In this document: positions 1 through 64,000 of the stretch, in pieces
Numbering within the stretch: the first letter of the stretch is position 1
Layout of the letters: each line of letters opens with the position of its first letter
IMG/VR virus record: IMGVR_UViG_3300020156_000003
Coordinates: 46,825-110,824 of that record
Length of the DNA: 64,000 nucleotides
From: a virus
Taxonomy: Duplodnaviria > Heunggongvirae > Uroviricota > Caudoviricetes
Reading direction: 5' to 3' (one strand)
Made by a program: the position numbers and the translations under genes
The notes under the pieces: generated by a model
What the model saw: the letters and a program-made list of their open reading frames with translations, nothing else
Told to the model about the DNA's origin: nothing
The model's database searches: none

Positions 1-1654
1 ACTCCATGCTGTTTTTCCGGATGCTAACTATCTATCCCTTTCCGCTTCGGGAGCCTACACAGTTAATTGGGGAGACGGAGTAGTTGAGAACTTTGCTTCC
101 GGAGCAGTAGCCTCCCACGTCTATGACTTTAACAACGCTGCCCTGAATGGGACTCTTACTTCCAGGGGTTATAAGCAAGCCATTGTGACTGTTACCCCGC
201 AAGCGGGTCAGACATTTACAATGCTGAATCTAGACCAGAGACATCCTACGGTTCATGCAGTTGCGGCTGTCAAATACTCTAGTCAGTGGCTTGATATTGC
301 CATAGCAGGCCCAAGCCTTAACTCACTGACCATTGCTCTCGCTAACCCCAATGTCCGGCCTGCGATGCTGGAACAGGTGAAGCTTTATCAGACGGCGATA
401 ACTAATTTTGGATCGCTGTTCGCTGGATGCCGCGCTCTCGCATCATTGCCAGTCTTTCAAACGGCAGGCGCAACCAGTTTCAGTTCGACGTTCTCAGGAT
501 GCTACTGCTTGAAAGAGCTAACCGAGATAAATGCGTCTTCCTGCACCAATTTCTCCAGCATGTTCAATTCCTGCTATAACCTTGTGAAAGCTCCGGTTAT
601 GGACACCTCCGCTGGAACCAACTTTGCCAATTGCTTCGACACCTGTTACTCGCTTGTTTACGTCCCGAACTACAACCTTGCTTCCGCAACGTCCCTGATG
701 GCGATGTTCAATGCCTGCCGAGCATTGAGGGAGAATCCTGTCTTTATCAATACCGGCAATGTAACCTCGTTTGCACAATTGTTTAACGGGTGCTATAGCT
801 TGAAGAAGTTTAAGTCTTTTGACACTTCTAAAGGCACGGACTTTTCTAGCATGTTCAATGGCTGTGCTTCGCTTGAGGAAGTGGAGTTGTTTGACACCTC
901 TAAAGCTACTAGCCTTGCCAGCACGTTCCGTTCATGTTGGCGTCTTAAGGAAATACCTGCCATTAACACTGGCTTATGCACAAATTTCAGTGCAATGTTC
1001 CAAGATAGTCCCTCGTTCAAGACAATCCCATTGCTCAACACCGCAGCGGGCATCACTTTTACGAGTATGTTCAACGGATGCAGTGCCTTGGCCGAGGTGC
1101 CCCTTCTTAATTTTGGCAACGCGACAGCTATAAACAACATGTTTGCTAACTGTCGCGCGCTGGAAACCGTACCGTTGTTTAACACGGCCAACGTCACCGA
1201 TATATCGGGGATGTTTTCCAACTGTACTTCGTTGAGGGAAGTGCCGTTGTTTAACACAGCCAAAGTCACCACAATGGCTAGTATGTTTAATAACTGCACC
1301 GTGTTGAGGGCTTCGCCCTCCTTCAACACCCCGGTATGCCTGAATTTCAATAGCATGTTCTTTAACTGCTCCAATCTACAATCGGTCGGTGCGATGGATC
1401 TGTCTAAAGTAACTTCCTCGTCAGGCTACACCTCGATGTTTAACGGATGCGAACAGTTGGCTAATATCGACTGCACTGGTATCAAGTTCACCATTAGCGT
1501 TTCTAGCTGTAAGTTGTCGGCAGACAGGCTCAACGAGATTTATACCAATCTCGCTACGGTAACAGGCCAAATCCTTACGGTAACTGGAAACGTCGGAACC
1601 ACTGGCGACAACCCTGCGATTGCTACCGCAAAGGGCTGGACAGTCACCGGCTAA
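1..1654 (+). CDS. Leucine-rich repeat (BspA-type, LRR_5-like) protein, 5'-truncated at the window edge. Probably a tail fibre or receptor-binding protein.
   Basis: Frame 2 stays open from nt 2 with no stop before 185. There are at least 14 tandem repeats of about 23 aa, each fitting the pattern T-S-x-F-x-x-M-F-x-x-C-x-S-L-x-x-V-P-L-F-N-T, which is typical of BspA LRR proteins. The gene sits just upstream of the lysis genes. Confidence 0.65.
   Translation, partial: LHAVFPDANYLSLSASGAYTVNWGDGVVENFASGAVASHVYDFNNAALNGTLTSRGYKQAIVTVTPQAGQTFTMLNLDQRHPTVHAVAAVKYSSQWLDIAIAGPSLNSLTIALANPNVRPAMLEQVKLYQTAITNFGSLFAGCRALASLPVFQTAGATSFSSTFSGCYCLKELTEINASSCTNFSSMFNSCYNLVKAPVMDTSAGTNFANCFDTCYSLVYVPNYNLASATSLMAMFNACRALRENPVFINTGNVTSFAQLFNGCYSLKKFKSFDTSKGTDFSSMFNGCASLEEVELFDTSKATSLASTFRSCWRLKEIPAINTGLCTNFSAMFQDSPSFKTIPLLNTAAGITFTSMFNGCSALAEVPLLNFGNATAINNMFANCRALETVPLFNTANVTDISGMFSNCTSLREVPLFNTAKVTTMASMFNNCTVLRASPSFNTPVCLNFNSMFFNCSNLQSVGAMDLSKVTSSSGYTSMFNGCEQLANIDCTGIKFTISVSSCKLSADRLNEIYTNLATVTGQILTVTGNVGTTGDNPAIATAKGWTVTG
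185..1500 (+). repeat. Tandem nucleotide repeats of about 69 bp (one LRR unit) within the tail-fibre-like gene.
   Basis: Each repeat encodes a unit of the form xTSxFxxMFxxCxSLxxVPLFNT. Confidence 0.6.
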
Positions 1655-1669
1655 ATGAAAGGAGAGAAA

Positions 1670-1894
1670 ATGACGACTGAAACCAAAGACACTAGCGGCT
1701 TTTACAAACTCGACGGCGACTTGTTATACGGCCCCAACTTTGTGTGTTCGCCAACCTTCACCCTGTTGCGCGAGCAGCACGACACCTACACCTACCCGCA
1801 AGACGGCTGGTACTGGTTCGACAGTGAGGCGGCGGCACGCGAGCATTTCAACCTCCAGGTGCGTGATGAGGCGGGCCATCACGCCGCGTCGTAA
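1670..1894 (+). CDS. Hypothetical small protein
   Basis: Open reading frame with an AGGAGA Shine-Dalgarno sequence 6 nt upstream of the ATG at 1670. It starts 13 nt after the stop of the upstream gene. Confidence 0.4.
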   Translation: MTTETKDTSGFYKLDGDLLYGPNFVCSPTFTLLREQHDTYTYPQDGWYWFDSEAAAREHFNLQVRDEAGHHAAS

Positions 1895-1910
1895 AAATGG
1901 CGGCGCGCAT

Positions 1911-1926
1911 AAGTCACAAATGACTT
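1911..1926. promoter_or_regulatory. Operator palindrome
   Basis: AAGTCACAAATGACTT in the intergenic region before the lysis genes. Confidence 0.5.
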
Positions 1927-2022
1927 CCATGTCCGACATTTCTTTGCTAGAATGCCTGGCAAACCTTTGCGAGCGAATGACGAAGGCATCGACATGACAC
2001 TGACAAAATTGAAGGATTTGAA

Positions 2023-2343
2023 ATGCCGACAAACGTCTTCGAGCAGCAAATGGAAGAACTGAAGATCGACATGCGCGAAATGCGCGGGGCCATCACTAAG
2101 ATGGCCGAGGCTCTCACCAAGCTTTCAGTTCTGGAAGAACGCAACCTGGCGGCTAACGTGGCAATCGAGAAGATTGCCGAGCGCCTGGACAAGACCGACG
2201 AGAAGGTCAACCGGGTCGAGCTGGAGCAGGTCAAGTTTGAGGCAACCGTGGGCGGCATCTCCAAGACGATGAAGGCGATGTGGGCAGCCTTCGGCGGCGG
2301 CGTAATCTACCTCGGTAGCCAACTGATCAAGACGTTCGCATGA
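2023..2343 (+). CDS. Coiled-coil protein with a C-terminal transmembrane segment. A lysis-cassette member, holin-like or spanin-like.
   Basis: The hydrophobic C-terminus is GGISKTMKAMWAAFGGGVIYLG. Its stop overlaps the start of the endolysin gene in an ATGA junction. Confidence 0.4.
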   Translation: MPTNVFEQQMEELKIDMREMRGAITKMAEALTKLSVLEERNLAANVAIEKIAERLDKTDEKVNRVELEQVKFEATVGGISKTMKAMWAAFGGGVIYLGSQLIKTFA

Positions 2344-2750
2344 TCTCCCTCGCGCAGTTTTTCATGGGGCGCGACGTGACCTACAAGTCTGCGCTGACGC
2401 CCGCTGTCACAGCCAATGCAACCGACCTGTTGCAGCGTGTGAACTTTCTGCTGGAAGTCTTCTACGCTGCGAACCCGAAAGCGCACGCCCGCGGCGTGAA
2501 CTCGGGCTGGCGGCCGCCGGCGCTGAACGCGAGCGTCAAGGGCGCCGCGCCTCGCTCCAAGCACATGACGGGGCAGGCGATCGATGTCGGTGACGACGAC
2601 GGCGCACTGGACGCTTGGCTCATGACCCCGCTGGGTCAGAAGGCGCTGGTGGAAGCGAAGCTGTGGATGGAGCACCCGTCCGCAACGCCCCGCTGGTGTC
2701 ACCTGCAAAGTGTTCCGCCTGGCTCCGGTCGGCGTGTCTTTTACCCCTAA
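2340..2750 (+). CDS. Endolysin, peptidase M15 family (L-alanyl-D-glutamate peptidase or D-Ala-D-Ala carboxypeptidase-like).
   Basis: Contains the motif SGWRPPALNASVKGAAPRSKHMTGQAIDV. This fits the S-x-H-x-x-G-x-A-x-D zinc-binding signature of M15 phage endolysins. Confidence 0.75.
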   Translation: MISLAQFFMGRDVTYKSALTPAVTANATDLLQRVNFLLEVFYAANPKAHARGVNSGWRPPALNASVKGAAPRSKHMTGQAIDVGDDDGALDAWLMTPLGQKALVEAKLWMEHPSATPRWCHLQSVPPGSGRRVFYP

Positions 2751-2763
2751 GGATAAGTCACGA

Positions 2764-3174
2764 ATGAATAAGCTATCTGCAATCTGGAGTCTGTTTCGCA
2801 AGGGACAGGCGGTCGCCAATCCCGAAGCGTGGAAGGACGCCGGCAATGCCGCCTTTCTGGTCGGGGGCGTCATTCTCGCGCTGGTGCAGTTGGCCGCGTC
2901 GTTCGGCTACACGCTGCCGTTCGACATCACGACCGAGCAGGCTAACAACATTGGTCTTGGCATTGCTACTGTGGTCGGTTTCTTCGTCCACAACGTCAGC
3001 TCCGAACATGCCGGACTCCTGCCTGCCAGGCGAGACGCTGTGTCAGGCGATGCTGCGCCAGGTGCCGCGGCACCCGTGCAGTCTGTCGGCCAGACCCATC
3101 CTGGAATCGACGACGCCACCCGCGAGCGCGCCCGCAAGTTCCTCGAAGCCAACAAGGATCTCTACCTCGGTTAG
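2764..3174 (+). CDS. Membrane protein with two transmembrane segments, a holin or spanin candidate.
   Basis: Hydrophobic helices FLVGGVILALVQLAASFGY and IGLGIATVVGFFV. Lies immediately after the endolysin. Confidence 0.45.
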   Translation: MNKLSAIWSLFRKGQAVANPEAWKDAGNAAFLVGGVILALVQLAASFGYTLPFDITTEQANNIGLGIATVVGFFVHNVSSEHAGLLPARRDAVSGDAAPGAAAPVQSVGQTHPGIDDATRERARKFLEANKDLYLG

Positions 3175-3255
3175 CGCGTATGCACTCGATTATTTCCGCC
3201 GTCTTGACGGCATTTTTGTTGCGGTTCGCTGTACTTACTAAAGAAGGAGTCTCCT

Positions 3256-3522
3256 ATGAGCGTGGCAAATTTCATCCAGGTCGTGCAGGTTACTGCGCAA
3301 TTGCTGCCGGTGGTCATCGACGCCATCAAGGCAGTTGAGGCGGCAATCCCCGGCCAAGGCAAGGGTGAGCAGAAACTTGCGCTGGTGCGCGGGATGCTCG
3401 AAACGGCGTTCGTCACTGTGCAGGACGTGACGGTCAAGTTCGAGCAGGTGTGGCCGGTGATCTCGGCGACGATCTCGAATTTGGTCGCGATCTACAACAA
3501 GATCGGCGCGTTCAAGAAGTAA
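3256..3522 (+). CDS. Small membrane protein, a holin-like candidate.
   Basis: AAGGAG Shine-Dalgarno sequence upstream. Hydrophobic segments present. Followed by a rho-independent terminator. Confidence 0.4.
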   Translation: MSVANFIQVVQVTAQLLPVVIDAIKAVEAAIPGQGKGEQKLALVRGMLETAFVTVQDVTVKFEQVWPVISATISNLVAIYNKIGAFKK

Positions 3523-3540
3523 TTCGCCGCACAGGCGTGG

Positions 3541-3567
3541 AGGCCGCGATTGCGGCCTTTTTCTTCA
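3541..3567 (+). terminator. Rho-independent terminator at the end of the lysis module.
   Basis: Stem AGGCCGC-gatt-GCGGCCT followed by TTTTTCTTC. Confidence 0.7.
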
Positions 3568-3585
3568 ACTTAACATTTTCCTCTC

Positions 3586-4920
3586 ATGGCGAAAGAAGTC
3601 GATCTGAACCAGTTCATCAAGATTTGGAATGACCTGGAGAATTACCCGACTGTGGCCGATGTCGCTGAAGCCTGCGGCATTTCGATCAAGACGGCGCGCA
3701 ACAAGGCCGGCTTTTTGCGCGGCCTGTCCAAGAACGACCCGAATGGTGTGAAGGTTGCGCACCGCAATCCCACGTCGGAAGTACCGCTGTCGGAAGACGC
3801 GGGTCGCTTCATGGCCGATTGGGGGCCGGACGAGTGCGTTGCCGAGCTGCGCCGCATCGCCGAGAAGGATACGGAAATGGTGGTCACGCGGAACTACTTC
3901 CGCAACCACAGCGCGATCTCGGAATCGACCTGGAACCGCTACTTCGGCACCTTCGAGGAATTCAAGCGCCAGGCCGGCATCATGCTCTCGCGCCAGCAGC
4001 ACCAGCTTGAGAAGCAGATCGCCAAGCACGCCTCCGTCGACCATTACCGCAACCTGAACATCGACCGCGCCAACTACGAGACGAAATACGTGCGCGACAA
4101 GGAAGGCCGCTTCAAGACGATGCTGATCTGCTCCGATCTGCACGACATCGAAATCGACCCGTTCTTCCTGCGCGTGCTGATCGATACGGCCGCTCGCGTG
4201 CAGCCGGACATCATCGTCCTGAACGGCGACATTTTCGACTTGCCGGAGTTCGGCAAATACGGCGTCGATCCGCGCGAGTGGGACGTGGTCGGGCGCATCA
4301 AGTTTGCGCATGAGAAGATCCTCAAGCCGCTGCGCGAAACCTGCCCCAACGCCCAGATCGACTTCATCGAAGGCAACCATGAAGCCCGCTTGCTGCGGCA
4401 CCTGGCCGATCAGTCGCCGGCGCTGCGCGCGGTGCTGTCCGACCTGCACGGCTGGACGACCTCGAAAATCCTGGGCCTGGATGAGTTCGAGATCAACTAC
4501 ATCGCCAAGGCGGATCTGGCCGCTTTCACGAAGAAGGACTTCGAGAAGGAGCTGGCCGCCAACTACAAGATTTACTTCGACACCTTCGTATGCCACCACT
4601 TCCCGTATGCACGCGACTGGAAGATGCCTGGCGTGAACGGCCACCATCACCGGCATGTGGTGTGGCCCGCTTTCAACCCGGTCTACGGCGCGTTCGAGTG
4701 GCACCAGCTCGGCTGCGGCCACAAGCGCGCGGCGTCCTACTGCGAAGGGGAAAAGTGGCACATGGGCTTTGACATCGCCCACATCGACACGCATACGCGC
4801 GCCACCGTCCACGACTACGTGACCGTGACCGACTTTGCCGTCGCCGGCGGCAAGTTCTACTACCGCACGCCGGCCGAGGTCGATGCACACGTTGTCAAGC
4901 CGGTCATGCAGCCGGCATAA
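3586..4920 (+). CDS. Calcineurin-like metallophosphoesterase with an N-terminal HTH-like domain.
   Basis: MPP motifs D-x-H (SDLHD), GDxxD (NGDIFD) and GNHE (EGNHEARL). The N-terminal stretch TVADVAEACGISIKTARNKAGF is HTH-like. Confidence 0.75.
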   Translation: MAKEVDLNQFIKIWNDLENYPTVADVAEACGISIKTARNKAGFLRGLSKNDPNGVKVAHRNPTSEVPLSEDAGRFMADWGPDECVAELRRIAEKDTEMVVTRNYFRNHSAISESTWNRYFGTFEEFKRQAGIMLSRQQHQLEKQIAKHASVDHYRNLNIDRANYETKYVRDKEGRFKTMLICSDLHDIEIDPFFLRVLIDTAARVQPDIIVLNGDIFDLPEFGKYGVDPREWDVVGRIKFAHEKILKPLRETCPNAQIDFIEGNHEARLLRHLADQSPALRAVLSDLHGWTTSKILGLDEFEINYIAKADLAAFTKKDFEKELAANYKIYFDTFVCHHFPYARDWKMPGVNGHHHRHVVWPAFNPVYGAFEWHQLGCGHKRAASYCEGEKWHMGFDIAHIDTHTRATVHDYVTVTDFAVAGGKFYYRTPAEVDAHVVKPVMQPA

Positions 4921-4943
4921 AATTTCAACCTTTCATATTGTTT

Positions 4944-4979
4944 GATCAGTCAGCGCTGAGTTATAGTGGTGACTCGATC
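4944..4979. promoter_or_regulatory. Split operator flanking a -10-like element, upstream of phoH.
   Basis: GATCAGTCA-gcgctgagTTATAGTg-GTGACTCGATC. Confidence 0.45.
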
Positions 4980-5003
4980 AACCACCTTTGGAAGCGGATT
5001 CAC

Positions 5004-5789
5004 ATGGCGCGCAAGCAGCACTCCCAAAAACAGTCGTCCCGAGCCGAACGTCGCCAAGCCAAGCGAAACGGCGCCCACCCCGACCAGGAATATTGCCAAA
5101 TTCTCCCGCCTCCCAAGCCCAAGAAAGCCGAACCTTTCGAGCCGAAAACGCCGAACCAGAGAAAATATGCCGCGGCCATGCGCCAGCCTGGCGCGCTGGT
5201 GTTCGGCATGGGGCCTGCCGGCACCGGCAAGACCTATGTCGCGGCCACCGTCGCGGCCGAGGCGCTGATGGACAAGCAGGTCGAGCGCATCATTCTGACG
5301 CGCCCGGCCATCGAGGCGGGCGGTGAGCAGTTGGGCTTTCTGCCTGGCGAAAAGGAAGAAAAGTTCGACCCGTACTTCGACCCGTTCCGCGATGCGCTGA
5401 TCGACCGGCTCGGCGAATCCTTTGTCGAGCTGCTGGTCAAGGATGGCCGTATCAAATGCGAGCCGTTCGCCTACATGCGCGGCAAGACCTTCAAGAACGC
5501 CTTCGTGATCCTGGACGAAGCGCAGAACGCCAGTGCGGAAAAGATGAAGCTGTTCCTGACCCGCATCGGCGAGAACGCGACCGTGGTGGTCAACGGCGAC
5601 GAAACGCAGGTGGACATCAGGGAGCCGAGCGGCTTCATTGATGCCGCCAACCGGCTCATGCACATCACTGCCGTGAAGGTGGTCATGTTCACCAAGAAGG
5701 ACATCGTGCGCTCGGGCATGGTGCAGGAGATCGTGGAAGCCTACGAGCGGCCGGCGCCGGACAAGGTCAATCCGCTGCTGCAACGGTAG
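5004..5789 (+). CDS. phoH: PhoH-like ATPase
   Basis: GPAGTGKTY Walker A motif. Contiguous PhoH signature ILTRPAIEAGGEQLGFLPGEKEEKFDPYFDPFRDAL...NGDETQVDI. Confidence 0.9.
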   Translation: MARKQHSQKQSSRAERRQAKRNGAHPDQEYCQILPPPKPKKAEPFEPKTPNQRKYAAAMRQPGALVFGMGPAGTGKTYVAATVAAEALMDKQVERIILTRPAIEAGGEQLGFLPGEKEEKFDPYFDPFRDALIDRLGESFVELLVKDGRIKCEPFAYMRGKTFKNAFVILDEAQNASAEKMKLFLTRIGENATVVVNGDETQVDIREPSGFIDAANRLMHITAVKVVMFTKKDIVRSGMVQEIVEAYERPAPDKVNPLLQR

Positions 5790-5933
5790 GACAGGCGGGC
5801 AGGCAGGGAAGTGGGGCCGCTGGCTCCGCTTCCACTTGGGGATCGACTTGGGGCCGCCAGTTCACTTCTATAAGTCTTCTCTATATTCAAAGCGTCACGT
5901 AAGAAGTATTTCGGGAAAACAGAGGAACACCCA

Positions 5934-6647
5934 ATGATTGAACACACGCACGGCGCCTTCTTCGGCTCGGCACTCGATTTCCACCAGTGCGAGATCCTGG
6001 CGATCGCAAACATCGACCGGCGGCTCCTGGCGCACGAAACGGCCCTCTACGGCCAGAAATGGTTCGACTACCGACCACTCCACCCGACGCTGGCAACCTA
6101 CCTGTTCGCGCATCACTACAATCGCGCATACGGCGCCTTCATGGGGCAGTATTTTGACCACAAGAAGCGCTTTATGGCTGCCTTCAAGGGCAAGGATGTG
6201 ATGGCCGCGCGCGAGAGGAAATCATTCTGGAAGCTGCGTCAGAAGTGTGACGAACTCGGCGTCCGGTACGATTTTTTCTGCCGCGTCACGATGGAGTGGT
6301 GCGCAATCAACGGCTGGAAGCAGCCGCCCCGGCCGGCACACGCGGCGACCAATGCCGAGCTGCTGGTCTACGTGGCAAACCGCTGGGCGCAGGAATGCCG
6401 CGGGAGGATCCAGTGGGCGCACGACCCGCGCTACACGACGCGCAACTGGTGCGGCGCACCCGACCAGGCCGCATACGAGGCGCACGTCTTGGACGCGATC
6501 AAATCCAAACCGCTGCCGCAGTACGCGCTGCACACTGCTCTATATGTATTTGACGCCCTTCGCATCGAAGCGGCGATCGAAAAGCTGCCGGAGTCGGCAG
6601 TCGACCAGGCGGTCGATTTTGCAGCGAAAGAAGTAAGTAAGCAGTGA
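5934..6647 (+). CDS. Hypothetical protein
   Basis: Long ORF with an AGAGGAA RBS. No domain recognised. Confidence 0.5.
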   Translation: MIEHTHGAFFGSALDFHQCEILAIANIDRRLLAHETALYGQKWFDYRPLHPTLATYLFAHHYNRAYGAFMGQYFDHKKRFMAAFKGKDVMAARERKSFWKLRQKCDELGVRYDFFCRVTMEWCAINGWKQPPRPAHAATNAELLVYVANRWAQECRGRIQWAHDPRYTTRNWCGAPDQAAYEAHVLDAIKSKPLPQYALHTALYVFDALRIEAAIEKLPESAVDQAVDFAAKEVSKQ

Positions 6648-6655
6648 GCTATAAT
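6631..6655 (+). promoter_or_regulatory. Conserved phage promoter repeat, type A, copy 1.
   Basis: AAGTAAGTAAGCAGTGAGCTATAATGG with a TATAAT -10 at about 6650-6655. The repeat is near-identical to the copies at 45281, 20529 and 30674. Confidence 0.6.
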
Positions 6656-6713
6656 GGTTTCGTCAGCGCGACATTTTTGCGCGGAAAACCCCAAGTTTTA
6701 GGAGAAACGAAAC

Positions 6714-7184
6714 ATGACATTCCCCCACGGTGCCCGTATTGATGACCCGATTCGCCGCGAGCAGATCGAGGAAGCCCGCCGCATGGCTGAATCGGAAGGC
6801 ATTGCGCCGCGCCGCACCCTGAGCGTCAAGGCGGGCTACGAGAGCCGCATGGACAACCGCAACGCGCCGCCTGCGCGTAAGCCGGCCGGCAAGACCCAAT
6901 TGAAGGGCCACGAAGCCTTTCTAAAGGCGCTGGAGCTGTCCGGCGCCGATGTGGAAATCGAGAAAACCGACGGCACCATTTACCGCGGCAAGGTTAAGCA
7001 TGCGGACAAGTACACGATCACGATCAATGTCGCCGCCGCCGGCCACTACGAGGAGGATGGGCATGAATTCATGCCACATTACTGCGTGGCGCGTGACCGT
7101 GTCGTTTTCAAGCATGACATCAGCGAATTCTCGGCCCTCACGCCGCGCGTTGAGCGTACGGCTGAAGAAGGGGTGCCGGCATGA
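6714..7184 (+). CDS. Hypothetical protein
   Basis: ORF downstream of type A promoter copy 1, with an AGGAGAAA RBS. Confidence 0.5.
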   Translation: MTFPHGARIDDPIRREQIEEARRMAESEGIAPRRTLSVKAGYESRMDNRNAPPARKPAGKTQLKGHEAFLKALELSGADVEIEKTDGTIYRGKVKHADKYTITINVAAAGHYEEDGHEFMPHYCVARDRVVFKHDISEFSALTPRVERTAEEGVPA

Positions 7185-8638
7185 CCGACGCCACATTGCA
7201 GGCTGCCGAAGACTCGGTTGTCGCAATGATCGGCGACCGGATGACTGCCGGTCTGAGCGCGACCGCTTCGGCGCCTGAAATCACGACCGGCACGGACACC
7301 AAGTTCGAGTTCGACGCCGACTTCCAGACCAAGGTCGCCACCCTTGCAGTGCGCAGCATGGATTTCATGCGCAAGACCGCGCACCTGATGAAGCCGGACT
7401 ACTTCGAGAACGCCGGCGAGGCCGCAATGGTCAACCTGGCCCTGCGTTTCTACAAGCAGTACGGCACGGTGCCCACCGCGGCGGCCGCGGCTCAACTGTT
7501 CAAGGACGACATCAGCGCCAAGATCATCCGCAAGGACATGGTGCCGGTCGCGAAAGAGGCGTTCTACAAGGTATTCGACAAGCACGCCGACCTGTCCGAC
7601 AGCCAGTTCTTCGCTGAGAAGGTCGCGGAGTTCGCCCGCCACCAAGCACTCTCGGCGTCGATCCTGGAGTCGGTGGAGCTGCTGGAGAAGAAGCAGTTCG
7701 ACAAGATCAAGCAGATGGTCAAGGCCGCGTGCGAGGTCGGCCTGAACGAGCATGGCGAGGAGTACGACTACTACGCCAAGATCGACGAGCGTACCGCCGA
7801 GCGGGCCGACCGCATGGCCGGCAAGCTGCCGCCCACCGGCATCACGACCGGCCACAAAATGATCGATGAACTGCTGTATCACCGCGGCTGGGGCCGTAAG
7901 GAGCTTTCGGTGATCCTGGGCGGCGCAAAGGCGGGCAAGACGACCGCGTTGATCAACTTCGCCAAAGCGGCGTCGCTGGTCGGCCACAACGTCTTGTACG
8001 TGACCTGCGAAGTGGCGGCCAAGATCATCTCCGAACGTCTCGATGCCACGATGACGGACACCGAGATCAAGAACCTGATGGCAAAGATGAAGGACGTGCA
8101 GGGCAAGGTTAAAGCCCTCATGCCCCGCGCCGGCTGCCTGAAGATCGCGGAGTTCCCGTCCGGCACGCTGACCCCGACGCAGTTGCGCGCCTTGATTGAG
8201 CGCTATAAGTCGCCAGCGTTGATGCCTGACGGCAGCGTGCGCGACCCGATCCAGTTCGACCTGATCGTGGTGGACTACGCCGACATCATGGCGCCGGACT
8301 TTCGGACGAGCGACAACATCGAGAACTCCAAGCAGATTTACCTGGCCCTGCGCGCCATCGCCCACGACGAGAACGTGGCAATGTTGACAGCGACGCAGAC
8401 CAACCGCGAAGGCTTCAAATCGACGGTGGCGAAGGCCGAGCACGTCGCGGACGACTTCAACAAGGTGCGCACGGTGGACATCATGATTTCCATCAACATC
8501 ACCGACGAGGAGCGCGCCAACGGCGAGGCGCGTCTGTATTTCGCAGCGTCGCGTAACCAGCAAGGCGGCTTCACCATCTTCGTGAAACAGGAGTTGGAGA
8601 AGATGAAATTTATCGCAAGCATTTTGAGGATCGAATAA
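7181..8638 (+). CDS. DnaB-like (SF4) replicative DNA helicase
   Basis: Walker A GGAKAGKTT, Walker B DLIVVDYADIM and the H4 motif ATQTNREG. Confidence 0.85.
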   Translation: MTDATLQAAEDSVVAMIGDRMTAGLSATASAPEITTGTDTKFEFDADFQTKVATLAVRSMDFMRKTAHLMKPDYFENAGEAAMVNLALRFYKQYGTVPTAAAAAQLFKDDISAKIIRKDMVPVAKEAFYKVFDKHADLSDSQFFAEKVAEFARHQALSASILESVELLEKKQFDKIKQMVKAACEVGLNEHGEEYDYYAKIDERTAERADRMAGKLPPTGITTGHKMIDELLYHRGWGRKELSVILGGAKAGKTTALINFAKAASLVGHNVLYVTCEVAAKIISERLDATMTDTEIKNLMAKMKDVQGKVKALMPRAGCLKIAEFPSGTLTPTQLRALIERYKSPALMPDGSVRDPIQFDLIVVDYADIMAPDFRTSDNIENSKQIYLALRAIAHDENVAMLTATQTNREGFKSTVAKAEHVADDFNKVRTVDIMISINITDEERANGEARLYFAASRNQQGGFTIFVKQELEKMKFIASILRIE

Positions 8639-9120
8639 TGGAAAAGGCACCCGACATCATTCTTGGCGTGGGCAATGGCTGCGGCACGCTGTTCGTGCGG
8701 GGCGACTACGACAGCATCAAGGCCGCCCAGGCGATCATCGTCGAGCGCGACGAACTGCGGCGGGAGAATAACCTCCTGGCGCCGAAGGTTGCCAACCTGG
8801 AGGAGCACCTGGCAACCGCGCTGCGCCAGTTGGAGCGCATGACATGCGAGCGCAATGCATGGTTCGAGAGTGCAGGCTTCATGGGGCGCGCCACCGACTT
8901 CTATCGCAGCCTGATTGTGGAAATGGGTAAGGTGATCGGGCCGCTGGCCTATACCAGCGAGGACGGCAGCGTGCAAAGCGAGCCGTTGGCGCTGGCCGTG
9001 CGCGACATCGTGGTGGCGCGCTTTTCGCTGCCGAACAATGTCGCGGAAACGCAGTTGCCGAAACCATCTTTCCTGAAGCGTATCCGGTATGCGCTGCGTA
9101 TTATCTTCACAGGTAAATAA
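8638..9120 (+). CDS. Hypothetical protein
   Basis: ORF with an ATAATGG overlapping start, consistent with translational coupling. Confidence 0.5.
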   Translation: MEKAPDIILGVGNGCGTLFVRGDYDSIKAAQAIIVERDELRRENNLLAPKVANLEEHLATALRQLERMTCERNAWFESAGFMGRATDFYRSLIVEMGKVIGPLAYTSEDGSVQSEPLALAVRDIVVARFSLPNNVAETQLPKPSFLKRIRYALRIIFTGK

Positions 9121-9132
9121 CGGGAGCGGGAC

Positions 9133-9321
9133 ATGAGCACTATCGACAAAGAGGACTGGACGCGGCGCTACGCAAATCGGCTGATCAATCGCGCGGCGTT
9201 TCCGGAGGAGACGGCGCACATGATGGCGGGCGACGCCTACGACGTGGCGATGGAAGAAGCCGATGAGGATATGTCGCCGGAAGATTGGGCTGACGAGGAC
9301 ATCAGCGCGATGGTGAACTGA
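9133..9321 (+). CDS. Small acidic protein
   Basis: ORF with GGGAG RBS. The C-terminal half is rich in Asp and Glu. Confidence 0.4.
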   Translation: MSTIDKEDWTRRYANRLINRAAFPEETAHMMAGDAYDVAMEEADEDMSPEDWADEDISAMVN

Positions 9322-9322
9322 C

Positions 9323-9706
9323 ATGACCGAACAGGAACTCATTCAAAAGCGCACAAAGGAACAGCGCATCGCGGAGCTGCCGCGCTACAAGCTGCTTACA
9401 CAACAGGGCGACTACCAAGATGAAACGTATTTCCTCCAGCAAGAGGACGGCGAGTATGTGGTGCTTGCTGATGTCCTCGCTGCACAGGCTCCGCTGATCG
9501 AGCGCATCGCAGAACTGGAGCGGCAGAACGCGGAGGCATTGGGCCTGTTGAAGCGCCTGAAATTGAACTTGATGCACGCACGACGTTTTGCGCCAGAGAC
9601 GTTAAATACTTACCGTCATGCCTGCACGAATACAGAGGGCGACATTGAAGAGTTTCTTGCAGCCGCTCTCGCAGCGTCCAACGGACAATCCAAGGGAGGG
9701 GTGTGA
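9323..9706 (+). CDS. Hypothetical protein
   Basis: ORF with translational coupling to the upstream gene. Confidence 0.45.
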   Translation: MTEQELIQKRTKEQRIAELPRYKLLTQQGDYQDETYFLQQEDGEYVVLADVLAAQAPLIERIAELERQNAEALGLLKRLKLNLMHARRFAPETLNTYRHACTNTEGDIEEFLAAALAASNGQSKGGV

Positions 9707-9930
9707 TGATGGCCTGTGACATTTGCGGCAAAACTGGCACTCGATTGGCCGACCTTCTGGACGCTTACAAGACGCCAGACATACAGCAAATTTGCCCCGA
9801 CTGCGAAACGATCGTGAACCGCAAGAACAGCAAGTTGTTGACCATGGTGCTGAACATTAAAACCGATCTGCTAAAGCGATTCATCCGCGAGCGCAAGGCC
9901 GCAACCAATCAGGAAGGACAACAGCAATGA
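9703..9930 (+). CDS. Small zinc-ribbon protein
   Basis: CDICGK...CPDCE forms a CxxC...CxxC pair. Confidence 0.45.
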   Translation: MMMACDICGKTGTRLADLLDAYKTPDIQQICPDCETIVNRKNSKLLTMVLNIKTDLLKRFIRERKAATNQEGQQQ

Positions 9931-10712
9931 ACAAGAACAAAACAGTAGTGGTGTCGGTGGAATTGCTCGAATGGGCGCAGCAAAATATTGACTGCATCGA
10001 AGACGAAGCCGAGCGTCAAAAGGTGAGTGCAGAACTTGGCAAGTACATCGCCGCCGCACCAGCAGCGACAGCGCAGCCTGACGAGCGGGAGGATGCCGAA
10101 AGCATCATCAAGGACATTCGGGAACTCACCGACTTGGCAGACAAGATGGGGCGTTCGCGTGGGCAGAACAATTACTGCATGAACCGCACCGCACTGGACA
10201 AGTTCGTTGATCTAAAGATTGCACTTGAGGCTCGGATTCGCGCCGCCCTCACCGCCCCGCAGGATGCGCAGGAGCGGGATGTGATCAAGGAGCTTGCAGA
10301 TCGCTTTGCCGCTATCCCGCATGAAATGTGGCAAGCCATCGAGGTCGCAAACCTGCTTCGGGAGTACATCACCACCGCACAGCCATCGGACAAGCCGGAA
10401 GGCAAGGCCGAGCAGCAGGCGGAGCCGGTAGCATTCACGGCGCAAGACCGCCTTGATCGGCTCAAGCAGTATCCCTACCGTGCTGAAACGATGTGGTCGA
10501 AAGACCTCTGCGATGGTGGAGACATTCCGCTCTACACCCACCCACCCGCGCAGCAGCAACTGACGGACGAGGCGGCGGACAAGGCCCGAAACGCTCTGCT
10601 GTGGTTCTACCGCCGTGCAAAACCGAAGTATGGTCGACTGCCGTTTGCCGAAGAAGCGATAGCCTTGTTGACCAATCGGCCCACCGACAAGGATGCGGGA
10701 GATCGGTCGTGA
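9927..10712 (+). CDS. Hypothetical protein
   Basis: ORF with a coupled start. Confidence 0.5.
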   Translation: MNKNKTVVVSVELLEWAQQNIDCIEDEAERQKVSAELGKYIAAAPAATAQPDEREDAESIIKDIRELTDLADKMGRSRGQNNYCMNRTALDKFVDLKIALEARIRAALTAPQDAQERDVIKELADRFAAIPHEMWQAIEVANLLREYITTAQPSDKPEGKAEQQAEPVAFTAQDRLDRLKQYPYRAETMWSKDLCDGGDIPLYTHPPAQQQLTDEAADKARNALLWFYRRAKPKYGRLPFAEEAIALLTNRPTDKDAGDRS

Positions 10713-11806
10713 GAAAAGGCGGCAACGCTGAATTGCAGGAAGCGATCGAGTCCATCGACATCGAGTCGTGGCTCGATCGCGAGGGCGTTCGCTACAAGCA
10801 CACGCGCGGATCCTCCGGCGCCCAACTGAACGTCAAGGAATGCCCCTGCTGCGGCAATTCCAACTACAAGGTCTATCTGAACGCCGATACCGGACTTGGC
10901 AACTGCTTTCACGGCGACTGCGAAACCAAATTCAACAAGTGGAAGTTCATTTCCGCTTCGCTCGGCGTGCCGACCAGGCAGGTGATCGAGCATATCAAGG
11001 AGGTCGCGCGCGAGCAGGGCTGGCGCCCGCCGCGCAAGAAGGCACTGGCGGTCGATACGGCAAAGGCCGAGCTGGTACTGCCGGAGTCCATTGCCTTGCC
11101 GCATCAGGGCCGCAACCTGCGGTATCTGGACAGCCGTAACATTTCCGGCGACGTGGCGGCATATTTCGAGCTGCGCTTCTCCCACCGCGGCCACTTCGAT
11201 TACATCGACGAGGAGGGCCGGCCGCGCCGTCAGGACTACAGCAACCGGATCATCATCCCGATCTACGACCTGGAGGGCGAGCTGGTGTCCTTTCAGGGGC
11301 GCGACATCACTGGCGAGGCCGACAAGAAATACTTGTTCCCGCCTGGCTTTGCGTCCACTGGCGCACACCTTTACAACGGCTATAACGCCATCGGGGTCGA
11401 GTCGATTGTGATCAACGAAGGCGTCTTCGATGTTGCAGCAACCAAGGTCGCCCTCGACGGCGAAATGACGCTGCGCGACGTGGTGCCGGTCGGCTCTTTC
11501 GGCAAGCACCTGTCGCACGGATCGGATGACAGCCAGCTCGGCAAGCTGATGCACCTGAAGCGGCATGGCTTGAAGACGGTCACGTTCCTGTGGGACGGTG
11601 AGAAAAAGGCGATCCAGGATGCAGTCGCGGCCGCCCAACTGGTCAGGAGCGTCGGTTTGATGGCGCGCGTGGGCCTGCTGCCGCCCGACAAAGATCCGAA
11701 CGAGGCGACGGCAGAGCAGGTGCGCGCGGCTTACTGGAAGGCGACCGTGATCAACAACGTGACGGCCACCAAGCTGTTGATGATTGCAGAACGCGACTAC
11801 GCTTAG
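10709..11806 (+). CDS. DNA primase with a zinc finger and TOPRIM-like domain.
   Basis: GTG start overlaps the upstream stop. Zinc-binding stretch CPCCGNSNYKVYLNADTGLGNCFHGDC. TOPRIM-like IVINEGVFDVAA followed by LWDGEKKA. Lies next to the helicase. Confidence 0.65.
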   Translation: MRKGGNAELQEAIESIDIESWLDREGVRYKHTRGSSGAQLNVKECPCCGNSNYKVYLNADTGLGNCFHGDCETKFNKWKFISASLGVPTRQVIEHIKEVAREQGWRPPRKKALAVDTAKAELVLPESIALPHQGRNLRYLDSRNISGDVAAYFELRFSHRGHFDYIDEEGRPRRQDYSNRIIIPIYDLEGELVSFQGRDITGEADKKYLFPPGFASTGAHLYNGYNAIGVESIVINEGVFDVAATKVALDGEMTLRDVVPVGSFGKHLSHGSDDSQLGKLMHLKRHGLKTVTFLWDGEKKAIQDAVAAAQLVRSVGLMARVGLLPPDKDPNEATAEQVRAAYWKATVINNVTATKLLMIAERDYA

Positions 11807-11821
11807 GAAAGCTGCGCGAAT

Positions 11822-11836
11822 AAGTCACAAGTGACT
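11822..11836. promoter_or_regulatory. Operator-like palindrome of the TAAGTCA/TGACTT family.
   Basis: AAGTCACAAGTGACT, followed about 21 nt later by TATTAT at about 11859-11864. Confidence 0.55.
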
Positions 11837-11909
11837 ACGAAATCCGCAGCGCGAGCGGTATTATCAGCTTATTGAAAGATTGCGCGAAAGCGTGCGCAGG
11901 GAGGCAACA

Positions 11910-12383
11910 GTGATCAAGATTTCGACCAACTATCTGGAGCATAGCGGCGGCACCAAATTCTATGAAGTGGTGAAGCTGTCCGACATGGCGGCCGGCGCGC
12001 ACATGGTCATCAAGCGGTGGGGCAAGATCGCCGAAAAGATGGGCGCTGGACAGACCAAGGTCGAGCGCTACGGCGACGAGAGCGAAGCGGCCGACTCCGT
12101 GAACGAGATTTTGCGCGACAAGCGCAAGGACAAGGGCGCCAAGGGCCGCTACACCGATGCGGTGCTGAATCTGGGCCTGCACGCCTACAACGGCGCGTCT
12201 GCGCAGGACAACGACGTAATGGGGATCGTGCGCGGCCACTATCAGCAGCGCGATGTCCACGAAAGCGCAAATTACTTTTTCGATCTGGAAAAAGCCGCTG
12301 CGCCTGGCGACGAGGTTATTGACGAGCCGGCGCCGGAACCCGCGCGCCCGGTCGAACGCGGCGACACATGGGGGAGTTGGTAA
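11910..12383 (+). CDS. WGR-domain protein
   Basis: KFYEVVKL...VIKRWGKIAEKMGAGQTKVERYGDESEAADSVNEILRDKRKDKGAKGRY fits the WGR pattern FYEI..RWGRIG..GQ...f.....A......K..KGY. GTG start with an AGGGAGG RBS. Confidence 0.55.
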   Translation: MIKISTNYLEHSGGTKFYEVVKLSDMAAGAHMVIKRWGKIAEKMGAGQTKVERYGDESEAADSVNEILRDKRKDKGAKGRYTDAVLNLGLHAYNGASAQDNDVMGIVRGHYQQRDVHESANYFFDLEKAAAPGDEVIDEPAPEPARPVERGDTWGSW

Positions 12384-12619
12384 TGGCGATGCTGCCCGAC
12401 CAAATGCTCCAGGCCGTTGCGCGCGAAGGCGGGGAAGTGGCGATCGACGAGTTGATGAGTCACGTCCATCCGAGCGTGGAGAAGATTGTGCGCGTTTCGC
12501 TGATTCAAACCCTGACGATGCAGATCGCCGCACACCGGAACCACCAGCACGAACTGGAAGAAATCAACAACTTCGCCACACACGAAGTCAACATCGGCCC
12601 GATGTGGGCCACATGGTAA
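12383..12619 (+). CDS. Hypothetical protein
   Basis: TAATG stop-start overlap. GGGGGAG Shine-Dalgarno sequence. Confidence 0.4.
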   Translation: MAMLPDQMLQAVAREGGEVAIDELMSHVHPSVEKIVRVSLIQTLTMQIAAHRNHQHELEEINNFATHEVNIGPMWATW

Positions 12620-12628
12620 GGAGCCATC

Positions 12629-13306
12629 ATGACTGAGGAAATTAAGTTCTACCCGCCATCGGCCTCTGCCGGCGGCGACAACGCCCACTACCTGTCCGGC
12701 TGCGAAACGGTCGGCCGCAGCCCCGCGTATGCGAGCTGCCTGTTCAAGATCAGCGAGCTGAAGGCAGGTCGGCGCCCCGAGATTTACCGCGACTGCCACA
12801 ACGCCATCGAGGCGCGCCAGTGCAGGGCGGTCGATATGCGCGAGGAGGAAGAACTGAAGGGCCAGGCGATCTACTTTTTCCCGCGCCGCCCGCCGCAACT
12901 GCTGACCCTGCCGCTGTCGGTCGCCGGTGATTTTGGCGTGCGTATCTCGAACCTGACGCCGCCGCACATGATCCCGAAAGACCCGAAGCCGACCTCGTCG
13001 CGCTTTAAGCCATCGGTCGAGCGCACTAAGCCACTGACGCCGCCGAAGATGGACGCGCTGGACAAGGAGCTGCTGAACGCAACGTCGAATGGCTTTGCCG
13101 ATGCGATTACGTCAGCCGTGAATGAATTGCCGAAGATGGAAGCGATTACGGAAGTGACGCTGCCGGCAAAAGAACCGGCGAAACCGGCACCCGTAATTGA
13201 ACCGAAGCTCGCGCCGGTAGCGGCCGCACAACCTGTCGCAAGACCGGCAATGCTGCCTGGCGAAACCCCTTTGCAGTATGCCCGCCGCCTCGCGGCATCC
13301 CGATAA
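12629..13306 (+). CDS. Hypothetical protein
   Basis: AAGGAG RBS. Pro-rich and Ala-rich C-terminus. Confidence 0.5.
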   Translation: MTEEIKFYPPSASAGGDNAHYLSGCETVGRSPAYASCLFKISELKAGRRPEIYRDCHNAIEARQCRAVDMREEEELKGQAIYFFPRRPPQLLTLPLSVAGDFGVRISNLTPPHMIPKDPKPTSSRFKPSVERTKPLTPPKMDALDKELLNATSNGFADAITSAVNELPKMEAITEVTLPAKEPAKPAPVIEPKLAPVAAAQPVARPAMLPGETPLQYARRLAASR

Positions 13307-13324
13307 CCCTTAACTGGAGAACAC

Positions 13325-14746
13325 ATGGAACTCATCATGAATAGCGATCAGGTATTGGATCTGATCGATAGCGTCGCAGCCACCAGCGGCAAGAACGACA
13401 AGATTTCGATGCTGAAGGCGGTGTCCGGCAGCAACCTGCTGCGCGCCGTGCTGGAGGCAACTTACAACCCGATCGTCAGCTATGGCATTCGCCAGTTCCC
13501 CGACCGTGCTGTCGACGCTACTGGCGATGCCCACTTTTCGGCGCCGACATGGGGCGTGATCGCGGCGCTGCGCGAACGCCAAGTTACCGGCAACGCCGCA
13601 CAAGCGGCGATTCAGCACGAAATGAACACGCTGTCCGTTAAGTCGGCCGAACTGTTCAAGCGCATCATCCTGAAGGACATGCGCGCTGGCTTCTCCGAAG
13701 AAACCGTCAACAAGGTGTGGGGCGGCCTGCTCCCGGAGTTCCCGTATCAGCGCTGCTGCCTGCCCAAAGACGCCAAGCTCGACACCTGGAATTGGGCCGA
13801 AGGCCACATCAGCCAGCAGAAGGCGGACGGCATGTTCGCCAACGTCAATCACGAAGAAGGCGGCCAGGTCTTCATCTTCAGCCGGCAAGGCTCGATGTTC
13901 CCGATGGAGAAATTCGAGGAGCTGGCAACCGTGGTCAAGTTGTCGCTGGCGGCCGGCACGCAGAATCACGGCGAACTCCTGGTCATGCGCGATGGAGCGA
14001 TCCTGGCGCGCGAGATCGGCAACGGCGTGCTGAATAGCGTGCTGAAGGGCGGCGACTTCGCCGAGAACGAGCGTCCGATCTTCATGGTGTGGGATCAAAT
14101 TCCGCTCGATGCCGTGAAGCCGAAAGGCAAGTATGCGGTGCCATATGTGCAGCGCCTCAAGGGGCTGATCGAGCAGTTGCGTGGTGGCGCCAACATCAAC
14201 GTCGTCCAGTTGATCCCGACCAAGATCGTCAAGAGCCTGACCGAAGCGTATCAACACGCGGCAGAGGTCATGCTGGCCGGCGGCGAAGGCACCATCCTGA
14301 AGAACCGCAACGCGCACTGGAAGGACGGCACCAGCAAGGAGCAAGTCAAACTCAAGCTGGAGTTCACGGTCGATCTGGAAGTGCAGGGCGTTGTCCTCGG
14401 TCGCGACAACACCAAGAACGCCGGCCGCGCCGGCAGCCTGAAGTGCGCGACGTCCGACGGCAAGCTCGAAGTCGATGTGGCGATCAAGGGCGAGAAGATG
14501 CGCGACGCAGTCGATGCCAATCCGGACGACTGGATCGGTCGCATCATGCCGGTGACTGCGAACCTTGTGCTGAAACCGTCGGAGAGCAACGAATTGCATT
14601 CCCTGTTCTTGCCTCGTTTCGCTGAAAGCGAATACCGCACCGACAAGACCGTGGCGGACTCGTTGCAGCGCGTGTTCGACCAGGAGGAGGCGGCCAAATT
14701 GGGCGTCGCCATCAAGGACGGCACTGCACTGAAGGCGGCAGCATGA
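13325..14746 (+). CDS. ATP-dependent DNA ligase
   Basis: Motif I QQKADGMF (KxDG), motif IV NHGELLVM and motif V EGTILKN. Confidence 0.8.
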   Translation: MELIMNSDQVLDLIDSVAATSGKNDKISMLKAVSGSNLLRAVLEATYNPIVSYGIRQFPDRAVDATGDAHFSAPTWGVIAALRERQVTGNAAQAAIQHEMNTLSVKSAELFKRIILKDMRAGFSEETVNKVWGGLLPEFPYQRCCLPKDAKLDTWNWAEGHISQQKADGMFANVNHEEGGQVFIFSRQGSMFPMEKFEELATVVKLSLAAGTQNHGELLVMRDGAILAREIGNGVLNSVLKGGDFAENERPIFMVWDQIPLDAVKPKGKYAVPYVQRLKGLIEQLRGGANINVVQLIPTKIVKSLTEAYQHAAEVMLAGGEGTILKNRNAHWKDGTSKEQVKLKLEFTVDLEVQGVVLGRDNTKNAGRAGSLKCATSDGKLEVDVAIKGEKMRDAVDANPDDWIGRIMPVTANLVLKPSESNELHSLFLPRFAESEYRTDKTVADSLQRVFDQEEAAKLGVAIKDGTALKAAA

Positions 14747-15102
14747 GTGTGATCTGGATCAGTACAAAGGAACGGACGCCCGAAGTCGGCGAGCTGATCG
14801 CGAAGCGCTGGAAGAACGGCGCGGTGTGGGCCGGCAAATACGCCGGCTCCGCAAAGGATTCCAGCTTCGACGAGTGGGTTTCGCTCGAAGCTGCTGAAAC
14901 CTGCCAGGCGATCGGTATCAAGCATGACGGCACGATGGAAGTGATCGGGGCCATTCCTCTGCCGCATGGCATGAAGATTCGTGAAATCGCGCGTAGCTAC
15001 TTCGGTGGCGATCCGGACGATGACATGAGCGAAGCCTACCTGGCGGTGGGCGCAATGGAAGAATTTGTCAACTGGCTCAAGGAGCAGGGGAGGTTGAAAT
15101 GA
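14743..15102 (+). CDS. Hypothetical protein
   Basis: ATGA coupling with the upstream gene. Confidence 0.5.
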   Translation: MSVIWISTKERTPEVGELIAKRWKNGAVWAGKYAGSAKDSSFDEWVSLEAAETCQAIGIKHDGTMEVIGAIPLPHGMKIREIARSYFGGDPDDDMSEAYLAVGAMEEFVNWLKEQGRLK

Positions 15103-15452
15103 AGCATATCGTCCTTGTTGAAATCGACACCGATGACGCCGAGAAGGCAGGCATCATTCGTGACGAGATCGCCGGCGCGGTGGAAGACTTCACCGAAAGC
15201 CACCGTCCCGCCTTCAACGTGTCCGTTGGCGACCTGGAGACGATCGAAACCGATCGCCACGCCGCGCTGGTCGAGCTGGCGAAAGAGCGTCACTGCTCTG
15301 GCAGTAGCGACGAAATCGAGTGCGACAGCAATGCCCGCCTGTCCGAAGGCTGCGACGGTATTTTCGTGCAGGGCTGGCTGTTCGTCCCGAACCGCGTGCT
15401 GCATGAGGCCGGCATCGACAACCCGCACGCGGAGGATGAAGACGGTGACTGA
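15099..15452 (+). CDS. Acidic protein, possibly a DNA mimic.
   Basis: Rich in Asp and Glu throughout. GGGGAGG RBS. Confidence 0.5.
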   Translation: MKHIVLVEIDTDDAEKAGIIRDEIAGAVEDFTESHRPAFNVSVGDLETIETDRHAALVELAKERHCSGSSDEIECDSNARLSEGCDGIFVQGWLFVPNRVLHEAGIDNPHAEDEDGD

Positions 15453-15837
15453 CTTTCCCATCGCAAAGGCACGCTTGGAGCGCAACTTGTCGCATGGCGG
15501 CTTCGATGTGCATGTGATGTCGCGCCGCACGCCGGCAGGCGTCGACATCATCGGCCCGCTGTCACCGCCGACCTACACGCATGTGCCGACCGGCATGTAT
15601 CACCCGCCGGAGCCGGCGTTCACGCTGCAATACGAGTCGGCGCAAGCCATGCTCGATGCACTGTGGGAGGCGGGGATTCGGCCGTCTTCCGGCATGGAGA
15701 AGAAAGACGATGCCAAAGTCGACCTTGCAGTCAAGCTCATGCAAAACCATCTGGCAGACCTGCGTCGCATGGCATTCGGTCAGGAAGTCATCAAGACTGC
15801 TGACCAACCGGCGACCGGCCCCGCAATTCAATTTTGA
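15445..15837 (+). CDS. Hypothetical protein
   Basis: GTG start overlaps the upstream stop. GGAGGA Shine-Dalgarno sequence 8 nt upstream. The N-terminal part of track ORF 15115 is regarded as spurious. Confidence 0.45.
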   Translation: MTDFPIAKARLERNLSHGGFDVHVMSRRTPAGVDIIGPLSPPTYTHVPTGMYHPPEPAFTLQYESAQAMLDALWEAGIRPSSGMEKKDDAKVDLAVKLMQNHLADLRRMAFGQEVIKTADQPATGPAIQF

Positions 15838-15849
15838 AAGGAGTAGTAA

Positions 15850-16167
15850 ATGAATTTCCTGTTTGAGTTGGCAACCCTCGGCGTTGTCGCCTTCGTGCAA
15901 AACATGGCCTTCACATGGGTTTCCCGCAGCCGTAACAGCGGTGATCCGAACTACCACCGTTGGGCGGCACTCTGCTCCAATGGCGTGTGGTTCGTCACCA
16001 ATATCCTGATCACGATGCAGGTGTGGCAGGCCGTCAAGACCGGCAACTGGTGGACGATCGCCGCGGTCGCCGCCGTCTACATCGTCGCCACCACGGAAGG
16101 CTCGGTGCTGATGATGAAGATCCTGCTGAAGAAGGAAACTGGCAAGCGGAAGGTAGGCGCAGCATGA
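15850..16167 (+). CDS. Membrane protein with three transmembrane segments.
   Basis: Hydrophobic helices. AAAGGAG RBS. Confidence 0.5.
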   Translation: MNFLFELATLGVVAFVQNMAFTWVSRSRNSGDPNYHRWAALCSNGVWFVTNILITMQVWQAVKTGNWWTIAAVAAVYIVATTEGSVLMMKILLKKETGKRKVGAA

Positions 16168-16379
16168 CCGAAGCGGAATTCAAGGAGATCAAGGCGACGA
16201 TGCCCTGGATGGAGCGCACCATTGCAACCGGACGCGGCGGCATCATCCAGATCATCGACAACCAAGGGCGTGAAGTGCCGCTGTTCACGATCGTCAGGTT
16301 CCTCATGATGATCACCAACAAGCTGGCGCGACCGATCGCCGAATCCCAATCCACAACTACCGAAGGAGAAGCAACTTGA
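16164..16379 (+). CDS. Hypothetical small protein
   Basis: ATGA coupling with the upstream gene. Confidence 0.4.
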   Translation: MTEAEFKEIKATMPWMERTIATGRGGIIQIIDNQGREVPLFTIVRFLMMITNKLARPIAESQSTTTEGEAT

Positions 16380-17014
16380 AAATCCTCACCACCCTGACCG
16401 GCCCGTCCTGTGCGGGCAAGTCCACCCTGGAAGCCATGCTCGTCGAGCGCGGCTGCCTCAAAGCGGTATCCACGACCACCCGCACGCCGCGCGCCGGCGA
16501 GAAGGAGGGGGTGGACTACTACTTCGTCGACAAGTCCGAGTTCAAGCGGTTGCAAGTGCAGGGCGCCTTCATCGAGAGCGTCCAGTTCGGCGAGCATTAC
16601 TACGGCGTGTCAGTCATGGAGCTGAAGCGGCTGTGGGCCAAGGGCGACCATGTGATCCTGGTGTGCGAGCCGATCGGCGCCAAGCAGATTCGCGCATGGG
16701 CGGCCAATCGTCCGGACGTGTATCTGCGGCAGGTTTTCGTCGACAATCCTACCTCAGTCATCCGTGACCGATTCTTGCGCCGCTTCTACGAAGACATGCG
16801 TGACGCCGCGGCGCTCGGCACGCGCGGCGCGACGGCCAAGGTGTTGGACAGCTACAGCAAGCGACTGACCATCATGCAGACGACCGAGAAGGGCTGGATC
16901 GCCGAAGCCTACGGCACCCCGATCGGCACGCTGTACGACATCATCATCGAGCGCTTCGATGAGTCCAACGCCACGGTCATCGCACACGACATAGCCCACT
17001 GTATCCCCGCCTGA
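16376..17014 (+). CDS. gmk: Guanylate kinase
   Basis: GPSCAGKSTL P-loop. VSTTTRTPRAGEKEGVDYYFV matches the Gmk signature STTTRxPRxGExdGvdYhFv. TTG start. Confidence 0.85.
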   Translation: MKILTTLTGPSCAGKSTLEAMLVERGCLKAVSTTTRTPRAGEKEGVDYYFVDKSEFKRLQVQGAFIESVQFGEHYYGVSVMELKRLWAKGDHVILVCEPIGAKQIRAWAANRPDVYLRQVFVDNPTSVIRDRFLRRFYEDMRDAAALGTRGATAKVLDSYSKRLTIMQTTEKGWIAEAYGTPIGTLYDIIIERFDESNATVIAHDIAHCIPA

Positions 17015-17025
17015 CACTCTGCTAT

Positions 17026-17063
17026 CCTTCAGTGCAGGAGGAAAAACATGCCTGCACTGAAGG
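17026..17063 (+). promoter_or_regulatory. Perfect 13 bp inverted repeat that encloses the Shine-Dalgarno sequence and start codon of the gene at 17048.
   Basis: CCTTCAGTGCAGG-aggaaaaacATG-CCTGCACTGAAGG. Confidence 0.6.
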
Positions 17064-17695
17064 ACATCGGGACGCTCGCCAACCGCATCGGCGTCTCCTG
17101 CCTATCCCAATCCCCGCTCTGGCACCAGGACATCAGCACGATCGTCCCGGCGCAAATCTATGCCTTCGTCACCAAGATGAAGATGAACGGCCGCCTGGAC
17201 GAAGGCGAATCCGCCATCGAGATCGCACTTCGTGAAGTCCATCAGGCCGTCGCCCGCAACGAGATCGCCGTGCCGCCCATGTTGTCCTACTACCGGCCGA
17301 CGCGCATCTACCTGACCGCCGGCGAGCTAAAGAATGGCTTGATCTACCTCGGCGGCGCCCGCGCCACGGCGACGCTGTTTGCGCTGGAGACGGGAATGGA
17401 CGCGCTCGATGTCACACGCTTGACGCACAAGCGTCTCGCGGGATTTCGTCGTGTCCACCCCATGTCGGCACTGGCGGAGGAATGTCTGCGCATCACCCCG
17501 CGCCACCTGAGCTGCCCGTATGTGTTTTGGCGGGAAACCGATGACGGAATGACATTGCCCTTGTTCGGTATGGATGCGGCGATCTTTGACGCGTTCGGGC
17601 TGGTGTGGGCCGAACTGGCGCAGGGCTACGCTGACCTGATCCTGATCGACGAGGACGCGGATCGCGAATCGATCGAGTGCTGGCTAAACCGCTAA
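17048..17695 (+). CDS. Hypothetical protein
   Basis: ORF with its RBS inside the hairpin loop. Confidence 0.55.
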   Translation: MPALKDIGTLANRIGVSCLSQSPLWHQDISTIVPAQIYAFVTKMKMNGRLDEGESAIEIALREVHQAVARNEIAVPPMLSYYRPTRIYLTAGELKNGLIYLGGARATATLFALETGMDALDVTRLTHKRLAGFRRVHPMSALAEECLRITPRHLSCPYVFWRETDDGMTLPLFGMDAAIFDAFGLVWAELAQGYADLILIDEDADRESIECWLNR

Positions 17696-17733
17696 GTCGG
17701 CCCGTTGTGTTTTCGTCACAGTCGAAAATGGTT

Positions 17734-17754
17734 GGGTGGATAAAGGGGTGGATA
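17734..17754. repeat. Direct repeats GGGTGGATA x2, candidate integrase arm-type sites.
   Basis: GGGTGGATAaagGGGTGGATA. The CCACCC/GGGTGG theme recurs at 17919-17957. Confidence 0.4.
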
Positions 17755-17788
17755 TATGCCGTAATGCTTTGATTTCATGATGATTTGG

Positions 17789-17837
17789 GCGGCCTGCAAA
17801 GCCGTCTACGCCGGTTCAATTCCGACCCCCGCCTCCA
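17789..17837 (+). other. attP core: the 3' two-thirds of a tRNA-Cys(GCA) gene (anticodon arm to CCA). The 5' half is absent.
   Basis: Anticodon stem GCGGC/GCCGT with loop CUGCAAA. T-loop GGTTCAATTCC. Acceptor 3' strand CCCCGCC followed by discriminator U and CCA. Only about 49 nt of tRNA are present. Confidence 0.7.
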
Positions 17838-17863
17838 AATTCTTCCTTGTAATTCAAGGACTT

Positions 17864-17890
17864 AAACGCCGCCGCAAGGTGGCGTTTTTC
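17864..17890 (+). terminator. Terminator-like hairpin after the tRNA fragment.
   Basis: AACGCC-gccgcaaggt-GGCGTT followed by TTTTC. Confidence 0.5.
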
Positions 17891-17918
17891 ATTCCAGACC
17901 CGCCTAGACCGGCCAAAA

Positions 17919-17957
17919 CGGGTGGTGATCCACCCGAAAAAAGTGGCAAACCACCCG
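17919..17957. repeat. Palindrome CGGGTGGTGATCCACCCG plus a downstream CCACCCG. These are int-proximal binding-site candidates.
   Basis: Inverted GGGTGG/CCACCC repeats between the attP core and int. Confidence 0.4.
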
Positions 17958-18024
17958 TATAATGTGCGTGTTGGACGTTGACGCGAGTCGGCGACCTTGT
18001 TCGGCAGCATTGCGGGGAATCAAA

Positions 18025-19191
18025 ATGGCAACAAAAAGACAAACGCCAGGCGGCAAGTGGGAATACATCATCAAGCGCTCCAAGCTCCTGGAGAAGCCGA
18101 TCTACCTGACCTTCGATGACGAGGCCGAGGGTGACGCCTACGTCGCCAAGCTCGAAGCGCTCCTAGACCGCGGCGTGGTGCCGCACGAATACCAAAAGCA
18201 AGGCGAGAAGTACGTGCTGCTGGCCGAGCTGATTGCGGACTACTTGGTGCAGGTGCATGTGTCCGATCCGGACAGGAAAATTCTCAACGTGATCTATGCC
18301 CGCATCGGCAAGACCAGTCTGCGGCTCGTCAATTACGCTTGGGTGGAAGGCTGGATCGGCGACATGAAGACGCAGTTGAATTTGAAGCCAGGTACGATTC
18401 GTCACCACGTCGGCGCGCTCGGGCGCTGCTTCGATTGGGCAAGCCGGCGCAACGTCGTGCCGCTGGTGATCAACCCGATCAGGCAACTGCCAAAGAGCTA
18501 CGCGCAGTACAGCGAGCGCGACGCGCAACTGGCGCGCGCCGTCGACGACGACCATGTGCGCCAGGAGGACGAGGAACGTGACAGGCGTCTCGAAGAAGGG
18601 GAGGAGCAGCGGATCCGGCAGATCCTCGACGGCCACAAGCCTGAAGGCCGGCAGCGGGCAATGGCGCTGCGCTATCAGGGCGCCATCGAGCTGCTGTTCG
18701 ACCTGGCGCTGGAGACGGCGATGCGAATGCGGGAAATGTTCACGCTGACCCTGGATCAAGTCGACCTGGCGCGAAAGACGGTCTTTCTCGACAAGACCAA
18801 GAATGGCGACAAGCGGCAGGTGCCGCTGTCGTCGGTGGCGCTGTCGCGCATTCAGCGCTACATGGAGCAGGTGAGGGCCGCAGAGCGCGGCATGGAGGGG
18901 TTCAGCTTCGAGGGCAAGCAGCTCTTTCCTTGGTGGGATGGCTCGCTTGAGCGGGACGAATTGCGGCGCATTACGGCGCTGTTATCGCGCCAGTACGCGC
19001 GTGTTTTTGAGGCGGCCGGCTGTCACGATCTGCGCTTTCACGACTTGCGCCACGAAGCCACCAGTCGCTTCTTCGAGCGCACGCAGTTGCAGGACTTCGA
19101 GATCATGAAGATCACCGGCCACAGTTCCACACGGATGCTGCGGCGCTATTCCAACCTACGCGGCAGCGTGCTGGCCGACAAGCTCTGGTAG
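18025..19191 (+). CDS. int: Tyrosine recombinase (integrase)
   Basis: C-terminal catalytic motifs LRFHDLRHEATSRFFE...ITGHSSTRMLRRYSNL. Lies adjacent to the attP core. Confidence 0.9.
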   Translation: MATKRQTPGGKWEYIIKRSKLLEKPIYLTFDDEAEGDAYVAKLEALLDRGVVPHEYQKQGEKYVLLAELIADYLVQVHVSDPDRKILNVIYARIGKTSLRLVNYAWVEGWIGDMKTQLNLKPGTIRHHVGALGRCFDWASRRNVVPLVINPIRQLPKSYAQYSERDAQLARAVDDDHVRQEDEERDRRLEEGEEQRIRQILDGHKPEGRQRAMALRYQGAIELLFDLALETAMRMREMFTLTLDQVDLARKTVFLDKTKNGDKRQVPLSSVALSRIQRYMEQVRAAERGMEGFSFEGKQLFPWWDGSLERDELRRITALLSRQYARVFEAAGCHDLRFHDLRHEATSRFFERTQLQDFEIMKITGHSSTRMLRRYSNLRGSVLADKLW

Positions 19192-19491
19192 CTCGTAGGC
19201 GGACAAATCGGCGCGCGGGGTCTTTTCCCTGCCGCGCTTCTTGGGCGATACCATAGACGGCACGCGCGCCGCCGTTTGCTGCAATTCTTCCTCCACGCCC
19301 GCTTTCGCCAGGCGCTCGCGCATCTGGCGCCTGGCTTCCGCGCGCAGGTATTCCGTCAAGTCATCCAGCAGAAATACCCAGGCGCGGCCAATGCGCGCAC
19401 CCGGCAATGCGCCGGAGGCGGCCAGCTTCAAAGCGGTCGATTTATCGACCTTCAAGAATTCGGCGCATTCGTCGATGTCCAGCGTTTTCAT
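19156..19491 (-). CDS. xis: Excisionase or AlpA-family HTH protein.
   Basis: LKVDKSTALKLAASGALPGARIGRAWVF matches the excisionase/AlpA HTH family. GGGAG RBS. Convergent 36 bp overlap with int. Confidence 0.7.
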   Translation of the reverse strand: MKTLDIDECAEFLKVDKSTALKLAASGALPGARIGRAWVFLLDDLTEYLRAEARRQMRERLAKAGVEEELQQTAARVPSMVSPKKRGREKTPRADLSAYELPELVGQHAAA

Positions 19492-19554
19492 GTGACTCCC
19501 TGTTCCAGTGACGGAGTGGATCTTATACGTGGTTGGCGCTGAAAGCAAGTCAGC

Positions 19555-19569
19555 AATGACTGATCCGCA
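19555..19569. promoter_or_regulatory. Operator-like palindrome upstream of xis.
   Basis: AAGTCAGCAATGACT. Confidence 0.5.
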
Positions 19570-19698
19570 AGCGCGCGAACGTACCTGCTGAATTGTGGGA
19601 TGACCTAATAGCTAGTTTGTAAGCCACTGTTACAGATAGATAATTTGTCAGTTCGGGAATATATGCCGCAACTGAAAAACGACAGCAAAAGGAAATGT

Positions 19699-19727
19699 TT
19701 GCACGCGGCAAAGGACGCATTTATAAT
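19699..19727 (+). promoter_or_regulatory. Sigma70-like promoter (TTGCAC-17-TATAAT) directly upstream of the LexA box.
   Basis: 17 nt spacer between the hexamers. The TATAAT ends 19 nt before the SOS box. Confidence 0.45.
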
Positions 19728-19746
19728 CGGCTACTGATCCATTCGA

Positions 19747-19766
19747 TACTGTATAAACGTACAGTA
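19747..19766. promoter_or_regulatory. LexA (SOS) box
   Basis: TACTGTATAAACGTACAGTA has the form CTGT-N8-ACAG. This is a near-perfect palindrome matching the gamma/beta-proteobacterial LexA consensus. Confidence 0.7.
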
Positions 19767-19807
19767 ATGTTAGAAAGGATACTGGAAAAATCAATTGATG
19801 TGGGAAA

Positions 19808-19833
19808 ACAAAAACGGCGCCTGGAGGCGCCGT
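19808..19833 (-). terminator. Rho-independent terminator of the repressor gene.
   Basis: On the minus strand, GGCGCC-tcca-GGCGCC followed by GTTTTTGTTTTC. Confidence 0.65.
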
Positions 19834-19854
19834 CGGGAGGGGAAAATGGGTGGA

Positions 19855-20313
19855 TCAAAAGTTCTCGGGCTTCAGGGTGTCAATCACGGCCAAGAGCGCG
19901 GCACGCTCGGTATCGTTGCGCAACCGCGGATTGGGCACCTTCGACTGACGGATGCACTCGATGATCTCCACTTCATTTTGCGTCAGCGTGAGCGACGGCG
20001 TAAAGATGATGTCTTGAAGCGCTTCCCAAGTGTCCGGCTCGTATTCTTGCATGACCAGGCGGTACAGGTGCTTCGGATCGACGCCGAGAGCGCGCGCCAT
20101 CGGCCCAACCTTCGACATCGGCAGTTTGGTCTTGCCCTGCTTGATCATCGTGATGATGTTGGGCTTGTTAAAGCCTGCTTCGCGAGCAATCTCCAATTGA
20201 GATTTGCCGCTAAGATCGATTTGCTGGCTGATGTAGTCAGCCACAGTGATGTTGTTGCTGCGTGATTTTCTCGACTTCACGCTCCGTTCTTCGGTAGTGG
20301 ATTCCATAAGCAT
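19855..20313 (-). CDS. XRE-family HTH repressor, CI-like.
   Basis: HTH QLEIAREAGFNKPNIITMIKQGKTKLP. It is divergent from the early operon and lies next to int/xis. GGGAG RBS. Confidence 0.8.
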   Translation of the reverse strand: MLMESTTEERSVKSRKSRSNNITVADYISQQIDLSGKSQLEIAREAGFNKPNIITMIKQGKTKLPMSKVGPMARALGVDPKHLYRLVMQEYEPDTWEALQDIIFTPSLTLTQNEVEIIECIRQSKVPNPRLRNDTERAALLAVIDTLKPENF

Positions 20314-20331
20314 CTGCTCCCATTTTTGTTG

Positions 20332-20401
20332 GACTTACAGCAAGTCAAAAGTGAATTATTCGTTACGTTGTGATTATAGTCACTTAAAAGTTTTTCGTGA
20401 C
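20332..20401. promoter_or_regulatory. Immunity-region operator cluster carrying the repressor promoter on the minus strand.
   Basis: GACTTAcagcAAGTCAaaaGTGAAT, followed by TATAGTCAC-N13-GTGACTTAT. On the minus strand this reads TAAGTCAC-N13-GTGACTATAAT, the same architecture as the type A promoters. Confidence 0.55.
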
Positions 20402-20528
20402 TTATTCATGTTGATAATGATCAAAGGATTCTACAGCAATCCCCAATGAGGGAACACCGTTTTACCCTATATGTAGTAGGTGGCTCCATTGGATAACCCG
20501 AATCTTTGCCGGGTTGTCGGTCTGCAAT

Positions 20529-20552
20529 AGTAAGTAATAAGTGAGCTATAAT
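20529..20552 (+). promoter_or_regulatory. Type A promoter repeat, copy 2. The early rightward promoter.
   Basis: AGTAAGTAATAAGTGAGCTATAATCG. Confidence 0.6.
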
Positions 20553-20610
20553 CGTTTTGTGCTATCGCAAGCACTTGAATAAAATCAATGTCAAAGGAGT
20601 GTTCCGTCCC

Positions 20611-20814
20611 ATGCAAACCGCCACCGCAGTATCGTCTGCCGCACTGACCCAAGCCATCAGCGCCGACCAGCTCGCCGACCTGATCGAAGAATCCAAGATC
20701 ACTGAAACGCTTGATCTCGGATTCTCGTTCGTTCACAGGGCAACCCACCCCGAACATGGTCGCATCATCCTGGTTAGCACCGCTGGCGAACAACACGCCG
20801 TCCTTACCGTTTAA
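20611..20814 (+). CDS. Small protein, first gene of the rightward operon (Cro position).
   Basis: AAAGGAG RBS. No HTH recognised. Confidence 0.4.
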   Translation: MQTATAVSSAALTQAISADQLADLIEESKITETLDLGFSFVHRATHPEHGRIILVSTAGEQHAVLTV

Positions 20815-20926
20815 CATCCTCCCACGCCCGTCAGTCCTCGGTGAGTTATGTCGCCGATATGATGCGGTAGGAAAGCTAAAAATCCTACTTGCGTCGCCTG
20901 ACGGGCTTTTTTACAATTCACGTATC

Positions 20927-20942
20927 AGTCAACAGTGACTTA
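20927..20942. promoter_or_regulatory. Operator palindrome in the 5'UTR of the cobT-like gene.
   Basis: AGTCAACAGTGACTTAACAAGGGAG-N7-ATG. This is near-identical to the site at 51801. Confidence 0.55.
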
Positions 20943-20952
20943 ACAAGGGAGA

Positions 20953-23031
20953 ATGCAGATGGCAATGACCGACCGAATTTTCATCATGCGTGAGGCAATT
21001 GGGAAGCTCACGCAAATGCTCGCAGGCAAAAGTGTGCAAGTTACGCAACGCGGCATCTCTGCTTACGTGCGTGCTGACGCCAAGGGTCGTCCCATCCTGG
21101 TCAACTTGCCCTATATCCCCGACAACGCCACCGACGAACTGCTGGACGCGATCCAGGGCTTCCTCGACCACGAAGTTGCGCACATTCTCTTTACCGACTT
21201 CAATGCGATGGACGAGGCGCAGCGTCACAACGCCGGCGGGATGCTGAACTTGATCGAAGACAGCCGCATCGAGCGCGCAATGGCCGATCGCTTCCAGGGT
21301 TCTGCTGAAAACATGGCCCGCATGGGCAAATTCTTCCTCGACAAGTACACCACGCCGAAGATGAACGAGGCGATCAAGAAAGGCGACAAGCACACGCTGA
21401 CCGGCGTGCTGATGGTGCCGCTGATTCGCGCAATGGCCGGCCAGCAAGTCTTCGCCGAGTTCATGAAGGACAAGATGGAGCACGTCGAGGAGGAATACAA
21501 CCGCATCAAAGACCTGGCGCCGCAGATTGCTGCCGCCTCCAGCACGAAAGACTGCCTGGAGTTGGCGAAGACGATTACGACGCGCTTGCGCGACGGCGTG
21601 CCGAAGCCCGCACCGAAGGACGAGGAAGAAGATCCGGCCGCAGCACCGATGCCGATCCCGATGCCTGGTGGTGGCAGCGGCAAGCCCGCGAACAAGAGCA
21701 AGGGCGCCGGCAAGAACAAGAGCAAGCCCGCACCGAAGGACGAGGAGGAAGAAAAAGACCCGACCGCCGGTGACGAGGAAGATGAGAAGGATCCGGCCGA
21801 CCCGAGCGAGGAAGAAAAAGACCCCACTGCCAGCGGCGACGAGAGCGAGGAAGAAAAAGACCCGAGCGCCCCCTCCGACGAGGATGAAGACGAGGATGTC
21901 GGCGCACCTGGCGACGAGGATGACGAAGGCGACATGTCTAAGGGCACCGCAAGCGACGGCGATGACGGCGAGGGCGGCGACGCGACTGGTAGTGCGCCTT
22001 CGCCCCCGACTGGCGAAGAAACCGAATTGCCTGAAGGCGGCAGCGCGTCGTGGGATGCCATCGACCGTGAAACGGCGAAGGACTACGACGACCTGGCATC
22101 GAACATCATCACCAACACGACTGCCCACGTCGCCTCGCACGCCGATTACCTCGTCTACTCAAAGGATCAGGACATCATCGAGCCGCTGCGTGTCGGTCGC
22201 GAGTACAAGGACTCGATGCTGACCGCCTTGCAGGACAAGGTCGATCACATGGTCGGCCCGCTCCAGAAAGACCTGGAGCGCGCGATCGCCGCGCGCAGCC
22301 TGTCGCAGTGGAATCCGGGCCACCGTTCGGGCCGCCTGAACGCATCGGCGCTGTCGCGCTTGGCGGTCAACGACGATCGCGTGTTCCGACGCAAGACCGA
22401 AGTCACCAGCAAGGATGTGGCGGTCGAACTGCTGATCGATATGTCCGGCTCGATGGACGGCTCCAAGATTCACACCGCGGCGCAGACTGCGTATGCCTTG
22501 TGCAACGTGCTGGAGCGCATCGGCATCCAATGCGAAGCGGTCTGCTTTACCACCGGCATGGGTAATTGCGGCGACCACGCGGCGATGCAGGCGGAGGAGG
22601 CAAAGATCGGGCGCAAGTATTCGCGCTCCGAGCAGCTTTACATGCCGATCCTCAAGAGCTTCAATGAGCGGCTGTCCACTGACGTGAAGAAGCGTTTCGG
22701 TTGGCTGCCCTACACGCAATCCATGCGTAACAACGTCGACGGCGAGTGCGTCGAGATCGCCGGTATGCGGCTGATGGGCCGCAAGGAGAAGGGCAAGATC
22801 CTGATGGTGCTGTCTGACGGCGCACCGAACTGCTACGGCAATACCAGGACGCTCGGTCCGCATCTGAAGAAGGTGGTGGAGAACCTGACGCGCGCCGGTT
22901 TGAACGTGATCGGCATCGGCATCGAGTCCAACGACGTGGAACGCTTCTATCCGAAGCACATGGTTCTGAACAAGGTCGAGGAGCTGCCGCTTGCTGTGAT
23001 GAAGGAGCTGCGCCAGCTCATCCTGAAGTAA
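20953..23031 (+). CDS. CobT-like von Willebrand factor A (vWA) domain protein with an internal acidic repeat region.
   Basis: MIDAS motif DMSGSMDGS (DxSxS). The C-terminal vWA fold is typical of phage CobT-like proteins. It is paired with the downstream AAA+ gene. Confidence 0.85.
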   Translation: MQMAMTDRIFIMREAIGKLTQMLAGKSVQVTQRGISAYVRADAKGRPILVNLPYIPDNATDELLDAIQGFLDHEVAHILFTDFNAMDEAQRHNAGGMLNLIEDSRIERAMADRFQGSAENMARMGKFFLDKYTTPKMNEAIKKGDKHTLTGVLMVPLIRAMAGQQVFAEFMKDKMEHVEEEYNRIKDLAPQIAAASSTKDCLELAKTITTRLRDGVPKPAPKDEEEDPAAAPMPIPMPGGGSGKPANKSKGAGKNKSKPAPKDEEEEKDPTAGDEEDEKDPADPSEEEKDPTASGDESEEEKDPSAPSDEDEDEDVGAPGDEDDEGDMSKGTASDGDDGEGGDATGSAPSPPTGEETELPEGGSASWDAIDRETAKDYDDLASNIITNTTAHVASHADYLVYSKDQDIIEPLRVGREYKDSMLTALQDKVDHMVGPLQKDLERAIAARSLSQWNPGHRSGRLNASALSRLAVNDDRVFRRKTEVTSKDVAVELLIDMSGSMDGSKIHTAAQTAYALCNVLERIGIQCEAVCFTTGMGNCGDHAAMQAEEAKIGRKYSRSEQLYMPILKSFNERLSTDVKKRFGWLPYTQSMRNNVDGECVEIAGMRLMGRKEKGKILMVLSDGAPNCYGNTRTLGPHLKKVVENLTRAGLNVIGIGIESNDVERFYPKHMVLNKVEELPLAVMKELRQLILK
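21601..22039 (+). repeat. Low-complexity acidic tandem repeats (EEEKDP units) within the cobT-like gene.
   Basis: PAPKDEEEDP / KPAPKDEEEEKDPTAGDEEDEKDPADPSEEEKDPTASGDESEEEKDPSAPSDEDEDED. Confidence 0.7.
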
Positions 23032-23051
23032 CACCGGATCGCGTGCAGGAT

Positions 23052-23067
23052 AAGTCACAACTGACTT
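23052..23067. promoter_or_regulatory. Operator palindrome
   Basis: AAGTCACAACTGACTT, followed about 20 nt later by TATCAT. Confidence 0.55.
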
Positions 23068-23161
23068 GCGTTTCCTGCCCGCTGACCGTATCATTCTTTC
23101 TGTCGCAGTAACAAAAACAGTTTTAGTTCATCGGGCAAATGCCCCTTTGTGGAGGATAGAA

Positions 23162-24364
23162 ATGACCGTTTCCAACGACAAGATCACCTGCAAAATCTGC
23201 GGTGCCAAAGAACACATCATCAAGACCCATCTCCAGAAGGATCATCCGGACTGGACGGTCGAGCGCTACCAGGAGCAGTTTCCCGAAGCGCCGCTGATGT
23301 CGGAGTTCGCCAAAGACCTGCTGAAGAAAAAGCAGGCTGAAAAGGCTGCTGCCGAAGGCGGCACGACGATGGCGATGGCTGGCACTGCCGCTGCCGCAGC
23401 GCCCGCCAATGTGGCGACGCTGATCCCGAAAGGCACCGTCATGAAGAAGGCGCTGCACGAAATCTTCGAGCTTGGCAAGGTGAAGGCCGCCATGAGCGCC
23501 AAGGGCGACCCGATCCCGATCTCCGTGATGTCGGCGCATGAGCATCAGGGCATGGTGCCGCCCGTCTCGGACAACTACGTCTACGAGATCGACGAGCTGA
23601 AGAACGTGATCCTGTCGCTCGAACTGAATATCCCTTGCTTGGTTTGGGGCCACAAGGGCGCGGGCAAGTCTGAGTTGCTTGAGCAGGTGGCCGCGCGCAC
23701 GAACCGCCCGATGATTCGCGTCCAGCACACGGTCAACACCGAAGAAAGCCACATCGTCGGTCAGTGGACGGTCAAGGCCGGCGCCACCGAGTTCGAGCTG
23801 GGGCCGCTGCCGCTGGCGATGCTCAATGGCTGGATCTACTGCGCCGACGAATACGACTTCGGTATGCCGTCTGTCCTGGCGGTCTATCAGGCCGTCCTTG
23901 AAGGTAAGTCACTGGTGATTAAAGAGGCTCCGGCGCACCTGCGCGTCATCAAGCCGCACAAGGACTTCCGTTTCGTCGCCACTGGCAATACCAACGGATC
24001 GGGCGACGAGTCGGGCCTCTATCAAGGCACGCTGATCCAGAACAGTGCCAACTACGACCGCTTCGGCATGGTGATCAACAAGAAGTACATGGATAAGCGC
24101 GCCGAGAGCCAGATTCTCCAGAACCACTGCAAGCTGGTACCGGCCGACGCGGACAAGATGGTCGAGTTCGCCAACCTTGTGCGCCAGTCCTACGACGCGG
24201 CGAAGATTTCCGACACGATCTCGCCGCGCACCCTGATCTACGCCAGCAAGATCGGCGTGATGCGCGGCTCCTTCCGCCAGGGCTTGCAACTGTCGTTCAT
24301 CAACAAGCTGTCCAAGATCGACCGCGAAGTCGCGGACGGCCTCGCACAACGCATCTTCGGGTAA
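23162..24364 (+). CDS. CobS-like / MoxR-family AAA+ ATPase
   Basis: Walker A GHKGAGKSEL. AAA+ core similar to phage CobS. The N-terminus has a Cys/His cluster CKICGAKEHIIKTHLQKDH. Confidence 0.85.
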   Translation: MTVSNDKITCKICGAKEHIIKTHLQKDHPDWTVERYQEQFPEAPLMSEFAKDLLKKKQAEKAAAEGGTTMAMAGTAAAAAPANVATLIPKGTVMKKALHEIFELGKVKAAMSAKGDPIPISVMSAHEHQGMVPPVSDNYVYEIDELKNVILSLELNIPCLVWGHKGAGKSELLEQVAARTNRPMIRVQHTVNTEESHIVGQWTVKAGATEFELGPLPLAMLNGWIYCADEYDFGMPSVLAVYQAVLEGKSLVIKEAPAHLRVIKPHKDFRFVATGNTNGSGDESGLYQGTLIQNSANYDRFGMVINKKYMDKRAESQILQNHCKLVPADADKMVEFANLVRQSYDAAKISDTISPRTLIYASKIGVMRGSFRQGLQLSFINKLSKIDREVADGLAQRIFG

Positions 24365-24369
24365 GGACT

Positions 24370-25116
24370 ATGCAGCCGGCAATCAGCTTTCAAGAGAATG
24401 TCGGCCTCGTCCACTTGCAGGCGAAGAAAGCCTTCAAGTGGGCGTCAGGCGCGAACACAGGGATGACCTACGAGGACTGTTTTCAGGAAGCCTCACTGGC
24501 ATTCGTGCTGGCGGCGCAGGGTTACGACCCTGACGCCGGCGTCAAATTCAGTGCCTACTACACGCAGGTCGCGTTCAGCCAGTTTCACAAGGCGATCGGT
24601 CGCATGACCGGCGTCAAGCGCTTGAGTCCGGACATGCGCGAGGAGATTGAGGCGCGCAAGGCTGAGAACGAGCGCCGCGCCGCGCAGGCATTGCCACCGC
24701 TGCCGGACATTAACTATTCACTGCCGACCGAGAACTTCTCGACGATGTCGGCGATGGGTGAGGAGGGCGGCGATCCCTTCGAGGCGAGCCTGGCATCGGA
24801 GACGCAGTCGCCCGAGGACATTGTCGCGTTCAACCAGCTATGGCAGCAAGCGACAGCAAACCTGTCGCCCTTGGCAAAGCTGATGGTGGAGTGGCTGCGC
24901 GACCCGCCGCCCGAACTGCTGAAAGAGCTGGACTGCCAGATCGCGTATGCGGAAGAAGCGGCGGCGTGCGGTCGACGAGCCTACGGGATGCGTGACGGCA
25001 TCTCCATCAACAACGTATCGAAGTTCATCGGCATGATCGGCGATGTCAGCAAGCGCGAATTGACGCTGGCTGAAGCCGAGCTGATGGAGGTCGTGAAAAG
25101 GATCGAGGGGGCGTGA
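24370..25116 (+). CDS. Sigma-70 family sigma factor-like protein
   Basis: Region 2 match: YEDCFQEASLAFVLAAQGYDPDAGVKFSAYYTQVAFSQFHKAI aligns with the sigma70 region 2 signature DLIQEGNIGLmkAvdkFDp.rGyrFSTYAtwwIrqaI. Confidence 0.55.
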   Translation: MQPAISFQENVGLVHLQAKKAFKWASGANTGMTYEDCFQEASLAFVLAAQGYDPDAGVKFSAYYTQVAFSQFHKAIGRMTGVKRLSPDMREEIEARKAENERRAAQALPPLPDINYSLPTENFSTMSAMGEEGGDPFEASLASETQSPEDIVAFNQLWQQATANLSPLAKLMVEWLRDPPPELLKELDCQIAYAEEAAACGRRAYGMRDGISINNVSKFIGMIGDVSKRELTLAEAELMEVVKRIEGA

Positions 25117-25790
25117 TGACCACAGCAGAGCAGAAGGCGCCAGGATGCTTCGGCGCCGCTTCGGTATTCAGCATGGACAGCGCGGTGTGCCAGGCGTGCG
25201 TCGCGTTCAAGGAGTGCAGCGATGCATCCATCGCCACGCTCCAACAGATCAAGGCAACCATCGACGTGCGCGACCTGCTGGCAAAGCACACGTCGGCGCG
25301 TATGAAGCATGAGGCTCGCCTGGCGCCCAAGCAGACGCCCGCGCCGACCGCCGTCAGCCCGCTGCCGGTGGTGCAGCCCGCGCCTGTCACGCAGCCGGTC
25401 GAGCGCAAGACCACGATGGCGAAGGTCATCTTCGAGGTCAGCGCCGACCAACAGAACGCCATTGCGCGCATAAGCCAGGCGAACAAGAAGGCCGGCGATC
25501 AGGCGACCGTCTTGTGCAAGATGAATCGCATCAATGAAATGCGCTCCATGCTCCCGCAAGGGCAGAACCCCTTCGCTACGACAGGGCCAGGTTTCTTGCG
25601 CGTCGCTTGTGACCACCTGATCAATGGCGGCTTCACGAAAGCGTCGCTGCGCAAATCCCTCATGGAGACGTTCGGCTGGACGGAGGCGACCGCTGCGTCG
25701 CACGTATCCATCGCCGTCGCAATTCTCGGCGGGTTCAAGATTGCCGCGGGCGCCGACGGGAAGATCGTTTTGCATCCTGACTTGGTTTGA
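25113..25790 (+). CDS. Hypothetical protein with an N-terminal Cys cluster.
   Basis: CFG...CQACVAFKEC. Coupled to the sigma-like gene. Confidence 0.5.
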   Translation: MMTTAEQKAPGCFGAASVFSMDSAVCQACVAFKECSDASIATLQQIKATIDVRDLLAKHTSARMKHEARLAPKQTPAPTAVSPLPVVQPAPVTQPVERKTTMAKVIFEVSADQQNAIARISQANKKAGDQATVLCKMNRINEMRSMLPQGQNPFATTGPGFLRVACDHLINGGFTKASLRKSLMETFGWTEATAASHVSIAVAILGGFKIAAGADGKIVLHPDLV

Positions 25791-25825
25791 AACAATCAAC
25801 TATCGACACAACAAGAGAGGCAGCA

Positions 25826-26071
25826 ATGAAAGGTGGCACTTACGCAGAAGCCCTGAAGGCAGGCTTCACCGAGCAGCAAGCGGCTTTCTTCAGCCGCTTG
25901 GGCGGCGAAACGCGCGACGAGGCAGTCGACGAGATCAAGCGCCAGGAAAGACTGGCCGCGCGCGACCGCGCCTTCAAGCGCAAGCAGGCAATCAGCAAGG
26001 CGGTCAATGACGCAAGTTGGCTCATTTTCGGTGCGCTGGTCGTCGCCACTGGCTACATGGTGTTCGCATGA
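25826..26071 (+). CDS. Small C-terminally membrane-anchored protein
   Basis: AGAGAGG RBS. C-terminal hydrophobic helix. Confidence 0.4.
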   Translation: MKGGTYAEALKAGFTEQQAAFFSRLGGETRDEAVDEIKRQERLAARDRAFKRKQAISKAVNDASWLIFGALVVATGYMVFA

Positions 26072-29000
26072 GCATCAACCACGCATTGTCCGTTCGCTCG
26101 GACTTCTCCATCGGACAATCGCTGCTCCAGGTGGATCACATCATCGACGAAGCCAAGAAGCACGGCTACGAGTCGGTGGCACTGGTCGATGATATGTCCA
26201 TCCACAACATGGTCGACTTCTCCAACCGCTGCAAGAAGGCGGGCATCAAGCCCATTATCGGCTGTCGTCTGCGCGTGGTCGATGACCCGACCTACCGCAA
26301 GCCGGCAAAAGCGTCCGGCGAGAAGGAAAAGCCGAACCCGCTCGTCATGATCAAGGCGTATGCCGTTGACGAACGCGGCATCTCCAGCCTGCTCAAGCTC
26401 TTGTCCAAAGCCAACAGCAAGGACTACTTCTATTACCACAGTCGCGTTGGCTGGGCCGACGTGATGGAGTTGAAGGGTGTGACCCTCACCACCGGCGACT
26501 TCTACGGCCTGTTTAGCCACCCGAGCTACGTCGATCGTCTCATGGCACTCAAGGGCTGGCATGGCGACAACCTATATGTGGAACTGACGCCGATCGACAC
26601 GCCGCTGTTCGATACGCTGAATGCCAAAGCGCTGGCCGCCATCGAGAAGTTTGACATTCCGCCTGTCGTGTCCTACCCGTTCATGTACCGCGACAACGCC
26701 GATGCATCGACGCTCGAAGTGCTGAACGCGATCGCCAACCAGATGAAGATGTCCACGCCGTACCGGCCCAAGCAGTTCATCAAGGACTTCGGCTTCAAGC
26801 CGCCGGTGGCGCTGGCGCAGAAGGTGGTGCAGGCGGCCGGTCGCGTTGCCAAATGGAACGGGGTCAAGAACCCCGACGCCTGGAAGCAGGGCGTGCTGAA
26901 CATCGAAAAGCTGGCCGCGGCTTGCGCCTACGAGTTCAAGAAGCAGCCGGTGTCGCTGCCGCAGATGGCAGCGAACGAGTTCGAGGCGCTCGGCAAGAAG
27001 TGCATTGAGGGCTGGAAGCGGCGCTTCAGCCAGCCCGTATTGGGCCACAAGCCGACCACCGCGGAGATTGCGGTCTACCAGGAGCGCCTGAAGTATGAAT
27101 TGGGCGTGCTGAAGAAGATGGGCTTTGCCGGCTACTTCCTGCTGGTCGAGGATCTGGTGATGTGGGCCAAGACCAACGGCATCATCGTCGGCCCCGGCCG
27201 CGGTTCCGTCGGCGGCTCGCTGGTGGCGTACCTGATCGGCATCACCGACGTGGACCCGATCCGGTTCAATCTGCTGTTTGAGCGCTTCATCAACCCCGAG
27301 CGCCTGGACTTGCCCGATGCCGATCTGGACTTCATGTCCACCCGCCGCCACGAAGTCATCCAGTACCTCGCGCAGAAATACGGTGCCGACCGCGTCGCAG
27401 GCATTTCCAACTTCGCCACGCTGGCGTCGGCGTCTGCCCTGCGTGATACCGGCCGCGTGTACGAGCTGGACAATCTGACGCTGTCGGCGACCAAGCTGGT
27501 GCCGAAAGAGCACGGCCAGTCCTTTACGCTGACCGATGCCGCCAAAGCGGTGCCGGAGCTGGAGAAGTTCCGCGACGAGCATGAGGAAGTCTGGAATCAC
27601 GCCCTGAAGCTCGAAGGCGTCATGCGCAGCTTCGGTAAGCACGCTGCCGGCGTGGTCGTGGGCGGTGAGCCGCTGGTCAATCGCGCCGTCATTGAGTCGC
27701 GTGCCAGCGACGAAGAATCCGGCGTGCCGGTGGTCAATTGGGACAAGCGCGTGGTCGAGGATTGGGGCCTGGTCAAGATGGACATTCTGGGCCTGTCCAC
27801 GCTCGACGTGCTGGAGATCGCCCGACAATACATCAAGGCGCGTCATGGCAAGGATGTCAATTACACGCTCTTGCCGCTCGAAGAACCGGACATCATGGAC
27901 GCGTTCGCCCGCGGCGACACCACCGGCGTGTTCCAGTTCGAGTCGCCTGGCATGAAAAAGCTGCTGCGCGATCTCGCCAAGGGCGGCAGGCTGACCTTCG
28001 AGGACATCACCGCGGCGACCGCGCTGTACCGACCTGGCCCGATGGACTCCGGCCTGATGGATGACTTCGTGCAAATCAAGCAGGGCGCCAAGAATCCGGA
28101 ATACGAGCATCCCAACATGGAAGCGGCCCTGAAGGACACCTACAGCGTCATCGTCTATCAGGAGCAGGTCATGCAGCTTGCCGTCGACCTGGCCGGCTTT
28201 ACTCGCGCCGAAGCGGATCATCTGCGCAAAGCGATGGGTAAGAAGGACAAGGACAAGATGGCGGAGATGCGCGACAAGTGGGTCAAGGGCTGCCAGTCGC
28301 ACTCCGGCATGAGTGAGAGCGCCGCCGGTGACCTGTTCGACAAGATCGAAGCCTTCGCCGGCTATGGTTTCAACCGCAGCCACGCCGTCGAGTATTCGGT
28401 CATCTCCTACTGGACGATGTGGGTGCGCGTGCGCTACCCCGCCGAATACTTCGCCGCCTGTCTGTCGATCGTGGACGATGACGAGAAGATGCTCGGCTTG
28501 GTCAACGACGCCAGGGAATGTGGTATCGAAGTGCTGCCGCCCGACATCAACCTGTCCACCGACCGATTCACCATTCCGGACGACAAGCATCTGCTGGCGC
28601 CGTTCTCCAAGGTCAAGGGCATTTCCGAGAACACCGCCCGCCGCATCGTCGAGCTACGCGAGAACAACCGCTCCTGGAAGGTCGGCAAGGTCAAGAAGAA
28701 GCGCGACGGCACGACCGAGGACGTGTGGGTGCTGGATGACACGTCGCCAGTCAAGGGCCGCTTCGACACGGACGAGGAGTTCGTGATGGCGGCGGCGCAG
28801 CCTGGCTCGAAGGTCAACAGCCGCGTGGTCGAGAACCTGCGTCTGGTCGGGGCACTGGCGTCGGTCGAGAAGGGCGCCAAGCCGGCGCGCGACCTGTCGC
28901 GGCGCAAGGATCAGGTGGAACTGCTCCCTGGCCTGATCCTGGACAGCGTGAAGGCGGATCGCACCACCGATGTCACCGAGCCGTTCGTCAAAGCTAAGAT

Positions 29001-29535
29001 CATTCACATCGTCCAGGACTACCGCTCCTGCGATGCGTGCGACCTGGCAGGGCAGCCGCATCCGGCGATCCGGATGAAATCGACCGTCAAGTTCATGGTC
29101 GTCCACGACTGCCCGAACTGGCAGGAGGAGAAGACAAACAAGCTGATCGAGGGCGACTCGGCGGATTACCTGAAAGCTGCGATCAAAGGCGCTGGCCTGT
29201 CGCCCGCTGACGGGTATTACACGACGCTGGTGAAAGCCAAAAAAGACGGGAAGTTCTTGAGCAACGGGCAGATCAATGGCTGCGCGCAGTTCTTGAACCG
29301 CGAGCTGGAAGTGATCAAGCCGGCAGTGATCGTGGCGCTGGGCAGTTCGTCAATCAAGCGCTTCCTGCCTGGTCACAAGGGCGGCACTGCCGAGCTGGTG
29401 GGCAAAGCGATCTATGACGCCAAGCTCGACGCAACCATCGTCTGCGGCATCAATCCGCAGCAGATTTACCACGACGCAGCAAAGGCAGAGATCCTGCAAG
29501 CCGTGTTCGAGAAGGTCGCCGAGATTTTGTCGTAG
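26068..29535 (+). CDS. dnaE: DNA polymerase III alpha (DnaE-type) with a C-terminal UDG-fold (family 4-like) domain.
   Basis: N-terminal PHP domain. Catalytic stretch GPGRGSVGGSLVAYLIGITDVDPIRFNLLFERFINPER...LPDADLDF. The C-terminal roughly 175 aa (about 29000-29532) show UDG-family-4-like topology but with variant motifs, VHDCPNWQE in place of GEAPG and GINPQQI in place of HPSPLN. Confidence 0.9.
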   Translation: MSINHALSVRSDFSIGQSLLQVDHIIDEAKKHGYESVALVDDMSIHNMVDFSNRCKKAGIKPIIGCRLRVVDDPTYRKPAKASGEKEKPNPLVMIKAYAVDERGISSLLKLLSKANSKDYFYYHSRVGWADVMELKGVTLTTGDFYGLFSHPSYVDRLMALKGWHGDNLYVELTPIDTPLFDTLNAKALAAIEKFDIPPVVSYPFMYRDNADASTLEVLNAIANQMKMSTPYRPKQFIKDFGFKPPVALAQKVVQAAGRVAKWNGVKNPDAWKQGVLNIEKLAAACAYEFKKQPVSLPQMAANEFEALGKKCIEGWKRRFSQPVLGHKPTTAEIAVYQERLKYELGVLKKMGFAGYFLLVEDLVMWAKTNGIIVGPGRGSVGGSLVAYLIGITDVDPIRFNLLFERFINPERLDLPDADLDFMSTRRHEVIQYLAQKYGADRVAGISNFATLASASALRDTGRVYELDNLTLSATKLVPKEHGQSFTLTDAAKAVPELEKFRDEHEEVWNHALKLEGVMRSFGKHAAGVVVGGEPLVNRAVIESRASDEESGVPVVNWDKRVVEDWGLVKMDILGLSTLDVLEIARQYIKARHGKDVNYTLLPLEEPDIMDAFARGDTTGVFQFESPGMKKLLRDLAKGGRLTFEDITAATALYRPGPMDSGLMDDFVQIKQGAKNPEYEHPNMEAALKDTYSVIVYQEQVMQLAVDLAGFTRAEADHLRKAMGKKDKDKMAEMRDKWVKGCQSHSGMSESAAGDLFDKIEAFAGYGFNRSHAVEYSVISYWTMWVRVRYPAEYFAACLSIVDDDEKMLGLVNDARECGIEVLPPDINLSTDRFTIPDDKHLLAPFSKVKGISENTARRIVELRENNRSWKVGKVKKKRDGTTEDVWVLDDTSPVKGRFDTDEEFVMAAAQPGSKVNSRVVENLRLVGALASVEKGAKPARDLSRRKDQVELLPGLILDSVKADRTTDVTEPFVKAKIIHIVQDYRSCDACDLAGQPHPAIRMKSTVKFMVVHDCPNWQEEKTNKLIEGDSADYLKAAIKGAGLSPADGYYTTLVKAKKDGKFLSNGQINGCAQFLNRELEVIKPAVIVALGSSSIKRFLPGHKGGTAELVGKAIYDAKLDATIVCGINPQQIYHDAAKAEILQAVFEKVAEILS

Positions 29536-29540
29536 GAATC

Positions 29541-29554
29541 AGTCACGGGTGACT
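29541..29554. promoter_or_regulatory. Operator palindrome
   Basis: AATCAGTCACGGGTGACTAT. Confidence 0.5.
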
Positions 29555-29621
29555 ATGTTATCCGTGCTGCGAAACGTAGTATGAGCATTCAACCGAGAAA
29601 CACTCTTTGAAGGAGAAAAAC

Positions 29622-30641
29622 ATGGCAGCACAAAAGGAAATTCCCGTCGAGGACGCCGAACTGGACGCCCTGATGGCGGAGCTGGAGGAGGCAACCGCGG
29701 ACGTGGTGGAAGTGCCGACCGCTCAAGCGGCAGCAGCGTCCGGCGGTGACGAGCTGGAAGCCCTGGAGCTGGAAGACGTGAGCGACGCGCCGGCGCCCGC
29801 ACCCGAGCAGGTGTCCGCCTCGCTGGACGAGTCGGTCGCTGAACCCGAGCCGCAGTTCATCATTCCTGGCGCAAACAAGGAGAAGGGCGAATCGGTCGAC
29901 GCCGACCTGGCTGCGCTCGAAGCCGAGCTGGCGGAAACCACCGCTACGCCCGAGCCGGTGCCGATGAAGATCAGCAAGCCGGCAGAGGCGACGCGCCGCG
30001 TGGTTGAAGGTCAGCCGACCCTGGCCGAGACTGTCGCGGCGAAGAAAGATCCCGAACCCGCCAGAACAACCCTGACCGGCGCCGCCGCCCTGAAGGCTGC
30101 CGCTGACGCAGTCGCCGCTGAACTGCCCGAGCCGGTGCCGAACCCGATGCCGAAGAAGCAGGCGGCTTCGCTGAACTACTACCTCGACATGGACAAGTTC
30201 CGTGACGAAATCCGCATCTCCAGCACCAACATCGACGACGCCATGATGCAGCAGTCGGGTCTGCGCGCCTTTTACCAGGAGCAGGCGGCCCAGGCTGAAG
30301 CGCAACACGCCCGCCTGAAGCTGCGTGCCGAGATCGTCGAGGCGGCGCTCTACAAGAAGCACCGCAAGGCGCTGCTGGACGCCGGCGAGAAGGCGACGGA
30401 GAAGATGGTCGAGGCGGAAGTGCTGCTTGATCCGGAATACGTCGCCGCCAAGAACCGCGTGATCGAAGCTGAAACCATTGCGGCGACCCGCCGCGCGGCC
30501 GTCGATGCCCTGAAGGATCGCAAGGACATGCTGGTGCAGATCGGCGCCGACCGTCGCGAAGAAGGCAAGGGCGCGCTGCGCGTGCTGGAGAACCAAAGCC
30601 TGCGTGATCGCGCTATGGCGGCTGCGGGTAAGGCCGCCTGA
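29622..30641 (+). CDS. Hypothetical protein with an acidic N-terminal half.
   Basis: GAAGGAGA RBS. Glu/Asp/Ala-rich N-terminus. Confidence 0.5.
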   Translation: MAAQKEIPVEDAELDALMAELEEATADVVEVPTAQAAAASGGDELEALELEDVSDAPAPAPEQVSASLDESVAEPEPQFIIPGANKEKGESVDADLAALEAELAETTATPEPVPMKISKPAEATRRVVEGQPTLAETVAAKKDPEPARTTLTGAAALKAAADAVAAELPEPVPNPMPKKQAASLNYYLDMDKFRDEIRISSTNIDDAMMQQSGLRAFYQEQAAQAEAQHARLKLRAEIVEAALYKKHRKALLDAGEKATEKMVEAEVLLDPEYVAAKNRVIEAETIAATRRAAVDALKDRKDMLVQIGADRREEGKGALRVLENQSLRDRAMAAAGKAA

Positions 30642-30673
30642 TACCCACATTTTGCCTCATGCTAGCAAGCTGA

Positions 30674-30697
30674 GATAAGTCAGCGGTGAGGTATAAT
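30674..30697 (+). promoter_or_regulatory. Type A-like promoter, copy 3.
   Basis: GATAAGTCAGCGGTGAGGTATAATG. Confidence 0.55.
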
Positions 30698-30781
30698 GTA
30701 AGAGCTGAAACGATGTAACGCACCGGAAGGGCGCCAAGTCTAAAAGGCAACTTTTTAACCTGACCTACGAAAGAACGAACT

Positions 30782-31645
30782 ATGGACAAAAACAAACTGA
30801 TGGAACTGATGGCCGCCAAAAAGCAGTCGATGAAAAAGACTGAAAAGACGACCAAGATCGAGCCTGGTGAAAACCGCGTCGTCATCCTCCCCGGCTGGCG
30901 CGCCATCAACAAGGATGGCGAGCTGGACGCCAACGGTGATCCGACATGGTTCCACGACTTCGGCCAGCACTTCATCAAGGATGCTGCCGACCAGATCCAG
31001 GCCGTGTATCTCTGCACTCATGCCACCTTCGAGAAGGAGTGCGCAGTCTGTTCCGCCCTGGCTGCCGCCACCCGCTCGGCCGCTGACGATGCAACGACGG
31101 AAGTCCTGGCGAAAGCCAAAGCCTCCCGTACTGTCCTCGTCAACGCGCTCATGCTGGACAGCAAGGACAACCCGAACACTCCGGTGATCCTGGAGCTGAA
31201 GCGTGGTGTGTTCGAGCAGATCGTGGACATCTGCCTCGAATACGAGGGCGCACCGCTCGACCCGAACGGCGCGATCATCCTCAAGATCAGCCGCGATGGC
31301 AAGGGCTTGAACACCAAGTACACCGCGATGCCGACCGCAAAGAAGGTGAAAGTGCCGTCCTCCGTGCTGGCGAAGGTTCACAACCTGGACGACTACGTCA
31401 AGCAGGAATCCGAAGAACAGCAGCGTCGTGCGATCGGCGCCATCAACAGCGTTGCAGGCGTTCTGCCGGCACCTGGCACTGGCGGCGACCGTCCGGCAAC
31501 TTCTGCCGCGCGTCTTGCCGGCCCGAGCAAGGGCGATGAGTTCGAGGACATTCCTGACTTCGACGCAGCGCCGGCGAAGGCTGCTGCGGCCGATCCGGCT
31601 CTCGATTCCGAGCTGGATGACCTCCTGGGCAACCTGCCGGAATAA
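30782..31645 (+). CDS. Single-stranded DNA-binding protein, T4 gp32-like.
   Basis: VNALMLDSKDNPNTPVILELKRGVFEQI resembles the gp32 stretch [31 protein letters not shown]. Candidate zinc ligands H...C-x8-C-x2-C. Acidic C-terminal tail DEFEDIPDF...DSELDDLL. Confidence 0.55.
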   Translation: MDKNKLMELMAAKKQSMKKTEKTTKIEPGENRVVILPGWRAINKDGELDANGDPTWFHDFGQHFIKDAADQIQAVYLCTHATFEKECAVCSALAAATRSAADDATTEVLAKAKASRTVLVNALMLDSKDNPNTPVILELKRGVFEQIVDICLEYEGAPLDPNGAIILKISRDGKGLNTKYTAMPTAKKVKVPSSVLAKVHNLDDYVKQESEEQQRRAIGAINSVAGVLPAPGTGGDRPATSAARLAGPSKGDEFEDIPDFDAAPAKAAAADPALDSELDDLLGNLPE

Positions 31646-31662
31646 TCCGCCGGCAGTTTGAA

Positions 31663-31691
31663 GGGCCAGCCAGTGCGCTGGCCCTTTTTCC
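31663..31691 (+). terminator. Rho-independent terminator
   Basis: GGGCCAGC-cagtgc-GCTGGCCC followed by TTTTTCCC. Confidence 0.7.
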
Positions 31692-31708
31692 CTCAAGGAG
31701 AAAATTTC

Positions 31709-32617
31709 ATGTCCACGAACAAAGTATTGCTGATCGACGCAAACAGCATCGGATACGCGTCGCAATCGGCAACCAAGCTGTCGGCTGGCGGGATGGAAAC
31801 CCAGGCCGCTTACGGCTTCATCAAGACCATGCGCGAGCTGCGCATCCAATTCCCCAAATTCACCCCGTTCGTCCTTTGGGATGGCCGCGCGGAATGGCGC
31901 TTCAAGCTGTTTCCGGACTACAAGAGCAACCGCAAGGACTCGCCGGAAAAGATCGCGATGAAAGAGTCGTACGCCAAGCAGAAGCCTTACATCGAATCCA
32001 TGCTGCGCCATCTGGGTGTGCGCCAGTTGACCTGCTTCTCCGCTGAAGCGGACGACATGGGCGGTTACTTCGCCGCCAAGCTATCGACCGCGCCTGATGC
32101 CGAGGTCGGTCTGATCACCGGCGACCGCGACTGGATCCAACTGGTGCGCAAAAACGTGTGGTGGAAAGATCCGCGTGACGATGCCCGGTACGTCGACGCC
32201 GCCAACTTCTACAAGAAGACTGGCTGCAAATCCCCGTTCGCCTTTCTGGAGACGAAGATCCTCATGGGAGACAGCTCGGACTGCATCTCCGGCGTCGGCG
32301 GGATCGGTGAAAAGGGGGCGCCAGAGTTCATCGCTGAGTTCGGGAGCGTGCGCAAGTTCTGGCAGCTCTGTGACAGCGGTGCATTCGAGCCTCGCTTGAA
32401 AAAGCACAAGAACCTTGCATCACCCGAGGGCCGCGCACTCTACAAGCGCAACTTCCAACTGATGCAACTCCTGAAGGTCGAGCCGCCGGCGAGGGCAGAC
32501 CTGAAAGTCGACACCGGAAGGTTCGACAAGGAAGCATTCGCCAACGCCTGCGAGGAGCTGGCGTTCGTCTCGATCCTGCGCAACCTGGACGAGTTCACCC
32601 TTCGATTCAAACCCTAA
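31709..32617 (+). CDS. 5'-3' exonuclease / flap endonuclease (FEN)
   Basis: N-terminal PIN-like LLIDANSIGY. H3TH motif GDSSDCISGVGGIGEKGA. Confidence 0.85.
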   Translation: MSTNKVLLIDANSIGYASQSATKLSAGGMETQAAYGFIKTMRELRIQFPKFTPFVLWDGRAEWRFKLFPDYKSNRKDSPEKIAMKESYAKQKPYIESMLRHLGVRQLTCFSAEADDMGGYFAAKLSTAPDAEVGLITGDRDWIQLVRKNVWWKDPRDDARYVDAANFYKKTGCKSPFAFLETKILMGDSSDCISGVGGIGEKGAPEFIAEFGSVRKFWQLCDSGAFEPRLKKHKNLASPEGRALYKRNFQLMQLLKVEPPARADLKVDTGRFDKEAFANACEELAFVSILRNLDEFTLRFKP

Positions 32618-32630
32618 CGGAGTATCCACC

Positions 32631-33638
32631 ATGACATCATCTGCACTGATCGCCGATTTCGACAAAGCCTTCGGCGGCAACGACGACAACGCCACACCGT
32701 CGCAATACGTCAACACCGGCTTTGCGCCGCTGAACTACATCATCTCGGGTCGCCACGACGGCGGCCTGGCCTACGGGCGCATGTATGAGGTCTTCGGCGA
32801 ATCTTCGACGGGCAAGACCGCACTGGCAACCGACTGGATGGCGGAGGCGCAGCGCATGGGCGGCGCCGCGGCCTTCATGGATTGGGAGCGCAGCTTCAAC
32901 GAAGACCTGGCCGTGCATGGCTATGGGTTGAAGGCTGAGAAGCCGATCTGGCTCTACAAGAAGCCGAACACATGGGAAGAAGGCAACACGGTCGCGGCGA
33001 AATACTGTCAGTGGCTTCGCGAGAAAAAGGTCATCAAGGATGACGCGCCGATCCTGATTGTGCTGGACTCGATTGCCTCTGCCATCCCGAACTCGATGGC
33101 AGAGAAGGACTTCTCCGAGTACAGCATGAACGACACCACGGCGCTGGCACGCGTGACCTCGACCACGCTGAAGTCGATGGCGCTGTTTGCCGAGCGCTTC
33201 AACGCCATCTTCGTCTACCTGAATCAGATGCGCCTGAAACCCGGCGTGGTCTACGGCGATCCGCGCACCACTCCTGGCGGCAAGGCGATGGAATTCTACG
33301 CGACGGCACGCCTGGCGCTCGGCCGCGAGAAGATCATGCAGCAGCAGGCGGGCGGCAAGGAATTCGTCGGTCAGAAGATCAATATCCAGTGCGTCAAGTC
33401 GAAGCTGACCAAGCCGTTCAAGGAAACCGCGATGCGCCTGACCTTCGATGAGTCCGGTATCGCCTACTTCGACAAGGAATTCAGCCTGGTCGAAACGCTG
33501 GTGGATCTGAAGAAGATCGCGACGCCGCGCAACGGCTATGTGGAATATGAAGGCACGCAGTATTCCAAGAAGCAGATGGCGGAGAAGATTCGCACTGAAG
33601 GACTTGGCCCGAAGATGGTTGCCATGCTGATGGCCTAA
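32631..33638 (+). CDS. RecA/UvsX-family recombinase
   Basis: Walker A GESSTGKT. Walker B ILIVLDSIASAIP. RecA-fold context. Confidence 0.8.
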   Translation: MTSSALIADFDKAFGGNDDNATPSQYVNTGFAPLNYIISGRHDGGLAYGRMYEVFGESSTGKTALATDWMAEAQRMGGAAAFMDWERSFNEDLAVHGYGLKAEKPIWLYKKPNTWEEGNTVAAKYCQWLREKKVIKDDAPILIVLDSIASAIPNSMAEKDFSEYSMNDTTALARVTSTTLKSMALFAERFNAIFVYLNQMRLKPGVVYGDPRTTPGGKAMEFYATARLALGREKIMQQQAGGKEFVGQKINIQCVKSKLTKPFKETAMRLTFDESGIAYFDKEFSLVETLVDLKKIATPRNGYVEYEGTQYSKKQMAEKIRTEGLGPKMVAMLMA

Positions 33639-33659
33639 AGCCCAACAGGCTTGCGTTTC

Positions 33660-33691
33660 TATAATCAGTCGGGGGCGTTCCCCGACTGATT
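33660..33691. promoter_or_regulatory. TATAAT followed by a perfect 12 bp-arm palindrome.
   Basis: TATAATCAGTCGGGG-gcgtt-CCCCGACTGATTAGGAG-ATG. Confidence 0.55.
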
Positions 33692-33696
33692 AGGAG

Positions 33697-34053
33697 ATGC
33701 AAATGGAAGTGCCGGTCATTGGTTTTATCCCGCCAGTCGAAGGTGTCGAAGGCGAATTCAACACCTTCCGACTTGGCAGCACGTTCGTCAAGCGGCTGAA
33801 GGAGGGCGACGAAGTCTTCCTGATGGACGAGAAGAACAAGGTGGTGTTTGGACGCGCGCAGGTGATGCGCGTGGAAGGCGGGTTGCTCGGTGAACTTTGC
33901 CTGCTGCACGCCGAAAAGAATCATAGAGAATTGAAGCACGACGCAGAGGGCGCGTCGGAACGGTTGTTCAAGTATTTGCAGAAGATTTACGGGCCGCACA
34001 TCGCCACCCCGACGAAGAAGGCATGTGTGATTTATATGCGGAGGTTGGAATGA
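33697..34053 (+). CDS. Hypothetical protein, possibly ASCH/PUA-like.
   Basis: FVKRLKEGDEVFLMDEKNKVVFGRAQV weakly resembles an ASCH domain. Confidence 0.35.
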   Translation: MQMEVPVIGFIPPVEGVEGEFNTFRLGSTFVKRLKEGDEVFLMDEKNKVVFGRAQVMRVEGGLLGELCLLHAEKNHRELKHDAEGASERLFKYLQKIYGPHIATPTKKACVIYMRRLE

Positions 34054-34430
34054 GCAAAGTCTACAAAAACATGGGCCTCGACGACATTATGCCCTTCGGC
34101 AAAAAGCACAAGGGCAAGTCGTTGGAGCAGATTTACAAGGAGGATGTCGGCTACTTGGTGTGGCTGCGTCACACCAGGAAGTCTGAGAACGGCGACACCG
34201 AATGGTTCAGCCGCGAGATGCACATCCTCCTGGACGACGCCATCAAGAAGGATCCGCAGCTTCGTAAGAAGTATGAAGTGTGGAATGTTGCGTCACTGTC
34301 CGATACCGATCCCGTTCGGGCGGCCATTGCCAGTGCAGAGCCGCCGATGGAGCTGAATGAGGTCGGCGCCGTGATCGAGAAGGAGAAAGAGGCGGAGTTC
34401 GCCTACGCTGAAAATTGGGGGAGCTACTGA
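34050..34430 (+). CDS. DUF3820-like protein (PFGKYKG...YLxWL motif).
   Basis: MPFGKKHKGKSLEQIYKEDVGYLVWL. Confidence 0.4.
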   Translation: MSKVYKNMGLDDIMPFGKKHKGKSLEQIYKEDVGYLVWLRHTRKSENGDTEWFSREMHILLDDAIKKDPQLRKKYEVWNVASLSDTDPVRAAIASAEPPMELNEVGAVIEKEKEAEFAYAENWGSY

Positions 34431-34618
34431 TGAACCTGATCGAACGCATCCAAAACGCCGTGATTTGCGACGACGCCGATCCCGCAAAAGAAAGCGAGTG
34501 CATCATTGCCACCTACGAGGAGGGCGACATTGAGGTTAAGCGGGCGCTGGACGACGTGTTCATCAGCCTGACTGGCTGGTCGCTGGCGACGATGATCAAG
34601 GAGCTGAAGAATGGATAA
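34430..34618 (+). CDS. Hypothetical small protein
   Basis: ORF with a coupled start. Confidence 0.35.
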   Translation: MNLIERIQNAVICDDADPAKESECIIATYEEGDIEVKRALDDVFISLTGWSLATMIKELKNG

Positions 34619-34976
34619 ATACCTGGCACTGGAGAAGCGGCTGGCCGAGTTGTTGGGCTACAGGGACATCTTCCGCCTGAAAGTCGATGGCGTCGAGCAC
34701 GGCGGTCTGCATTACAACAAGAGCACCTTCACCGGCGGCGAGAAGGTGCCGCGCTGGACGCGCGACTGGAGCGCCTGCGGCCCGTTGATGGCGGAGCATG
34801 GGCTGGCTACGCAAGTGCAAAACGAACTACACACGGCGCAAGTATCTACGGTTGATGGGCCAATAGTTCTTCGGATTGAACGATTTGCCGACCACCCCGA
34901 CAAGGATACCGCCGTGCGTTACGCCATCGTGCAGGCGGTGATCGCCAAGCTGGAGTCCGAACGTGGTAAGGCGTGA
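34611..34976 (+). CDS. Hypothetical protein
   Basis: ORF. Confidence 0.45.
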   Translation: MDKYLALEKRLAELLGYRDIFRLKVDGVEHGGLHYNKSTFTGGEKVPRWTRDWSACGPLMAEHGLATQVQNELHTAQVSTVDGPIVLRIERFADHPDKDTAVRYAIVQAVIAKLESERGKA

Positions 34977-35331
34977 GAGGCACACCGTCAACGGCAGGTT
35001 TTATGGCGTCTACTACACCCTGGAGGACGGCCGCGAACTCTACCTGGCGCACCGCCGGCAGGATCAGATTTACCGCGACAAGAACGCCTGGTGTATCGAC
35101 GTGCAACTGCTGGATCGCTGCAAGCGCCGCGGCATCAAGGTGATTGGCGTCGTGGCTCGCTTGGGCGGGCAGAAGATGGTCTGGCTGACGCTCCTGGACG
35201 ACTTCTTCGATTCGCCGCAGAGCTTCAAGGTGTTCGCCACTAGCAGTCAGCGTGGATTGCCGCTGTCGCAGTTCCGCATCGATCCACTTAAGCGCGCGGA
35301 GACAATTGCTAAGTCTGTGAAGATTCGTTGA
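34963..35331 (+). CDS. Hypothetical protein
   Basis: ORF. The start codon is uncertain. Confidence 0.4.
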   Translation: MVRRERHTVNGRFYGVYYTLEDGRELYLAHRRQDQIYRDKNAWCIDVQLLDRCKRRGIKVIGVVARLGGQKMVWLTLLDDFFDSPQSFKVFATSSQRGLPLSQFRIDPLKRAETIAKSVKIR

Positions 35332-35404
35332 TTTCCTCGCGCAAATCACTCACTCCTGACTAAATTGTCTATAATGATGCTTTAGACAAGCAAGTGAGGT
35401 CGCG

Positions 35405-35800
35405 ATGATTCTATCAACTGCGGCGCTGTGCTTGGCATTGAATGTCTACCATGAGGCAAGAGGGGAACCCACCGCAGGACAGTATGCAATTGCCCATGTA
35501 ACGATGAATCGTGCCAACAACGACAAGCGCCAGGTATGCAAAGTGGTGTTGCAGCCACGTCAGTTTAGCTGGACGGCGGAGAAGGTGCTGGACAGGCGTT
35601 TGCTGGACGCGGGCAAGCCCACTGAGGCGCAAGCGTGGGAGACGGCAAAGATGGTCGCAAACACGGTCTTGGCAGGCAAGATGCCGGACTTTACCTGGGG
35701 CGCAACGCACTTCCACAGCAAGACAGTGCGTCCCAAATGGAAATACAGGATGGTGCTGACGAAAGCCATCGGCGGGCACTATTTTTATCGCGCAGTATAA
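35405..35800 (+). CDS. Cell-wall hydrolase, SleB/Hydrolase_2 family.
   Basis: NVYHEARGEP...AIAHVTMNRANN fits the SleB-family signature EARGE...AVA.VI.NR. Confidence 0.65.
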   Translation: MILSTAALCLALNVYHEARGEPTAGQYAIAHVTMNRANNDKRQVCKVVLQPRQFSWTAEKVLDRRLLDAGKPTEAQAWETAKMVANTVLAGKMPDFTWGATHFHSKTVRPKWKYRMVLTKAIGGHYFYRAV

Positions 35801-35816
35801 TCAGTCATAAATGACT
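35796..35816. promoter_or_regulatory. TATAAT plus operator palindrome plus Shine-Dalgarno sequence.
   Basis: TATAATCAGTCATAAATGACTTAGGAGG-N5-ATG. Confidence 0.55.
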
Positions 35817-35828
35817 TAGGAGGATAGC

Positions 35829-36893
35829 ATGGAGAAGCCCTTTGGCTTGATCAGTGATAGCCATCACCACAACTGGTCTGCCTTTTCGACAACCCTGGCG
35901 ACCGGCGTCAACAGCCGGCTTCAGGAGATCCTGGACGAGACGACGCGCTGCGCCGTCGAGGTCAAGAAGGCGGGTGGCGACACGATGTATCACGGTGGCG
36001 ACCTGTTCCACGTTCGCGGGAGCATCGCGCCGTCGGTCTTGGTGCCGACCCTGGACTGCTACCGTCACATCATCGACGACCTTGGCATTCGCGTGGTCAT
36101 CAACGCCGGCAACCATGACCTCGAAGGCAAGGAGGCGTCGCGCGTGTCGTCGGCAATCACCGCGCTCGAAGGCATCGGCTGCTACGTGGTCAACAAGCCG
36201 AACTACGGCTCCTTCGACCGCATGGTCGTAATCCCCTGGATCCCCAACATCGAGGACTTGAAGAAGGCGATCGAGCACATCGATCCGATCGACCGCAAGG
36301 ACTGCGACCTGCTGCTGCACGCGCCGATCGACGGCGTGATTCCTGGCCTGCCCGACCACGGTCTGACCGACGCGTACCTGGCCGGTCTGGGCTACCGCCG
36401 CGTGTTCGCCGGTCACTACCACCATCACAAGGACTTCGGCAACGGCGTCTACAGCATCGGCAACCTGACCCCGCAGACCTGGAGCGACATCGGAACGAAG
36501 GCGGGCTTTTTGATCTGCACGCCGACCGAAGTCAGGTGGCACAAGTCGCACGCACCCGGCTTCGTGGAAATCGACGGCGCGACTGATCCGGACGAAATCC
36601 CGCTGATCGTCGATGGCAACTATGCGCGCGTGAAGATCAACAGCGCCAAAGCGGCTGACGTGGAAGCGATGCGTCAATTCCTGATGGATAGCGGCGCCAA
36701 GGGCGTGACCGTGTTGCAAATCAAGGATCCGACTGCCGCGGTGTCGATGCGCGTCGGTGGCGCGCTGCTCAAGGCCGGCGCCACCCTGGAGCAGTCGATC
36801 AACGACTTCATCAAGGCGAAGGGTTTCGCCCGCGAGCCTGACCTGGCGAAAGTGTGCCAGGAGATTCTGACCAACGTGAGGGCTGTCGTATGA
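35829..36893 (+). CDS. sbcD: SbcD/Mre11-like nuclease
   Basis: Metallophosphoesterase motifs DSHH, GGDLFH, GNHD and GHYHH. Paired with the SbcC-like gene. Confidence 0.8.
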   Translation: MEKPFGLISDSHHHNWSAFSTTLATGVNSRLQEILDETTRCAVEVKKAGGDTMYHGGDLFHVRGSIAPSVLVPTLDCYRHIIDDLGIRVVINAGNHDLEGKEASRVSSAITALEGIGCYVVNKPNYGSFDRMVVIPWIPNIEDLKKAIEHIDPIDRKDCDLLLHAPIDGVIPGLPDHGLTDAYLAGLGYRRVFAGHYHHHKDFGNGVYSIGNLTPQTWSDIGTKAGFLICTPTEVRWHKSHAPGFVEIDGATDPDEIPLIVDGNYARVKINSAKAADVEAMRQFLMDSGAKGVTVLQIKDPTAAVSMRVGGALLKAGATLEQSINDFIKAKGFAREPDLAKVCQEILTNVRAVV

Positions 36894-37153
36894 CTTGGGC
36901 ATTGATCGCGCAAAGCGCCATTGACGGGCCGTGCGGCGGGATTCTCGCCGCTTCTGCCGACATCGAGACTCACATCATCGCCGAAGACAGCACGATGGGC
37001 CTGTTCATCTTTCCGGATAGCTGGATCGACCCTGGCTTCTACCTGTGGGAAGGCACGATGGAGGCGGCCCTGACCGGCGAGGGCGGCAAGCATACTGTGG
37101 TCGCACCCGAGGACGTGCAGCGCTGGATTGACCGCAGCGGGGAGGAAGCATGA
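36890..37153 (+). CDS. Hypothetical protein
   Basis: ATGA coupling with the upstream gene. Confidence 0.4.
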   Translation: MTWALIAQSAIDGPCGGILAASADIETHIIAEDSTMGLFIFPDSWIDPGFYLWEGTMEAALTGEGGKHTVVAPEDVQRWIDRSGEEA

Positions 37154-37590
37154 GCGACTTCATCGTCAAGGCGATCGTCGACCAGCTTGCCGACGCCGGC
37201 TGCCCGTTGACCGCGCAACAGGTCAACGCGCTTGTTGATGTGCGCAAGAAGTCGATGGCAAAGGCACGCGAGGAGATCAAGAACGCCGTGCGGGCGTCGC
37301 TTCTCAAGGACGGCATCGATACCTCTGACATCAAGCGAGCGGCGCGTGAAATGACTCAGGATACGGTCAATAACACGCTTAAGGAGCGCAACATCGAGCA
37401 GATGGTGGACGCACAAATCCAGAAAGCAATCGCTGCCGCTTTCTCGCCGGCGACAGACATCAAACTCATGGTGAAAAGCGCCATCGAGCGTGAGGCGGCG
37501 AAGGTAGCGCACGAATACATCAAGACCAACATGAAGGTGGATGTTTCGATCAACGAAACGGGCCACTACGTACAAGGGGGAACCTTCTAA
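37150..37590 (+). CDS. Hypothetical protein
   Basis: ORF with a coupled start. Confidence 0.45.
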   Translation: MSDFIVKAIVDQLADAGCPLTAQQVNALVDVRKKSMAKAREEIKNAVRASLLKDGIDTSDIKRAAREMTQDTVNNTLKERNIEQMVDAQIQKAIAAAFSPATDIKLMVKSAIEREAAKVAHEYIKTNMKVDVSINETGHYVQGGTF

Positions 37591-39533
37591 TGGACATCAC
37601 CAACCTTTCCATCCGTAATTTCCTGACCATCGGCGCGGCCGAGCTGGAGCTGGACAGCCGCGGGCTGCTTCTGATCCAGGGCGAAAACGCCGACGACACG
37701 TCCGCGTCCTCCAACGGCGCCGGCAAGTCATCCATCGTTGACTCGATCTGCTGGTGCCTGTACGGGACGACGGCGCGCGACGTGACCGGCGACGACGTGG
37801 TCAACGCGATCGCCAAGAAGGACTGCATGGTGCAGGTTCTCCTGGACGACAACGGCACCGTCTACAAGATCACCCGCTACCGCAAGGACAAAGTCCACAA
37901 AAACCAGTTGTTCGTGGAGCAACAGGACGGCGCCAACTGGCTCGACCTTTCCAAAGGCACTGACAAGGAAACGCAGGAGGTCGTGCGCAAGATCATGGGT
38001 TGCAGCCTGGACGTATTCATCGGCGCGATCTACGCGGGGCAGGAGAAGATGCCCGACCTGCCTGGCATGACCGACAAGCAACTCAAGCTCTTGATCGAGG
38101 AGGCGGCCGGCGTCGAAGAACTCGCCGACGCCTACACCGAAGCATCGCGCCTGTCCCTGATCGCCGAAAAGGACTTCAGTGCGGCGGCGGCCGCGGTCAA
38201 GACGACGCAGCAGCGCCTCGCCGGCATCGAAGCTGAACTGGCCGACGCCGAAGTGCAGCACAAGCTGTTCGAGGACGGCCGCAAGGATCGCGCTCGGGCG
38301 GAGCTGGCGAAGGTCAAGCCGCTGGAGGAGGGAATTGCGCAGTGCAAGGCGGAGATTGCCACCTATGACGTGACCAGCATGTCGGCGCGTAAAGCTGCCA
38401 TCGAAACCGATCTCGGCGCTCATCAGACGCAGGTGGACGAGCTAAACAGCCTGATCACAGAAGAACGCAAGCTGGCAACCCGCGTCGCCTCGCTGCGCAC
38501 GACCGCGGAAACCGAGAAGAAGCGCCTGGACGCGCAGATCGCGGCCCTGGCTGACATTGATAGCCAGGTCGGCAAGCCCTGCGGCGAGTGTGGCAAGGCT
38601 TACTGTGAACACGACCTGGAAGACGCCAAGAAGACCCGCCAGGCGTCGATCGCTGCCGCCAAAGCGAACCTGCAAACCAACGTCGCCGCACTCCGCGAGG
38701 CGATCGACGCGCAGAAGAAGGCGGCAACCGACATTGACACGTTCAAGTCCGGCATGACCGACGTATCGGCGGTTTCGACGGAACTCAAGCAAATCGAAAC
38801 CAAGCTCGCCGAAGTCGCCGCCCTGTCCCGCAAGGTGCAGAGCTACGAGGCAGGCATCGAAGCGGTCAAGGTGGCAGCCAAAGCGAAGCTGACCGAAACG
38901 AACCCCTGGACGAAGGCGGTCGAGTCAAAGCGCGAAGACCGCCAGCGCACCGAGAACGCCATCGGGCAAGCTGAGATCGAGCTGAAGGCGCTGGAAGAAA
39001 AAGCTGAACTCTACGGGAACGCAAAGAAGGTGTTCGGGCCTGCGGGCGTCCGCGCACATATTCTCGATACGGTGACGCCATTTCTGAACGAGAAGACCAC
39101 CGACTATCTGGGCGCACTGGCGGACGGGAATATTCACGCGCAATGGTCGACGCTGGCACCAACGGCGAAGGGCGACCTGAAGGAGAAGTTCAACATCGAT
39201 GTGACCAACGACAAGGGCGGCAAGTCATTCAAGGCGCTGTCCGGCGGTGAAAAGCGCAAGGTGCGCATCGCCTCCAACATGGCCCTGCAAGACATGGTTG
39301 CCTCGCGCGCGGAGAAGCCCATCAACCTGTGGATCGGTGACGAAATCGATCACGCGCTGGACGAGCCGGGGCTGGAGCGCCTGATGACCGTCCTCGACCG
39401 TAAGGCGAAGGAGCGCGGCACGGTGATCGTGATCAGCCACAACTCGCTTTCTGATTGGATCGACAACGTCATCCACATCAAGAAGTCGGGCGGCATCTCC
39501 ACCGTGTCGGGCGCAACCCATCGTGGCTTCTGA
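37590..39533 (+). CDS. sbcC: SbcC/Rad50-like ATPase
   Basis: Walker A SSNGAGKSS. Long coiled coil. ABC signature LSGGEKRKV. Walker B LWIGDEIDHALD. Confidence 0.85.
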   Translation: MDITNLSIRNFLTIGAAELELDSRGLLLIQGENADDTSASSNGAGKSSIVDSICWCLYGTTARDVTGDDVVNAIAKKDCMVQVLLDDNGTVYKITRYRKDKVHKNQLFVEQQDGANWLDLSKGTDKETQEVVRKIMGCSLDVFIGAIYAGQEKMPDLPGMTDKQLKLLIEEAAGVEELADAYTEASRLSLIAEKDFSAAAAAVKTTQQRLAGIEAELADAEVQHKLFEDGRKDRARAELAKVKPLEEGIAQCKAEIATYDVTSMSARKAAIETDLGAHQTQVDELNSLITEERKLATRVASLRTTAETEKKRLDAQIAALADIDSQVGKPCGECGKAYCEHDLEDAKKTRQASIAAAKANLQTNVAALREAIDAQKKAATDIDTFKSGMTDVSAVSTELKQIETKLAEVAALSRKVQSYEAGIEAVKVAAKAKLTETNPWTKAVESKREDRQRTENAIGQAEIELKALEEKAELYGNAKKVFGPAGVRAHILDTVTPFLNEKTTDYLGALADGNIHAQWSTLAPTAKGDLKEKFNIDVTNDKGGKSFKALSGGEKRKVRIASNMALQDMVASRAEKPINLWIGDEIDHALDEPGLERLMTVLDRKAKERGTVIVISHNSLSDWIDNVIHIKKSGGISTVSGATHRGF

Positions 39534-39573
39534 CGAGAAGGATTGGCCGAGCAGGGAGGATTGGGCGGAGGTC

Positions 39574-40299
39574 ATGAAGACAATCATCACGTCCAACCCT
39601 TCCGGCCCCCGTTCTTTCTTCGAGGAGCAATTCCTGACCAACCCCTGCGCCGAGATTCCGCTGACGACTATCCGACCGCGCGGCACGACAAGCATCCTGT
39701 CGGGCGCGTCGTCAGGCGTACATCTCGACGGCACCAAGCCTTACCTGCGCGACATCAAGATTCGCGGCCAGGAGATCACCGGCATCTGGCTCGATGAACT
39801 TGCAGAGATTGAGGATTATGAGGATTTTGATATGGCAAAAGACAACCCGATCCACCCCGAAGTGCATGAGGCGCTGACCAAGCTCGCCGAGCGCATGACG
39901 GCATGGTTTGTGGAGCAAAAAATCAATGGCTCTTATGACGACACGAAACTGAGCCTGCTGGCGCCTAGCATGTTGACCGTGAATACGCCAGGTAAAGGCT
40001 ACAAGAAGCACAACCACATCGGCGGCGAGGAGTTCTATCCGCAGAGTGTGTACGTCGGCAAGACCAATCGGCTGATCTTCGTATTCAAGCCGGTTGACGC
40101 GCAGCCTTACAGTGAAATGGAGATGACCGAGAACGAGGCGCAGACGCAACTCGACAAGTTTCGCAGCGTCGCCAACATGGCCGCTGGCGGCAACTTCCTC
40201 GGTGAGCTGAAGGCGATCCGAGAGCTGGAGAGTAAGGCGCGCGAGCAAGAGGCGATGAAGGACAAGTTCAACGAATACGCGGAGTTCGGATCATGGTGA
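39574..40299 (+). CDS. Hypothetical protein with an RNR-like NPCAEIPL motif.
   Basis: GGAGG RBS. FEEQFLTNPCAEIPLTT resembles the NPCGEI active-site loop of class II RNR. Confidence 0.45.
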   Translation: MKTIITSNPSGPRSFFEEQFLTNPCAEIPLTTIRPRGTTSILSGASSGVHLDGTKPYLRDIKIRGQEITGIWLDELAEIEDYEDFDMAKDNPIHPEVHEALTKLAERMTAWFVEQKINGSYDDTKLSLLAPSMLTVNTPGKGYKKHNHIGGEEFYPQSVYVGKTNRLIFVFKPVDAQPYSEMEMTENEAQTQLDKFRSVANMAAGGNFLGELKAIRELESKAREQEAMKDKFNEYAEFGSW

Positions 40300-40574
40300 C
40301 GGTCATGACGGCACCGACGATTGCCAATCCGTTGGACCTTGCCCACGTCGAAAGTGTGATCGATAGCATCTCCAATGCCGTCAATCACAATTCGATTGAG
40401 CTGCACGCTGCCGTTACCAAATTGGGGACGGAAATTGCTGACAACCCTACAGGCGGCCAGCGCACGGAAAAGCGCCTGTTGGAATTGGAGCTGACGGTCA
40501 AGGCAATAAAGGAGCAGGTTGATGGACTGAAGAAGCAACTGGCCGACAGACCTCAGACGGAGGCGACATGGTAG
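40293..40574 (+). CDS. Hypothetical protein
   Basis: ORF. Confidence 0.4.
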   Translation: MVTVMTAPTIANPLDLAHVESVIDSISNAVNHNSIELHAAVTKLGTEIADNPTGGQRTEKRLLELELTVKAIKEQVDGLKKQLADRPQTEATW

Positions 40575-41131
40575 ACCTGACACTACGCGGCGACTTCACC
40601 TGCTTGGAACGCGCGCGCATCTACGCCACCGCGGCACACGCGGCTGTCCAGCAAAAGCGCAAATACACCAACGAGCCTTACATCGTCCACCCGACCGAGG
40701 TCGCCGAGATTGTCATGGCGGTGCCGCACACGACTGAAATGGTGATGGCGGCTTTCCTACATGACGTGGTCGAGGACACTGGCGTGACCATCAAGGACAT
40801 CGTCCTGGAGTTCGGGCCGACTGTGGCGCTCTACGTCGATGGACTGACCAACGTCGCCAAGCCGGCCGACGGCAACCGCGCCAAGCGCTTCCAGATGAAC
40901 CTCGACCATCTGGCGATCCAATGCGCGGAAGTGCAGACGATCAAGGTCGCCGACCTCATTTCCAACACATCCACCATCGTCGCGTATGACCCGAAGTTTG
41001 CCAAGGTCTACCTGGAGGAGAAGCGTCAAGTCTTGCTGGCGCTGACTCAGGCAGACCCCACGCTGTTGAAGCGGGCATGGAACATCCTCAACGAATCACT
41101 GGCAACCCTCAACCAACTGGAGAAAGCATGA
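40568..41131 (+). CDS. HD-domain (p)ppGpp hydrolase-like protein (RelA/SpoT-homolog hydrolase domain, SAH/Mesh1-like).
   Basis: NEPYIVHPTEVAEIV...AAFLHDVVEDTGVTIKDIVLEFGPTVALYVDGLT aligns with the SpoT/Mesh1 HD signature EPYIxHPLxVA...AALLHDVVEDT...I...FG..VA.LV.GvT. Confidence 0.7.
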   Translation: MVDLTLRGDFTCLERARIYATAAHAAVQQKRKYTNEPYIVHPTEVAEIVMAVPHTTEMVMAAFLHDVVEDTGVTIKDIVLEFGPTVALYVDGLTNVAKPADGNRAKRFQMNLDHLAIQCAEVQTIKVADLISNTSTIVAYDPKFAKVYLEEKRQVLLALTQADPTLLKRAWNILNESLATLNQLEKA

Positions 41132-41748
41132 GCAGCAAAGTAAAAGTCGTCGGCCTCGATCCGAGTCTGAGCAATTTCGGTATCGCCTTCGCAACGCTTG
41201 ACCTCGACACCATGAAGTTCACGGTGGACGACTTGACGGTCGCGCAGACCGAACCCGAGAAAGACAAGAAAGTCCGCAAGCAGGTGCGCAAGAACAGCGA
41301 AGACCTGGAGCGCGCCCGCCTGCTGCACCGTGCGGCAATGGAAGCGGTGCAGGGCGAGGGCGTGCTGATGGCCTTTGTCGAAGTGCCGGTGGGCAGCCAG
41401 TCGGCGCGCGCGATGGCGTCCTATGGGGTCTGCCTGGGCGTGCTGGCGGCGGTCGCTGAAACTCTGCCGATCATTCAGGTCACGCCGACCGAAGTCAAGC
41501 TTGCCGGCTGCGGCATCAAGACCGCGACCAAGGATGAAATGATCGAAGCGATGGTGGCGAAGTATCCCGGCGCACCGTGGCCCATGAAGACGGTCAAGGG
41601 CGTGTCCACCCCGATTTCTTCCAAGTGCGAGCACCTGGCTGACGCGGTGGCCGCCATCGAGGCTGGCATTGCGTCCGACGAATTCCGGCAGACCATTGCC
41701 GTCTTCAAATCTAGCCCGATCTTCAAGCGCTTTGCCGCTGCGACCTAG
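41128..41748 (+). CDS. RuvC-like Holliday junction resolvase
   Basis: N-terminal VVGLDPSLSNFGIAFA. C-terminal CEHLADAVAAIEAG resembles the catalytic RuvC DAADAxAIA motif. Confidence 0.7.
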   Translation: MSSKVKVVGLDPSLSNFGIAFATLDLDTMKFTVDDLTVAQTEPEKDKKVRKQVRKNSEDLERARLLHRAAMEAVQGEGVLMAFVEVPVGSQSARAMASYGVCLGVLAAVAETLPIIQVTPTEVKLAGCGIKTATKDEMIEAMVAKYPGAPWPMKTVKGVSTPISSKCEHLADAVAAIEAGIASDEFRQTIAVFKSSPIFKRFAAAT

Positions 41749-41768
41749 CCGGCGTATGCCTGAATAGT

Positions 41769-41807
41769 TCAGTCAGTCGTGACTATAATAAGTTCACGAC
41801 TGACTGA
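41769..41807. promoter_or_regulatory. 14 bp-arm palindrome with a TATAAT in its centre.
   Basis: TCAGTCAGTCGTGA-cTATAATaagt-TCACGACTGACTGA. Confidence 0.55.
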
Positions 41808-41822
41808 GTTTCGGAGGGCAAA

Positions 41823-42278
41823 ATGGCAGTATATGAGCCGCACTGGCTCACCGGGGAGTTTCCAGAGGTAGGTTACGAGCGACACGTCGATACTGGCCCA
41901 CGCCTGGACAACTCTTGCGTTGGCGCAAAGGTGAACTTGCCCGAGCGCGTCGAGGCGGGCCTGCGGGCACAGCTCCACCAGCGCGGCATGGAAGCGCTGG
42001 CATTGGAGATCAAGAAAGCGACGCCGGCCTGCGTCGAGTGCGAGGCGGTTACGGTTGAGGCGAGTCGCGAGCACAGCGTCATGAACTTCGACGAAGTTGT
42101 GATCCTGCGCGCCAAATGCAGGCATGGACGCTGCAATAAGCGCGAGACATTCAAGGTGAAAGGTGAGCCGCTTCTGCCGGCCGCGAGCGAGTGGCGATCT
42201 GCCCCGCAGCCTAAACCCGATCCCCAACCCATTGAACGCAAGCCCGACGTGCCGGCGACGGCAACGGACGCTTGGTAG
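41823..42278 (+). CDS. Cys-rich hypothetical protein
   Basis: GGAGGG RBS. Several CxxC motifs. Confidence 0.45.
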   Translation: MAVYEPHWLTGEFPEVGYERHVDTGPRLDNSCVGAKVNLPERVEAGLRAQLHQRGMEALALEIKKATPACVECEAVTVEASREHSVMNFDEVVILRAKCRHGRCNKRETFKVKGEPLLPAASEWRSAPQPKPDPQPIERKPDVPATATDAW

Positions 42279-42287
42279 GAGAAACAC

Positions 42288-42593
42288 ATGGCAAGTTTGC
42301 TTTCTGACATCCTCACGCCTGGCTGGTCGACATCCACGCCTGGCGACATGAAGAACCCATCGGGTCTGAAGCAGTTCGGGCAGGCGAGCGCCGCCGCGGC
42401 AGCCGCAGCAGCGTCCAGCGCCAGCGCGATGGCGTCCCTGAGCGCGGCAATCGCCGATGTCGGGCCGCATACGATCAAGGTTGACAGCAACGGCACGATC
42501 ACCGGCTTTGGCCTGCATTTCAACAGCGCGTCTGCCCCGAAGCAAGCCGATCCCGACGCCGACAAGCCGAAGACTTCGGAAGACGCCTGGTAA
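42288..42593 (+). CDS. Hypothetical protein
   Basis: ORF with a poly-Ala stretch. Confidence 0.4.
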   Translation: MASLLSDILTPGWSTSTPGDMKNPSGLKQFGQASAAAAAAAASSASAMASLSAAIADVGPHTIKVDSNGTITGFGLHFNSASAPKQADPDADKPKTSEDAW

Positions 42594-42607
42594 TTTTCAA
42601 CCCTTAT

Positions 42608-42635
42608 AGTAAGTCATAAGTGACTCACCTATAAT
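42608..42635 (+). promoter_or_regulatory. Hybrid promoter and operator.
   Basis: AGTAAGTCATAAGTGACTCACCTATAAT. This site has the type A layout but carries a full AAGTCA-TGACT palindrome. Confidence 0.55.
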
Positions 42636-42671
42636 TCCACCCCCACCAACGAAAGATACAAAGGAAGAAGC

Positions 42672-45158
42672 ATGAGTAGTTATGCAACACCCGCCCGCAC
42701 CTACGCCAAGGGCATTGGCGACGCGGTCGCGGATCGCACCATCAACCGCAAGATCACCCGTCCGGTGCCGGCATATAAGAAGCCGATGGTGATCCCGCGC
42801 CGCGACGACATGGCGCTCGACGCCGAAGTGGCGGCATGGGCGAAGTCGAACAACCTTGCCATCGACGGCTATGACGTGACCTCTGGCGACGGCGAGTTCG
42901 TCGAGATCCTGTTGAACGTGGTCGGCGAGATCGATGTGGAGAAGTGGGAAGACGTAGCTTATCGCGTCGCCCTTGGCAGCTCCCTGCTGCACCCCCAGGC
43001 GAAAGACTTCTCCGCCGCCGACGTGCCGGCTACTTCCGAGCTGGCTGCGCTGGCAAACCGCCGCGCCCGCGAATTCGAGTCCATGCACCACCATCTGCGC
43101 CAGGCGTCCATTCTGATGTCCGGCCGCCACCTGCAACATGGTGACGAGACACAGCCGACCCGCAACATGGAAGTCTTCACGAACTGCTCCACCGCGGCGA
43201 TGAACGCGCTGAACTTCTACCTGCTCCTCAATGGCTCGGGTGTCGGTCGCAGCTACGACGACGCCATGATGCTGGTGGACTTTGCAGACCTGCCGATCAT
43301 CGTGCCGGTCATCGACTTCACCCATAAGGACGTGCAGACCGGCGAGATCGTCGGCGTGATGGATCGCCGCAGCGCCGAACACCTGTATGCCAACCGCACC
43401 ATCCACTACTTTGAAGTGCCGGACTCCCGCGAAGGATGGGCAAAGGCCAAAGAGAAGATGGAAGTCATGGCGTTCAAGAAGAAGCACCGCAAGGACGTGC
43501 TGATTTTGGACTTCACCAAGGTGCGTCCGCGCGGCAGCCCGATCGGTGGAATGCAGAACCGTCCGGCGTCCGGCCCTGGCCCGCTGATCTCGGCAATCCG
43601 CTGCATCGCCCAACTGCGTGACGCCGGCATGGCACCGTGGCGCAGCACCATGTATGCCGACCACTACAGCGCCGAGTGCGTGCTGGTTGGTGGCGCCCGC
43701 CGTGCTGCACGCATGGCAACAAAGACCTGGCGCGACGAAACCGTCCTCGACTTCATTCAACTCAAGCGCGGCGGGTTCCTGTGGTCGTCCAATAACAGCG
43801 TGACGGTGGATCAGGAGTTCTGGGATTACGTGCGCGGCGTGCGCCAGCCGGTGACGGAATACGAGCGCAAGATGTGCAAGCACGCCCATGCCGTGTTTGA
43901 CGCCTTGTGCGAAGCCGCCTACCACGACGGCACCGGCGAGCCTGGCATCATCACGGTGGACAAGTTGACCTGGAATGAAGAAGGCACCGACGTTCTGATG
44001 GACGGCAACTTCGCCGAGTCGGCCCGCTACAAGCTCGACGCCGACACGCTGGAGCTGACTGCCGCCCTGGCCCGCGCCTGGAAGAACTGCGCCTACAAGG
44101 TCATCACCAACCCCTGCGGCGAGATTGTGCTGTCGGCCCTTGGCGGCTACTGCGTGATCGCGGACGTGGTGCCGTTCCACGCCGGCCCGCCGGCGCCTTA
44201 CCGGAAAGAAAATCTGACGGTGTCGTGGGATGACGACGCTGAAGATGCCTTCCGCACCGCCACGCGCGCGCTGATTCGCACCAACCTGATGGACAGCCTC
44301 TACAGCAAGGAGGTCAAGCGCACTAACCGCATCGGCGTGGGCATCACGGGCCTGCACGAATACGCCTGGGCGCGCTTTGGCTACGGCTTCCGGGACATCA
44401 TCGACGAGGACAAGTCCAAGGACTTCTGGCTGACGCTCTCGCGCTTCAAGCGTGCAGTGCAGGATGAGGCGGCAAGCTACTCTGCGGAATTGGGCGTCGT
44501 GGCGCCGCACACCGACACAACTATCAAGCCGGCCGGCACCACGTCCAAGCTGTTCGGGCTGACCGAAGGCGCACACCTGGCGTCCATGCGCGAATACCTG
44601 CGTTGGGTGCAGTTCCGCAATGACGACCCGCTGATCGAGGAATACCGCGCGAAAGGCTATCCGGTCAAGAAGCTCCAGACCTACAGCGGAACGACCATTG
44701 TGGGCTTCCCGACCAAGCCGACCATCTGCACGCTTGGCATGGGCGACAAGCTGGTGACGGCGGCCGAAGCCACTCCCGAGGAGCAATACCAGTATCTCCG
44801 CCTGCTGGAGAAATACTGGATCACCGGCGTGGCCGAAGACGGCGTGACGCCGCTGCGTGAGACGGGCAATCAGGTGTCCTACACCTTGAAATACCTGCCC
44901 GCATCGGTGAGCTTCGAGGAGTTCAAGCGCACGCTGCTGGAAGGGCAAAGCACGATCCGTTGCTGCTCTGTTATGCCGCAGGGCGACACGTCGGCATACG
45001 AGTATCAGCCCGAGCAGCCGGTCACGAAGGCGGAGTTCGAGCTGATCGCCGCTGCCATCCAGGCGGACGTGAAGGAAGACATCGGCTTCGAGCATGTGGA
45101 CTGCTCGACTGGCGCCTGCCCGACCTCGTTCAACGAGAACGAGGCCGCCACCGCGTAA
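42672..45158 (+). CDS. Ribonucleotide reductase, probably class II (NrdJ-like).
   Basis: Active-site loop VITNPCGEIVLSALGGYC. C-terminal Cys pair CCSVMPQGD. No NrdB-like gene is nearby. Confidence 0.8.
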   Translation: MSSYATPARTYAKGIGDAVADRTINRKITRPVPAYKKPMVIPRRDDMALDAEVAAWAKSNNLAIDGYDVTSGDGEFVEILLNVVGEIDVEKWEDVAYRVALGSSLLHPQAKDFSAADVPATSELAALANRRAREFESMHHHLRQASILMSGRHLQHGDETQPTRNMEVFTNCSTAAMNALNFYLLLNGSGVGRSYDDAMMLVDFADLPIIVPVIDFTHKDVQTGEIVGVMDRRSAEHLYANRTIHYFEVPDSREGWAKAKEKMEVMAFKKKHRKDVLILDFTKVRPRGSPIGGMQNRPASGPGPLISAIRCIAQLRDAGMAPWRSTMYADHYSAECVLVGGARRAARMATKTWRDETVLDFIQLKRGGFLWSSNNSVTVDQEFWDYVRGVRQPVTEYERKMCKHAHAVFDALCEAAYHDGTGEPGIITVDKLTWNEEGTDVLMDGNFAESARYKLDADTLELTAALARAWKNCAYKVITNPCGEIVLSALGGYCVIADVVPFHAGPPAPYRKENLTVSWDDDAEDAFRTATRALIRTNLMDSLYSKEVKRTNRIGVGITGLHEYAWARFGYGFRDIIDEDKSKDFWLTLSRFKRAVQDEAASYSAELGVVAPHTDTTIKPAGTTSKLFGLTEGAHLASMREYLRWVQFRNDDPLIEEYRAKGYPVKKLQTYSGTTIVGFPTKPTICTLGMGDKLVTAAEATPEEQYQYLRLLEKYWITGVAEDGVTPLRETGNQVSYTLKYLPASVSFEEFKRTLLEGQSTIRCCSVMPQGDTSAYEYQPEQPVTKAEFELIAAAIQADVKEDIGFEHVDCSTGACPTSFNENEAATA

Positions 45159-45164
45159 GAGAGG

Positions 45165-45186
45165 GGAGGGGCGCAAGCCCCTCCTT
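45165..45186 (+). terminator. GC-rich hairpin terminator with a GNRA loop.
   Basis: GGAGGGGC-gcaa-GCCCCTCC followed by TTGTGG. Confidence 0.5.
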
Positions 45187-45280
45187 GTGGAGAGCCGACA
45201 TGATTGAATGGCCGGAGTTGAAGTTGCCGCCGATTAACTTGTGGAACGCACCGCGGACGAATCCGCCTCCTGCGCCTCAA

Positions 45281-45305
45281 AAGTAAGTAAGCGGTGAGCT
45301 ATAAT
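45281..45305 (+). promoter_or_regulatory. Type A promoter repeat, copy 4.
   Basis: AAGTAAGTAAGCGGTGAGCTATAATCATTTTGTCAGCGGG. This matches copy 1 at 38 of 40 positions. Confidence 0.6.
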
Positions 45306-45346
45306 CATTTTGTCAGCGGGTAACACCGCATGGATTGGAGAAGCAA

Positions 45347-45694
45347 ATGGGTCAAGTTTTGGAATTCAAGCCGCGCAAGGTAGAGGACAAGCGTCCCACA
45401 GCCGACGTTCGCCCGATGCCACAGCCGCTAAGGAGCAAGCTGCGTAGCGCAGAGGACATGCGTCCGCGCGGCGAGGGCGAAGCCAAAGCGATGGCGACCG
45501 TGGCGCAGTTCATCGACCTCAAGGCGATGGGTGTCGAGGAGATGATCAAGCAGTCCGCCGTCATGCAGGTCGTCTCCACCCTGGCGTTCTACGCCAGGCA
45601 GGGCTACGACGGCGGCGAGAAAGCCCGTCGCGCACTGGTCGCCATGCGCGAAATCATGGGCGCTGAGGCATCGGAAGCTGCACCGGCGGTTTAA
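45347..45694 (+). CDS. Hypothetical protein
   Basis: GGAGAAG RBS. Confidence 0.45.
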   Translation: MGQVLEFKPRKVEDKRPTADVRPMPQPLRSKLRSAEDMRPRGEGEAKAMATVAQFIDLKAMGVEEMIKQSAVMQVVSTLAFYARQGYDGGEKARRALVAMREIMGAEASEAAPAV

Positions 45695-45758
45695 CCAGGA
45701 CGCCCGTTGCGCCTGCTTCGGGCTTGTATTGTTTCATCACACGTAGAAAGGGAAACAC

Positions 45759-46289
45759 ATGAAGAAAAGCCTTCTTGCACTGGCGATTGTTGGTGCGCTC
45801 ATGGCGGGTTGCAGCGATAGCAGCAGCGACATCGCACGCACGCCGCAATACGCCGCGCCGGCTGTACCGCAGCCGCAAGTGGCGGCACCCGCGGCCGCAG
45901 CGCCCGTGGTCGTGCAGCAGTCCTCCGGCGGCAGCAGCACTGGCGACCTGCTGACCGGCGCTGCATTGGGCTACATGGCGGGAAACCTGCTCAACGGTGG
46001 CGGTTCGCGACAGCAAGCTGCACCGGAGACGCGCGTCATCGAGCGCCGCACTGTGGTCAACAACTATATCGAGCGCCCCTCGCCTGCAAAGGCAACCCCG
46101 CCGGCCGCATCGACCCCGACGCCTGCCGCGCCCGCAAAGCCAAGCTACGCCGCAGCGTACGCACAAGCTAAACCAACACCTGCGCCGGCACCATCCAAGC
46201 CGAGCTATGCGTCGAGCTACAGCGCCAGCCGCAGCACGTCGTCCTTCAGCAGTCCGTCGCGTTCGTCGTTCTCGTCCGGCCGCCGCTGA
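45759..46289 (+). CDS. Lipoprotein with low-complexity Pro/Ala/Ser composition.
   Basis: Signal peptide with lipobox LMAGC. AAAGGGAAA RBS. Confidence 0.6.
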   Translation: MKKSLLALAIVGALMAGCSDSSSDIARTPQYAAPAVPQPQVAAPAAAAPVVVQQSSGGSSTGDLLTGAALGYMAGNLLNGGGSRQQAAPETRVIERRTVVNNYIERPSPAKATPPAASTPTPAAPAKPSYAAAYAQAKPTPAPAPSKPSYASSYSASRSTSSFSSPSRSSFSSGRR

Positions 46290-46290
46290 T

Positions 46291-46428
46291 ATGACGATTC
46301 TTTTCAATGGCAGCACCGTGTTCTGGATTGCGCTGATCTGTTTGGCGGTCGGCGGAATCCTCGGTGCGGCTGCCGGCATCGAAGTCAATCAAAAAGCCAA
46401 CAACCTCCTGAAGAAAAAGAAGACATGA
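46291..46428 (+). CDS. Small transmembrane protein
   Basis: TGATATG coupling with the upstream gene. One hydrophobic helix. Confidence 0.35.
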   Translation: MTILFNGSTVFWIALICLAVGGILGAAAGIEVNQKANNLLKKKKT

Positions 46429-47261
46429 CCTTTCCTGTAAAAGTGATCGAGGACAGCATCGCCAGCAATGGCAAGCGCCTCACCACGCTGCAACTGAGCT
46501 ACCCGCGTTTCATCCACGCCGAGTTCATGACGCACCGTGTTTTCAGCCGCAACGCCTCGTCGTCCCGCGCCATTCCGGTCGCCAAGATGATCGAGCAGGT
46601 GCGCAACAACCCCGCCATGCCGATCCATTGGGGCAAGAACCAGCCTGGCATGCAGGCGAACGAGCAACTGACCGGCGACGAACTGCGCCAGGCGAAAGAG
46701 GCATGGATGACGGCCGCGCAACTTGCGGCAACCCAGGCATCCATCCTCAACAGCATTGGCGCCCATAAACAGGTTGCCAACCGCATCCTGGAGCCGTTCC
46801 AGTTCATCCATGTGATCGTGACGGCGTCCGAGTGGGACAACTTCTTCAGCCTGCGTGCGCATCCCGACGCGCAGCCGGAGATCCAGGCGCTCGCCGTCGA
46901 AATGCGTCGCCAGATGCTCATGTCGTGTCCTGTCAAGCGCGCGTGTGACCGGCAGAACGCTTACGGCTGGCACCTGCCGTATGTGACCCGCGACGAGCGT
47001 GTTGCCTACAACGACACGCCCGAATTCCTGGCGAAGCTGTCGGCAGCCCGTTGCGCTCGGGTGTCCTACCTGAACCACGACGGCACCACGCCTTCGATAG
47101 AGAAGGACTTGGAGCTGTATGACCGCCTGGTCGGGATGCGTCCGCTGCACGCTTCGCCGATCGAGCATCAGGCTTACCCGCTGCCGAAGGCGGATCAGCG
47201 CAGCAACAACTTCGTCGGCTGGCGGCAGTATCGCGAGCTGGTCGAGCATTCCTTCAACTAA
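46425..47261 (+). CDS. thyX: Flavin-dependent thymidylate synthase
   Basis: ThyX motif RHR...S...SxR, seen as MTHRVFSRNASSSRAIP. Confidence 0.85.
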   Translation: MTFPVKVIEDSIASNGKRLTTLQLSYPRFIHAEFMTHRVFSRNASSSRAIPVAKMIEQVRNNPAMPIHWGKNQPGMQANEQLTGDELRQAKEAWMTAAQLAATQASILNSIGAHKQVANRILEPFQFIHVIVTASEWDNFFSLRAHPDAQPEIQALAVEMRRQMLMSCPVKRACDRQNAYGWHLPYVTRDERVAYNDTPEFLAKLSAARCARVSYLNHDGTTPSIEKDLELYDRLVGMRPLHASPIEHQAYPLPKADQRSNNFVGWRQYRELVEHSFN

Positions 47262-47275
47262 CCGGAGATCCAGAC

Positions 47276-47599
47276 ATGAAATACATCCTCGCAATCCTGT
47301 TCGGCAAAGACTACGTCAACAAGGCTATCGTCCCGTTCGTCGGCGGCAAGAAGACGGTCAACACCGCGCTGATCCACTTCAACAAGGCGCTGGCTGACCT
47401 CGAAGCGGTTGAGAAGGCCGAAGCCGCTGAAGCCGAGCGCAAGAAGCAGGAAATCGCCGAAGCGCAAGCGGCCCTGGCCGCGTCGACCGCCGAAGCCACC
47501 CGCGCCCGCAACGTCGCCGGCCGCATTCGCAGCCTGCTTGGCGAAGACCTCGACGATGCGCCCGTCAATCTGCGCGTGGCCCAGTTCGACGCTCGCTGA
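47276..47599 (+). CDS. Hypothetical coiled-coil protein
   Basis: ORF with an Ala/Glu-rich helix. Confidence 0.45.
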   Translation: MKYILAILFGKDYVNKAIVPFVGGKKTVNTALIHFNKALADLEAVEKAEAAEAERKKQEIAEAQAALAASTAEATRARNVAGRIRSLLGEDLDDAPVNLRVAQFDAR

Positions 47600-47606
47600 T
47601 TCGCCT

Positions 47607-47639
47607 AAGTCACTGGTGATGCAATCTCGCATCACCAGC
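47607..47639 (+). promoter_or_regulatory. A TAAGTCAC half-site plus a 10 bp hairpin.
   Basis: CTGGTGATGC-aatctc-GCATCACCAG, with no U-tract after the stem. Confidence 0.4.
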
Positions 47640-47668
47640 CGCCCAACACCTACAACCTGGAGAAACAC

Positions 47669-48304
47669 ATGGATTCCAAGACCTACATTGCCAACGCCAT
47701 TCGCACCGAGAGCGTGCCGGAGAAGCTGACCGTTCATGAAACGGCCTTCCACGCGCTCCTGGAGATGGCGACGGCAACCGCGCTGATCGCCGATCAGTTC
47801 AAGCGTCGCCTCTACTACGGCAAGCCGATGGACAAGCAAAAGCTGCTCGCCAACATCAGTCTCGTCTACCACATGGCCGGCTACCTCGGCGCCGGCATCG
47901 AAGGGGGCGTGGACTTCGACAGCCGCATTTCCGACGAGGTAATGGCGAAGACGCGCGCTGACATGCCGGAAGAAATCCGCAACATGAATCTGGACAACCT
48001 GAACATTCGCCTGCTGCACGCGGCCCTCGGCGTGTTCACCGAAGCCGGCGAGGCGCTGGAAGCGCTGCGCACGCAGTATGAAACCGGCGCGCTGGACGTG
48101 GTCAATGTCGGTGAAGAACTGGCCGGCGACGTGTCCTGGTATCAGGCGATCGGCATCGATGCCGCGGGCCTCGATCTCGACAATGAGCGCGCGAAGAATA
48201 TCGCCAAGTTGAAGCTGCGCTATCCCAACAAGTTCGACGCAGAGGCGGCGGTCAACCGTGACGTGGCGGCCGAGCGGGCAGTCCTCGAAGGCCAGGTCGC
48301 GTAA
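47669..48304 (+). CDS. MazG-like nucleotide pyrophosphohydrolase
   Basis: All-alpha protein with EE.GE-type acidic motifs. C-terminal KLKLRYPNKF resembles the MazG KLxRRHPHVF motif. Confidence 0.5.
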   Translation: MDSKTYIANAIRTESVPEKLTVHETAFHALLEMATATALIADQFKRRLYYGKPMDKQKLLANISLVYHMAGYLGAGIEGGVDFDSRISDEVMAKTRADMPEEIRNMNLDNLNIRLLHAALGVFTEAGEALEALRTQYETGALDVVNVGEELAGDVSWYQAIGIDAAGLDLDNERAKNIAKLKLRYPNKFDAEAAVNRDVAAERAVLEGQVA

Positions 48305-48933
48305 TGATCAGCTTGACCGGCGCACACCGCACCGGCAAGACCTCGCTGGCGAAGGCGTATGCCGAGAAGCACGGCATTACCTTCGTCGCGACAACGGCCT
48401 CCGCGGTATTCAAGCGGCTGGGCCTGGATCCCGCCAAGACCTACGACTTCGGCACGCGCCTGATGGTGCAGTCCGAGATCCTGAAGGAATTTGACGTGAT
48501 TTGGGGCCAGCACAGTCTGGAGCAGGCCATCACCGACCGCTGTCCGATCGACCTGCTTGGTTACACGATGGCAGAGGCGGTCGGGACTGCCGTCAAAAAG
48601 AAGGAGATCGACCGCTTCGAGCGGTATGTGCAGGAGTGCTTCGATGTCCTCAACAAGCGCTTCTCCGTGATTGTGCTGGTGCAGCCTGGCATCCCGATCG
48701 TCAAGGAGAAGGGCAAGGCGGCGTTGAACAAAGCCTACATCGAGCACCTGAACAGCACGATGTTTGGCTTGATGATGGACGAGCGTACCCGCGTGGCGCA
48801 TTACTACATCCGTCGCAACATGACGGACATGGATGATCGCCTCTCGGCGCTCGAAAACGCGGTCGGCAAGGTGGACTACGCATTCAAGCAGGACGCGCTG
48901 GCGTATCGCGCCAGTGGTGGCGTGTTTCACTAG
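48304..48933 (+). CDS. P-loop NTPase, a nucleotide or nucleoside kinase-like protein.
   Basis: Walker A GAHRTGKTS. Resembles AAA_28 / dNMP-kinase-like proteins. Confidence 0.5.
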   Translation: MISLTGAHRTGKTSLAKAYAEKHGITFVATTASAVFKRLGLDPAKTYDFGTRLMVQSEILKEFDVIWGQHSLEQAITDRCPIDLLGYTMAEAVGTAVKKKEIDRFERYVQECFDVLNKRFSVIVLVQPGIPIVKEKGKAALNKAYIEHLNSTMFGLMMDERTRVAHYYIRRNMTDMDDRLSALENAVGKVDYAFKQDALAYRASGGVFH

Positions 48934-48940
48934 GATGGGC

Positions 48941-48976
48941 GTCAGGCTAAGTCATCACTGACTTGTAAGTCCTGAC
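48941..48976. promoter_or_regulatory. Nested palindromes
   Basis: GTCAGG-cta-AAGTCATCACTGACTT-gtaagt-CCTGAC. Followed by TAATAT and then GTGACTTAT. Confidence 0.55.
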
Positions 48977-49038
48977 GAACATCAGTAATATGTGACTTAT
49001 CGACATGCGCACGGTTGCGCACATTTAGGGAGAGCCAA

Positions 49039-49620
49039 ATGGCAAACACACGCCTGACACAGACCATCCGTAAGGAAATTCTGGATGCCGCCATGAAGAA
49101 TGCATACCTGGCGGACGAAAAGCAAATCGACGACAAGATGCGCGACCTGTCCGAGCGCATCTACTACGCGCTCGTTACGCCGGAGCAAGAGAAGGCAATG
49201 AACAAGTTGCCGCATGGCTTTTTCAACCTGTCGTCGGCCAAGAGCGCGCGTCTCCGCGAGACGAGCAACGGCAGCTATCGCTACATTCAATTGAAGTTCG
49301 CGAAGGAGCGTCGCCTTCCGGCCTTTTGCTCCGGATACAACGACATCGACCTGACCGACCGCGCCCTGTATGACGCCTACATCGAGATCGAACGGCAGGA
49401 AAAGGCGCTGGGTGAAAAGCGGCAAAAGCTGGAGACGGAAATCAGCGCCGTCCTCAGTTCGGCCAATACGGTGCAGAAGCTCCTGGATGTGTGGCCCGAG
49501 GCAAAACCCTTCATTCCGGCATACGTCTTCGCCCCGAAGGCGGCATTGCCGGCGATCGTGACCGGCAAGCTCAACGAATTGCTGAAGCAGGCACGTCCTG
49601 AACTCGCCGCTGCCGCCTGA
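49039..49620 (+). CDS. Hypothetical protein
   Basis: AGGGAGAG RBS. Confidence 0.5.
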   Translation: MANTRLTQTIRKEILDAAMKNAYLADEKQIDDKMRDLSERIYYALVTPEQEKAMNKLPHGFFNLSSAKSARLRETSNGSYRYIQLKFAKERRLPAFCSGYNDIDLTDRALYDAYIEIERQEKALGEKRQKLETEISAVLSSANTVQKLLDVWPEAKPFIPAYVFAPKAALPAIVTGKLNELLKQARPELAAAA

Positions 49621-49624
49621 CGCC

Positions 49625-49819
49625 ATGACTGACCATCAAATAATCGCGCTTGCCCTCTGGGGCACGGCGGGCGCCACGGTCGTCTTCCTGGTCTTGCAGG
49701 CGCTCGGCCAATTGTTCGGCTTCAAGAACATCGTCGGCATGATCCTGGCGGCGCTGATCATGCGCGTCGCGCCGTTCGCACTGGTCGGCTACACGATTTG
49801 GGCGTTCTGGCCGAAATGA
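49625..49819 (+). CDS. Small protein with two transmembrane segments.
   Basis: Hydrophobic ORF. Confidence 0.4.
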   Translation: MTDHQIIALALWGTAGATVVFLVLQALGQLFGFKNIVGMILAALIMRVAPFALVGYTIWAFWPK

Positions 49820-50235
49820 GCGCAGAGCCGAACTTCCCGACGCTGCGCGAGGAACTGGATCGTAAGGCGTTTCAGACTCTCGACTGGCTGTTCACTTCGC
49901 TGGACAACGGGAAGTTGACGGCGGCGCAGTTCTCGACGGGCCTGGATGCGCTGTTCATGGCGACTTCGGGCCTGGTCGACGACGAGATCGCCACGCTGGT
50001 CACCGGCGCTGCCAGCATGGCAAAGCAGGGCGTGTTCAAGCGCGTATTTGTGCGCGGCGCGAATGTGATCGTGCTGACCCGCGTGGCTAGCGCTTCATCC
50101 TTTCTGATCATCGGCTACCACGGCGGCGAGCAGAGGACTGAGCGCATCGAGGAGTGCGATTCGTCGAAAGAGGCGGCGCAACTGTTTGAGCGGCGCGTTC
50201 AGCAGTTGTTGGACAAGGGATTTTCGGAGCTATGA
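49816..50235 (+). CDS. Hypothetical protein
   Basis: ATGA coupling with the upstream gene. Confidence 0.45.
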   Translation: MSAEPNFPTLREELDRKAFQTLDWLFTSLDNGKLTAAQFSTGLDALFMATSGLVDDEIATLVTGAASMAKQGVFKRVFVRGANVIVLTRVASASSFLIIGYHGGEQRTERIEECDSSKEAAQLFERRVQQLLDKGFSEL

Positions 50236-50657
50236 AGGCAAGCACATCACTGGCGGCCTACCACTCGATCAGCATGACAGAGCTGGAGGAGCGCGTGCTG
50301 GAGGTTATCGAGGCGTCCGGTATGGACGGCTGCATCTCGGACGAAGTCCAGGCGTGCTATCCGAAGCTGTCCTATTCGTCGGTGACGGCGCGGTTTTCGT
50401 CGCTGGAGAAGAAGGGGCTGATCTACCGCAATGGCGACACCCGACCGGGCGTGTCGGGGCGCCAGCAGCAGGTCATGCGCCTTGGTAAGTACAAGGGCAT
50501 GGTGCCGGTCGTGAGGCCGCCCAAGCCTGTCAAGGTCAAGCGGTCGGGCTTCCTCAACGGGCTGATGTACGCGGCCAGGCTCATGCTGGCGGCGCCCGAC
50601 CTGGAGGAAGCCAAGCGGCAGATGAAGAAGGAAATTTTGAAAGCAGCTAAACGATAG
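50232..50657 (+). CDS. Winged-helix DNA-binding protein candidate
   Basis: ELEERVLEVIEASGMDGCISDEVQ...FSSLEKKGLIYRNGDTRPG resembles the MarR/ArsR winged-helix fold. Confidence 0.45.
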   Translation: MKASTSLAAYHSISMTELEERVLEVIEASGMDGCISDEVQACYPKLSYSSVTARFSSLEKKGLIYRNGDTRPGVSGRQQQVMRLGKYKGMVPVVRPPKPVKVKRSGFLNGLMYAARLMLAAPDLEEAKRQMKKEILKAAKR

Positions 50658-50665
50658 GAGAAAGC

Positions 50666-50902
50666 ATGGCAAGAGTAGCAGTGGGCGACACCGTGCGCCT
50701 GAACGATCACGGTTTGCGGCAGGTCTTCGGGCGCTGCCTCGGGTTGGCGCACATGAAGACGCTGGAGATGAAAATTACCAGCGTTGACCGGGAGTCCATG
50801 ACCGAGCCGGAAAAGACGTATGTGGTCTGCGTGGACAATCCGGAGATCGACGCCTACATGATCGACGACCAGTGTTTTGACGTAGTCAAGAAAGGAGCCT
50901 GA
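50666..50902 (+). CDS. Hypothetical protein
   Basis: ORF with an AGGAGAAAG RBS. Confidence 0.4.
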   Translation: MARVAVGDTVRLNDHGLRQVFGRCLGLAHMKTLEMKITSVDRESMTEPEKTYVVCVDNPEIDAYMIDDQCFDVVKKGA

Positions 50903-50903
50903 C

Positions 50904-51245
50904 ATGGCTAGACTGCATATCCCGCCGCTCGGCGCCAAGCTGACGCTGGCGCAAGACTGGACGTTCGACCTGTTCGGCGAATACCGCAATGACGGTTTGT
51001 TCCGCGCGCTCAAGATTGCGAAACCGACCGACCCGAGCGGCTTCTACGCCGACCATCTGAGCAAGCCAGTGACGCTGCCGGTCGGCAGCGAGCTGATCGT
51101 GCGCCGCTACTACATCCGGCAGGGCAACGCCGCCTTCGACAGCGTGACGTTCAGCGTCAAGGTCGGCAAGAAGTCCACCCGTTTCTGGGCCAAGCTCGGC
51201 GACGTGAACCGCATCCAATTGGTCGAGGAGGGCGTCAATGGCTAA
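50904..51245 (+). CDS. Hypothetical protein
   Basis: ORF. Confidence 0.4.
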   Translation: MARLHIPPLGAKLTLAQDWTFDLFGEYRNDGLFRALKIAKPTDPSGFYADHLSKPVTLPVGSELIVRRYYIRQGNAAFDSVTFSVKVGKKSTRFWAKLGDVNRIQLVEEGVNG

Positions 51246-51549
51246 GACTGTCGGCGATTTCAAGATTCCGTTCGATGCGGACGGCAACCAGCTTCACTAC
51301 GAGGGCTACGGCAAGGTGGATTGGCGCCCCAACGATCCGTTCCAGGACACGCTGACCTTTGAAGGCTTTAGCCGCGGGCGCAGCGCTGCCTACCTGCGCT
51401 TTAAACGCAGCGATGGCGCCGATGTCGTGGTCTTCCTGAAGGACTTCGCGGAGATGGTGCCGCACATGGTTCACGGCAAAGTCACCGGCACGTTCCGTCA
51501 CATCAAGCGCGGCACGAACTTTGGCACCACGATGATGGCGGGCCTCTGA
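51238..51549 (+). CDS. Hypothetical protein
   Basis: ORF. Confidence 0.4.
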   Translation: MAKTVGDFKIPFDADGNQLHYEGYGKVDWRPNDPFQDTLTFEGFSRGRSAAYLRFKRSDGADVVVFLKDFAEMVPHMVHGKVTGTFRHIKRGTNFGTTMMAGL

Positions 51550-51776
51550 TGCAGAGCCGTCGCCACAGCCTTGAGGAGACGATCGTGTCCACCTGTGTGG
51601 GCCTGGCTGTTTCCACGCTGCTGAACTACGCCGTCGTGCCGTTCATCCTGAAGACCGACGTGTCCATCGGCGAGAACGTGGCCCTGACCGCCATCTTCAC
51701 GGTGGCGTCGATCCTGCGCGGTTACTGCATTCGTCGGCACTACAACGGCAAGTTGAAGAAGTCCTTGTCGAAATAG
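51549..51776 (+). CDS. Small transmembrane protein
   Basis: Hydrophobic ORF. Confidence 0.35.
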   Translation: MQSRRHSLEETIVSTCVGLAVSTLLNYAVVPFILKTDVSIGENVALTAIFTVASILRGYCIRRHYNGKLKKSLSK

Positions 51777-51789
51777 GTTTCTTTTGCGC

Positions 51790-51817
51790 TATAATTCAGT
51801 AAGTCAACAGTGACTTA
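51790..51817. promoter_or_regulatory. TATAAT plus operator palindrome plus Shine-Dalgarno sequence.
   Basis: TATAATTCAGTAAGTCAACAGTGACTTAACAAAGGGAG-N8-ATG. The 27 nt block is near-identical to the one at 20927. Confidence 0.6.
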
Positions 51818-51833
51818 ACAAAGGGAGCAACAT

Positions 51834-52028
51834 ATGATCTTTCGCCTGCTTTTCGCGTTCGTCGTGATTTCGGCTGCAACCGCCGGCTTCATGCACCTGG
51901 CGCTTTTCACCAATTACTTCAAGAACGGCGCACGTCTCCAGCGCATCGCCAAGACCAGCCTGGTGCTGGCCGTCGGCGGGCTGCTGGCGATCGTGACGCT
52001 GTTCTTTCTCGTTCTCGCAACGTCTTAA
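51834..52028 (+). CDS. Small protein with two transmembrane segments.
   Basis: Hydrophobic ORF. Confidence 0.4.
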   Translation: MIFRLLFAFVVISAATAGFMHLALFTNYFKNGARLQRIAKTSLVLAVGGLLAIVTLFFLVLATS

Positions 52029-52056
52029 CCTCCAACCACAAGAAAGGAAACACCAC

Positions 52057-52848
52057 ATGAAGAAACTCCTCGCACTCCTGGCCCTTGCGGCGACCACTCT
52101 GCTGACCGGCTGTGGCGGCACCATTGAACAAGGCAACGCCGGCCTGGTCTTTGACTGGCAGAAGAAATTCTCCGGCACCGAAGTTGCTGGCTTCTACTGG
52201 AAGCCGTTCTCCCGCGTGGACGAATACACGCTCAAGGAAATCAACGTGCCGATCAACGACCTGCGGCCCAAAGCCAAAGACAACCTGTCGATGGCCGACC
52301 TGGATGTGGACGTGATGTATCGCGTGACCAGCCCCGACGCACTGGCCCGCCTGGCCCTCAAGCGCACCGGACAGTCGACCAAGTTCGACGGCGCCGACTA
52401 CTTCGCACCGGCGTTCCACTACGTCCGAAGCACCGCGGAATCTCGCATTGCCGACGCCGTGTCGGAATTTGACAGCCTGAAGATCCACCAGAACCGCGAT
52501 GAATTGGCGAAGGCGATCAAGGAAAAGCTCCAGGCGTCGCTTGATGCCGAAGACAAGGGCGACTTCCAGATTACCCGCGTCATCGTCCGTCGCGCCGTCA
52601 CCGACCAGTCCGTCGAAGATTCGATCCGCAAGGTCGTGAACAAGCAGAAGGAGAAGGAAGCTGCTGACCTCGAAGAAGGCATCCAGCAGGCATTGGCCCG
52701 CGCTAACGAGCGCAAGACCGCCGGCCTGTCTCCGTCCGTACTGCAAGAGAAGTATCTGGACGCGATGAAGGCGTGCGCCTCGAACCAGCATTGCACCATG
52801 ATCATCGACGGCACGTCCAGCCAGAAGATGCTCAACCTCGGCAAGTAA
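52057..52848 (+). CDS. Lipoprotein with an SPFH/band-7-like domain.
   Basis: Lipobox LLTGC. SPFH-like core with a coiled-coil tail. Confidence 0.5.
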   Translation: MKKLLALLALAATTLLTGCGGTIEQGNAGLVFDWQKKFSGTEVAGFYWKPFSRVDEYTLKEINVPINDLRPKAKDNLSMADLDVDVMYRVTSPDALARLALKRTGQSTKFDGADYFAPAFHYVRSTAESRIADAVSEFDSLKIHQNRDELAKAIKEKLQASLDAEDKGDFQITRVIVRRAVTDQSVEDSIRKVVNKQKEKEAADLEEGIQQALARANERKTAGLSPSVLQEKYLDAMKACASNQHCTMIIDGTSSQKMLNLGK

Positions 52849-52860
52849 AGTCTTGACCAC

Positions 52861-52888
52861 ATGCATCAGTCATCGTTGACTGATGCAT
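52861..52888. promoter_or_regulatory. Perfect 28 bp palindrome with an operator core.
   Basis: ATGCATCAGTCA-tcgt-TGACTGATGCAT. Confidence 0.6.
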
Positions 52889-52939
52889 GGAGTGAATGCT
52901 TTGCAACCTGGCGCAGTAACCACAACTTAGGGAGAAAAC

Positions 52940-53464
52940 ATGGCAACAAAGAAGCAACCGCAGCTCGGCAATACCGTTCGCTGCGTCGTGACCGGCCTCA
53001 CCGGCATCGCCTACCAAACAACTGAACTCGCGACCGGCACCATCCAGTATTCGGTGCAGCCGAAGTTGGCCGGCAAAGAGCCGATCGCCGGCGCAATCCC
53101 CGACGCCATCAGCATCGACGTGCAGCTCCTCGAATACATCGACGACGGCATTGCCGAGCGCGTGATTCAACCTGAAGTCACACCGATCAAGCTTGGCGCA
53201 GAAGTTGAGGATGTCGCCACGGGCATTGTTGGCATGACCACCTCCAAGGTGACGTTCGTCAACGGCTGCGTCTACTTCAATGTGCAGCCGAAGCAGACGA
53301 AGAAGCAAAAGGAAGAAGGTGTGATCCCCGACATTCAATTCATCTCCTCGAACCGCCTCAAGCAAATCGGCGCCGGCTTTTCCAAGCATGTCGAAAAGAA
53401 CCTGGACACGCCGCCCGAGAAGCGCACCGGCGGCCCGATGACCCGCGCTCGCCGCGCAATCTGA
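52940..53464 (+). CDS. Hypothetical protein
   Basis: AGGGAGAAAA RBS. Confidence 0.45.
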   Translation: MATKKQPQLGNTVRCVVTGLTGIAYQTTELATGTIQYSVQPKLAGKEPIAGAIPDAISIDVQLLEYIDDGIAERVIQPEVTPIKLGAEVEDVATGIVGMTTSKVTFVNGCVYFNVQPKQTKKQKEEGVIPDIQFISSNRLKQIGAGFSKHVEKNLDTPPEKRTGGPMTRARRAI

Positions 53465-53499
53465 ACCAATCCAACCACCCACCCACTCAGGAGAAAACC

Positions 53500-53799
53500 A
53501 TGAAAGTGACCATGTACCAAGCCAATGACAACTCGCTGCACAAGTCGCAGAAGGAGCGCGACGCGCGTAACGCCGAGCTGCGCCTGGCGCCGCTGGCCGA
53601 AGCCTTCGTCAATAACCTGCCCCTCGATCAGATCAGCAAGATCGAAGGCCATCCGGCAATCGCGCTCGAAGACCTGCCGACCTTCATCGTGAAGAACGCC
53701 GACGCCCTGCGCAAGACGCTCAATGAGGCGCTGATCGTGCGCCGCAAGAAGGCGGCGAAGAAGCAGGCTGCGACACCGGCGCTCGCCCCGTCCGCATAG
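53500..53799 (+). CDS. Hypothetical protein
   Basis: AGGAGAAAA RBS. Confidence 0.45.
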   Translation: MKVTMYQANDNSLHKSQKERDARNAELRLAPLAEAFVNNLPLDQISKIEGHPAIALEDLPTFIVKNADALRKTLNEALIVRRKKAAKKQAATPALAPSA

Positions 53800-53824
53800 A
53801 CCCGCCTGCGCTGAGTCTTTACCA

Positions 53825-53854
53825 TGTGCATAAGTCGTCACTGACTTATGCACA
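53825..53854. promoter_or_regulatory. Near-perfect 30 bp palindrome with an operator core.
   Basis: TGTGCATAAGTCG-tcac-TGACTTATGCACA. Confidence 0.6.
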
Positions 53855-53890
53855 GAGTAAGGGTTTAGCCAATAACTAAAGGAGCAATCA

Positions 53891-54451
53891 ATGCCAATCA
53901 TTCTCGGCGCTGATACCGAAACCACCGGACTGGAGCAGTCCGACGGCCATCGGATCATCGAAATCGCGCTGCTCGCCTACGACTTCGACACGCGCAAGTG
54001 CGTGGATCGCTACGTGCAGCGGATCGACCCTGAGCGCGCCATCGCGGCAGCGGCGCAAGAAGTGCATGGCATTTCCTACACCGAGCTGGTCGGGATGCCG
54101 AAGTGGGAAGCGGTCGCGCCGGAAGTCCACAAGCGCATGAGTGCCGCGCACGTCATGGTGGCGCACAACATGGGCTTTGACGGCCCGTTCATCGGCGCTG
54201 AACTGCTGCGCGTGGGCCTCAAGCTGCCCAACGTGACGCCATTCTGCACGATGGAGAACGGGCGGTTCGCGACATTCGACGGGAAGTTCCCGAAGCTCCA
54301 AGAGCTTTGCTTCGCGTTCGGTGTCCCGTATGACCCTGCCAAAGCGCACGCTGCTGATTACGACGTTGAAGTGACTATGGAGTGCTTCTTCAGAGGAATC
54401 GACCGCGGTTTCTACGTCTTGCCGGAACTGGAACTCGCGAAGGCAGCGTGA
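53891..54451 (+). CDS. DnaQ-like 3'-5' exonuclease, DEDDh family.
   Basis: Exo I motif LGADTETTGL. Exo II HNMGFDGPF. Exo III HAADYD. Confidence 0.8.
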   Translation: MPIILGADTETTGLEQSDGHRIIEIALLAYDFDTRKCVDRYVQRIDPERAIAAAAQEVHGISYTELVGMPKWEAVAPEVHKRMSAAHVMVAHNMGFDGPFIGAELLRVGLKLPNVTPFCTMENGRFATFDGKFPKLQELCFAFGVPYDPAKAHAADYDVEVTMECFFRGIDRGFYVLPELELAKAA

Positions 54452-54912
54452 TGAAACATTCGTATCACGGTCACGGCAGCTCCAGCGATCCGACTTATAG
54501 CAAGTATCAGGCGATGAAGCAGCGCTGCCTGAATCCGAAGCATAAGTCGTATCCGGACTACGGCGGGCGCGGCGTCAAGGTCTGTGACCGCTGGCTCGAA
54601 TCCTTCGACAACTTCCTTGCTGATATGGGTGAGGCGCCGGAGGGTATGACCATCGAGCGCAACAACTCGAACGGCAACTATGAACCTAGCAACTGCAAGT
54701 GGGCCACCAAGCAGGAGCAGGGACGAAACACAAGGCGATGCCTGAGTGTCGTGGTTGACGGCGTCGCGTATCGGAGTTTGCGTGCCGCTGCGGAAGCATT
54801 CGGACTGCCATATTCGACTGTGAAGATGCGGACATCCCAATACGGGTGGACGGTTGAGGAGGCGCTGAAAACGCCTATTGATGTTTCCAAAAGAAAGGTG
54901 GGTGCCGCATGA
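54451..54912 (+). CDS. HNH homing endonuclease-like protein
   Basis: IERNNSNGNYEPSNCKWATKQEQGRN resembles the HNH_3 family. C-terminal DNA-binding module VVDGVAYRSLRAAAEAFGL. Confidence 0.5.
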   Translation: MKHSYHGHGSSSDPTYSKYQAMKQRCLNPKHKSYPDYGGRGVKVCDRWLESFDNFLADMGEAPEGMTIERNNSNGNYEPSNCKWATKQEQGRNTRRCLSVVVDGVAYRSLRAAAEAFGLPYSTVKMRTSQYGWTVEEALKTPIDVSKRKVGAA

Positions 54913-55109
54913 CGCTGACGGACGAAGAAATCCGCGCGGAGTTTGAAGCGGTTTGCAAAGCGAGCCAAACCGTCAAATTCCCACTCGGAGTGATGACCAT
55001 TAACGGACGGTTTCATCACTACATGGATCCCGACACTGACAACGCATGGCTTGGCTTTCGGGCGGGATTTAAGCGCTGCTTGAAGAAGATGGAGAAGCCA
55101 TGTGCGTGA
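54909..55109 (+). CDS. Hypothetical small protein
   Basis: ORF. Confidence 0.35.
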   Translation: MTLTDEEIRAEFEAVCKASQTVKFPLGVMTINGRFHHYMDPDTDNAWLGFRAGFKRCLKKMEKPCA

Positions 55110-55483
55110 CCTGCGACTACTGCGGCAAGCCAGCGGAGCAGGTTACGGGCAAGGCGATCTACCCGCACCGGCCCGACCTGTTCCACAAGACGTTCTACCG
55201 CTGCGTGCCTTGCAGGGCATATGTCGGCTGCCACCCTGGCACGACTCGTCCGCTCGGGCGCCTGGCGAACGCTCAATTGCGCGCGGCAAAGTCGGCAGCC
55301 CATGCGGCTTTCGACCCGATCTGGAAGGGCGGCCACAAAAAGCGCGGTTCGGCGTATGCGTGGCTGGCTGACCAGCTCGGCATCCCGCAGGAGAAGTGCC
55401 ACATTGGCATGTTCGATGTGGGTATGTGCGAGCGGGTAATCCACGCTTGCAGCAATTTTGACCCTACAAAGGAGAAGGCATGA
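55100..55483 (+). CDS. Zinc-finger protein, DUF3268-like.
   Basis: CDYCGKPA...YPHRPDL...FYRCVPCRAYVGCH...CHIGMFDVGMCERVIHAC. Confidence 0.5.
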   Translation: MCVTCDYCGKPAEQVTGKAIYPHRPDLFHKTFYRCVPCRAYVGCHPGTTRPLGRLANAQLRAAKSAAHAAFDPIWKGGHKKRGSAYAWLADQLGIPQEKCHIGMFDVGMCERVIHACSNFDPTKEKA

Positions 55484-55716
55484 CACTGGTTACTCAATGG
55501 TTCGGCATGGACACCCCGCCGGAAAACCCTGGCGTGTATGAAGTGACGCCGATGGACGGCCTCGTGCTCCAGTGGTGGGCGAAGTGGGACGGCAAGGAAT
55601 GGAAGATGGTCGATCACACCATCAAGAGCGCCGCACGCAACACGACGCGCAGCATGTCCTGCTACAACAAGGACGAAACGAACCGCTGGCGTGGTCTTGC
55701 GGAGAAGCCGCAATGA
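55480..55716 (+). CDS. Hypothetical protein
   Basis: ORF. Confidence 0.4.
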   Translation: MTLVTQWFGMDTPPENPGVYEVTPMDGLVLQWWAKWDGKEWKMVDHTIKSAARNTTRSMSCYNKDETNRWRGLAEKPQ

Positions 55717-55928
55717 CGGCTGACGCTCGCATCATTTTCCTCGCCGGATGCCTGCTGATGGGCGTGACAGCCTACGCCGCCGCGTGGGGATTGCTTCACG
55801 ATCCCCTCGCCAACATGCTGAACCGCCTCTTTGGCGTCGGCTACTCGGACGCGTGTTTCTACTCGACCAGCCTTCTGCTGTTCTTGACCGGCGCGGGCAT
55901 CGCGCTCGGCGCCTGGAGATGGCTGTGA
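55713..55928 (+). CDS. Small transmembrane protein
   Basis: ATGA coupling with the upstream gene. Two hydrophobic helices. Confidence 0.35.
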   Translation: MTADARIIFLAGCLLMGVTAYAAAWGLLHDPLANMLNRLFGVGYSDACFYSTSLLLFLTGAGIALGAWRWL

Positions 55929-56107
55929 TTCGCGGCGTGAAATACAAGGATACGACCGCCGGCAAGGGCAGTGCGCTTGCCGCAGCGATCGAGGAATCTC
56001 CCGAGTCGGCCAAGAAGGTCTACGAGGAGACGACGGCCCGCTTTGACGCGCTGTACGCAGGCGCTAAAGAGGATCGGATTTGGTTCATTCAAAGGAGCAA
56101 GCAATGA
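55919..56107 (+). CDS. Hypothetical small protein
   Basis: ORF. The start codon is uncertain. Confidence 0.3.
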   Translation: MAVIRGVKYKDTTAGKGSALAAAIEESPESAKKVYEETTARFDALYAGAKEDRIWFIQRSKQ

Positions 56108-56535
56108 CAAAGGTTTCCTCGCAAAGTTCGACCGCGAAATTCTCCATGATGCCGCGCTACCTGCGACAGACGAAGGCGTTCGAGTGGTGCAAAAAGGCGT
56201 TCGGAGACGCTGTCGTTGTCAACAAGCCCGAGCGTGGCGCGCGAATGCTTGAGGAGGCACTGGAGCTGGCCCAAGCGACCGGCGTGACTGAGGAGATGGC
56301 GGCCAAGCTGGTCAAGCATGTCTTCTCGCGTCCGGTAGGCGTCGTCGCACAAGAGGCGGGGCAGTTGCAGTTGACCTTGCTGATCCTGTGCGAGCAGTTC
56401 GGATTTCAGGCTGATTGGGAGGAGGCGACGGAGTTGGCTCGCGTTATCGCCAAAACTGACGCCGACCCGAAACATTTTGCTGCGCGCCTGAATGCTAAAG
56501 CGGACGCCGGCGTGGCGATTTACAGCGAAGTTTAA
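56104..56535 (+). CDS. Hypothetical protein
   Basis: AAAGGAGCAAGCA RBS. Confidence 0.45.
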   Translation: MTKVSSQSSTAKFSMMPRYLRQTKAFEWCKKAFGDAVVVNKPERGARMLEEALELAQATGVTEEMAAKLVKHVFSRPVGVVAQEAGQLQLTLLILCEQFGFQADWEEATELARVIAKTDADPKHFAARLNAKADAGVAIYSEV

Positions 56536-56551
56536 CGACAAGGAGCAAGCA

Positions 56552-56749
56552 ATGAGCAAGACACCGGAGCAAATCATGTTGACGATGGTGCGTGGCGAGA
56601 TCGCCGCCCTGCCGGAAGATCAGCAGGCAAAGATCAAAGTGGCGCGCGCCGAGTTCGAGGAAGTGCTGCGCAAGCACGAAAACCTGGAAGCAGGTATCGG
56701 CTACATGGCGTTCGCGCTGTTCGGCGCAGAGCAGGCGGCCGCAGCATGA
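56552..56749 (+). CDS. Hypothetical small protein
   Basis: The translation-initiation region AAGGAGCAAGCAATGA is identical to the one upstream of the gene at 56104. Confidence 0.4.
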   Translation: MSKTPEQIMLTMVRGEIAALPEDQQAKIKVARAEFEEVLRKHENLEAGIGYMAFALFGAEQAAAA

Positions 56750-57003
56750 CGACCATCCATAACCTGAACGACAGGGCTACGGTCACGCTGACCGCGGAAG
56801 GTGCCGCAGCGGCCAATGCGCACTACGACAAGGTGTTCGCCAATCTGCCGGCAAGGGCGCAGAGCGTGAAACCGCACTACCACGAAGGCGCAACGCTCTC
56901 GACCGAACTGTGGCACTTGATGCAGGTCTTCGGCAAAAGCCTGCTCGTCGGTGGGCCGAACCTGTTCAAGGACAACCGCGTGGCGATCAAGCCCGTCCAG
57001 TAA
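56746..57003 (+). CDS. Hypothetical protein
   Basis: ORF. Confidence 0.4.
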   Translation: MTTIHNLNDRATVTLTAEGAAAANAHYDKVFANLPARAQSVKPHYHEGATLSTELWHLMQVFGKSLLVGGPNLFKDNRVAIKPVQ

Positions 57004-57213
57004 CGAATGTTTAGTCAGCCGCGTTAAACCTGCCGCGGTCGCCGCAAGGCGTAATACCTCCGCGCAATGCTCGGCGCGGGAAATTGTAGGACGGGCAGAA
57101 CGGCAGTTGGAAGCGTCATTGCGAGTGACGCAGACCGATTCCAACGGTCAGGCTATGTGCAAGGAGGGTCGCGCGCCAACGCGCCCTCGCCTGACTCACC
57201 TTGAGATCATTTG

Positions 57214-57233
57214 TCTGTCGCGACGATGCGACG
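57214..57233. promoter_or_regulatory. Repeated 5'UTR motif TGTCGCGACGATGCGAC, copy 1.
   Basis: CTGTCGCGACGATGCGACG lies about 20 nt upstream of AAAGGAG-ATG. Confidence 0.45.
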
Positions 57234-57254
57234 AAACCAGTAAAGGAGAAACAC

Positions 57255-57461
57255 ATGCAAGTACAAGCAATGGTCGCCACGCCGTCCTTACCGGCCTCCC
57301 TGATTACCGATCCGAACTTCATCTACACGCCGGCCAACAAGACCGATGTGACCCGCACCTTCCGCCGTCACGGCTGGACGGAGCCGGATCGCGCCAAGCA
57401 GCGCGAGATGAAGCGCCTTTTGAACCAGTCGGAAGACGACCTGGAGCTGATGGCGGCATGA
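57255..57461 (+). CDS. Hypothetical protein
   Basis: AAAGGAGAAA RBS. Confidence 0.4.
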   Translation: MQVQAMVATPSLPASLITDPNFIYTPANKTDVTRTFRRHGWTEPDRAKQREMKRLLNQSEDDLELMAA

Positions 57462-57591
57462 TCGACGCGGTCTGCACGGTCGTCCTGTTTTTCGTGATCC
57501 TCATGTGGTTGTTTTAGCGCGCCCGTGAGGATCATTCATCGCTGACGTATCCGATACGGCAGCAGGTCTGGTAAGCAAAAGGAGCAAGGAA

Positions 57592-58038
57592 GTGCCAAGA
57601 GTTGCGTATATGAACCGTGCCGGCGAGGTCATCGATCAGGCGACCTACCGAGCGCACTTAGCGGAGCCGTCCTACGTCATCGTGCGCGAGTACGACAACG
57701 GACAGACGCAGGCCCGCCTGAAATGGGTCGGACGCATCGTCGATCCGCATCAGACCTTTCCGGAGTTCTACAAGCTGTTCGTCCTGGAGATCAAGAACTA
57801 CACGGCCGACGGCCAACTGGTTCCCGATCCCGCCGAAGGGCAGACGTTCTACCCGAATGAGGATGCGGGCATCAAAGCATACGAGACGTTCCTGACCAAG
57901 TGGACGAAGTCGGGCGTGGACGAGTTTGGCGACTTCATCGAAGCGGACAACGCGTTGATTCCGCCACCGCCGCCCGATCCGAACAAACCGGCGAGCGAAC
58001 CTGATGCGCCTGAACTGGGAGGAGTTGGAGCATGGTAA
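57592..58038 (+). CDS. Hypothetical protein
   Basis: GTG start with an AAAGGAG RBS. Confidence 0.45.
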   Translation: MPRVAYMNRAGEVIDQATYRAHLAEPSYVIVREYDNGQTQARLKWVGRIVDPHQTFPEFYKLFVLEIKNYTADGQLVPDPAEGQTFYPNEDAGIKAYETFLTKWTKSGVDEFGDFIEADNALIPPPPPDPNKPASEPDAPELGGVGAW

Positions 58039-58337
58039 AGAAAGTCAAAGATAGCGAAATTCTGAAGGAGGCCCGCCGGCTGATCGTTGACGGTCAATGG
58101 CGCTGGATATGCGGCGCGATTACCTACTGTGGCTTGGGCACCAAGCGCCAGCGCTGGCTATTAACGGCCTGGATTAACCAAATGCTCGGTCTGCACGCCT
58201 ACTACGACGAATGGCTGCGAGAGAACCATCGAGGCGCATGGGAAACTCTGCGACTCCATAACAACTGCTTTCGCGAAGGTCGCCTCGCCTGGCTCGACTG
58301 GATGATCGCCGAGTGTGAGAAGGCGGAGGCAGCATGA
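58032..58337 (+). CDS. Hypothetical protein
   Basis: ORF. Confidence 0.4.
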   Translation: MVKKVKDSEILKEARRLIVDGQWRWICGAITYCGLGTKRQRWLLTAWINQMLGLHAYYDEWLRENHRGAWETLRLHNNCFREGRLAWLDWMIAECEKAEAA

Positions 58338-58555
58338 GCAGACCGCGCCGCTTCTCGTCCTGCGACCGCATCAACGCCATCGTCAAGGGATTACTCAAGC
58401 AAGGCTGGTGTTCCCTGAAGGTCAAGGGGCATCCGCGCATCAAAAGCCCCGACGGCAAGATCACCATCACGGTGCCAATCTCGCCGTCCGATCATCGTGT
58501 GGCGCTGAACTGGATCAGCCAGTTGCGCCGTTCTGGAGTGGAGGTTTCGGCATGA
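58334..58555 (+). CDS. Hypothetical protein
   Basis: ORF. Confidence 0.4.
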   Translation: MSRPRRFSSCDRINAIVKGLLKQGWCSLKVKGHPRIKSPDGKITITVPISPSDHRVALNWISQLRRSGVEVSA

Positions 58556-58818
58556 AGAAGTTGTTTTTCGTTCTCGCGCTACTGCCGGCGCTTGGTGCGG
58601 CGCAGTCCAACACGGTGCAGGTGAGTGACAGCAATACTGTCTTCCTGCGTCCGGTGTGCAAGTTTGGCTTGCAGTTTCTCGTAGCGGTCAAGGATCACCG
58701 AAACGCGAACTCGGCAAGCTCCGGCGTGGAGCTGATCCAGGTTTTCGAGCGGTCGACCCAACATAGCACGCCTACCACGTCGACGCCTCAACCCATGCCC
58801 TGTAAGGATAGCCAATGA
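58552..58818 (+). CDS. Small secreted protein
   Basis: Signal peptide MKKLFFVLALLPALGAAQS. Confidence 0.4.
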   Translation: MKKLFFVLALLPALGAAQSNTVQVSDSNTVFLRPVCKFGLQFLVAVKDHRNANSASSGVELIQVFERSTQHSTPTTSTPQPMPCKDSQ

Positions 58819-59036
58819 AACTGCAAATCAAGGATAGCGGCGCCTGGCGCAACGTGATCAGCTTCACGGATGAGCAACAACAGGCAGTGGAAGCAGCCGG
58901 CATTGAACTGATGAAGGCGATCGATAGCCCGAAAGTCTCCATGCGCATCGTGCGTGACGATCCTTCGCAGACGGTCGAGGCGATTCTGATGAAAGAAAAG
59001 CTGTGGCGTTGGCGAGCGCCAGGGTGGCAACGCTGA
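58815..59036 (+). CDS. Hypothetical protein
   Basis: ORF. Confidence 0.4.
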   Translation: MKLQIKDSGAWRNVISFTDEQQQAVEAAGIELMKAIDSPKVSMRIVRDDPSQTVEAILMKEKLWRWRAPGWQR

Positions 59037-59044
59037 TGCATGAC

Positions 59045-59070
59045 AAGGCGCCTTCGGGCGCCATTTCTTT
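59045..59070 (+). terminator. Rho-independent terminator
   Basis: GGCGCC-ttcg-GGCGCC followed by ATTTCTTTT. Confidence 0.65.
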
Positions 59071-59405
59071 TGCCCTGGCGCTGCCACGGCAGTCCGCGGA
59101 TACGTTCATCTTTCCTGCCACACGCCGACCTGACGGTGGTATTCGCGCACGCGCGCATCGCGTGTTATATCAGCGTCCGACATGGCTGAACCGCTCCTGT
59201 ATTCCAACTGGCTTTGCCACGGTAAGCGCTTTGCCCGCCTGGCCTCGACCTCTAAAGTTCAACCATCGCAGCAATGCAACAGCGCAGCGAAAGCGCAGCA
59301 AGGATGAGTGAAACGAGCCAAGCAAATTGCTGGTCACGCCAAATACCGAACTGCAAAATTCAGTCGTCGCAATATCGCGATGCAATCTAACCGAAGGAGC
59401 AGAAC

Positions 59406-60368
59406 ATGGCACGTAAATCTTCCCGCAACTCCGCCGACGCACAGTTCAACATGACCGCCGCAGTCGACGTTTCGGCGGCCCCGGTCGAATCCACCGACAC
59501 CATCCTGTCCGGTCTACTCGATCAACTGGATGAGGTCGAAGCCGGCGCACCCGCGCTCACCGGCGACGCGGCCGAAATCATCGAAGCCGCAGAAGCCGCC
59601 GACGAACTGATCGAGCAGGTCAGCGCGGAATCGGCCGATACGGTCGCCTCGATGAACGCTGAAGCCGCCGACGAACCGCTCGACGCCGTCGATTCGCTGC
59701 TGGACGAAGTCGCCGGCGATGCCGCCCGCATCGAAGCCAAGCAAGAACTCTATGCCGAGCAGGGCGCAGACGCAGCGGCCGCCGCCGGTGACGCACCCGC
59801 GACCGACCCGGCCGAACTGACCGACAGCAAGAAGAAAGGCAAGAAGAAGACGACTGCGCCGAAGGAGCCGAAAGCCCCGAAGGAGCCGCGCGCCACCAGC
59901 GTCACGCACAAGCCTGGCGATCTGTTGAAGCACAAGCTCGGCACGGCAGCGGCAGAAGTCCTGGTGTTCGACCTGAACGACGCCGCGCTCGACGCCGACG
60001 GCCTCGCTGCCAAGCAGCAAGCGTTCGTGGATCGCATGAACGACCCCGACTCGATCGCCGACAAGGTCAAGGATAAGATCCAAATGTTCTTGGTGTGGAT
60101 GACCAAGGGCGGCGAGCTGAATGAAGTCCTGAAGCGCGCCATCACGGTGCTGCATGAGAAAGGCGAGCTGACCTCCGGCGACAAGGGCAACCTCCAGTTG
60201 AACCTGCTGGCGAAGCCGTACTCGCTCGGCACCGCGCGCAGCCAGGCGAACCAGATGTTCATGGCGTTGCCCGAACTTGGCATCACCATCAAGGAGAAGG
60301 GGCGCATGATCCCGAACCCGGACAGCGCGCTGCTCCCGATGGCGAAGACCAAGCTCGGCCTGGTGTAA
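59406..60368 (+). CDS. Hypothetical protein with an acidic Ala/Glu/Asp-rich N-terminal half and a Lys-rich linker.
   Basis: GAAGGAG RBS. Composition resembles the protein encoded at 29622. Confidence 0.5.
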   Translation: MARKSSRNSADAQFNMTAAVDVSAAPVESTDTILSGLLDQLDEVEAGAPALTGDAAEIIEAAEAADELIEQVSAESADTVASMNAEAADEPLDAVDSLLDEVAGDAARIEAKQELYAEQGADAAAAAGDAPATDPAELTDSKKKGKKKTTAPKEPKAPKEPRATSVTHKPGDLLKHKLGTAAAEVLVFDLNDAALDADGLAAKQQAFVDRMNDPDSIADKVKDKIQMFLVWMTKGGELNEVLKRAITVLHEKGELTSGDKGNLQLNLLAKPYSLGTARSQANQMFMALPELGITIKEKGRMIPNPDSALLPMAKTKLGLV

Positions 60369-60374
60369 TCGGCA

Positions 60375-60398
60375 GGGCGGGAGGTTTGCCCTCCCGCC
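60375..60398 (+). terminator. GC-rich hairpin (weak terminator).
   Basis: GGGCGGGAGG-tttg-CCCTCCCGCC. Confidence 0.45.
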
Positions 60399-60400
60399 TC

Positions 60401-60416
60401 AATCACAACTGACTTA
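60401..60416. promoter_or_regulatory. Degenerate operator site fused to a Shine-Dalgarno sequence.
   Basis: AATCACAACTGACTTAGGAG-N6-ATG. Confidence 0.45.
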
Positions 60417-60426
60417 GGAGCACGAC

Positions 60427-60777
60427 ATGCAGGACAAATTGCGCGCGATTCCGGATGATGCCTTGATTGAACTGAAGCAGCGGGTGGACGAGGAGTTCAA
60501 GCGTCGCCGCCCGAACTTACTGCGGGTGGGCAGGCAAGCCACCTTCGAGAGCAGCAAGACAGGCGAGACGGTGCGTATTCTGATCACCGGCAAGGGGCCG
60601 AAGAACTACCTCGGCACGCGCTGCGACGAGTACGGCAACCCGATCGGTGGCAGGGGCGCTCAATGGCGCGTCCACCCTGATTTTCTGACGCCGGTACTCC
60701 CGAAGAAGGCGCCGCCGCCCAAGCAGCTCGGCGTCGGTAATGACCGTCCCGCCGCAGCGCCAGTTGCGTCCTGGTAG
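60427..60777 (+). CDS. Hypothetical protein
   Basis: ORF. Confidence 0.45.
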   Translation: MQDKLRAIPDDALIELKQRVDEEFKRRRPNLLRVGRQATFESSKTGETVRILITGKGPKNYLGTRCDEYGNPIGGRGAQWRVHPDFLTPVLPKKAPPPKQLGVGNDRPAAAPVASW

Positions 60778-60819
60778 TCATAGATGAAGCATAAGGCGCG
60801 ATAAGCGCCTTTCTATGAC
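60777..60819 (+). terminator. Compound hairpin terminator
   Basis: Outer stem GTCATAGA...TCTATGAC encloses the inner hairpin AAGGCGC-gataa-GCGCCTT. Confidence 0.55.
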
Positions 60820-60925
60820 GCATTGATATAGCCTAGGAGGAATAAGCGCCCGATATAACGTCCAGGTTATACCGTCGCACTCGACCAAACGGGCGCAGAT
60901 AGGACGCGGGAATCCGACCGCTAAA

Positions 60926-60957
60926 ACGCGCTACGGGCAACCGGATTGCCCGCGCTG
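60926..60957 (-). terminator. Terminator of the minus-strand moron.
   Basis: On the minus strand, GCGCGGGCAA-tccgg-TTGCCCG(ta)GCGC followed by TTTTAG. Confidence 0.5.
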
Positions 60958-61004
60958 ATACCGAACCATACGCGGGCAATTCCAACGCTCAAAACGCGAG
61001 CATT

Positions 61005-61583
61005 TTATGCATCAGGAACGAAATACTGCTGGAGGACATTGCGCAGTCGCGCCTCCACCTTCGGATCAGCTTTGCATTTCGCTGTCAGATCAGGCGCGAA
61101 CGCCTTAATCCCATTGAGGAAGGCCATTAGTGTGTCCTCGATGTGTGCGGCAACGTGCGTGGCGCTCTGCGCCTGCACGAAAGCTAGAAGCTGCTGCGCG
61201 CCGGGGCCAGACTTGTCGCCGGAGTAATAGACGATTTGCTTGGCGTTACCTTGACCTGACAGTCGCGATTGTGCCGTGAAGGTGTGCAGGACACCGCACC
61301 TGGCGCCCCACATATCTGTCTCGGAAAACGTCAGCGAAGGATCCTGCGGCAGCAAGTATTTCTTCACCCAGGATTTGAACGTCACGTTGTCCGCCTCGAC
61401 CTTCGTCGGCGGCGCGTCGAGCAAGCCCAAGGCATCGATGGTGGAGTAGATGATGATCATCAACTGTCCGTACAGATGATTGGACAGCATCAGGTTCGTC
61501 GCCTCGATCGTGTTGATGGCATAGCCGTTGATCAAGTCCTCCACGGACTGAGCGGCGGGAGCGGTGTTTTGATTCGTTGTCAT
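61005..61583 (-). CDS. Orphan minus-strand gene (a moron) of unknown function.
   Basis: The only sizeable minus-strand CDS in a 40 kb + strand block. It has its own TTGCGC-16-TACAAT promoter, a UUCG hairpin in its 5'UTR, an AGGAAC RBS and a terminator. Confidence 0.55.
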   Translation of the reverse strand: MTTNQNTAPAAQSVEDLINGYAINTIEATNLMLSNHLYGQLMIIIYSTIDALGLLDAPPTKVEADNVTFKSWVKKYLLPQDPSLTFSETDMWGARCGVLHTFTAQSRLSGQGNAKQIVYYSGDKSGPGAQQLLAFVQAQSATHVAAHIEDTLMAFLNGIKAFAPDLTAKCKADPKVEARLRNVLQQYFVPDA

Positions 61584-61609
61584 GTAGTTATGTTCCTATG
61601 TTGGTTGGA

Positions 61610-61625
61610 CGCGTCCGAAGACGCG
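61610..61625 (-). promoter_or_regulatory. UUCG-tetraloop hairpin in the 5'UTR of the moron.
   Basis: Minus-strand RNA CGCGUC-UUCG-GACGCG. Confidence 0.45.
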
Positions 61626-61697
61626 ATGGATGAAATTGTAGCCGCCTGACGGGGCTGCGCAATTTATTTTTGGAAACGTTTCTCGCGCAAACAGGAT

Positions 61698-61713
61698 AAG
61701 TCATCGGTGACTT
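61698..61713. promoter_or_regulatory. Operator palindrome
   Basis: AAGTCATCGGTGACTT, followed by TGACTATCC and then CTGACTGATAAT. Confidence 0.55.
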
Positions 61714-61744
61714 GACTATCCTTCACCGCTGACTGATAATTCCC

Positions 61745-61763
61745 TTGTCGCGACGTGCGACAC
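61745..61763. promoter_or_regulatory. Repeated 5'UTR motif, copy 2.
   Basis: TTGTCGCGACGTGCGACAC lies about 20 nt upstream of AGGGAG-ATG. Confidence 0.45.
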
Positions 61764-61782
61764 ATCAATGAAGGGAGCCAAC

Positions 61783-61989
61783 ATGGCAACAGAAGAAAAC
61801 AATGCGCGCTTGCAGGCGCAGGTGACGGTTACGAACGACGCCGGCGTAAGCGTGCTTGTCACGGAAAAGGACAAGCGCGTCGGTCTTGTCACCTTCGGCG
61901 AAACCTGCACAACCATCGTGCTGGAGAAAGCCTATACAAACTGGTCGCGCCAAGTCGTGCGCCTGGCCCGCACCACCGCCGGAGTCTGA
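61783..61989 (+). CDS. Hypothetical protein
   Basis: AGGGAG RBS. Confidence 0.4.
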   Translation: MATEENNARLQAQVTVTNDAGVSVLVTEKDKRVGLVTFGETCTTIVLEKAYTNWSRQVVRLARTTAGV

Positions 61990-61991
61990 TC

Positions 61992-62225
61992 ATGGCGACA
62001 CTCGAAACTGTACGCGTCCAACTGACGCCGCAGGACGCCGTCAAGGTCATGAAGGGTCACGACGACCGCGGCGAACCGTGGGGTCTGAACTGCACCAGGA
62101 TCGACGGCACCTACGCCAACATGACGCTCAACGTGGACGGCTCGGACACGGAGGTTGAGATTTGTATGCGCGCCAACGGCACCTGGACGGCCTCCACCCG
62201 CCTCGTTCTCGGCGAGAAGAAATGA
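61992..62225 (+). CDS. Hypothetical protein
   Basis: ORF with a coupled start. Confidence 0.4.
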   Translation: MATLETVRVQLTPQDAVKVMKGHDDRGEPWGLNCTRIDGTYANMTLNVDGSDTEVEICMRANGTWTASTRLVLGEKK

Positions 62226-62746
62226 GGCGGGCTATCGCTATCGCCGCCCTTGTCGCGGCTAACGCCCACGCGGCCGACTGCGATGCGCAGATGCAGACGA
62301 TCTTCGCCGATCTCGAAACTGCCGCTTCGCGCATCGTCGAGCGGCAGGGCAAGGCAATGCGTCCTGCGCTGCTCGAAGCGGCTCAACTGACGCCGTTCAT
62401 TGCGCGCGTCGGCTGGATCAGCGGCACCTTCCGAATGCAGTACAGCGTGAGCTTGTGTGATCAGCCTTTTGAATTGCGGCAGGGCACGATTGCGCATGAG
62501 TTCGGACACCTTTTGCAGTTCGCGCTGCAATCGAAAGCCGACGAGCTGCGGTTGGCGCGCTACGGCGTCTGGTTGCGGTCGCAGGCCGAGCACGAACACG
62601 CGGCGAACTATTACGGCGCACAGGTGCTGCGCGAGGCGAACGTCGATTCGGCGCCGTACCTTGCGCGCCTGGATGCCGCTTGTGCTGCCGGCAGCAATTA
62701 TGAGTGCCGAGCCGCTGAGAGTTGGCGGATTGGCTTGACGTGGTGA
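62222..62746 (+). CDS. Secreted small protein with an HExxH zincin motif.
   Basis: Signal peptide AIAIAALVAANAHA/AD. Zincin motif TIAHEFGHLLQF. Confidence 0.5.
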   Translation: MRRAIAIAALVAANAHAADCDAQMQTIFADLETAASRIVERQGKAMRPALLEAAQLTPFIARVGWISGTFRMQYSVSLCDQPFELRQGTIAHEFGHLLQFALQSKADELRLARYGVWLRSQAEHEHAANYYGAQVLREANVDSAPYLARLDAACAAGSNYECRAAESWRIGLTW

Positions 62747-62764
62747 CAGAACAGCAAAGGAGGA

Positions 62765-63226
62765 GTGATGGGTTCCATTCATGAACGATTGAAGCGCCGG
62801 CAGCAGGCAATCCGCCTGCTCGACCAGCAAGGGCCGACCGCCGTCGGCGACCGCAACCGTCAGTTTGCCGCCAAACTGCGCAAGCTCGGCACGGCCGACC
62901 GCCTGGTCAAGCTCCACGACGACCTCAAGCGTGCGCGCGGCATGTCGGACATGGCACGCCACGATGAAATGTATCGGCTGGCGAAAGAGGCGAAGGATCT
63001 CGGACTCAAGGGCCGGTATGGTCTGCTGTGCAACCGCACGCAATGTCTGTCGGATGGTGCCACTTGGTATAACCGCGGCAGCTACGCCTTCTACTGCGAG
63101 GACTGTGCGCACATGCTCAATGACTGCAACAGTCGCGACGCCGAACGACTGCTCGGGGCAGGCGAGAAGCTGTGCATTGAAGTGGCGTCGGCCGAAGAAG
63201 CAGCCAAGCTGCATGTGACGCCATGA
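62765..63226 (+). CDS. Hypothetical Cys-rich protein
   Basis: AAAGGAGGAG RBS. Confidence 0.45.
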   Translation: MMGSIHERLKRRQQAIRLLDQQGPTAVGDRNRQFAAKLRKLGTADRLVKLHDDLKRARGMSDMARHDEMYRLAKEAKDLGLKGRYGLLCNRTQCLSDGATWYNRGSYAFYCEDCAHMLNDCNSRDAERLLGAGEKLCIEVASAEEAAKLHVTP

Positions 63227-63591
63227 TCATCAATCTCAGCGACATGCGCGGCAAGACGCTGGCAGAACTCGGCGTCAAGCCTGGCTGGTTCTGCCAACAC
63301 TCCGGCTGCTCGATCTGGGTGGAGGTCTTGGAGGTATGGGACAACATGCTGTTGGTCGTGGCACGTCGTCCCGCCGACCAGACCGATCTGGTGACGCACC
63401 ATCCTAGCCGCTACAGCGGCATCTGGACATTGTCCGATGAGCTGCCGAACGGTTATTGGATCCGCGGCGTGGGCCTGAACCGCAGGAAGAATTTCTACGA
63501 CAAGTTCCATCCGGAACTGACGCGGATCATTCCATCCCGCCAGCGGATTGTCATGCGCGATTACCGCTCGCGGGAATCAAGGAGTGCCTGA
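63223..63591 (+). CDS. Hypothetical protein
   Basis: ATGA coupling with the upstream gene. Confidence 0.4.
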   Translation: MIINLSDMRGKTLAELGVKPGWFCQHSGCSIWVEVLEVWDNMLLVVARRPADQTDLVTHHPSRYSGIWTLSDELPNGYWIRGVGLNRRKNFYDKFHPELTRIIPSRQRIVMRDYRSRESRSA

Positions 63592-63761
63592 TGGGCTACG
63601 GACAATGGAATGGCAAGCGGCACACGCCGATCACGCCCTACGTTGGATCCTGGGCGTGGCAGGAAGAACAGCGGCGCAAGGGGCTGCTGCAACCATCCGG
63701 CCACACGCCGCAATCAGCTTGCGATGATGTGTCTGTCGAAACAAAGAAGGGAGCGCCATGA
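63591..63761 (+). CDS. Hypothetical small protein
   Basis: ORF with an overlapping start. Confidence 0.3.
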   Translation: MGYGQWNGKRHTPITPYVGSWAWQEEQRRKGLLQPSGHTPQSACDDVSVETKKGAP

Positions 63762-63997
63762 ACATCAACCGGAATACACCCAAGTCGGAGATTCGTCGGC
63801 AGCTTGAAGCTGAAACCGACCTTCGTTTTGGATGCGGGATCGATTTCCACGCTACGCGTCTGTCGGATCGCGGCCCGCTGCTGGAGGCAGCGAAAAAGAA
63901 AGGCTACCGTCATGTCGATGACGGCATGAGCCTGGCCTACCACTTCTATCAATACCTGGAGAAGGGCGCCAATGCCGACAATCCTGAAGCTGACTGA
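63758..63997 (+). CDS. Hypothetical protein
   Basis: ORF. Confidence 0.4.
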   Translation: MNINRNTPKSEIRRQLEAETDLRFGCGIDFHATRLSDRGPLLEAAKKKGYRHVDDGMSLAYHFYQYLEKGANADNPEAD

Positions 63998-64000
63998 TCC

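Follow-up and report, generated by a model that had tools for sequence, protein, structure and literature searches.

A family-4-type UDG fold replaces the OB fold and tau-binding domain of a phage C-family DNA polymerase

UDG folds on replicative polymerases

Timinskas et al. (NAR 2014, PMC3919608) reported a DnaE variant with the domain order PHP-Pol3-(HhH)2-UDG that lacks both the OB fold and the C-terminal domain (CTD). Uracil-DNA glycosylase (UDG) folds are also found on A-family phage polymerases. In the N4-like UDG-PolA (cluster 17), the UDG catalytic residues are not conserved, and Czernecki et al. (2023, PMC10201439) proposed that the domain serves processivity; for the UDG domains of SPO1 and T5, comparison with vaccinia D4-A20 led to the proposal that they act as processivity factors (PMC3201878). 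SP15-like UDG-PolAs remove dU ahead of the fork, and the phages that carry them have hypermodified thymidine. The UDG of both SP15-like PolA and mpox is placed on the template strand, 5' of the active site (Missoury et al. 2025, preprint 10.1101/2025.03.26.645540). Family-4 enzymes are defined by motif A, GE(A/G)PG, and motif B, HPS(S/A)(L/V)(L/V)R; in the UDG fold, water activation is the role of the motif A Glu, and N91 and H178 of UdgX were shown experimentally to grip uracil (PMC10359453).

The gene described here encodes a replicative C-family polymerase belonging to a phage of about 111 kb. It has the same architecture as the "DnaEX" variant of Timinskas et al. and as the family phrog_405, with the OB fold and CTD replaced by PF03167. 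This architecture is real, recurrent and already described; the details new here are two near-invariant residues (D1014 and N1129), an all-or-none Cys-Cys-His-Cys set, a split-off module, a profile match to phage PolA-borne UDG domains at least as good as that to cellular UDGs, and a DQxEL[LM] motif.

Domain organisation and genomic setting

We analysed a window of 64 kb from this genome, which had no nucleotide-level match to any deposited phage. The ORF was found exactly as described in an earlier sequence-only reading (Table 1); its ATG overlaps the stop codon of the upstream ORF (ATGA), and its 1155-aa product is followed by a TAG stop (29533-29535). Every peptide quoted in that reading was present in the translation (CDACDLAG, aa 988-995; VHDCPNWQE, aa 1012-1020; KPAVIVALGSSS, aa 1084-1095; GINPQQI, aa 1127-1133, followed by YHD).

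Table 1 Features of the polymerase gene in the window
Feature	Residues (aa)	Nucleotides	Strand	Evidence
Whole gene, DnaE-type (C-family) polymerase with C-terminal UDG-like domain		26068..29535	+	ORF list, phrog_405, TIGR00594
PHP domain region	1-300	26068..26967	+	Pfam PHP aa 8-152; alignment
Palm/thumb (Pol3 core)	308-575	26989..27792	+	Pfam PF07733, E 2.9e-81
Catalytic Asp triad	D417, D419, D572	27316-27324, 27781-27783	+	Alignment to E. coli D401/D403/D555
Fingers	578-745	27799..28302	+	Pfam PF17657, E 1.6e-53
(HhH)2 / beta-binding-type domain	746-944	28303..28899	+	Pfam HHH_6 aa 819-870; phmmer
Basic beta-hairpin insertion	866-897	28663-28758	+
Conserved linker RRKDQVELLPGLIL	945-958	28900..28941	+	Conservation among 62 relatives
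QVELL in linker	949-953	28912-28926	+	Resemblance to beta-clamp-binding motif
UDG-fold domain, family-4 type, at the place of the OB fold/tau-binding CTD	972-1155	28981..29532	+	PF03167; profile against PDB; Foldseek
C988-x2-C991 ... H998, first two family-4 Fe-S cysteines and co-varying His		29029..29061	+	Aligned to CTAC/CKKC of 1vk2, 4zbx
Motif A position, HDCPN for GE(A/G)PG		29104..29118	+	Alignments
YYTTLVKAKK, equivalent to family-4 vYiTNvvKCRP	1050-1059	29215..29244	+	Alignments
C1072, equivalent to fourth Fe-S Cys of family-4 UDGs		29281..29283	+	Aligned to Cys of AACGHFL / TACSPYL
Motif B position, GINPQQI for [YF]HPS/A	1127-1133	29446..29466	+	Profile alignment, GINP on TYHP of 4zbx

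The phrog_405 family, annotated as DNA polymerase, covered the protein end to end (aa 3-1154), and TIGR00594 scored 729.6 bits against a cut-off of 434. Matches to PF02811 (PHP), PF07733 (DNA_pol3_alpha), PF17657 (finger) and PF14579 (HHH_6) all passed the Pfam cut-off and delimit a conserved DnaE core of PHP, palm, fingers and (HhH)2, followed by a PF03167 match at aa 1016-1134. Homology to DnaE stops near aa 944, so that the core proposed previously stands but not its extent of about 980 aa. No OB fold was matched by Pfam in the protein. The E. coli-type DnaE profile NF004226 matched only over positions 9-851 of 1146 (775 bits, cut-off 1002), indicating that its OB and tau-binding portions have no counterpart here. 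The replacement of these parts by a family-4-type UDG fold was confirmed; the replacing segment measures about 184 aa rather than the 175 aa first estimated.

All four core domains are homologous to those of E. coli and T. aquaticus Pol III alpha (cellular DnaE1), with 41% identity over palm and fingers. All five phage orthologues compared keep the catalytic Asp triad. Unlike cellular DnaE1, the protein has no OB fold, no tau-binding CTD and no PHP motif I histidines: in an alignment that also contained the E. coli protein and four orthologous phage sequences, motif I reads ALSVRSDFS, both histidines of the canonical HxH being missing. With phmmer, the (HhH)2 domain matched Pol III alpha of E. 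coli and Taq (residues 735-855 and 792-916). It carries a clade-specific basic beta-hairpin which is extra compared with other phrog_405 members, with strands at module residues 126-133 and 139-145 in the model.

The linker that follows contains QVELL, a sequence that resembles a beta-clamp-binding motif and in which Q949 (59/62), L952 (61/62) and [ML]953 (62/62) are conserved among relatives. A DQxEL[LM] motif is kept just before the UDG domain in nickie, RHEph10, SSU5 and ANB28. QVELL does not align with the internal clamp motif QADMF of E. coli, which has no alignable equivalent in the protein, and the model predicts a helix at this position. We hypothesize that DQxEL[LM] may be a putative tether of the polymerase to the host beta clamp. 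No Pfam-detectable clamp was found among plus-strand ORFs of at least 200 aa in the window; the remaining 47 kb or so of the genome could encode one.

The gene lies in a complete replication module comprising a DnaB-like helicase, a primase, a ligase, a gp32-like SSB, a FEN and a DnaQ-like exonuclease. This setting, the intact Asp triad and the TIGR00594 score well over its cut-off all count in favour of a polymerase that works. The phage also carries ThyX; within the window there was no sign of a thymidine-hypermodification pathway and neither an AP endonuclease nor PolX was seen. The conserved downstream neighbour is a UvsY-like recombination mediator and no replisome adaptor.

Fold, motifs and distribution of the UDG domain

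Several methods agreed on the UDG fold, with a similarity that greatly exceeds what chance would give. PF03167 scored 31.6 bits when the whole protein was searched and 35.5 bits with the C-terminal piece by itself (gathering cut-off 24.3), and phmmer matched the domain to the T. maritima UDG 1vk2 (E 8e-9). A family profile searched against PDB found the S. tokodaii UDG 4zbx over the whole domain (E 5.4e-21) and 1vk2 (E 5.8e-19). The AlphaFold2 model was compact (pLDDT 89.5), with a pTM of 0.57 that leaves the packing between domains uncertain. Foldseek superposed it on 1l9g/1vk2 with a TM-score of 0.85-0.87 and an rmsd of 2.2 Å (0.81-0.87 and 2.0-2.2 Å across 1l9g, 1vk2 and 1ui0), and the top matches were all family-4 UDGs and UdgX, with TM up to 0.87. 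As had been claimed, the family-4 elements follow one another in canonical order. UdgX itself was rejected as an identity: motif A is HDCPN and not GEQPG, and the KRRIH string of the UdgX R-loop, which carries the covalent-bond-forming His109, is absent from the translation. TIGR03914 gave 34-38 bits against a cut-off of 190, and the profile E-value to UdgX (about 1e-10) was weaker than that to classical family 4.

The same fold and element order are shared with cellular family-4 UDGs (TM0511, T. thermophilus UDGA, S. tokodaii), as are the CxxC and the last Fe-S Cys; the two catalytic motifs differ from those of the cellular enzymes, and other residues stand at the positions of the uracil-reading Asn, of the stacking Phe and of the third Fe-S Cys. 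Both substitutions noticed from the sequence were borne out. At motif A, alignments with 1vk2 and 4zbx place D1014 at the water-activating Glu, and the family pattern is x-D-x-[PA]-x, in which the Asp alone is near-invariant (61/62); most members preserve the E-x-P spacing in the form D-x-P. For motif B, [IF]-N-P replacing [YF]-H-P is the better description, with N1129 at the catalytic His position (Asn in 61/62). T1053 occupies the position of the uracil-reading Asn (N91), which among the 62 relatives is Thr in 38, Gly in 18, Ser in 4, Ala in 1, Cys in 1 and never Asn. The stacking Phe is Ile in the window protein and Leu, Met or Ile in 57/62. Y1050, T1052, K1056 and K1059 are invariant among five phage lineages compared. 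The most conserved residues (D1014, Y1050/T1052/K1056/K1059 and G1127/N1129) coincide with the ancestral pocket and DNA-groove motif positions.

The Cys pair pointed out upstream of motif A is the N-terminal CxxC, retained and aligned with the cysteines of 1vk2 and 4zbx. The four-Cys [4Fe-4S] site of family 4 is incomplete: the first, second and fourth cysteines are present and the third is Ala1057, a position that is never Cys among the 62 relatives. C988, C991, H998 and C1072 occur as a complete set in 44/62 relatives, and 18/62 have none of the four. In the window clade these residues probably form a structural metal site that descends from the [4Fe-4S] site. SSU5-type (enterobacterial) members, presumably those that Timinskas et al. 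saw, have lost the set.

Searching with the C-terminal domain by tblastn recovered nickie, ANB28, RHEph10 and SSU5 at E 1e-15 to 6e-50 with 99-100% coverage. The fusion is found in phages and phage-plasmids of the nickie-, RHEph10- and SSU5-like types, and the domain is present in at least five divergent phage lineages and hundreds of database sequences. Its identity among lineages, including the window domain against the DnaE C-termini of SSU5, nickie, RHEph10 and ANB28, is 25-42%, about equal to that of the PHP domain and lower than that of the polymerase core. To call a fusion to DnaE unusual was fair; it is not new, being published (PMC3919608), typical of a whole PHROG family and already marked by UDG similarity in GenBank and JGI annotations. 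The "SPO1 DNA polymerase-related" proteins cited as separate genes do exist as cellular family-4 UDGs/UdgX, but SPO1's own UDG domain forms the N-terminal part of its A-family polymerase. In relatives the gene is split just past the fingers; the (HhH)2+UDG module is then a separate intact ORF adjoining a homing-endonuclease remnant. The stand-alone C-terminal module corresponds to phrog_4335.

Candidate roles of the UDG domain

Both alternatives raised initially, a catalytically dead sensor and a new activity, are live. Because the N91 and H178 equivalents are Thr and Asn, and none of the 62 relatives has Asn at the former, the sequence data shift the weight towards a domain that is not a uracil glycosylase. 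With these two residues replaced and the stacking position aliphatic, the domain would no longer excise uracil. The persistence of the most conserved residues at the ancestral pocket and DNA groove leads us to propose that the old DNA-binding face is used non-catalytically. Occupying the usual site of the OB fold, the UDG domain would hold the template strand or thread it, and would so equip the polymerase with a built-in element for DNA handling or processivity; DQxEL[LM] may add a tether to the host beta clamp. We give this non-uracil-excising template- or DNA-handling module, the likeliest reading, an about even chance of being correct; its place along the template is deduced from domain order only.

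Parallels to the proposed role are the inactive UDG domain carried by N4-like A-family polymerases and the part that poxvirus D4 plays independently of catalysis. The N4-like UDG-PolA shares with the window protein a family-4 UDG fold on a replicative phage polymerase with unconserved catalytic residues; it differs in its polymerase family, in the N-terminal position of the domain and in the deletion of a helix and hairpin, whereas the fold is complete here. In poxviruses the D4/E4 UDG forms, with A20, the processivity factor of a B-family polymerase; it is integral to the viral replicase and contacts DNA, lying on the template strand ahead of the active site, but it is a family-1, catalytically active enzyme encoded in trans by a eukaryotic virus. 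A generic electrostatic DNA clamp sits poorly with the charge of the domain, which is not consistently basic (pI 8.6 in the window protein, 4.9-6.2 in nickie, RHEph10, SSU5 and ANB28).

MUG-type glycosylases tolerate Asn at the motif B position. Together with the acidic D1014 at the water-activating position, this makes a residual or altered glycosylase activity conceivable and argues against a purely non-catalytic view. Such an enzyme would scan the template ahead of the polymerase site with Asp1014 activating water and, with its pocket altered to Thr/Gly, Asn and an aliphatic residue, would have a specificity other or broader than uracil, as a C-family counterpart of SP15-like PolA-UDG. The near-invariance of D1014 and N1129 exactly at the catalytic positions and the preserved D-x-P spacing fit this idea, and the active phiLo UDG-PolA uses E53, P55 and H178 to excise dU five nucleotides ahead on the template. 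The phage ligase and FEN could process the resulting lesions. The family profile gave 71-99 bits on PolA-borne UDG domains (the SPO1-like Nachito polymerase, at 71.2, and two unclassified ones); the 98.7 and 83.7 bits reached on PolA-borne domains are higher than the scores on solved cellular UDGs, which are 78.5 bits at most. In the matched domains motif A has Asp where Glu is canonical, and the uracil-reading Asn is missing. SP15- and SPO1-like UDG-PolAs, which also have the UDG fold physically joined to the replicase, keep the motif B His, and SP15-like ones E-x-P as well, whereas the His is Asn here; a C-family polymerase with a C-terminal domain falls outside the UDG-PolA class, and only the UDG module is related. 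Replacement of the N91 and H178 equivalents in essentially all members, loss of the stacking aromatic, scores of 40-46 bits with the curated family-4 models TIGR00758 and NF040953 (cut-offs 125.3 and 250), the absence of an AP endonuclease or PolX from the window, and ThyX without the hypermodified-thymidine pathway that accompanies active UDG-PolAs make an active glycosylase unlikely.

We consider it similarly improbable that the domain is mainly a protein-protein platform, which would not touch DNA but link the polymerase to phage replisome partners such as the helicase-primase, SSB, DnaQ-like exonuclease or UvsY-like protein. It does sit where the tau-binding CTD, a protein-binding domain, is normally found (PMC3919608), it is acidic in most lineages, and the phage has no tau but supplies a helicase, a primase, an SSB and an exonuclease of its own. 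Moreover, the separate (HhH)2+UDG subunit of the split orthologues must dock non-covalently onto the core. The most conserved residues, however, lie at the ancestral substrate-pocket motifs and not on a new surface, and no partner was identified, the conserved neighbour being the recombination mediator.

A decaying, functionless remnant of a once-active fusion would account for the degraded canonical motifs, the wholesale loss of metal-site residues in 18/62 members and the lower conservation relative to the polymerase core. It is very hard to reconcile with the retention of the domain across divergent lineages, its near-invariant residues and its compact fold predicted with high confidence, and we regard it as highly improbable. 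The 25-42% identity, the conservation of D1014 and N1129 and an ORF that stays intact even when separated from the polymerase all count in favour of selection acting on the UDG domain.

The polymerase gene and its C-terminal domain

The polymerase gene comprises 1155 codons, with an ATG overlapping the stop of the upstream ORF (ATGA) and a TAG terminator, and every peptide string quoted in the sequence-only reading was located in it where expected. Alignment with E. coli DnaE paired D417, D419 and D572 with the catalytic Asp triad D401, D403 and D555, and the polymerase core is predicted to be catalytically intact. The E. coli-type DnaE model NF004226 aligned over positions 9-851 of 1146 only and a Pfam scan of the polymerase returned no OB-fold match, indicating that the OB fold and tau-binding C-terminal domain (CTD) have no counterpart, as had been claimed. 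The layout proposed from sequence alone was right in that a UDG fold takes their place, but its boundary at about residue 980 was misplaced, since the DnaE-homologous stretch ends at about aa 944.

The PF03167 score was 31.6 bits for the whole protein and 35.5 bits for the C-terminal piece alone (gathering cut-off, 24.3). Four independent tests agreed that the C-terminal domain has a UDG fold. A single-sequence search retrieved the T. maritima family-4 UDG (1vk2, E 8e-9), in an alignment pairing CDAC with CTAC, VHDCPNWQEEKT with VGEGPGEEEDKT, VKAKKD with VKCRPP and NGCAQFL with AACGHFL. When a ten-member family profile was compared with the PDB, the S. tokodaii UDG (4zbx) matched across the whole domain (E 5.4e-21), with GINP set opposite TYHP; the motif placements made from sequence alone were thus reproduced by the 1vk2 alignment and, for GINP, by the 4zbx alignment. 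The AlphaFold2 model of aa 745-1155, based on an alignment of 62 relatives, had a mean pLDDT of 89.5. Foldseek ranked the family-4 UDGs 1l9g/1vk2 first in the PDB (TM 0.85-0.87, rmsd 2.2 Å, ~188 columns) and UdgX after them; for the N-terminal half of the model, the match was to Pol III alpha, in its fingers and (HhH)2 portion. Profile comparison and structure model therefore both upheld the original observation, and its structural interpretation was correct.

Three further features of the replicase were recorded. Motif I of the PHP domain reads ALSVRSDFS and lacks both canonical HxH histidines, which are also missing from four of four phage orthologues; given their absence, metal-dependent proofreading by this domain is improbable. 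A DnaQ/RNase_T-type exonuclease of 186 aa (PF00929, 83.8 bits), encoded ~24 kb downstream of the polymerase, is a candidate trans-acting proofreader. A strongly basic, clade-specific insertion within the (HhH)2 domain, NNRSWKVGKVKKKRDGTTEDVWVLDDTSPVKG, was confidently predicted by AlphaFold2 to form a beta-hairpin; the window clade and Acinetobacter P0065 have it, and nickie, RHEph10, SSU5, ANB28 and E. coli do not.

Features of the polymerase, its genomic neighbourhood and the comparison loci (window positions unless another locus is named)
Feature	Nucleotides	Strand	Residues
Low-GC segment	1-2000		
DUF285-repeat protein	185-1654		
DnaB-like helicase	7181-8638	+	
DnaG-like primase	10493-11806	+	
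ATP-dependent ligase	13325-14746	+	
Tyrosine recombinase	17962-19191	+	
CobT/CobS-like pair (together 20953-24364)	20953-23031, 23066-24364	+	
Sigma factor	24370-25116	+	
Polymerase	26068-29535	+	1-1155
PHP motif I	26068-26130	+	
PHP (Pfam)			8-152
DNA_pol3_alpha (Pfam)			308-575
DNA_pol3_finger (Pfam)			578-745
HHH_6 (Pfam)			819-870
Basic insertion	28663-28758	+	866-897
Conserved linker			945-958
UDG fold			972-1155
UDG, PF03167 (Pfam)			1016-1134
UvsY-like protein (344-aa ORF)	29607-30641	+	
gp32-like SSB	30782-31645	+	
FEN	31658-32617	+	
RecA/UvsX-like	32631-33638	+	
Mre11/Rad50-like	35829-36893, 37590-39533	+	
RuvC-like	41077-41748	+	
Class II RNR	42672-45158	+	
ThyX	46425-47261	+	
MazG-like pyrophosphatase	47669-48304	+	
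DnaQ/RNase_T exonuclease	53891-54451	+	
vB_PmeS_STP12 PolA (locus L005)	3504-6418		
Yersinia phage P744 PolA (locus L007)	2600-5580		
Acinetobacter split polymerase (loci L009/L010)	4414-8266		
Polaromonas sp. P1(28)-13 region (locus L012)	5526-8936		

Pocket residues, a candidate metal site and the linker

In family-4 UDGs and UdgX, the Glu of motif A, GE(A/G)PG, activates the water, while N91 and the motif B His178 (UdgX numbering) form hydrogen bonds with uracil and make the glycosidic bond labile (PMC10359453). Asp stands at the motif A Glu position in 61 of the 62 family members (D1014 in the window protein) and Asn at that of the motif B His, also in 61 (N1129), so the catalytic motifs are substituted as the sequence-only reading had recognised. 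The uracil-reading Asn is found in 0/62, its position holding Thr (38, including T1053), Gly (18), Ser (4), Ala (1) or Cys (1), and the stacking Phe is present in only three, its position holding Leu (33), Met (23) or Ile (1; I1027 in the window protein) in 57. NCBIfam models for family 4 and UdgX scored 34-46 bits against cut-offs of 125-250. Because the pocket residues are replaced and these scores fall below the cut-offs, canonical uracil excision by the domain is unlikely.

Five divergent lineages (the window clade, nickie, RHEph10, SSU5 and ANB28) share D1014, Y1050, T1052, K1056, K1059, G1127 and N1129 with little or no variation, and the domain is constrained precisely at its ancestral pocket and groove positions. 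The alignment shows predicted uracil-gripping residues lost and ancestral pocket positions kept. We consider it highly improbable that the domain is a vestigial remnant. The near-invariant Asp and Asn (D1014, N1129) speak for another alternative, an active glycosylase with changed chemistry or specificity, which we regard as unlikely.

Four cysteines bind a [4Fe-4S] cluster in family-4 UDGs. The window protein retains the first, second and fourth (C988, C991 and C1072); the third position is A1057 and carries Cys in 0/62 members. A histidine, H998, lies seven residues past the CxxC. These four residues form a complete set in 44 of the 62 members and are wholly missing from the other 18, being kept in the nickie lineage and lost in RHEph10, ANB28 and SSU5-type members. 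This all-or-none distribution suggests a Cys3-His metal site, optional across the family; the pattern may perhaps reflect just a few evolutionary events.

The conserved linker segment before the UDG domain, RRKDQVELLPGLIL, is helical in the AlphaFold2 model, and its Q949, L952 and [ML]953 are kept in every one of the five lineages and in 59-62 of the 62 members. We hypothesise that this motif, DQxEL[LM], which looks like a beta-clamp-binding motif, is one. MAFFT alignment with E. coli DnaE (locus L011) placed QADMF of E. coli alpha ~25 residues further on, so that strict positional homology between the two motifs was rejected.

Distribution, split orthologues and PolA-borne relatives

Of two matching PHROGs, phrog_405 ('DNA polymerase') spans the window polymerase end to end and phrog_4335 (421 aa, 'unknown function') spans aa 745-1155. 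Using the C-terminal 211 aa as a query, tblastn found the same domain ending the 'DNA polymerase III alpha' of Pseudomonas nickie-like phages (~42% identity), and also in Stenotrophomonas phages, Rhizobium RHEph10-like phages and SSU5-like phages/phage-plasmids of Salmonella, Klebsiella and E. coli (~27% identity). Relatives were also present in Burkholderiales records, and a protein encoded next to the polymerase has an identical copy on a metagenomic contig of 110.8 kb; Xanthomonas phage JGB6 matched and was omitted, its record being frameshift-fragmented and mis-annotated. In a megablast search of 50,697 phage records, the polymerase gene had no nucleotide-level match; the window genome is undescribed, and its relatives were reached at the protein level only.

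The C-terminus of phage C-family polymerases was left unassigned in an earlier survey (PMC3201878), and the DnaE-UDG architecture was reported by Timinskas et al. 2014 (PMC3919608). The GenBank note for RHEph10 gp048 already says 'uracil-DNA glycosylase-like', and some relatives are named 'uracil-DNA glycosylase family protein' by NCBI and JGI. The fusion is less novel than first supposed, its architecture being both published and widespread. We found no functional study of a DnaE-UDG fusion in the literature, where the 2014 architecture note (PMC3919608) was the sole mention.

Most database relatives of the UDG domain were 385-423-aa proteins (HHH_6 plus UDG) encoded on 100-113 kb contigs. 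In syntenic Acinetobacter elements (~100 kb contigs) the polymerase gene is split: an ORF of 785 aa encodes PHP, palm and fingers, a NUMOD4 homing-endonuclease remnant of 63 aa follows, and (HhH)2+UDG comes last as an ORF of 421 aa. Given this split and the stand-alone relatives, the (HhH)2+UDG unit is apparently a separable functional module that can act in trans. Such function in trans, together with an acidic pI in most lineages (4.9-6.2, compared with 8.6 for the UDG domain of the window protein), would fit a protein-interaction hub in place of the tau-binding domain, a role we regard as doubtful. Since four of five lineages have an acidic domain, we also gave less weight to a generic electrostatic DNA-clamp role.

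The RecA adjoining the split dnaE of the Acinetobacter elements is intein-bearing. On the Polaromonas sp. P1(28)-13 chromosome, a syntenic region holds many broken genes, with CobT and DnaE in three pieces each, as would be expected of a prophage in decay or of frameshifts from sequencing.

Against the family profile, the PolA proteins of STP12, whose UDG domain is N-terminal (98.7 bits), and P744 (83.7 bits) scored highest, followed by cellular family-4 4zbx (78.5 bits) and 1vk2 (71.9 bits), the SPO1-like Nachito polymerase (71.2 bits), cellular 1ui0 (59.6 bits) and UdgX (about 44 bits). Like the DnaE-borne domain, these PolA-borne UDG domains have the motif A Asp and lack the uracil-reading Asn. 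These likenesses are suggestive of a polymerase-associated UDG clade comprising DnaE- and PolA-borne members. Directly upstream of both highest-scoring PolA genes lies a dCMP/cytidine deaminase, and the P744 upstream genes also include a dUTPase, a pyrimidine hydroxymethylase and a thymidylate synthase; this hints at thymidine-modification chemistry in these phages, of which none was seen in the window.

Proposed role and genomic setting

Bacterial-type replicases normally depend on three elements: an OB fold, a domain that binds tau, and a sliding clamp. The phage lineage with DnaE-UDG has replaced the first two by a repair-enzyme fold: our comparisons show that, on what appears to be a working DnaE core, the OB fold and CTD have given way to a family-4 UDG fold that is complete. 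We give an even chance to a role in which the domain, having lost uracil excision, would use its ancestral DNA-binding face to hold or guide the template strand at the position of the cellular DnaE OB fold and would thus give the polymerase a built-in element for DNA handling or processivity, with the DQxEL[LM] motif upstream perhaps tethering the host clamp. There are precedents for such a role. UDG catalytic residues are unconserved in N4-like UDG-PolA (PMC10201439), vaccinia D4-A20 has long served as the model for proposing that the UDG domains of SPO1/T5 polymerases are processivity factors (PMC3201878), and in cryo-EM structures of SP15-like PolA and the mpox replicase the UDG lies on the template, 5' of the active site (preprint 10.1101/2025.03.26.645540).

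A bolder variant, rather improbable in our judgement, is that the domain is alive as a template 'read-ahead' module, either a glycosylase with a novel Asp/Asn active site and a Cys3-His metal centre or a sensor of flipped-out or damaged template bases that would stall or mark the fork. If so, all three viral replicative polymerase families would have independently recruited the UDG fold to the template entry, fused in SP15-like PolA and in trans in poxvirus PolB, with the C family as the third case; the slightly higher PolA-borne scores would then suggest module transfer between unrelated polymerase families.

The C-family fusion has so far been noted only as a domain-architecture oddity, while its A- and B-family counterparts have structures. 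To this our analysis adds the Asp/Asn pair, a putative Cys3-His site that is optional in the family, an (HhH)2+UDG module that can be separated, the likely PolA-UDG kinship and the candidate clamp motif, testable details that, now that those structures exist, make the family a reasonable target. The window polymerase is a good experimental entry point because it is a single polypeptide and keeps the putative metal site. The lineage has members of medical relevance, the SSU5/pHCM2-type phage-plasmids found in Salmonella, Klebsiella, E. coli and Acinetobacter. The role of the domain, be it template binding, lesion sensing, retained chemistry or partner recruitment, would reveal how a tau-less minimal DnaE replisome works and could explain how these large phage-plasmids manage their replication without the host holoenzyme.

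The window is a + strand block of replication, recombination and nucleotide metabolism genes. A search of the + strand ORFs of at least 200 aa in this 64-kb part of the ~111 kb genome turned up neither a clamp nor a clamp loader, and no stand-alone UDG, dUTPase, AP endonuclease or PolX. The 344-aa ORF adjoining dnaE on its 3' side keeps this position in all relatives and matched only PHROGs of 'unknown function'. Structure prediction and fold search spoke against a clamp- or tau-like partner, as it had been suspected to be: its C-terminal helical hairpin (pLDDT >95) had T4 UvsY as its sole significant PDB match (TM 0.83-0.85, E ~1e-3), and the N-terminal half was disordered and acidic, with two repeated short ELxALMAELE-like helices (aa 16-31 and 97-111). 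According to this model, the protein probably mediates recombination in the manner of UvsY and has a long acidic extension.

In the window as in all relatives, the replication genes are closely preceded by a pair of genes, one for a CobT-like VWA protein (692 aa), the other for a CobS/MoxR-like AAA_5 ATPase, the latter with an N-terminal ROS/MucR-type zinc-finger match of 25.2 bits in the window protein (cut-off, 25.4). The first 2 kb of the window has a GC content of 0.49 compared with ~0.60 elsewhere in it, a marked difference; a gene in this segment, coding for 489 aa with three DUF285 repeats, may be a recent acquisition or surface-related.
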